Source of the DNA: an uncultured delta proteobacterium
Lineage (GTDB): Bacteria; Myxococcota; Myxococcia; Myxococcales; Myxococcaceae
Reading direction: 5' to 3'
DNA length: 64,000 nucleotides
Assembly: GCA_963771175.1 (NCBI GenBank)
Contig: CAVYSY010000010.1
Span: 32,001-96,000, forward strand
The stretch's first letter is position 1, and each line of letters opens with the position of its first letter. This document shows positions 1 through 64,000 of this stretch, one piece after another. The notes beneath the pieces were generated by a model. That model was given only the letters and a program-made list of their open reading frames with translations. It made no database searches and had not been told where the DNA came from. Position numbers and translations under genes: made by a program.

Positions 1-119
1 ACCTGGGCGCGTCCCGGATGAACCACCCCTTCCGCGTGCTCGAGACGCTCATCCTGCGCATCAAGCACCCGGACGCCATCTGCACCCTCGAGGGATGCAG
101 CCACCCGGTCCGCGGCTAG
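1..119 (+). CDS. 3' end of an unidentified upstream gene (partial)
   Basis: Open frame from position 3 ([38 protein letters not shown]) with GC3-rich codons, ending in TAG at 117-119, 22 nt before the next start. Confidence 0.5.
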
Positions 120-141
120 CCCGGACCCCGCCAGCCCCCCC

Positions 142-1567
<1,426 letters not shown>

Positions 1568-1642
1568 GTCACGCTGGCGAAATATCGCCGCGAAACCATC
1601 GGTTCGGTCCCGGCCACAACCCTTTTGACTCTGGGAGCATGA

Positions 1643-2714
1643 ATGCGGCCGCCTCTTCCCACCCTCGGACCTCAACCGAAGAAAAGCCCTGTAGGGCCGG
1701 TGATGGCCGTCTCCTTGCTGCTCGGCCTGAGCGCCGGGGGCGTGTGGTGGTGGAAGCAGCGACTCACCTCCGAGCAGCCCGCCACGGCCACCGCCCAGAC
1801 GGAGCCGTCTGTCACCGCCGCCCGTGGCTCCCGGGCCCGCAGGACGCGGGCTCCACCGCCAACGCCGCCCCCACGGCCGCCGCGCCCACCGTCGCGGATC
1901 CGCTCAAGACCGCCGGGCTGTCCCGCGCCGCCATCCGCATCGACGGTCCGCTGGAGACGGCGATCGTCGCCGTCGCCGGCTCCGAGGTGGGCCCCGCGCT
2001 CGCCCAGGTGGTGACGCGCACGCTGGTCTGGTGGGTGGACGTGCCGCGGTGACATCCGCCGCGGGGACACGATGGACGTCCTCTACGAGATGCGCCCCGG
2101 CGAGGAGCCGCTGGTGCACGCGGTGCGCTTCACCAGCAACAAGACGGGCCAGACGCACCGCGCCTACCGCTTCCAGGCCGCGGGCGACAACAACCCCCGC
2201 TACTACCTGCCCAGCGGCGAGGAGCTGGAGTTGCGCCTGGAGCACTCGCCCCTGGACGACTACGAGCAGGTGACGTCGCTGCTGCGCGATGGTCGCCGCC
2301 ACAAGGGCGTGGACTTCAAGACGGCCGTGGGCACCCCGGTGAAGGCGCCCTTCACCGGCGTCGTCCGCCGCAAGAACTGGAACTTCCGCTTCAACGGCAA
2401 CTGCGTCGAGCTCGAGGAGGTCGGTGGCAAGCGCCGCCGCGCCCTCTTCCTGCACCTGGACGAGCTGCCGCGCTCGCTCAAGGTGGGCGACCGCTTCGCC
2501 GTGGGCTCCATGCTGGGCCGCAGCGGCAACACCGGCCGCTCCTTCGCGCCCCACCTGCACTACCAGCTCGATGGCCGGCGACGAGCGCGTCCTGGATCCC
2601 TACGAGAGCCACCGCACCTACCGGCGCTCGCTGGCGGCCACGCAGCGCGCGGCCTTCGACGCCGAGGTGCGCCGGCTGGATGGGCTGCTCGGCACCACCC
2701 TGGCGGGCGGCTGA
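1643..2714 (+). CDS. M23-family (LytM/MepM-like) peptidoglycan endopeptidase with N-terminal membrane anchor; frameshifted
   Basis: Hydrophobic [18 protein letters not shown]; zinc motifs HKGVDF (HxxxD) and [10 protein letters not shown] (HxH). Confidence 0.85.
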
Positions 2715-2726
2715 GTCCTTCGATTC

Positions 2727-2755
2727 TTGACACCCCCGCCCGCGGCGGCTAGCGT
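2727..2755 (+). promoter_or_regulatory. Sigma70/SigA-type promoter of the outer-membrane protein gene
   Basis: TTGACA (2727-2732), 17-nt spacer, TAGCGT (2750-2755), ~80 nt upstream of ATG 2834 with GGAGG RBS. Confidence 0.6.
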
Positions 2756-2833
2756 CCTCCGACAATTTCTCAACATTTCTCGGGGGTTAGGCGCGGGGAG
2801 GGCTGGGCGCCCGAGAGAGTGTTCGGAGGTCGG

Positions 2834-4120
2834 ATGTCGAGGCTTCGCGCCGTTGTCGCCGCGCTGACGCTGGGTGCGCCGTTCGTCGCCACCGCGGCGG
2901 ATATCACCCGAGTCGCATCGTCCTTCGAGGATGATGACCCGTTCGGGATGTTCATCGACGTGGGCTTCGAGCATACGCATCGGCGCACGAAGATCCTCCG
3001 GGAGCTGCTGCCCCAGGGGACGGCGAACGCGCCAGTACGTCAACGAGCTCTGGTACAAGGGGAACGATCCGCGGCTGAACTTCGACCTGGCGTTCGGCAT
3101 CGCGCAGGACGTCGAGCTCTCGTTCGGCCTGCCCATCGTCTTCCAGCGAACGAGGAGTGGAGCTTCGTCTCGGGGACGAACGCGAGCAACTCCACCATCA
3201 CCAACAACTGCCTGCGGGCCGACGGCTCGCTCACGGACCCGAACTGCCCCACCACGGGCGCGGGGACGCAGGCGCTCTTCAACGTGCCCCTGGAGACGTT
3301 CCGCGGCGGCCTGGGCAACATGCGCTTCGGGCTGGCGTGGTCCTTCTTCAACCAGCGCAAGGACGACACCAAGCCCACCTGGGTGCTGGGTCTGGACTAC
3401 GAGGCGCCCACGGCGGCGCTGCTCGACCCGAGCGTCTTGACGAGCAAGGATGACCGGGGCGCCGTCGGCGACCGGGTGCACAAGTACACGATGTACACGG
3501 CGCTCTCGCGGAAGATCGGCATCGCGGAGCCGTACTTCAAGGTGCACTACACGGTGCCGGTGCGCGGCCCGGGCGCATACACCAACTGCGATAACCGCAA
3601 CGTGGATCCGCAGAACCTCGGCACGCCGCAGAACTGCGGCATCGACGGGTGGGATCGCAAGGAGACGGGCATCCAGGCGCCGCACACGGGCGGAGTGATG
3701 TTCGGCTCGGAGATCCAGGTCTACAACCAGCCCACGCGCAAGTTCACGGCTGGACCTGCGGGCCATCGCCAACTACGTGTCCGCAGGGCCGCTACTACAA
3801 CGAGCTGAGCGGCGCGCTGCGCAAGCTGCTCTACACCGGCGACTACATGCAGGTGGGTGGCCAGCTCGGCATGAAGGTGCAGGTCTCGGACGTGCTGCAG
3901 CCTGAAGGGCTCGGGCATGTTCCTGTACAACACGGACCACGCGCTCACCGACGAGAGGATCGGCAAGGACCTGGACGGCAACGGCTCGGTGGACCTCACG
4001 GACAACCCGGCGGAGATCAACCCGAACTTCGACTTCCGCACGGACTACGTCTCGCGGCGCTTCTACGCCTCCGAGAGCACGGACTTCCGGCTCGACCTGA
4101 GCGCCACGTTCGCGTTCTAG
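2834..4120 (+). CDS. Secreted, probable outer-membrane beta-barrel protein; frameshifted
   Basis: Signal peptide MSRLRAVVAALTLGAPFVATAA; alternating hydrophobic beta-strand pattern; C-terminus LDLSATFAF ending in Phe (BAM signal-like). Confidence 0.7.
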
Positions 4121-4128
4121 CGCGAGCG

Positions 4129-4155
4129 CCCCCTCTTCCCTCGGGAAGGGGGGGG
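4129..4155. terminator. Hairpin between convergent OMP gene and rsmI
   Basis: CCCCCTCTTCCC-TC-GGGAAGGGGGGGG inverted repeat (one G-U pair) in the 42-nt convergent gap; no U-tract. Confidence 0.45.
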
Positions 4156-4162
4156 AACCCGC

Positions 4163-4995
4163 TCACCGCTTCTTGAGTCCGAGCCCCAGCCGGTACACGT
4201 CCTGACCGGACCAACCGGCGCGGCGGGCCAGCTCGGTGCTCAGGCCCTTGAGCTTCTCGCCTCGCGCCGAGCCCCTCCTCCAGCGCGCGCCGCAATTCGT
4301 CCTCGGACCAGCGGTGCTCGCCGGTGCGCCCCTCCACCAACACCACCACCTCGCCCCGGGGCTCCTCGGTCGCGTAGCGCTCGGCCAGGGAGGTCAGCGT
4401 GCCGCGCGCGAACTCCTCGTGCACCTTGGTGAGCTCCCGCGCCACGCACCGCGCGCCGCTCTCCCAGCGCGTCCCGCAAGTCGGTCAGCGTCTCGGCCAG
4501 CCGGCGCGGGGACTCGTAGAGGACCAGCGTGGCCGACAGCGGAGCCACCTCCTCCAGCATGGCCTGGCGCTCGGGCCCCTTGCGCGGCAGGAAGCCCAGG
4601 AAGTGGAAGCGCCCGGTGGGCAGCCCCGAGGCACTCAGCGCCGCCACCAGGGCCGTGGGCCCCGGCACCGGCACCACCTTCACCCCGCGCTCGATCGCCT
4701 CGGCCACCAGCTTCTCGCCGGGGTCGCTGATGCCCGGACTGCCCGCGTCCGTCACCAGCGCGCAGTCCTCGCCGGCCTGGAGCCGATCCAGGATGCGGCC
4801 GGCGCGCTGCCCCTCGGCGAAGGCCGGCAGGCTCACCGTGTCCGCGGCGATGCCGAAGTGATCCAACAGCACCCGCGAGTGCCGCGTGTCCTCACAAGCC
4901 ACGAAGGACACCTGTCGCAGCGTCTCCAGGGCGCGCGAGGAGATGTCCCCCAGGTTCCCGATGGGAGTGGCTACCAGATAGAGCGTCCCAGCCAT
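4163..4995 (-). CDS. rsmI: 16S rRNA (C1402-2'-O)-methyltransferase RsmI; frameshifted near the 3' end
   Basis: MAGTLYLVATPIGNLGDIS, ACEDTRHS, DAGSPGISDPG, LYESPRRL, ARELTKVHEE, PRGEVVVLV. Confidence 0.93.
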
Positions 4996-5002
4996 GCGTG
5001 CC

Positions 5003-5368
5003 TCACATGCCGGCGTCGAAGGCGCCCGGCAAGTGCTCCACCGTCGCGCGCTCGCCGCGGCCCACCACCGAGATGACGTCGAAACGAATCATCCTGTCCC
5101 GCAGCCGCTGGGTCAGGAGGTAATGCAGCGCGGTCTTCACCACCTTGCGCTGCTTGGCGAAGGACACCGTGTGGGAGGGGTCTCCCCACACCGCCGTGGA
5201 GCGCATCCGCACCTCCACGAAGCACACCGTGTCCCCGTGCTCGGCTACCACGTCCAGCTCCCCGTGGCGGCACGAATAGTTGCGCGCACGCACCCGATAG
5301 CCCCTCGACTCCAGGAAGCGCACCGCGGCCTCCTCGCCCTCGTCCCCATACCCCTTCCGATCCACCAC
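5003..5368 (-). CDS. yraN: YraN (UPF0102) family endonuclease-like protein
   Basis: GDEGEEAAVRFLESRGY..RNYSCRHGELDVVA..VCFVEVRMR..RFDVISV; adjacent to rsmI; GTG start approximate. Confidence 0.88.
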   Translation of the reverse strand: MVDRKGYGDEGEEAAVRFLESRGYRVRARNYSCRHGELDVVAEHGDTVCFVEVRMRSTAVWGDPSHTVSFAKQRKVVKTALHYLLTQRLRDRMIRFDVISVVGRGERATVEHLPGAFDAGM

Positions 5369-5420
5369 CGTCCCCTCCCCTCCTACCGGGCCCCCGCCCT
5401 CGGGGGCCACGCACCACACG

Positions 5421-7400
5421 CTACAGATTGACAGTCCCGTCCGACAGTTGCGTGAAGCCGGGGTGCGCGGTGACGTGCAGCACCTGCGTCAGGGCGCCCA
5501 CGTGCTTGAGCATCCGCGCCAGCAGCGGCAGCTTGGCCTCGTCCACGCCCATCAGCGCGTCCTCCACGAGCAGGGGCAGCTTCACCCGGGCGCTCAGCTT
5601 CTCCACGACCGTCAGCCGCAGGCTCAGGAAGAAGATGTCCACCTCCCGGGGAGGCAGCTCGCCCAGGGGCATGCGCCGGCCCGAGGCGGACACCACCGTC
5701 GCCCGCCCCTCCCTGTCCCACTCCACGCCCACGTAGCGGCGATCCGTGAGCGCGCTGAAGTACTGCACGCACCGGTCGCGCAGCGCGCCCATCACGGCCT
5801 GCGTGTTCGTGGCGAGCACGTCCGCCGCCAGGTTGATCAGCACGGGCGAGGGATCCTCGAGGGCATCCAGGCCGGACAGCTCGACGCCGGGCATCCCGCC
5901 CATCATCTGAGGGTTGCGCGCGAGCTGGATGGACTCCTTGAGCCGGGAGATCTCCCGCTCCACCTCGCGAATGTCGCGCACGAAGGAGCCCTTCTCGGCG
6001 ATCTTCGCGTTGAGCAGCTCGATCTGCTGGCGGATGACCGGGAGCTGGTTGGCGGCCTCGATGTACTCCGGGTGCTTCTCCACCGAGACGAGCTGGGCGC
6101 GGAGCTGGGCCACCTCGGCACCGAGCTGCTCGCGGCGCTGCAGGCGGAGTGGGATCTCCTTGGGGGTATCCACGTCGAACACCTCCATGGCCTTGCGCAC
6201 CGAAGCGGCCTCGGCCTCGAACTCCTCGAGGATCTTCTTCTCGCGCACGACGAACATCTCGCCCCGGCGGCTCACGAAGTCCTTGTGCTGCAGCTCGTCC
6301 ACGAAGCGCAGGGCCAGCATGGCGGCGAAGCCGAAGGCGGGGATGTCCAGCAGCGCCACGTAGCGGGCCGCGTTGGTGAAGAAGAAGCCCGCGACGAAGC
6401 AGGCCACGCCCACGGCCACGGCGGCCCAGAACTGGGGGTTGCGGACGAGCGGCTCCACGTCCGGCAGACGCGCGGCCTCCTCCTCCGCCACCTCGCGCTC
6501 GGACATGAGGCGCGCCATGGCCTCTTCCTTGCGGGCCAGCGTCTTCGGGAAGCGCTCGGCGCGCGCCACGATGTCCTGGGGCAGCCCCATGGACTCGGGC
6601 GTGGGCTCCGCGGCCCAGGCCGCCTCCGCCGCGCGAATCTTCTCCTTCAGGCCGTCGGTGCCGCGCAGCTTCGTCTCGATGTCGAAGACCTGCGAGTTGA
6701 GCCCGTCCACCTCGAACTGGAGGTTGTCCACCTCCTTGCTGAAGAGGAGCTCCTTCTCGAGCTCGCGCAGCTTCGCCTCGGCGGCGGGGATATCCGACGC
6801 GGGCATCACCGCCAGCATGCCCGGAGAGGACTGCGTGCGCAGGCCCGGGGACGAGGGCGAGTGGACACCCGGCATGCCCGGGGACGAGGGAGAGTGAATG
6901 CCCGGCATGCCCGGAGAGGACAGCGAGCGCATGCCCGACCCCGACGTGGACGCGCGACCGGCGCCACCGCGGGGCCGGCGAGAGGGAAGCTGAGCCGCCT
7001 GGAGGCAGAAGAGCTGCTCGAAGGTGGTGCGCGGCGGCAGCCCCACCTGGCCGCGGAGGAACTGGTTCGCGTCGGTGGTGTCCTGCGTCACCAGCTCCGG
7101 CTGCTGCGTGGCGGGATTGAGCCGGTGCAGCGAGCCACCCCCGCCCAGCTCACGCAGCACGCGGTAGGTGACGTTGTCCTGCCCCACGAGGGTGAGCGCG
7201 GCCTTGCCCGGCTTCTGCGCCGAGGCGGCCAGGGCGGCATCCCCGCCACGCCCATCCGCGTAGAGCAGCGCGAGCGTGAGCCCGGCCAGGGGGCTCGGCT
7301 CCGCGGGCGGCTTGAGCACCAGATACCCGGTCTTGAGAGCGAAACGACCCGCGGGGGAGAACCCCCGGACGTTCTGGACGGCAACCTCGACGAAGTGCAT
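5421..7400 (-). CDS. SMC/Rad50/YhaN-like coiled-coil protein with degenerate ABC-ATPase head motifs
   Basis: N-terminal MHFVEVAVQNVRGF (SMC-head strand), long coiled coils, central two-helix hydrophobic segment, C-terminal LSLRL...LPLLVEDALMGVDE...QVLHVTAH (Walker B/D-loop/H-loop-like). Confidence 0.7.
   Translation of the reverse strand: MHFVEVAVQNVRGFSPAGRFALKTGYLVLKPPAEPSPLAGLTLALLYADGRGGDAALAASAQKPGKAALTLVGQDNVTYRVLRELGGGGSLHRLNPATQQPELVTQDTTDANQFLRGQVGLPPRTTFEQLFCLQAAQLPSRRPRGGAGRASTSGSGMRSLSSPGMPGIHSPSSPGMPGVHSPSSPGLRTQSSPGMLAVMPASDIPAAEAKLRELEKELLFSKEVDNLQFEVDGLNSQVFDIETKLRGTDGLKEKIRAAEAAWAAEPTPESMGLPQDIVARAERFPKTLARKEEAMARLMSEREVAEEEAARLPDVEPLVRNPQFWAAVAVGVACFVAGFFFTNAARYVALLDIPAFGFAAMLALRFVDELQHKDFVSRRGEMFVVREKKILEEFEAEAASVRKAMEVFDVDTPKEIPLRLQRREQLGAEVAQLRAQLVSVEKHPEYIEAANQLPVIRQQIELLNAKIAEKGSFVRDIREVEREISRLKESIQLARNPQMMGGMPGVELSGLDALEDPSPVLINLAADVLATNTQAVMGALRDRCVQYFSALTDRRYVGVEWDREGRATVVSASGRRMPLGELPPREVDIFFLSLRLTVVEKLSARVKLPLLVEDALMGVDEAKLPLLARMLKHVGALTQVLHVTAHPGFTQLSDGTVNL
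6815..6921 (-). repeat. Intragenic 33-nt tandem repeat encoding SSPGMPG(I/V)HSP units
   Basis: cccggggacgagggcgagtggacacccggcatg followed by cccggggacgagggagagtgaatgcccggcatg, plus partial copies. Confidence 0.75.
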
Positions 7401-7430
7401 GCGCCCCCCATTCTAGCCCGCCTGGGAATG

Positions 7431-7467
7431 AAAAAAGGGAGCGTCCTTGAACAGGACGCTCCCTTTT
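7431..7467 (-). terminator. Rho-independent (potentially bidirectional) terminator of the rpsP-rplS operon
   Basis: AAAAAAGGGAGCGTCCT-TGAAC-AGGACGCTCCCTTTT perfect stem with A/T tracts on both sides, ~30 nt past the rplS stop. Confidence 0.9.
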
Positions 7468-7499
7468 GATGGAACCGGCCAGCGAGGGCCGGGACCGGA

Positions 7500-7916
7500 T
7501 CAGGCGCTCGGACGGGCGGCGCTCGCCTTGCCGGCGTGGTGGCTGGCGGCGGCGCGACGCATCTCGGCATCCTCCTGGGTCTCCACGCGGGAGGCCTTGC
7601 CCTTGAGGGCGCGGAGGTAGAAGAGGCGGCTGCGGTTCACGTTGCCGCGCGAGAGGACCTCGATCTGCTCGTAGCGGGGGCTGTGCAGGGGGAACATGCG
7701 CTCCACGCCGACGCCGAAGGACACCTTGCGGACGGTGAAGGAGGCGCGGTTGTTGCCCTTCTTCTTGCGGATGACGATGCCCTCGAACGCCTGCACGCGC
7801 TCCTTGTCGCCCTCCTTGACCTTCCAGTGAACGCGAACAGAGTCACCGGTGCGGAACTGGGTGACGTCCTTACGGAGGTTCTTGGCCTCCACGTACTCGA
7901 TGGCGCTGCGACGCAT
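7500..7916 (-). CDS. rplS: 50S ribosomal protein L19
   Basis: [54 protein letters not shown] at 7916. Confidence 0.96.
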
Positions 7917-8053
7917 AACTGACTCCAGAAAGCTCGACTCGGGTCCAGTAAGCTGGGACTCGGGGTGTAGAGAGCGGGCCGTACTACCAGAGAGCCGGGG
8001 GTCGGACAAGCCCGCAAAGCACCGACCCGTAGCTCGGAAAACCATCGGAGGGG

Positions 8054-8789
8054 CTACAGCTCCTCCTCTTTCTTCGACAGCAGCTTCAAGTCCGCCTTGT
8101 CGAACTGCAGGCGGGCGTACAGAGTCCGGGCGCCGTTCCCGGGTGAGCTGGAGGGCCTTCCAGCGGCGCCAGCGGGCGATGCGTGCATGATCGCCCGATT
8201 GGAGGACGGCGGGCACCTCGGCCCCGCGGAAGACGGGCGGCCGGGTGTAGTGAGGGTGCTCCAGGACCCCCTCCTCGAAGCTCTCGGTGACGCTGGAGGT
8301 CTCGTTGCCCAACACCCCGGGCAGCAGCCGCGCCACGGCGTCCACCACGGCCAGGGCGGCCACCTCGCCCCCGGTGAGGATGAAGTCCCCCAGGGACAGC
8401 TCCCCATCGAGGTAGGGCATGACGCGCTCGTCCACGCCCTCGTAGCGGCCACAGACGAGGATCAGACCGGGCTCCTTCGCCAGCTCGCGCGCCTTCGCCT
8501 GGGTGAAGACGGGGCCCCGGGGGCTCATCAGCAGCACCTTGGCCCCGGCGGGCGCGCGGGCCCGGGCGGCCTCGATGGCGGCCACCAGCGGCTCGGGCTT
8601 CATCACCATGCCGGCTCCGCCCCCATAGGGCGTGTCGTCGGTGACGCGGTGCTTTCCCTCGGCGAAGTCACGGACGTAGGTGACGGTGACGCCGAGCAGG
8701 CCCTTCTCCTGGGCCTTCCCGAGGATGCTCGCGCCCAGGTACCCGGCCACGCTGTCCGGGAAGAGGGTCAGCACCTCCACGGGATACAT
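8054..8789 (-). CDS. trmD: tRNA (guanine37-N1)-methyltransferase TrmD; one frameshift near the 3' end
   Basis: [60 protein letters not shown]. Confidence 0.95.
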
Positions 8790-9349
8790 CAGTCCTCGCT
8801 CCCTTCCGCCTCGCCCTTGCCCTTGTCCTCGCCGGTCTCCAGGTACTCCGGAGGCTTCACCACGAGGCGCCCGCCCGGGACGTCCACCGTGGAGACGAAG
8901 TCGTCCGCGAAGGGCACCACCAGCTCCTCCTTGCCCTCGGCGCGGATGACGAGGTTGGGCACCTCGCCGGTGCTCCAGAGCTCCTCCACGCGGCCGAGCA
9001 CGTTGCCGGACTCGTCCACGGCGGTGAGGCCCACGAGATCACCCTGGAAGTACTCGTCCTCCGCGGGGGGCTCGAGGTCCTCGCGGAACGCGAGCACGGT
9101 GGCGCCCACGAGCGCCTCGGCCTGGCCGCGCCCCCTCACTCCCTCGAAGACGACGAGCATCTCCTTGGGAGTGGGCCGCACGGACTCGATGCGCAGCACG
9201 CGCTCCGCTCCGGTGCGAGGACGCACGAGCACGCGCTCGACGAAGTCGAGCGTCTCGGACTCGGGGTCGAAGGTGCGAACCGCCACCTCGCCCCCGAGAC
9301 CATGCGCGCGGGCCACGTAGCCCAGCTCGAGGTGTGGTTTGAGAGTCAC
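8789..9349 (-). CDS. rimM: Ribosome maturation factor RimM
   Basis: [32 protein letters not shown]; canonical operon position. Confidence 0.93.
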
Positions 9350-9627
9350 TGGCCTTCGGGGGAGGCGGGGGCTGCGGCTTGGGGCTGCTGGCGCCGGTCA
9401 TCCTGGATCTCCAGGCGGACCTTCTGGCCCTGCTTCTGGGCCGCGGCACCGAGCAGCGTCCGGAGGGCGCCTACAGTGCGCCCATCACGGCCGATGACCT
9501 TGCCCACGTCCTCGGGAGCGACCTTCAGCTCGAAGAGCCGGGCCCCTTCCACGTCGGACGTACGCAGGCTGACCTGATCGGGTTGATCGACCAGGGCCCG
9601 CGCCAGATAGATGATGAGCTGCTCCAC
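9346..9627 (-). CDS. khpA: KH-domain RNA-binding protein KhpA (YlqC)
   Basis: LARALVDQPDQV..ELKVAPEDVGKVIGRDGRTVGALRTLL; between rpsP and rimM. Confidence 0.9.
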   Translation of the reverse strand: MEQLIIYLARALVDQPDQVSLRTSDVEGARLFELKVAPEDVGKVIGRDGRTVGALRTLLGAAAQKQGQKVRLEIQDDRRQQPQAAAPASPEGQ

Positions 9628-9654
9628 GCTGTCCGTTCAGCCCTGCGAGAGGGA

Positions 9655-9918
9655 CTAGGCGGGCTTGGCAGCGGCGGCGGCGCGCTTGTGGCGCTTGATG
9701 AGCTCGCCAACGGTCTCGGAGGGCGTCGCGCCGGCCTTCAGCCAGTGCTCCAGACGCTCCGCCACGAACTCCACCTTGGCCGGGCTCTGGTTCGGGTCGT
9801 AGGAGCCCACGGCCTCGAGGAACTTGCCGTCGCGGGGGTTGCGGGAGTCGGTGGCAACCACGTGGTAGTACGGCTTCTTCTTGGCGCCCGCGCGGGCGAG
9901 ACGGAGAACAACGGCCAT
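9655..9918 (-). CDS. rpsP: 30S ribosomal protein S16
   Basis: MAVVLRLARAGAKKKPYYHVVATDSRNPRDGKFLEAVGSYDP. Confidence 0.97.
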   Translation of the reverse strand: MAVVLRLARAGAKKKPYYHVVATDSRNPRDGKFLEAVGSYDPNQSPAKVEFVAERLEHWLKAGATPSETVGELIKRHKRAAAAAKPA

Positions 9919-9978
9919 TTCTAATGCTCCAGGTGAGTCGAAGGTGAATCGAAGGTGATCACAGCTTGGAGGGGGGCG

Positions 9979-10008
9979 CTTCTAATGCCCCCCCGAGAGG
10001 ATTGTCAA
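9979..10008 (-). promoter_or_regulatory. Sigma70-type promoter for the rpsP operon, overlapping the rlmN stop
   Basis: On the minus strand TTGACA (10008-10003), 18-nt spacer, TAGAAG (9984-9979). Confidence 0.5.
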
Positions 10009-11174
10009 GGAAGCTCGGGGTCTTGCGTCGTTTCCGACGCCTTTTCCTCACCCCGGTTGGCGAGCTGTCCACACGCCGCGGCGATGTCCCGGCCCCGGTT
10101 CTGCCGGATGAAGGCCGCCACGTGCCCGTTGGTGAGGATTTCCCGGAACTGCTCGGCCCGCTCGTCCATGGTCGTCTTGAAGCCCAGCCCCGGGTTCTCG
10201 TTGTAGGGGATGAGGTTGACCTTGGCGGGGATGTCCTTGAGCAGCTCGATCAGGCGGTAGGCGTCCTCGTCGCTGTCGTTGAAGCCCCGCAGGAGGACGT
10301 ACTCGAAGGTGATGCGCCGGCCCTGGCGCAGGGGGAACTTGCGGCAGGCGTCGAGCAGCGCCGCGATGTTCCACTTGCGGTTGACGGGCATCGTCTGGGA
10401 GCGCTGCTCGTCGGTGCTCGCGTTGAGCGAGATGGCGAGCTTCACGTCCGTCTCCTGGCCGAAGCGCTCGATCATCGGCACCAGGCCCACCGTGGAGACG
10501 GTGATGTGGCGGTGGCTGAAGTTGGGCCCCTCCTCGGACTGGAGGATGGAGAGCGCCGTCTTCAGGTTCTCGAAGTTGTGCAGGGGCTCGCCCATGCCCA
10601 TGAAGACCAGGTTGGAGAGCGGGCGGTAGGTCTCCAGCTTCTCCAGCTTGCGCACCTCGCGGTTGACCGCGTGCACCTGGGCGACGATCTCCCCCGGGGT
10701 GAGGTTGCGCTTGAGGCCGAGGGTGCCCGTCATGCAGAAGGTGCACGCCATGGCGCAGCCCACCTGGGTGGACACGCAGAGCGTCTTGCGGTCCTCCGAG
10801 GGCATGTAGACGGACTCGATGAAGCGCCCGTCGCGGGTCTTCCACCGGTACTTGATGGTGCCGTCCACCGAGCGCTGCTCGAGGTCCTTCACCAGGGGGA
10901 CGATCTCCGCGCGCTCCTTGAGCTTCTCGCGCAGGGCCTTGGAGAGGTCCGTCATCTCGTCGAACGAGGTGGCGCCGCGCTGGTGGATCCACCGGTAGAG
11001 CTGGCCGGCGCGGAACGCACGCTCGCCCAGCTCCTCGGTGAAGAAGCGGGTGAGGCCCTCCAGCGTGAGGCTGGAGACCTCCGTGAGCTTCACGGGCGCG
11101 GGAGCCTGCTCGGGCACGGGGGCGATCGAGAGCTCAGCGGTGGCGGTGTTGTTGGACTCGGGCAGCATCGTCAT
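10005..11174 (-). CDS. rlmN: Dual-specificity 23S rRNA/tRNA A2503 C2-methyltransferase RlmN (radical SAM)
   Basis: CVSTQVGCAMACTFCMTG (CxxxCxxC), MGMGEPLHN, ITFEYVLL, DIAAACGQL; start placed at MTMLPE. Confidence 0.95.
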   Translation of the reverse strand: MTMLPESNNTATAELSIAPVPEQAPAPVKLTEVSSLTLEGLTRFFTEELGERAFRAGQLYRWIHQRGATSFDEMTDLSKALREKLKERAEIVPLVKDLEQRSVDGTIKYRWKTRDGRFIESVYMPSEDRKTLCVSTQVGCAMACTFCMTGTLGLKRNLTPGEIVAQVHAVNREVRKLEKLETYRPLSNLVFMGMGEPLHNFENLKTALSILQSEEGPNFSHRHITVSTVGLVPMIERFGQETDVKLAISLNASTDEQRSQTMPVNRKWNIAALLDACRKFPLRQGRRITFEYVLLRGFNDSDEDAYRLIELLKDIPAKVNLIPYNENPGLGFKTTMDERAEQFREILTNGHVAAFIRQNRGRDIAAACGQLANRGEEKASETTQDPELP

Positions 11175-11350
11175 GGTTCCAACGGGGGGAGTGTGGGCGT
11201 CCCTTCCCACAACCAGGGACGTGGAGTCAAAGGAAGGCTTGCCCCCCTCCTTGCCTTGAGGGACGCTTCCTCGCTCGCTCGTGGACAATAGGTGGATGCG
11301 GCCCACTGGCCCCGAATCACCCCGGGAACTCCTTCCGCAACCGCGCTGGA

Positions 11351-12208
11351 ATGAACCTGCCCCCCTATCTTCCCAACCCCTGGCATGAGCTGCTCGAGTC
11401 GCTAACGCATCTCCGCGAATACCCCTGGTTCTCCGGGCGGCTTCGCTACCTCAGGGACTTCACCCGGTGGCAGAGACAGGTGCGCCATCAAGGCCCCCTA
11501 CCCGCCCCAGGACCCCAGCGCCTCACCGTCATCCTCCTCAGCTACCGGCGGGTCCGGAACATGGAGCCCCTGGTGGAGAGCCTGCTGCGTACCGACTTCG
11601 TCGGTCACGTCGTCGTCTCCAACAACAACCCCGCCTACCGGATCTCCGATTGGGTGCGGTTGCGCGACGAGCGCCTGCAGCTGGTGGATCAACCCGTGCG
11701 TCGGCACGCGGGCGTCCGCTTCGAGCTGGCCCGGTCCGCGCCCGGCGACTACTTCGCCAGCATTGATGACGACATCTTCCTGCTGCCCTCCCAGGTCGAG
11801 CACCTCTTCCGCTCGCTGCTCGATGATTCGAGCGTCCCCCACGGACTCCAGGGGGAGAGTCACGACGGCGAGCACGGGCCGGAGGAGACCCAGGGCTGGA
11901 GGGTGAACCTGCGCGGCGAGCAACGGGTGGACAGCATCAACCGCGTCTACTTCTTCACCCGAGAGCACCTGACCGAACTGTACCGGCTCGCGGGCCTCTT
12001 GGGCCTGGAGGTGGGCAACATGTCCAATGGAGAGGATCTGCTGCTGAGCAGCTGCGGCCAGGCGCGGCCCCTCGTCCACGAGGTGGGCAAGGTGACTGAC
12101 TGCCTGTCGGCCTGCCGACGCGGAGTGGCCATCTCGTGGACACACCAGCACTTCTTCCAGGAGCGCACCGCCCTGCTGGCTCGTCTGCGCGCCCTCAAAC
12201 CCCTGTAA
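11351..12208 (+). CDS. GT-A fold glycosyltransferase-like protein (GT2/GT64-like)
   Basis: TVILLSYRR..LVESL..VVVSNNNP N-terminal pattern, SIDDDIFL DxD motif, NGEDLLL late acidic motif. Confidence 0.7.
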   Translation: MNLPPYLPNPWHELLESLTHLREYPWFSGRLRYLRDFTRWQRQVRHQGPLPAPGPQRLTVILLSYRRVRNMEPLVESLLRTDFVGHVVVSNNNPAYRISDWVRLRDERLQLVDQPVRRHAGVRFELARSAPGDYFASIDDDIFLLPSQVEHLFRSLLDDSSVPHGLQGESHDGEHGPEETQGWRVNLRGEQRVDSINRVYFFTREHLTELYRLAGLLGLEVGNMSNGEDLLLSSCGQARPLVHEVGKVTDCLSACRRGVAISWTHQHFFQERTALLARLRALKPL

Positions 12209-12235
12209 GCGGCCCCGCTCGGGGAGGCCCGGCGC

Positions 12236-13204
12236 CTACTGCTCCAGCCGGGAACACCACTGCGCGTCGAAGACGGTGTCCAGGTAGGCCCCGCCCTTGT
12301 CCGCACACAAGAAGACGACCGTGGGGGGCGACATGGCGGACCTGATCCTGGGCAGGTATTCCTTCACCGCCGCGTAGCACGAGCCCGACGAGCCCCCCAC
12401 CAGCAGCCCGTGCTTGAACAGCAGCTCCCGGCAGGCCTTCACCGTCGCGATCTCCGGCACGTTCACCACGTCATCGATGATCGCTTGATCCACCAGCTCC
12501 GCCCGCACGCTCGCCCCGATACCGGGGATGTAACGCTTCTTGGCCGGCTTGCCGAAGATCACCGACCCCTCCGCGTCCACCGCGATCACCTTCGCCGAGG
12601 GGAACTGCTCCTTCACCCGCCTCGACACCCCGGCGATCGTCCCTCCCGTGCTCACGCCCACGAAGACGTAATCCACCTGCTTGAACGCCCGGCAGATCTC
12701 CTCCCCCGTGAACCGGTAGTGCGCCTCCGCCACCTGCGGATTGCCGTACTGGTTCGGCCAGAACACGTCCCCCAGGGTGTTGCGCAGCTCCTGCACCTTG
12801 TTCAGCCGCGTCTTCAGGAAGCCACCCGTGTCGTCCCGCTCCTCCACCTTCACCACCGTCTCGCACATCCGCCGCAGGTAGGCCTCGTTCGCCCCGGCGA
12901 TGTTCGGATCAATCACCGGAATGAACTTCAGCCCCAGCAACCGGCAGTAGCTCGCCATGGCGTTGGCGAAGTTCCCCGAGGAGGACTCGACCAACGTCGT
13001 CTTGTCCGTCACCACCCCCGCCTCCACCGCCGTCTTCAGCAACCAGAACGCCGGGCGATCCTTCAGGCTCCCGAACGGATTGCTGTGCTCCAGCTTCGCG
13101 AACAGCTGGATGCCCTCCTCGACCAGTTCCACCACCGGCGTTTCCCGCAGGCTTCGCTGAAGCTGGTTGATGCGCTCGGCAAGAGAAACGTTCTGATAGT
13201 GCAT
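12236..13204 (-). CDS. sbnA: SbnA-family PLP enzyme of L-2,3-diaminopropionate biosynthesis
   Basis: FAKLEHSNPFGSLKDRPA (PLP Lys), ESSSGNFA, GGFLKTRL, WPNQYGNP, GVSTGGT, GSVIFG..KRYIPGIG, YLDTVF; GAGG RBS before ATG 13204. Confidence 0.88.
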   Translation of the reverse strand: MHYQNVSLAERINQLQRSLRETPVVELVEEGIQLFAKLEHSNPFGSLKDRPAFWLLKTAVEAGVVTDKTTLVESSSGNFANAMASYCRLLGLKFIPVIDPNIAGANEAYLRRMCETVVKVEERDDTGGFLKTRLNKVQELRNTLGDVFWPNQYGNPQVAEAHYRFTGEEICRAFKQVDYVFVGVSTGGTIAGVSRRVKEQFPSAKVIAVDAEGSVIFGKPAKKRYIPGIGASVRAELVDQAIIDDVVNVPEIATVKACRELLFKHGLLVGGSSGSCYAAVKEYLPRIRSAMSPPTVVFLCADKGGAYLDTVFDAQWCSRLEQ

Positions 13205-13444
13205 GGTGGTGGACCTCGCCACTACAGCCTCACTACAATTTTAAAATCAGGACTCAGAGTAATTCCTCCTAATTCCCACAGTCAACAGTTTTTCGAATAA
13301 GCCTGGAATTCCCCTCTTCATGGGCGAGTCCCCGCCCGAGAGCAGTGAAAGGCCGGGGACTTCGGGAGGAGAAGAGCGCGAGGGCCCCCGGCGATTCACT
13401 CCCGCCACAATCTCGTCGTGTCAGTAGATTTCGTTTCACTCTCA

Positions 13445-13471
13445 TTACGGATATCTGTTCAATATCCGTAA
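13445..13471. promoter_or_regulatory. Candidate operator: perfect 10-bp inverted repeat in the divergent sbnA/NRPS promoter region
   Basis: TTACGGATAT-CTGTTCA-ATATCCGTAA in an AT-rich intergenic region, 58 nt upstream of the NRPS ATG. Confidence 0.6.
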
Positions 13472-13529
13472 ATCGAGGCAGCTCGGCCAAAGCACGCGCC
13501 AGGCGCCCTCCCCCCTCATCCGAAGAGCC

Positions 13530-33268
<19,739 letters not shown>

Positions 33269-33334
33269 ATCCGCTCCCCGCCTGGCCCTCCGCCTCCTCA
33301 TTCCCTACTTCTTCATTCGATAGAGCACCTCGCC

Positions 33335-49036
<15,702 letters not shown>

Positions 49037-49040
<4 letters not shown>

Positions 49041-50698
49041 GACTGATCTCCCTGCTGATGAGCCGCTCGCGGCTCTTCATACCGGCGGTGCTGTGCAGCC
49101 TGGGTGCGGGCGCCGCCAGCGCCGGGCTGCTCGCCTTCATCAACCGGGCCCTCTCGGGGGACCCCACCAGCACCCCCTGGCTGCCCATCGGCTTCGCCCT
49201 GCTCGCGCTGCTGGTGCTCCTCACCCGCGTCGTCTCGAACGTGCTGCTCACCCAGCTGCACGAGGGCACGATGTACGAGCTGCGGGTGGACCTGTGCCGC
49301 CGCATCCTCGCCACGCCCCTGCGCCGACTGGAGGAGCTCGGCACGCCCCGGCTGATGGCCTCGCTGTCGGACGACGTGCATGTGATCAGCAACAGCCTGT
49401 TGCTGATGCCCACCCTGGTCAGCCACATCGCGGTCATCGGCGGCTGCCTGGCCTACATGGCCTGGCTCTCCTGGCCCGCCTTCCTGGGCGTCCTGGCCTT
49501 CATGGGGTTGGGAGTGCTGACGTACTGGCTGCCCGCCCGGTACATCGTCCGGCTGCTCCGCATCACCCGCGACACGCAGGACGTCCTCTACAAGAACTTC
49601 CGCGCCCTCACCGAGGGCCTCAAGGAGCTGAAGCTCCACCGTGAGCGGCGCACGGCCTTCCTCCGGGAGGACTTGGAGGACACGGCCTCGCAGCTGCGGC
49701 GGCTGCGCACGCGCAGCAGCAACCTGGACTCCGTCAACAAGATCTGGGGCTCCCTGCTCTTCTTCATCCTGGTGGGGCTGCTGCTCTTCCTCTTTCCCCA
49801 CTTCACCGTGGTGGATCGAGCCACCCTCACCGGCTACACGCTCACCGTGCTGTTCCTGCAGCAGCCGCTGGACACCCTCATCAACGGTGTCTATCTGATC
49901 AGCCAGGGCAACATCGCGCTGACGAAGATTCAGCAGCTCGGACTGGGAGACCCGGAGCACCCGGGGGACGCGCCGCCGCAAGCGCCCGCGGTGGGCACCT
50001 TCCAGCAGCTCGAGCTCGTGGACGTCACCCACAGCTACCACCGCGAGCACGAGGACCGCGCCTTCACCCTGGGCCCGGTGCGGCTGACGCTCCGGCGCGG
50101 GGAGCTCGTCTTCCTGGTGGGCGGCAACGGCAGCGGGAAGACGACCCTGGCCAAGCTCCTCACCGGGCTCTACCGGCCCGAGTCGGGAGAAATCCGCCTC
50201 AATGGCGAGCCCGTCACCGAGGCCAGGAGCGAGGAGTACCGGCAGCACTTCTCCACGGTCTTCTCGGACTTCTTCCTCTTCGAGCGAATGCTGGGGCTGA
50301 CGCCTCCGGACCTGGAGGAGCGGGTGCGCGAGTACCTGCTGCAGCTGCAGTTGGACCGCAAGGTGCGGATGGTGGATGGAGTGCTGTCCACCACGGCGCT
50401 CTCCCAGGGACAGCGCAAGCGTCTGGCGCTGCTCACGGCGTGGCTGGAGGATCGCCCCATCTACGTCTTCGACGAGTGGGCGGCGGATCAGGATCCCACC
50501 TTCAAGCGCGTCTTCTACGAGGAGCTGCTGCCGGAGCTGCGGCGCCAGGGCAGGACGGTGGTGGTCATCTCCCACGACGACAGGTACTTCCACCTGGCGG
50601 ACAGACTCATCCGGCTGGAGTCCGGCCAGCTTCGGGAGGACACCGCCCTGGAAGCGGCGCCCCCGGCCCTCATGGAGAAGAAGAAGGTGCACGCATGA
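49037..50698 (+). CDS. Cyclic peptide export ABC transporter (SyrD/PvdE/YojI family)
   Basis: GTG overlaps the NRPS stop; six TM segments; GLKELKLH; GGNGSGKTT; LSQGQRKRLAL; FDEWAADQDP; ISHDDRYF. Confidence 0.93.
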
Positions 50699-52173
50699 AT
50701 CGCAAGGCCCGGTTGTTCCTGGAGGCGGAGCCCTTCCACAGCGCCGCGGGCGCCATCAACGCCTGGGTGGAGGAGGAGCTGAAGGCGCTCGGCTTCGAGA
50801 CGGAGCGGCACAACCACCACCGCACCAGCGCGCGCGACGCCGCCATGCCGCTGGGCAACGCGCGGCGCCTGCTGCAGCTGCGGGCGCAGCCCCCCGCGGA
50901 CCTCGCCGTCTACTGCGACATGGGCCTGGGCATCCACGCGCCTGGCCGCGAGCTGGCCCGGCGCACGCTCGTGTACTTCCACGGGCTGTACGGTGAGCCC
51001 ACTGCATGGCTGGGCAACCCGCTCATCGATCGCTACGTGGCGCTCTCCCCCTACGTGCAGGACGTGCTCGGCGCGCTGCTGACCACGCCGGACTGGAGCC
51101 GGCGCCAGTGCCTGGAGCCGCGAGGGCCCCAGGTGGTGGACTACCTGGTGCCGACCCTGCCGTGCCTGGAGACACCGGAGGGGGAGCCGCGCATGCCGGG
51201 CGGGGAGCTGCCCGCTGAGGTGCAGCAGGCGCTGGAGCGCGGCGAGGTGCTGGGCCACGCGGTGCAGCCGGGCAAGGCGGACTGGCTGGCCGTGTGCTCC
51301 ATCCTGCTCAACCTCCACGGGCTCGCCCGTGAGCACGGCCGTCCTCCCTTCCGACTGGTGGTGGCCGCCCAGGACTTCGACACGCTCCAGCACGCCCTGC
51401 GCTACGGCCACCCCGCGGACGCCTCGGCGCTGGGCGCGGCCCTGAGCGCCTTCGGCGTGCGCCTGGAGGATCTGCTGCTGCCGGTGGCCCACCTGCGCCA
51501 GCCGGCCCTCTTCCGCCTCTTCAAGGCCGCGCGCTTCGGCCTCTGCTACAACGTCTACCCGGAGCCCTTCGGGCTGTACGTGCTCGAATCGGTGCTCAAC
51601 GGCTGCCCCATCTACACCAACGGGGCCGGCAACAACCGGCACGCGCTGCCTCCCGAGCACGGCATCACCGTGCTGGAGACGCCGGACATGGCCTTCGGAG
51701 ATCCGGGCGCCTACGCGGAGGTGGCGGCCCGCATCTTCCAGGACGTGACCACCCCGGGCACCCACGAGGAGTCCTGCCGGCGAGGCGCGGAGCTCGTGCG
51801 CCGCACCTTCACCCGAGAGGCCTTCTCCTCCAGCTTCCGGGCCTGCCTGTCCCGACTGGAGGAGGGCGCGCCGCCCCTGCCCTTCGACGAGCTGCGCGTG
51901 CGCATCAGCCCCATGGTGCGCCGCATGGACGAGTCCACCGGCCAGGTGGTGTCCGACTACATCCACACCCTGCTCTCCCCCGACGAGCTGCGGCTGATGC
52001 GCGAGGTGGTGGGCCAGCCGGCCGGTGCTCTCGGGCGCGACGGCGGGACGGGCCTCTCGCTCCTCCAGGGCCTCTTCGACAAGGGCGTGCTGTCGCTCGA
52101 CGCCCCGCCCGAGTCGCTCTCCCCCGGCGCCGGCCCCCTCGCCGCCCGGCCCTGGTACGCGCCCCTCCGCTGA
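50695..52173 (+). CDS. GT-B fold (GT4-like) glycosyltransferase-like protein
   Basis: ATGA overlap with the exporter; VYFHG motif; EPFGLYVLES..GCPI matches the GT4 E-x7-E signature. Confidence 0.65.
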   Translation: MNRKARLFLEAEPFHSAAGAINAWVEEELKALGFETERHNHHRTSARDAAMPLGNARRLLQLRAQPPADLAVYCDMGLGIHAPGRELARRTLVYFHGLYGEPTAWLGNPLIDRYVALSPYVQDVLGALLTTPDWSRRQCLEPRGPQVVDYLVPTLPCLETPEGEPRMPGGELPAEVQQALERGEVLGHAVQPGKADWLAVCSILLNLHGLAREHGRPPFRLVVAAQDFDTLQHALRYGHPADASALGAALSAFGVRLEDLLLPVAHLRQPALFRLFKAARFGLCYNVYPEPFGLYVLESVLNGCPIYTNGAGNNRHALPPEHGITVLETPDMAFGDPGAYAEVAARIFQDVTTPGTHEESCRRGAELVRRTFTREAFSSSFRACLSRLEEGAPPLPFDELRVRISPMVRRMDESTGQVVSDYIHTLLSPDELRLMREVVGQPAGALGRDGGTGLSLLQGLFDKGVLSLDAPPESLSPGAGPLAARPWYAPLR

Positions 52174-52262
52174 AGGACCCGCACTCAGAGAAAAATTCGC
52201 TGACACCGTCGCGGTATTTTCATGGTACACACGGAATCCGCGACTGATTGACTGATTAGAGG

Positions 52263-53117
52263 ATGGACATGCAACCCGAGGCATCGGCACCCCAAGACGG
52301 GACGACTCCAGCCAACCCCCAGGCCTCCGGGCTGCTGGAGGGTCTGAAGCAGCGCGCACTGCAGCAGGCGGGAGGTGCCGTCACCCGCGGCGTCATCACC
52401 TTCGCGGAGCAGGTGACGCGAGCCATCGAGCGCACCTCGGACGCGCGGCGCACCTTCTTCGATCCGATGGACTTCCCCTTCACCTCGCACATGGAGAAGC
52501 ACTGGCGCACCGTCCGCGAGGAACTGGACGCGCTCATGCGCGGGGTGGACGTCATGCCCAACTTCCAGGACATCCAGCAGGAGCAGCGAGAGCTGACCAC
52601 GGACGATCGCTGGAAGACGTTCGTCCTCTACGGGTACGGCGTGAAGCTGGAGGACAACTGCCGGCGCTGCCCGATGACGACGCGCCTGGTGGAGAGCATC
52701 CCCGGCATGACGTCCGCCATGTTCTCCATCCTTCGCGGCCCCAAGCACATCCCCCCGCATAACGGGCACTACAAGGGCGTGCTGCGCTACCACCTGGGCC
52801 TCATCGTCCCCGAGCCCGAGAAGAACTACATCCGCGTGGGGCAGGACAAGGCTTCCTGGCAGGAGGGCCAGAGCCTCATCTTCGACGATACCCACGAGCA
52901 TGAGGTGCGCAAGGAGAGCGAGGGGGACCGAGTCGTCCTCTTCGTGGACTTCCTGCGGCCGCTGCCCCCGGTGCTCGACACCCTCAACCGCCTGGTGGTG
53001 AAGACGATCAGTCTGTCCCCCTACATCCGCCAGGGCGAGAAGAACCTCCAGCAGTGGGAGGAGTACTTCGGCCAGGAGTTGGATCAGCGCCGCGGCGCTT
53101 CCGGCAGGCGCTCCTGA
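52263..53117 (+). CDS. Aspartyl/asparaginyl beta-hydroxylase (AspH/LpxO-like) Fe(II)/2OG dioxygenase
   Basis: WKTFVLYGYG, CPMTTRLVESIPG..AMFSIL.GPKHIPPH, LRYHLGLIVP, WQEGQSLIFDDTHEHEV, RVVLFVDF.RP. Confidence 0.88.
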   Translation: MDMQPEASAPQDGTTPANPQASGLLEGLKQRALQQAGGAVTRGVITFAEQVTRAIERTSDARRTFFDPMDFPFTSHMEKHWRTVREELDALMRGVDVMPNFQDIQQEQRELTTDDRWKTFVLYGYGVKLEDNCRRCPMTTRLVESIPGMTSAMFSILRGPKHIPPHNGHYKGVLRYHLGLIVPEPEKNYIRVGQDKASWQEGQSLIFDDTHEHEVRKESEGDRVVLFVDFLRPLPPVLDTLNRLVVKTISLSPYIRQGEKNLQQWEEYFGQELDQRRGASGRRS

Positions 53118-53170
53118 GCCCTCTCGTCGTCGCACCTGGCAGTCCCACCCTCAGCGTTTCACCCTCCCCC

Positions 53171-55219
53171 ATGACACGAACTGGAATGAAGAGCTGGATG
53201 TCCGGGCTCTCCCTGGCACTCGCACTGACCGGATGTACTCCCACCTCGCCGCAGGAACTGACGGCGCTACCCTCGCTCGAGGCGCCCGCCACCACCGCCA
53301 CCGCCGTCACCACTCCGGTGACGGGCTTCGCGGAGATGCACCACCACATGATGGGCGAGGAGGCCTTCTCCGGTGGCTGGTTCCACGGCACGCACCTGGG
53401 ACCCCTGGTGGACTGTGATGGCGGCGAGCCGCCCAGCGATCACGCCCGCGTGCGGCAGGATCTCTCCAGCCTGCTGAACCTGTGCCCTGGCAGCTCCGCC
53501 CTGGACTTGTCGGGGGTGCCGCTGCTCCACGAGCTCTTCTGGGTGGGCGGCGCCGTGGGCTCGGAGATCGTCGGCCAGACGGACAACTCGGAGGGAGATA
53601 CGGGCCTGCACCTGGGCCGCATGAAGGCCCACACCGACTGGCCCCGCTGGGACACCATCGCCCACCAGCAGTCCCTGGGCACCTGGCTCAAGTCCGCCCA
53701 TGACCGCGGCATGAACCTGGTGGTCGTCTCCGCCGTCAGCAACGGCTTCCTCTGCAGCCTGCTGCCCTACGACAACATCAAGCGGCCCTGCGACGAGATG
53801 GTGGACGCGGAGCTGCAGATCCAGATGGCCCGCCAGTTCGCCACCAACAACAGCACCTGGGTGGAGATCGCCCTCTCGCCGTCGCACGCGCGCAGCATCG
53901 TCGCCTCGGGCAAGCTGGCCGTGGTGCTCTCCATCGAGGTGAGCAAGCTCTTCGGCACCAAGAACTGGAGCACCGAGCTGGACCGCTTCTACAACCTGGG
54001 CGTGCGCACGTTGCAGCCGGTGCACCAGCTCGACAACCGCTTCGGCGGAGCGGCGCCGCACAACTCCATCTTCCACGTGGCCCAGTTCACCGAGAACTGC
54101 CACGTCGACTATGACTGCGGCCTCACCACGGGCGACTTCACGCTCGGCTTCGACGTGGACGCCAACTGCCGCAACACCAAGGGCCTGACCACCGAGGGCA
54201 AGGCGCTGATGCAGGCGATGATGTCCAAGGGCATGCTCATCGACGTGGCCCACCTCTCCGAGCGCGGCATCCAGGACGCCTACGCGCTGGCGCAGGCCAA
54301 CACCTACTACCCGCTCTACATCTCCCACGGCCACTTCCGCGAGGTGATGACCCCCAAGCTGGCCGCCAACGAGAAGACGACGCCGGCCTCCGTCGTCAAG
54401 CTCCTCCGGCAGACGGGCGGCATGTTCGGCCTGCGCACGGCGCACGACGAGACGCTCGAGTACACGCGCTCGGGCGTGGCCAACAGCTGCCACGGCTCCA
54501 GCCGCTCCTTCGCGCAGGCCTACCAGTACGGGCGCCTGGGCCTGAAGGTGCCCATGGGCTTCGGCGCGGACATGAACGGCTTCATCCAGCAGACGCGACC
54601 GCGCTTCGGCGACTACGGCGCGTGCTCGGCCACCTTCAAGGCCGAGGCCGACGCCCAGACGAAGCAGCAGCGCGTCAGCGGCCCCAGCGGCGTGGGCACC
54701 GAGTTCGACCAGAAGGGCCTGGCGCACATCGGCCTTCTCCCGGACCTGATAGTCGACCTGGGCAAGCTCGGCGTGGACACCACGGGATTGCAGGGCTCGG
54801 CGGAGACGTTCATCCGCATGTGGGAGCGGGCGGCCGGTACCCGCGCTGGCATGGCGGACGCGGCCACTGACATCGACACCAGCGGCATCGCCCCCTGGGT
54901 CTCCCGCGAGACGCGCGAGCAGGCCTATCCCACGCAGTGCGGCGAGGCCTATGCGCCCGCCTACCAGGTGCTCGGTGGCTCGTGCCGCTTCAACGCCGAG
55001 TGCCAGAGCAACAAGTGCACCTCGGCGCCCTGCACCATCCAGACGGGGACCTGCATCTGTGACGACCACGCCGACTGCGGCACCAACCAGTACTGCGGCT
55101 ATGCCCTCAACAACGGCATCTGCCAGAACAAGAAGGCCTCGGGCGCCCTCTGTGCCTATGGCTTCGAGTGCCTCTCGGCCACCTGCCGCCTGACGATCAC
55201 CGGCACCCGCTGCAAGTAA
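53171..55219 (+). CDS. Lipoprotein membrane dipeptidase (peptidase M19, amidohydrolase fold) with Cys-rich C-terminal domain
   Basis: Lipobox LALTGC; EMHHH, VLSIEV, GVRTLQPVH, GLTTEGK..GMLIDVAHLS, YISHG, FGADMNG; 14 Cys in the last ~95 aa. Confidence 0.8.
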   Translation: MTRTGMKSWMSGLSLALALTGCTPTSPQELTALPSLEAPATTATAVTTPVTGFAEMHHHMMGEEAFSGGWFHGTHLGPLVDCDGGEPPSDHARVRQDLSSLLNLCPGSSALDLSGVPLLHELFWVGGAVGSEIVGQTDNSEGDTGLHLGRMKAHTDWPRWDTIAHQQSLGTWLKSAHDRGMNLVVVSAVSNGFLCSLLPYDNIKRPCDEMVDAELQIQMARQFATNNSTWVEIALSPSHARSIVASGKLAVVLSIEVSKLFGTKNWSTELDRFYNLGVRTLQPVHQLDNRFGGAAPHNSIFHVAQFTENCHVDYDCGLTTGDFTLGFDVDANCRNTKGLTTEGKALMQAMMSKGMLIDVAHLSERGIQDAYALAQANTYYPLYISHGHFREVMTPKLAANEKTTPASVVKLLRQTGGMFGLRTAHDETLEYTRSGVANSCHGSSRSFAQAYQYGRLGLKVPMGFGADMNGFIQQTRPRFGDYGACSATFKAEADAQTKQQRVSGPSGVGTEFDQKGLAHIGLLPDLIVDLGKLGVDTTGLQGSAETFIRMWERAAGTRAGMADAATDIDTSGIAPWVSRETREQAYPTQCGEAYAPAYQVLGGSCRFNAECQSNKCTSAPCTIQTGTCICDDHADCGTNQYCGYALNNGICQNKKASGALCAYGFECLSATCRLTITGTRCK

Positions 55220-55252
55220 CCCCCTCACGCCCCCCCCAGGAGCGCACGGTTC

Positions 55253-56833
55253 ATGTACCTCAAGCCCAACGTCGCCATCGAGCCGCTCTACAACCAGTGG
55301 TACTCGTGGTGGTACCTGCTGTCGCCGGCGACGGCGCCGCTGTTCGTGACGAACCTGCACCTCAAGCTGCTGTCCTCGTTCGTCGCCAACCCCGAGGTCC
55401 ATGTCGCCGCGCTGAAGAATCCGGCGCTCATGGGGGGGCCCTTCATCAACCACCCTGCCTCCCGGGTCTCCGAGGTGAAGGCGCTGCTGGAGCGCACCAC
55501 CCGGGAGCAGGCGCACATGGTGGCCTACACCAAGGCGGTGGCCGAGCTGGAGCAGCTCCTGGCCACCGCCGCCACCGGCCCCTCCCTGGAGGGGCTCTAC
55601 GCCAAGGTGCCGGACGTGCTGCGCGGCTATGTGGAGCTGACGTACGACATGGCCAACCACGCCAGCATCCGTTTCGTCGAGCCGCTCCTCTATCGCAGCC
55701 GCTACCAGCAGGAGTCCTCGCAGAGCGTCTTCCTCATGCAGGTGGACGGCGATGCGCGCAAATACATCTACAGCACGCCCCGCCTGGAGGGGGACTCCCC
55801 GCTGTGGCTGCAGGTGCCCTACCGTCACGAGGGCCTGGACGAGCTCTTCCGCATGCGCACCACCTCCGGCTCCCCGGGGCGCGTGGCGGAGATGCTGGGG
55901 GTGCCCTCCAGCGCCGCTTCCGAGTTCGCCGCCCTCTTCACCGAGACGCCCCCGCGCCGCCCCGAGCCCTGGACGGGTGACGGCGTGCGCATGCGCTACT
56001 TCGGCCATGCCTGCATGCTGCTCGAGTCCCGTGACGTCTCGGTCCTCACGGATCCGGTCATCAGCTACGAGTTCCCCACGGAGCTGCCGCGCTTCACCCA
56101 CGCGGATCTCCCCGAGCGCATCGACTACGTGGTCATCACCCACGGCCATGCGGATCACCTGATGATGGAGACGCTGCTGCAGCTCCGCCACCGGGTGGGC
56201 ACCGTGGTGGTACCGCGCAACAACGGCGGCGGGCTGGCGGATCCCTCGCTGCGGCTGATGCTGGAGAACAACGGCTTCCGCAACGTGGTGGAGCTGGACG
56301 AGCTGCAGCGCATCTCGCTGCCCGGCGGAGGCGCCATCACCGGCATCCCCTTCTTCGGCGAGCACAGCGATCTCAACATCCAGGCGAAGATCGCTCACCT
56401 GGTGCAGCTCGGCGGCAAGTCCTTCCTCATGGCGGCGGACTCGAACGCACTCGAGTCCCGGCTCTACCAGCACCTGCGCGAGGTGGTGGGAGAGATCGAC
56501 GTGCTCTGCCTGGGCATGGAGTGCGAGGGAGGGCCGATGAGCTGGATGTACGGGCCACTCATGAGCCAGCCCATCCCGCGCAAGGTGGATCAGTCACGGC
56601 GGCTCAACGGCTCCAACTGCGCGCGAGCCAGCGAGATCGTCAACCACCTCAACCCCAAGGAGGTCTACGTCTACGCCATGGGCCAGGAGCCCTGGCTGCG
56701 CCATGTGATGATGCTGGCGTACGACGACAAGGCCCCGCAGATGATCGAGTCCAACCGCTTCATCGAGTTCTGCCGCGGCCGGGGAATCCACGCCGAGCGG
56801 CCCTACATCCGCATGGAGCGGATGTTCACCTGA
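55253..56833 (+). CDS. CmlA-like di-iron, metallo-beta-lactamase-fold amino acid beta-hydroxylase
   Basis: [74 protein letters not shown], matching my recollection of chloramphenicol CmlA motifs. Confidence 0.88.
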
Positions 56834-56876
56834 AGCCCTTCCGCCCTCCACCCACGACACGGACACACGACAGCCC

Positions 56877-57089
56877 ATGAGCGAGCACGAGGACACGCAG
56901 CGTTGCAAGGTAGTGGTCAACCACGAGGAGCAGTACTCCATCTGGCCCGCGGATCGCGAGAACGCCCCCGGCTGGAAGGATGCCGGCAAGGAGGGCCTCA
57001 AGGCCGAGTGCCTCGAGCACATCAAGCAGGTGTGGACGGACATGCGTCCCCTGAGCCTGCGCCAGAAGATGGAGCAGCAGCGCAACTGA
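56877..57089 (+). CDS. mbtH: MbtH-like protein
   Basis: [34 protein letters not shown]. Confidence 0.96.
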
Positions 57090-57120
57090 GGGCCCACTCC
57101 GGCCCGTTTCCCGGGCGGGC

Positions 57121-57145
57121 GGCGGAGGCCCGAGCAGCCTCCGCC
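57121..57145. terminator. Hairpin between convergent mbtH and the immunity-like gene
   Basis: GGCGGAGGC-CCGAGCA-GCCTCCGCC, 9-bp perfect stem. Confidence 0.55.
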
Positions 57146-57157
57146 ACCGTCCCGCGC

Positions 57158-57950
57158 TTACTCGTTCTGGAACCACTCCGCTGGGATGCCCAGCGCCGCG
57201 AGAATCCGCTCGGGCGAGCGCTCTCCCTTGATGTCGCTGACAACCGGGCAGAGACGGAAACTCAGACGGGCGGCTGCGCGAACTCGTTCAATGCCCTCTC
57301 CCCCTCGCATCACGGTGACAAAGAACATGTCCAGGCGCGGCGAGGCAGTTACCCCATACACAGTTGCATGAGGAAGCCGTTCCGACACAGTAATGTCAGC
57401 GAAACTCATGCCGCCTGTTCCGCCGGCGAGAAGCGAGCCCTCGCGGCGTGTCCTCGAGGCGGTAGCGCCCCGGAGCGTAGTGGTTCGCCAGCATCTGCCT
57501 CCAGCGCGCGTCGCGCCTCCTCTGTCCGGACTCCTTCTATCAGCGCGACCGTCCGCAGCGGCTTCCTCGCGGCTCGGTCCGAAGTCTTCGTCGCGTCCTG
57601 GCAGCGGACAGCCGAGAGACTTCGCCAGGGCGTCTGGGTCCACCTCCAGGACCTCTAGCGCACCGTTTCGCCACGACGTGACGGCCCAGGGATCGTTGGC
57701 GCGCTCAATCGAGTACACGGGCTCATCACATTCGAGCGACAGTTCCTTGGCGATTTGCAGTCTCGGCGCCCACGTCGATGGGGTCCGTCCCCACGATGGC
57801 ATGGTAGCGACCACTGCCCGGGATGATCTCGAAGGACGGCTCTTTTCCGTCCTCTTCGTCCTCCTCCAACATCAGCGCGGCACGGACACGGCTCTCCAGC
57901 CATGCGGGCTCGCCTGGAGCCAGGACCGCCCAGAGAGGCCACCGGCTCAT
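57158..57950 (-). CDS. Hypothetical protein, candidate immunity protein; frameshifted
   Basis: ATG 57950 overlaps the toxin TGA (ATGA); MSRWPLWAVLAPGEP..EEDEEDGKE.. continues after an indel as IAKELSLECDEPVYSI..LGIPAEWFQNE; acidic, atypical codon usage. Confidence 0.55.
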
Positions 57951-60900
57951 GGCGCACCTCCGGACAAGTCCTCTGGCAGCTTGAGTGCCGCGCGCAACTG
58001 CTTCGTCTTCTCCAGTATCTGCGCCTCCTCTATGTGAATGAGCAGCGTGCCTCGGTGCGTTCTCATGCCAGGAATTCTGAGCAGCTTGAGCCTGGTCGGC
58101 CCACTCAGCTTGTCTGTAATGACGAGAAACGGTTTCCCTCGAGGGGCCTTCGCCGCATCCGCGAGTTGGTCGAGCAGGCGCTGGAGTTGCTTTATTAGCG
58201 CCTCCTGCTGTTCGTTGAGCTTGGCGCCGCCCTGTCTGGCCAGCCAGGCGTCGAGCGCCTTGCGCCACCTGTCTTCGTTCCAACCCTTTACTTCCACCCC
58301 GTGTTGAAGCTTTGACTCCATCATCGCCGTAAGCACGTTGTCGATGATGTGCCCGTCTTTCATTTGTCACCTGCCGCCCGGTCAGCCGGAAGCCCGGGAA
58401 GAGCTTCCGCGCATTGCGCTCTGTCAGCATCTCCGCCGCGATGCCTCGGAGTCGCTCGCGCACCCGCCGTTGCAGCTTGAAATTCCCCGGTTCCGCCGCC
58501 GCCTGCTGGACAGTCTTTCCACGGCGTCATCTTGTTCCTGGCCATGGCGTTGAGGTCCTCCAGGGTCAGCCCCGTCGAGCGCAGCCAGCCCAGGTCCACG
58601 CTGCCCCTGCATGCTTTCCTCGCCAGCTCAGCCACTGCCTCGGCTTCCAGTTCCGGGTGGCTGACGAGCCACTCGGCCTCCTTCAGGAAGGCATGCGGGT
58701 CCGTCAGGCTCGGCGCTCCTGAGCGGCGCAGCAATCCCGGTAGCGCCGGCTTCGCCGCACCGCGGGCGGAGGCGCGCAGCTTTTCCACCGCGGCGAGGTA
58801 CGCCTGGGCCTTGTCCGCCGGGAGGGCCGCCGCGCGCCTCGCCACGGCGTTGTAGGCGAGCGCCATCTCCTGGCTCTCCGCCGCCAGCAGTTTCAGTGCG
58901 TCCAGGGTCTTCTCGGCCTCCTGGACCGCGAGCCCCGCGCCGCGAATGCCACCGAGGGCCCGTGCAGCGGCCATCTCCCCCCGTATGGCGAAGAAGGCCT
59001 GCTTGAGGGCCTCGGCGCCGCCAGGGAGGGAAAACCGCAGTCCGTCCGGTGTCGCAACGACCTTGCCCTCGGCGAGCATCCGCTCCAGCGTCTTCGCCAG
59101 GGCCTGGATGGACTCCACGGACTCGCGCAGTCCAGCCGAGGCCCGTGCGCCAGACTGGCTCAACACCCGCCCTCCCCGGTGCGCCAGCTCGCGCCAGATG
59201 CCCGAGGTGGCCAGCTTGGAAATGTCCCTTCCGGCCAGTGCGAGCATGGCCACGTCATGCACCGCGAGAAAGGCCCGTCCCTCCGGCGTCCGCGACAGCT
59301 CGTCGCGCCAGGTGTCCACCACCGCCAGGGTCGTCACCAGGGACATGCGGCCGATGAACTGGCGCACCGCCGCCTGACGCGCCGCCGCCACCGTGCCGCT
59401 CTTGCGCGGCGGTGGCCGTCACCCCTGTCAGCAGCGGCGCCCGCGCCAATGCCGACATGGCGCCGTAAACGATGTGCATCTCACTGATGCGGCCCAGCGC
59501 CGCCCAGAGAAGCGGTGTGTCCGGCAGGGAGGCGAGCAGGGCCAGCTCCATGGCCGTCATGAGGTGGGTGCGCGGCTGTGGCCCATGGACTTCCACGCGC
59601 ACCCACTCGAGCGGGTGCAGGGCGCGGCTGCGTGGCCCCTCCTCCACCGAGGAGAGGTAGCGCGCCTGGAATTGCTGCCGCACCGGCTCGAAGTACAGGG
59701 CCATGCGCTGGGAGGCCCCGGCCACCTCTCCCGGCAGGGCGGGTTCCGCGCCCAGGCGCACTCCCTGCTTCGCGTCCCACGCCTCCGGCGCCACCAGCGT
59801 CGTGGACACCAGCCCGGAGGGCACGTTCAGCAGGTGGGTCGTCTCGCCCTCTCGCCCCAGGTGGAAGGTGGGCAGGGCGTCGAGTGAGTCGAGCACGAGG
59901 GGAAACGAGGCCAGCGCCTTCTGGGTGAAGGCCCGTCCCAGCAGCACCTTGGCGGGCGCGTCGCCGCCGAGCAGCTTCTCCAGCACCTCGCCCGAGGTGA
60001 GCCCGCGCTCCAGGGCGGGAAACTCCTGGGCGGGCATGGACAGCACCACCCGCGCGAGCAGGTGCACGGCGTCCTCCTCCAGGCTCGTCGGAGGCGAGGA
60101 CGGTGTCGAAGACGCCCAGGCGCTCGTCCCGGGTGAGCAGGGAGAGCACGTCATGGTCGAGCCCGAGGAGGGGCTGGGGCGCGTCCGGTGTCGCCGCGGC
60201 GAGGGCCGCGTCCAGAATCTCCCGCCGCAGGGCCGCCAGCTCGCCCGTGCCGCTCCCCATCCCCACCCGCCAGTCCCCCGGGCGGATGAAGAGCGTCCCG
60301 GGGTAGTACCAGTAGAAGTTGCCCTCGGGGTGCTCGAGCGGCTCGGGGGCACCGGCGGCGACGCGGAATTCGACGCTGTAGCCACGCCAGCGCCCATCCT
60401 CCCCGGGGATGATGAGGCGCGGGCCGCTACGTGGAAGGTTGCGCACCCGGAGCTCCGCGCGCTCCAGGGAGCGCTCCTCGGTGAGCAGCACCTGGAGGTG
60501 CACCTGGACGCTGGAGCCGTCCGGGAAATAGAAGCGGCCCACCACGTCTCCCGGAGAGAGAACGGGCGAGCCATCCGTGACGGAGTAGCTCGTCTTCCAG
60601 GCCTTGGAGCGCAGGGCGATGGCCTTCTGCAGGGGCTCGGAGGACTCTCCGAGGAAGTGCCAGTCCTGGGCGAGGGTGTCCCCCAGGTGCCAGCGCGGCG
60701 GCTCGTCTCGCCAGGGCGCGAGCGCCTGGAGGTAGCGGTCGAAATAGCTCTGGCCGGAGCCGTCCAGGATGTCCGAGCGCTGGGACCAGCGCAGGCCGCG
60801 CTCCACCAGCGCGGCGGCCCCGGCCTTGTCGAGGGACGTCGCCGTGAGCTGGGAGCGGCTCCACGCGACATCCGCCTCCAGTTGCGCGTCCAGGGCGCCG

Positions 60901-61709
60901 CGCATGGCGGCGAGAAGCTCGGGCAGGAGCGCTGGCGGATGGCGCACGCGCACGCGCACGCGTGGCCCTCCCTCCGCGTCAGGTGGGGCCGCGAGGGGCT
61001 CGAAGTCGAAAGAGTCCACCGCGGACGCATCCCCGAAAAGCCGTGAGGCGAGCTCCTCCCGCGAGACATGACCGGGAACCCAGAGCAGCTCGGGCCGCTC
61101 CGGGTCAACCTGGACGGGGAACGGGGCCTCCTGGAGGGAGAGGAAGTCCAGCGCGTCGGCCTCGTCCTCCGGTGTGTCCTCCAGCTCGGGCTCGGACAGC
61201 TCGTCCTCTAGCCACTCTGGCGGGATGTCGTGCTCCATGGGTGGGAGACGCCAGGTGCGCACCAGGGCGGGCTTGCCCGCGTGCTTCCAGTCCCACTCAT
61301 AGGTGAGAGTGAGCAGCTCTCCGGCGCCAGCTTCCGCCGGGACGTGTACCTCCACCTCCTCCCGCCCTGGCTCTCGGTTGACCACCCGGGGCAGGGCCGT
61401 GGGCGGGTAGGCCTCGAGCGGGTCCACCCGCAGCCGCTGGTCCTCGCCCCAACCCAGCGCGCCCGCGGCGATGATCTCAGCGCCTGCCCTCACCACCAGA
61501 CGCCCCGGCTCCACCACCCGCAAGGAGAGCACGCCCTCCTCCTGCCAGACTTCCAGGCGGGGGCTGTGTGCATCCTCCCGCGGGCGCGCATCCACCGAGA
61601 GCGTCACCCTCTCTCTCCTCAGCTCGCCACTGGCCGCGCTCATGCTGGCTACAAGGAAGCTCGTAACCAAGAGGGCCTGGAGGCTCTTCGCACAGGCGGC
61701 TTCACGCAT
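57947..61709 (-). CDS. Large secreted protein (~1250 aa) with C-terminal PD-(D/E)xK nuclease domain, candidate polymorphic toxin; about four frameshifts
   Basis: Signal-like LQALLVTSFLVASMSAASG; Ala/Leu-rich helical middle; tip RLRGIAAE..GHIIDNVL..HGVEVKGW..QLQRLL..PFLVIT; joined from ORFs 59481-61709, 59255-61108, 58360-59391, 57726-58463 and 57947-58363. Confidence 0.62.
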
Positions 61710-61785
61710 GTTCCCACCCCTGCGCTTTTTCGGCTCCCTCCCAGGACTCCGCCGGAAGCGTGGGTGAGGACCCTCACTCTCATTG

Positions 61786-61822
61786 AGCCCCTCCGCGAGG
61801 AAGGGGTCCTCGCGAAGGGCTT
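61786..61822. terminator. Imperfect hairpin downstream of sbnB
   Basis: GAGCCC-CTC-CGCGAGGA-AGGGG-TCCTCGCG-AA-GGGCTT between the sbnB stop and the toxin start. Confidence 0.4.
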
Positions 61823-61861
61823 CTGGCTCCGGGATTTGTTAGAGAACTTTTGGCGACCTGC

Positions 61862-62875
61862 CTAGCGCGTCAGCTCGTAGAAGAAGTCGTCGATGCGCAC
61901 GGCCTTCCCGGCCGCCTTCGCCTGCTCGAACACCCACGAGCCCACGGCCAGGTCCAGCACGCCCAGCCCGAAGGGCGAGAAGAGGATGGGGCGCGTGCGG
62001 TCCACCTTGCACTCGCCCTGGATGAGCTGGGCCAGCGTGCCGGTGACGAAGTCTCGTCCCCCGCTGAGCTTCTCCGCCAGGTGGGGCGACGTGTTGGCCT
62101 TCATCACGTGCTCCACGTCATCCACGATGTTGTAGCTCTGGAGGACGATCTCCGGCGACACATCGCGCAGCGAGATGTTGAGCACGATGGGATTGTGGGC
62201 CAGCAGGCTGGCGTCGGTGATGTAGGGCGTGGGCACCGTGGTGGCCAGCAGCACCATGTCGCTGGAGCGCAGCGCGGTGGCCAGATCCGGCGCCACGTGG
62301 ATGTGCCGATGCCGCGTCTTGTCGCACACGTTGTCCGCGAAGCGCTGGGCCTCGCCGGGCGTCGTGTCGTACAGCCACACCTCGTCCACTTCCCAGCCCA
62401 TCTTCAGGAAGAAGTCGTAGATGTAGCGGGCGATGAGGCCGTTGCCCACGATGCTCAGCGAGCGCGTGCGCCGCTGCCCTCCGTTCAACCACTGCGCGGC
62501 CAGCACCGCCGAGCCCGCCGTGCGGGCCGCCGAGATGATGGAGCTCTCCAGACAGGCGAAGGGGTAGCCCGTCTCGTAGTCATTGAGCAGCAGCGCCGCC
62601 GAGGCCCGCGGGAAGCCCTTCTTCACGTTCGCCGGGAAGCTGGAGATCCACTTCAGGCCCGCCACGTCGTAGTCCCCGCCCAGGTAGGCCGGGAGGGCGA
62701 TGATGCGGGCGTCCGGCTTGTCGGGAAAGCGCAGGAAGTAGCTGTCCGGGTTGACGCTCTTGCGCGCCCCATGGAGCAGATAGGCGCGCTCCACCTGCTG
62801 GACGCAGCCGGCGATGTCGCCGTGGATGATCTCGTGGATGGCCTTGCCGGGAACGATGGAGAATTCGAAGGACAT
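61862..62875 (-). CDS. sbnB: SbnB-family (ornithine cyclodeaminase/mu-crystallin) L-2,3-diaminopropionate biosynthesis protein
   Basis: VNPDSYFLRFPDKPDARIIALPAYLG, GLKWISSFPAN, ISAARTAGSA, LNISLRD, TSPHLAE, FSPFGLGVLDLAVG. Confidence 0.92.
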   Translation of the reverse strand: MSFEFSIVPGKAIHEIIHGDIAGCVQQVERAYLLHGARKSVNPDSYFLRFPDKPDARIIALPAYLGGDYDVAGLKWISSFPANVKKGFPRASAALLLNDYETGYPFACLESSIISAARTAGSAVLAAQWLNGGQRRTRSLSIVGNGLIARYIYDFFLKMGWEVDEVWLYDTTPGEAQRFADNVCDKTRHRHIHVAPDLATALRSSDMVLLATTVPTPYITDASLLAHNPIVLNISLRDVSPEIVLQSYNIVDDVEHVMKANTSPHLAEKLSGGRDFVTGTLAQLIQGECKVDRTRPILFSPFGLGVLDLAVGSWVFEQAKAAGKAVRIDDFFYELTR

Positions 62876-62939
62876 GGAGTGACTCCTGAGGAGAACTCCA
62901 GCTTATTCCTGGTTCCTGGCGAAGACCGTCTACTTTCGG

Positions 62940-62991
62940 AAAAAGACGACGGCCCGACCACCGCGGAGGAGCGCGGGAGCCGGGCCGGGTC
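62940..62991 (-). terminator. Rho-independent terminator downstream of ndk
   Basis: Minus strand GACCCGGCCCGGCTCCCGCG..CCGCGGTGGTCGGGCCGTCGTC followed by TTTTT, ~20 nt after the ndk stop. Confidence 0.6.
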
Positions 62992-63012
62992 ATAGGCACG
63001 AAGCCCTACCGA

Positions 63013-63456
63013 TTACTTCTTGGCGGACCAGTCGTAGCCGTGGATCTCGGTCTCGCGGAAGAAGTACGCGATCTCGATCTTGGCGTTGTCCAGGCTGTCC
63101 GAGCCGTGCACCGTGTTCTGGTCGATGCTGGTGGCGAAGTCGCGGCGGATGGTGCCGGGGGCGGCGTTGGCCGGGTTGGTGGCGCCCATGATGTCGCGGT
63201 TGGCCAGGACGGCGTTCTCACCCTCCAGCACCATGAGCACCACGGGGCCGGAGATCATGAAGTTCACCAGGTCCTTGAAGAAGGGACGCGCCTTGTGGAC
63301 GGCGTAGAACCCCTCGGCCTGGGCCTGGGAAAGCTGCTGCAGACGGATGGCGACCGGCTTCAGACCCTTCTCCTCGAAGCGGGAGATGATCTTGCCAATG
63401 ACGCCCTTCTGGAGCCCGTCGGGCTTGATGATGGACAGCGTACGCTCGATGGCCAT
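63013..63456 (-). CDS. ndk: Nucleoside diphosphate kinase
   Basis: [46 protein letters not shown]. Confidence 0.98.
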
Positions 63457-63492
63457 TGTGGTGGTCCTCGGTGTGTCGTGTGGAAGGTGGAA

Positions 63493-64000
63493 CTAGCGGT
63501 TCTTCTTGGGGACGCCGCGCTTGACGGCCTCCTGCAGCGTGGTGCCGAGCTCGGCGGGGCTGGCGGCCATGACGATGCCCGCGGCCTCCATGGCCTTGAT
63601 CTTCTCCGAGGCCGTGCCCTTGCCACCGGAGATGATCGCGCCGGCGTGACCCATGCGCTTGCCCGGGGGAGCCGACTGGCCGGCGATGAAGCCGGCGATG
63701 GGCTTGGTGAACTCGCGCGCCACGTACTCGGCGCCGCGCTCCTCGGCCTCGCCACCGATCTCGCCGATCATGATGACGGCATCCGTCTCGGGGTCGGCGT
63801 TGAAGAGCTTCAGCACGTCCACGAAGTCCGTGCCGTTCACCGGGTCACCGCCGATGCCCACTGCGGTGGACTGGCCCAGACCCAGCTGGGTGAGCTGGAA
63901 CACGGCCTCGTAGGTGAGCGTACCGGAGCGCGACACCACGCCGATGCGGCCCGGCTTGTGGATGTGGCCCGGCATGATGCCGATCTTGCACTGGGCGCCC
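63493..64000 (-). CDS. sucD: Succinyl-CoA synthetase alpha subunit (3' part)
   Basis: [46 protein letters not shown]. Confidence 0.96.

What the first reader, a model, noticed from the sequence alone, without database searches (positions are those of the whole stretch)
11351..62875. Apparently complete orphan glyco-lipopeptide NRPS/PKS cluster that I cannot match to a known myxobacterial product
Seen: FAAL-ACP, eight NRPS modules, one PKS module, a terminal C domain, and overlapping start/stop codons at the NRPS1/PKS, NRPS2/exporter and exporter/GT junctions, plus SbnA/B, two GT-like genes, two hydroxylases, an M19 peptidase and MbtH. Known: the codes read by eye match Thr, Ala, Ser, aromatic and diamino-acid pockets. 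Inferred: the product is fatty acyl-Dhb/Thr-Ala-Dap-Aro-(CHOH-CH2)-Dap-Ser-D-Thr-Aro, probably beta-hydroxylated and glycosylated. The gene kit recalls antifungal glycolipopeptides (occidiofungin, hassallidin), but the module order matches neither as I recall them, nor cystomanamide, vioprolide or corramycin.
Basis: partly seen in the sequence, partly recalled or inferred. Interest (0 to 1): 0.88.

Follow-up and report, generated by a model that had tools for sequence, protein, structure and literature searches.

The report
Orphan myxobacterial glycolipopeptide assembly line
This is a real gene cluster, conserved in several predatory soil bacteria, that should build a so far unmatched sugar-bearing lipopeptide, and one of its enzyme domains lacks the usual catalytic histidines, which hints at peptide chemistry not yet characterised.

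Summary
The architecture is confirmed: FAAL-ACP, Thr, Ala, diamino acid, aromatic, PKS (KS-AT-KR), diamino acid, Ser, Thr+E, aromatic, terminal C, no TE. The 246 frameshifts (227 insertions) are most likely assembly errors: flanking housekeeping genes carry them too, and near-identical public contigs lack the extra bases. Orthologs occur in 8 of 208 family genomes, two genera; two show three intact genes with the same module order. Ten paper searches found no matching product; MIBiG could not be searched. Corrections: the M19 peptidase, the GT2 gene and a 4.6 kb insert are not core; D-Thr should be D-allo-Thr; the malonyl-type AT motif lies in an error patch, and all 10 orthologs differ. New: module 2's condensation domain is a dehydrating (modAA) type whose HHxxxDG site reads SEPFLDG. 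Forty such domains form one clade, all follow Thr, and 28 of 28 visible i+2 modules have His-, diamino-acid- or putatively basic codes, versus 3 of 44 controls. This suggests, without proving, a dehydrobutyrine-to-side-chain-nitrogen crosslink. Verdict: new variant of a known kind.

The parts
13530..28659 (+). NRPS1: FAAL-ACP-C1-A(Thr)-T-C2(modAA, His-less)-A(Ala)-T-C3-A(Dap/Dab)-T-C4-A(Tyr/Phe)-T; frameshifted in this assembly from about 18.1 kb
   Evidence: orthologs intact in G197 and G161
18879..20166 (+). C2: modAA-class condensation domain; active site SEPFLDGWS at 19293-19319 replaces HHxxxDG; keeps the modAA motif K-SVLIAAH
   Evidence: top PDB hits McyA (E 2e-102) and AmbE (E 3e-59) for the G003 ortholog; window sequence; region covered by near-identical public contigs
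28656..33268 (+). PKS module KS-AT-KR-ACP; TTG start overlaps the NRPS1 stop; AT motif unreliable here, non-HAFH in orthologs
33335..49040 (+). NRPS2: C5-A(Dap/Dab)-T-C6-A(Ser)-T-C7-A(Thr)-T-E-C8(DCL)-A(Tyr/Phe)-T-terminal C
47672..48995 (+). Terminal C domain (HHAITDLVS), probable release/cyclisation domain; groups with C1 and with the terminal C of the G006/G014 clusters
49037..50698 (+). Cyclic-peptide ABC exporter (TIGR01194), coupled to NRPS2
50695..52173 (+). GT4-like glycosyltransferase (EPFGLYVLE motif); core gene, directly after the last NRPS or exporter in all 6 ortholog loci whose 3' end was fetched
52263..53117 (+). Asp/Arg-hydroxylase family enzyme, closest to acyl 2-hydroxylases OlsC/LpxO (below cut-off); core gene
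53171..55219 (+). M19-family peptidase with a lipobox-like N-terminus; probably a passenger
55253..56833 (+). CmlA-type diiron beta-hydroxylase; accessory (adjacent in G003, about 15 kb away in G015, not seen in G197/G161 loci)
56877..57089 (+). MbtH-like protein
11351..12208 (+). GT2-like gene; not found in 5 ortholog carriers, 69% identical to a gene of the G006/G014 cluster family
12236..13222 (-). SbnA (Dap biosynthesis), divergent from NRPS1
61862..62875 (-). SbnB (Dap biosynthesis); the only over-cut-off copy in this assembly
57157..61750 (-). Broken copy of a multi-copy two-gene element of the genus; not part of the cluster

Best explanation
A functional, conserved FAAL-started NRPS/PKS cluster of Archangium- and Corallococcus-type myxobacteria, seen here through a noisy assembly. 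Shown from sequence: domain order, pocket codes, gene kit, conservation. Inferred steps: (1) FAAL loads a fatty acid and C1 acylates L-Thr. (2) The modAA-class C2 dehydrates Thr to Dhb and joins Ala (about 0.75). (3) SbnA/B supply L-Dap for modules 3 and 5 (about 0.75 Dap over Dab). (4) Module 4 Tyr/Phe is extended by the PKS and reduced to a statine-like 4-amino-3-hydroxy unit, possibly C2-substituted because orthologous ATs lack HAFH. (5) Dap, Ser, D-allo-Thr and Tyr/Phe follow. (6) The terminal C releases the chain, most likely as a macrolactam on the Dap5 side-chain amine (about 0.45; a lactone or an external amine are alternatives). (7) The OlsC/LpxO-like enzyme hydroxylates, probably the acyl chain; CmlA may beta-hydroxylate an aromatic residue; the GT4-like enzyme adds a sugar; the ABC pump exports. 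Likely role: an exported amphiphilic, cationic weapon used in predation or competition (analogy only).
For: Same 8 codes and domain order in intact three-gene lines of G197 and G161, and in pieces in G015, G003, G010, G153, G191. C2 orthologs at 82-100% identity in 8 of 208 family genomes; next best 44%. Frameshifts: 227 of 246 are insertions, amino-acid identity between them stays 0.66-0.84, and only 2 in-frame stops appear. 5 of 9 flanking genes, including the tRNA m1G methyltransferase, are also shifted. All 12 displayed 'left out' sites in public contigs lie within 7 nt of my insertion calls, 2.4 expected. C2's best PDB hits are McyA and AmbE, both listed as CmodAA in PMC11342130 Table S2. 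SbnA/SbnB pass equivalog cut-offs and sit beside the line in G015, G197, G161, G153. No TE is present and the terminal C keeps His-His-Asp.
Against: No metabolite, expression or knock-out data. The laid runs are relatives, not this genome's own reads; 267 further indel rows were not displayed. Insertions are not enriched at homopolymers (26% versus 32% background), and most other NRPS sites of this assembly look clean (3 of 44 with periodicity under 0.12), so the error process is local and its cause is not shown. C2 lacks both histidines, so its chemistry may differ from plain dehydration plus amide formation. This copy lacks the GT1 found in all 6 ortholog loci whose 3' end was fetched, so its glycosylation may differ. 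MIBiG and subscription journals were not searchable.
Confidence: 0.72

Rival explanations
1. Same cluster, but the His-less C2 marks a crosslinking route: Dhb1 is attacked by the side-chain nitrogen of residue 3 (Dap beta-amine here, His or a basic residue in other taxa), closing a small i to i+2 ring.
For: 40 EP-type domains form one clade (support 99); 40 of 40 follow a Thr code; i+2 is visible in 28 and reads His-type 18, DAE(H/A)S-type 6, DIWE 4, against 3 of 44 in Thr-preceded non-EP domains; at 60% clustering 9 of 9 versus 3 of 34 lineages; 4 of 4 in the later, separately fetched set. i+1 changes 7 times on the tree. PMC11342130 section 8 ties altered His motifs to conjugate additions.
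Against: Only 2 changes of i+2 class on the tree, so about three independent lineages; shared ancestry may explain much. Residue 3 is not yet on the chain when C2 normally acts. The substrate of the DAE(H/A)S code is my inference. 12 of 40 domains have no visible i+2.
Confidence: 0.3
2. C2 works like BlmVI-C2: the Ala amine adds to Dhb instead of forming an amide, giving a secondary-amine head group that, with the i+2 nitrogen, binds a metal.
For: PMC11342130 section 8: of 50 characterised CmodAA domains, the ones named as lacking both histidines are BlmVI/TlmVI/ZbmVI-C2, which do this reaction. The i+2 nitrogen bias would suit a chelator.
Against: Those domains carry Phe and Gly/Ala in place of the histidines; ours reads E-P with a two-residue gap. 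The T1 thioester would need a separate release step, for which no gene is evident. BlmVI could not be fetched for a tree.
Confidence: 0.1
3. This copy is a decaying pseudogene cluster.
For: 246 frameshifts and 2 stops in the deposited sequence; other NRPS loci of the assembly are mostly clean; a broken multi-copy element sits beside it; GT1 is missing.
Against: Insertion bias of 227 to 19, the opposite of bacterial decay (recalled deletion bias); GCGCGC rises to 8.1 per kb against 1.4 in the matching G015 stretch; dense patches drift toward generic motifs; public contigs match clean parts at about 99% and lack the extra bases; housekeeping genes are hit too.
Confidence: 0.06
4. The product is already described in a source I could not search (subscription journal, thesis, patent, MIBiG 4).
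For: Carriers include cultured, studied strains (named records L031, L032, P0037, P0046); the paper library lacks most subscription journals.
Against: Ten searches gave no match; all named orthologs carry only automatic names; the MIBiG 3.1-based CmodAA list names no such pathway; PMC8466578 names five EGB clusters with known products, none a lipopeptide of this kind.
Confidence: 0.15

Closest known systems
Hassallidin / puwainaphycin / herbicolin-type (glyco)lipopeptide NRPSs
   Same: Acyl-started lines with Thr followed by a CmodAA domain (HasO-C2, PuwF-C2, HbcE-C2 in PMC11342130 Table S2); glycosylation and FAAL start recalled
   Different: Recalled: different residue order, TE release, no internal PKS statine unit. 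Their modAA domains are not among those the paper names as lacking both histidines.
Occidiofungin / burkholdine
   Same: Glyco-lipopeptide with aromatic, Ser and (recalled) diamino residues; antifungal
   Different: [quoted passage not shown]
Cystomanamide (ctm)
   Same: Myxobacterial glycosylated lipopeptide with a beta-hydroxy aromatic residue
   Different: Asn-Asn-Phe-glycerate-Tyr with FkbH and TE
Corramycin (com) and vioprolide
   Same: Myxobacterial FAAL-ACP start; corramycin has an internal PKS module
   Different: FAAL-ACP-C-HAD-T start; corramycin has 12 modules with His, beta-Ala, Val and TE (PMC10099666); no FkbH/HAD here
Bleomycin BlmVI-C2 (conjugate-addition CmodAA)
   Same: CmodAA domain lacking both histidines
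   Different: Different replacing residues; Ser/Asn context (recalled) instead of Thr-Ala-Dap
Fabclavine FclJ-C2, zeamine Zmn17-C2, theonellamide TnaC-C3
   Same: CmodAA domains linked to side-chain conjugate addition
   Different: They keep one or both histidines with a Cys nearby; motif is not EPxxDG
Uncharacterised sister clusters in G006 and G014
   Same: Same ndk-rlmN region, SbnA 84-85%, CmlA 86-90%, GT2, GT4-like, ABC, terminal C subtype
   Different: Different core: FAAL-ACP-KS-AT-KR start, several E domains, other codes

Membership tests
FAAL-started hybrid NRPS/PKS lipopeptide cluster | FAAL-ACP loading unit followed by a C domain | tested here: met
   AMP-binding plus AMP-dom_DIP2-like, PP-binding, Condensation in an unbroken frame
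FAAL-started hybrid NRPS/PKS lipopeptide cluster | Colinear C-A-T modules and a KS-AT-KR-ACP module with intact catalytic motifs | tested here: met
FAAL-started hybrid NRPS/PKS lipopeptide cluster | Production of an acylated peptide | not testable with these tools
   no metabolite data
CmodAA (dehydrating) C domains | Closest similarity to characterised CmodAA domains | tested here: met
   McyA 346 bits, AmbE 204 bits, next 117
CmodAA (dehydrating) C domains | [K/R]SVLLAAH motif, RR at C6, upstream Ser/Thr module (PMC11342130) | tested here: met
   [14 protein letters not shown], upstream DFWNVGMVHK
CmodAA (dehydrating) C domains | HHxxxDG active site | tested here: not met
   SEPFLDG in the window and all 6 aligned orthologs; the source says the histidines are not strictly conserved in this class
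BlmVI-type conjugate-addition CmodAA | Both His replaced by Phe and Gly/Ala; own clade | tested here: inconclusive
   both His absent but replaced differently; BlmVI sequence not available for a tree
Corramycin/vioprolide type | FAAL-ACP-C-HAD(FkbH)-T start | tested here: not met
   C1 is followed by A(Thr)
Cystomanamide | Asn-Asn-Phe-glycerate-Tyr, TE | tested here: not met
Occidiofungin/burkholdine | Asn/Ser/Gly/Tyr cyclic peptide | tested here: not met
Any MIBiG cluster | Same module order at high identity | not testable with these tools
   no antiSMASH/MIBiG; indirect only
GT4 glycosyltransferases (50695-52173) | GT-B fold, E-X7-E motif, Pfam PF00534 | tested here: inconclusive
   motif present, Atlas 0.96 to GT4 clusters, no Pfam/NCBIfam/PDB hit

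The most novel reading that the evidence does not exclude
The SEPFLDG domain defines an uncharacterised, His-less subfamily of dehydrating condensation domains, spread over myxobacteria and uncultured soil lineages (source names include Acidobacteriota, Planctomycetes, Eisenbacteria), that programs an i to i+2 aza-Michael crosslink between dehydrobutyrine and a side-chain nitrogen (Dap, His or a basic residue). This cluster would then make a bicyclic, statine-containing glycolipopeptide, and its cultured carriers would be the easiest system in which to test a new ring-forming reaction on an NRPS.
Probability: 0.3. Interest if true: 0.85.

Novelty: new variant of a known kind. Interest (0 to 1): 0.6.

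Why it matters
Orphan clusters are common in myxobacteria, so the cluster alone is of moderate interest. Three things raise it. It is conserved across two genera, with intact copies and named cultured carriers, so the product can be isolated. The predicted scaffold (acyl-Dhb, two diamino acids, an aromatic statine-like unit, a sugar, TE-less release) matches nothing I could find. And its second C domain belongs to a His-less modAA clade with a strict module context; PMC10206099 notes that crosslinking mechanisms in non-ribosomal His-bridged peptides are uncharacterised and that His-to-Dhb addition is chemically hard. If the crosslink reading holds, one motif would flag a whole set of cyclised peptides in soil metagenomes. 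The work also shows that motif-level predictions from this assembly's noisy patches cannot be trusted.

Tried and rejected
AlphaFold model of C2 from a 6-sequence alignment: pLDDT 36.8, unusable, no fold search run. Homopolymer context as the error signature: not enriched. Metagenome-contig scan with the GT4-like protein: 0 relatives among 57 candidate stretches. Sequencing-run search: no RNA holder listed. Earlier findings: nothing shown. Code strings were not found in the paper library or in the PMC12283262 supplement; the PMC8466578 supplement search returned nothing, so its cluster table was not seen. The Patteson 2022 and Wheadon 2021 papers are not held. and one search used off-frame coordinates; and one search give the valid results. 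The PDB search of module 8 did not separate Tyr from Phe. Promoter scan of 11.0-13.7 kb: one weak site, not used. M19 as a prodrug peptidase: rejected, not linked to the cluster in 5 of 5 carriers. Siderophore reading: not favoured, since no receptor gene was identified in the window, despite the PvdL-like pocket. The C-domain tree is the quick tree, not the finished careful search.


Full report
Observation. The window is G000:C10:32001-96000 of a 9.8 Mb, 58-contig, 82% complete assembly. Between about 18 and 43 kb no long frame survives. I therefore fetched colinear relatives and aligned their clean proteins to the window with a frameshift-aware script, with X at each break. The line is FAAL-ACP-C1-A(Thr)-T-C2-A(Ala)-T-C3-A(diamino)-T-C4-A(aromatic)-T / KS-AT-KR-ACP / C5-A(diamino)-T-C6-A(Ser)-T-C7-A(Thr)-T-E-C8-A(aromatic)-T-C. 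The three start/stop overlaps are in the sequence. Substrate names for the Thr, Ala, Ser and aromatic codes are recalled.

Frameshifts. There are 246 events in 13.5-49.0 kb: 197 one-base and 30 two-base insertions, 19 deletions; identity between them stays 0.66-0.84 per 2 kb, and 2 in-frame stops appear. Five of 9 flanking genes aligned to G006 are also shifted, among them the tRNA m1G methyltransferase. Low codon periodicity affects 10.8% of 900-base windows genome-wide against 2.5-5.4% in four fetched loci of relatives, an unequal comparison. Dense patches are inflated in GC repeats and drift toward generic NRPS/PKS motifs. Contigs of four public runs match clean stretches at about 99% (for example 1887 bases, 21 differences, 1 gap) but show many differences and gaps in dense patches; all 12 displayed one-base omissions, of 279, fall within 7 bases of my insertion calls, 2.4 expected. 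Against: those runs are relatives, homopolymers are not enriched, and only 3 of 44 adenylation sites genome-wide are this noisy. Artefact is the far likelier reading.

A family, not a singleton. A search of 208 family genomes with the C2 domain gave 8 genomes at 82-100% identity (G000, G003, G010, G015 in the window's genus; G153, G161, G191, G197 in a second genus) and nothing between that and 44%. G197 and G161 hold three intact genes with the same eight module types. Named public records with orthologous parts are Archangium minus Cbm 6 (L031, P0005, P0039), Vitiosangium sp. GDMCC 1.1324 (P0006, P0037, P0158), Corallococcus sp. CA053C (L032, P0041, P0165), Corallococcus sp. EGB (P0046), AB030 (P0044) and C. 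exercitus (P0009, P0045); all carry automatic names only. The core kit is NRPS1, PKS, NRPS2, the GT4-like gene and the OlsC/LpxO-like hydroxylase (6 of 6 loci whose 3' end was fetched), with SbnA/B and an ABC pump nearby in most. Those 6 also have a GT1, and five loci have a GFO oxidoreductase plus a GMC oxidoreductase; the window has none of these. The window instead shares its site (ndk to rlmN), SbnA, GT2 and CmlA with a different cluster family in G006 and G014. It is thus a mosaic: one family's core in the other's accessory shell. M19 homologs lie elsewhere in 5 of 5 carriers, GT2 was not found in those 5, and 57.15-61.75 kb is an element matched in 9 of 17 genus genomes, up to 20 matches each.

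Building blocks. The module 5 pocket of G015 is identical in code to the PvdL domain, its best PDB hit; I recall that domain as Dab-loading. PMC12283262 (passages read) says Dab and Dap codes are 80% alike. Dap is preferred because SbnA and SbnB pass equivalog cut-offs and no aminotransferase for Dab was seen in the cluster. Tyr versus Phe is unresolved. The AT reads GHSLGE/HAFH in the window, but inside an error patch; its three closest homologs read GHSLGQ/HANH, and 10 of 10 orthologs are non-HAFH (YAGH, HAGH, HACH, HANH) while 14 of 14 more distant PKSs checked are HAFH. PMC7327777 (passages read) gives HAFH for malonyl and xAGH motifs for rarer extenders, so a C2-substituted unit is possible; no extender-supply gene was identified in the fetched loci. 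C4 and C6, which follow the diamino modules, read HHxxxDGGS and HHxxxDDRS in orthologs. The terminal C keeps HHxxxD with Leu or Gln for Gly and groups with C1; with no TE it is the only release candidate.

The unusual domain. C2's best solved relatives are McyA and AmbE. It keeps the modAA signatures listed in PMC11342130 section 8 (read whole; supplement parts 1 and 2 of 4 read; alignment figures not visible) but its active site is SEPFLDGWS, in a clean, independently covered part of the window. That paper names only BlmVI/TlmVI/ZbmVI-C2 as lacking both histidines among 50 characterised domains, and they perform conjugate addition. In proteins from two searches I kept 246 domains scoring at least 250 bits; 39 matched EP[FVLI][LFM]DG and I added one reading SEPYLDG. 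The 40 form one clade, all follow a Thr code, and the module two places on is visible in 28: His-type 18 (DSALIAEVWK is a His code in PMC12283262), DAE(H/A)S-type 6 (basic residue inferred), DIWE 4. Among Thr-preceded non-EP domains with a visible i+2 the count is 3 of 44; by 60% clusters, 9 of 9 against 3 of 34. The 4 informative domains from the later search all fitted. The i+1 code changes 7 times on the tree, the i+2 class twice. Two changes are thin evidence, and residue 3 is not on the chain when C2 normally acts. I rank plain Dhb formation first, an i to i+2 crosslink at about 0.3, and a BlmVI-like reaction at about 0.1.

Comparison with known products. Corramycin (PMC10099666, passages), cystomanamide and burkholdine (PMC9581180, passages and section 19) differ in start unit, residues and release. 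PMC8466578 (passages) names five EGB clusters with known products, none of this kind, and calls most of the rest dissimilar to annotated clusters; its supplementary cluster table was not seen. PMC11837247 and PMC10435759 (term searches) added nothing. PMC10206099 (passages) was used for the state of His crosslinks. Ten library searches, seen as listings, gave no match; the library lacks most subscription journals and MIBiG was not searchable, so I leave 0.15 for an unseen description. Details of vioprolide, hassallidin, occidiofungin and bleomycin beyond those passages are recalled.

Verdict. Observation confirmed; interpretation partly supported. It works like an acyl-started glycolipopeptide NRPS/PKS and is a member of that broad class, but of none of the named compound families tested. 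New variant of a known kind, interest 0.6, carried by the His-less modAA clade and by the cultured carriers.

Noticed in passing
G006:C1:6070275-6124845 (L016-L019); G014:C23:748485-773449 and C15 (L027-L029): A second uncharacterised cluster family at the same ndk-rlmN site: FAAL-ACP-KS-AT-KR start, several E domains, internal PKS, terminal C, GT1/GT2/GT4, CmlA. G006 has a long insertion in its first A domain and a fatty acid desaturase; G014 differs in module codes.
   Followed up: partly
window 57157-61750; L044:315-4882; L045:1543-6008: Multi-copy element: an ORF of about 1230-1260 aa coupled to one of about 260 aa, no Pfam hit, up to 20 matches per genome, broken here. Layout recalls toxin-immunity cassettes used between bacteria (recalled, untested).
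   Followed up: partly
window 12236-13222 and 61862-62875; G006:C1:6038768 and 6123862; L026:2490-3512: sbnA and sbnB are split by tens of kb around different clusters in G000 and G006, while G010 has ndk-sbnA-rlmN adjacent: the site looks like a swap point for biosynthetic clusters.
   Followed up: partly
P0212-P0275, P0289, P0337, P0357, P0407: Many metagenomic NRPSs with Thr-[EP-type C]-X-His, often ending in TE, some with C-T modules lacking an A domain; apparently an unexplored peptide family.
   Followed up: partly
L012:7982-10521; L039:15890-18486: GFO-family and GMC-family oxidoreductase pair upstream of NRPS1 in five ortholog loci, absent from the window; may modify the sugar.
   Followed up: no
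L013 (G015 NRPS genes): The single-contig genome G015 also shows a few frame breaks in these NRPS genes.
   Followed up: no
G000:C1, C25, C45, C46: Several further NRPS clusters in this genome; C25:137196-138500 holds another modAA-like domain (43%), C45 has noisy patches like this one, and C1 and C45 hold CmlA and MbtH paralogs.
   Followed up: no
window 2-2752: Frameshifted sigma-54 activator and M23 peptidase genes at the left edge.
   Followed up: no
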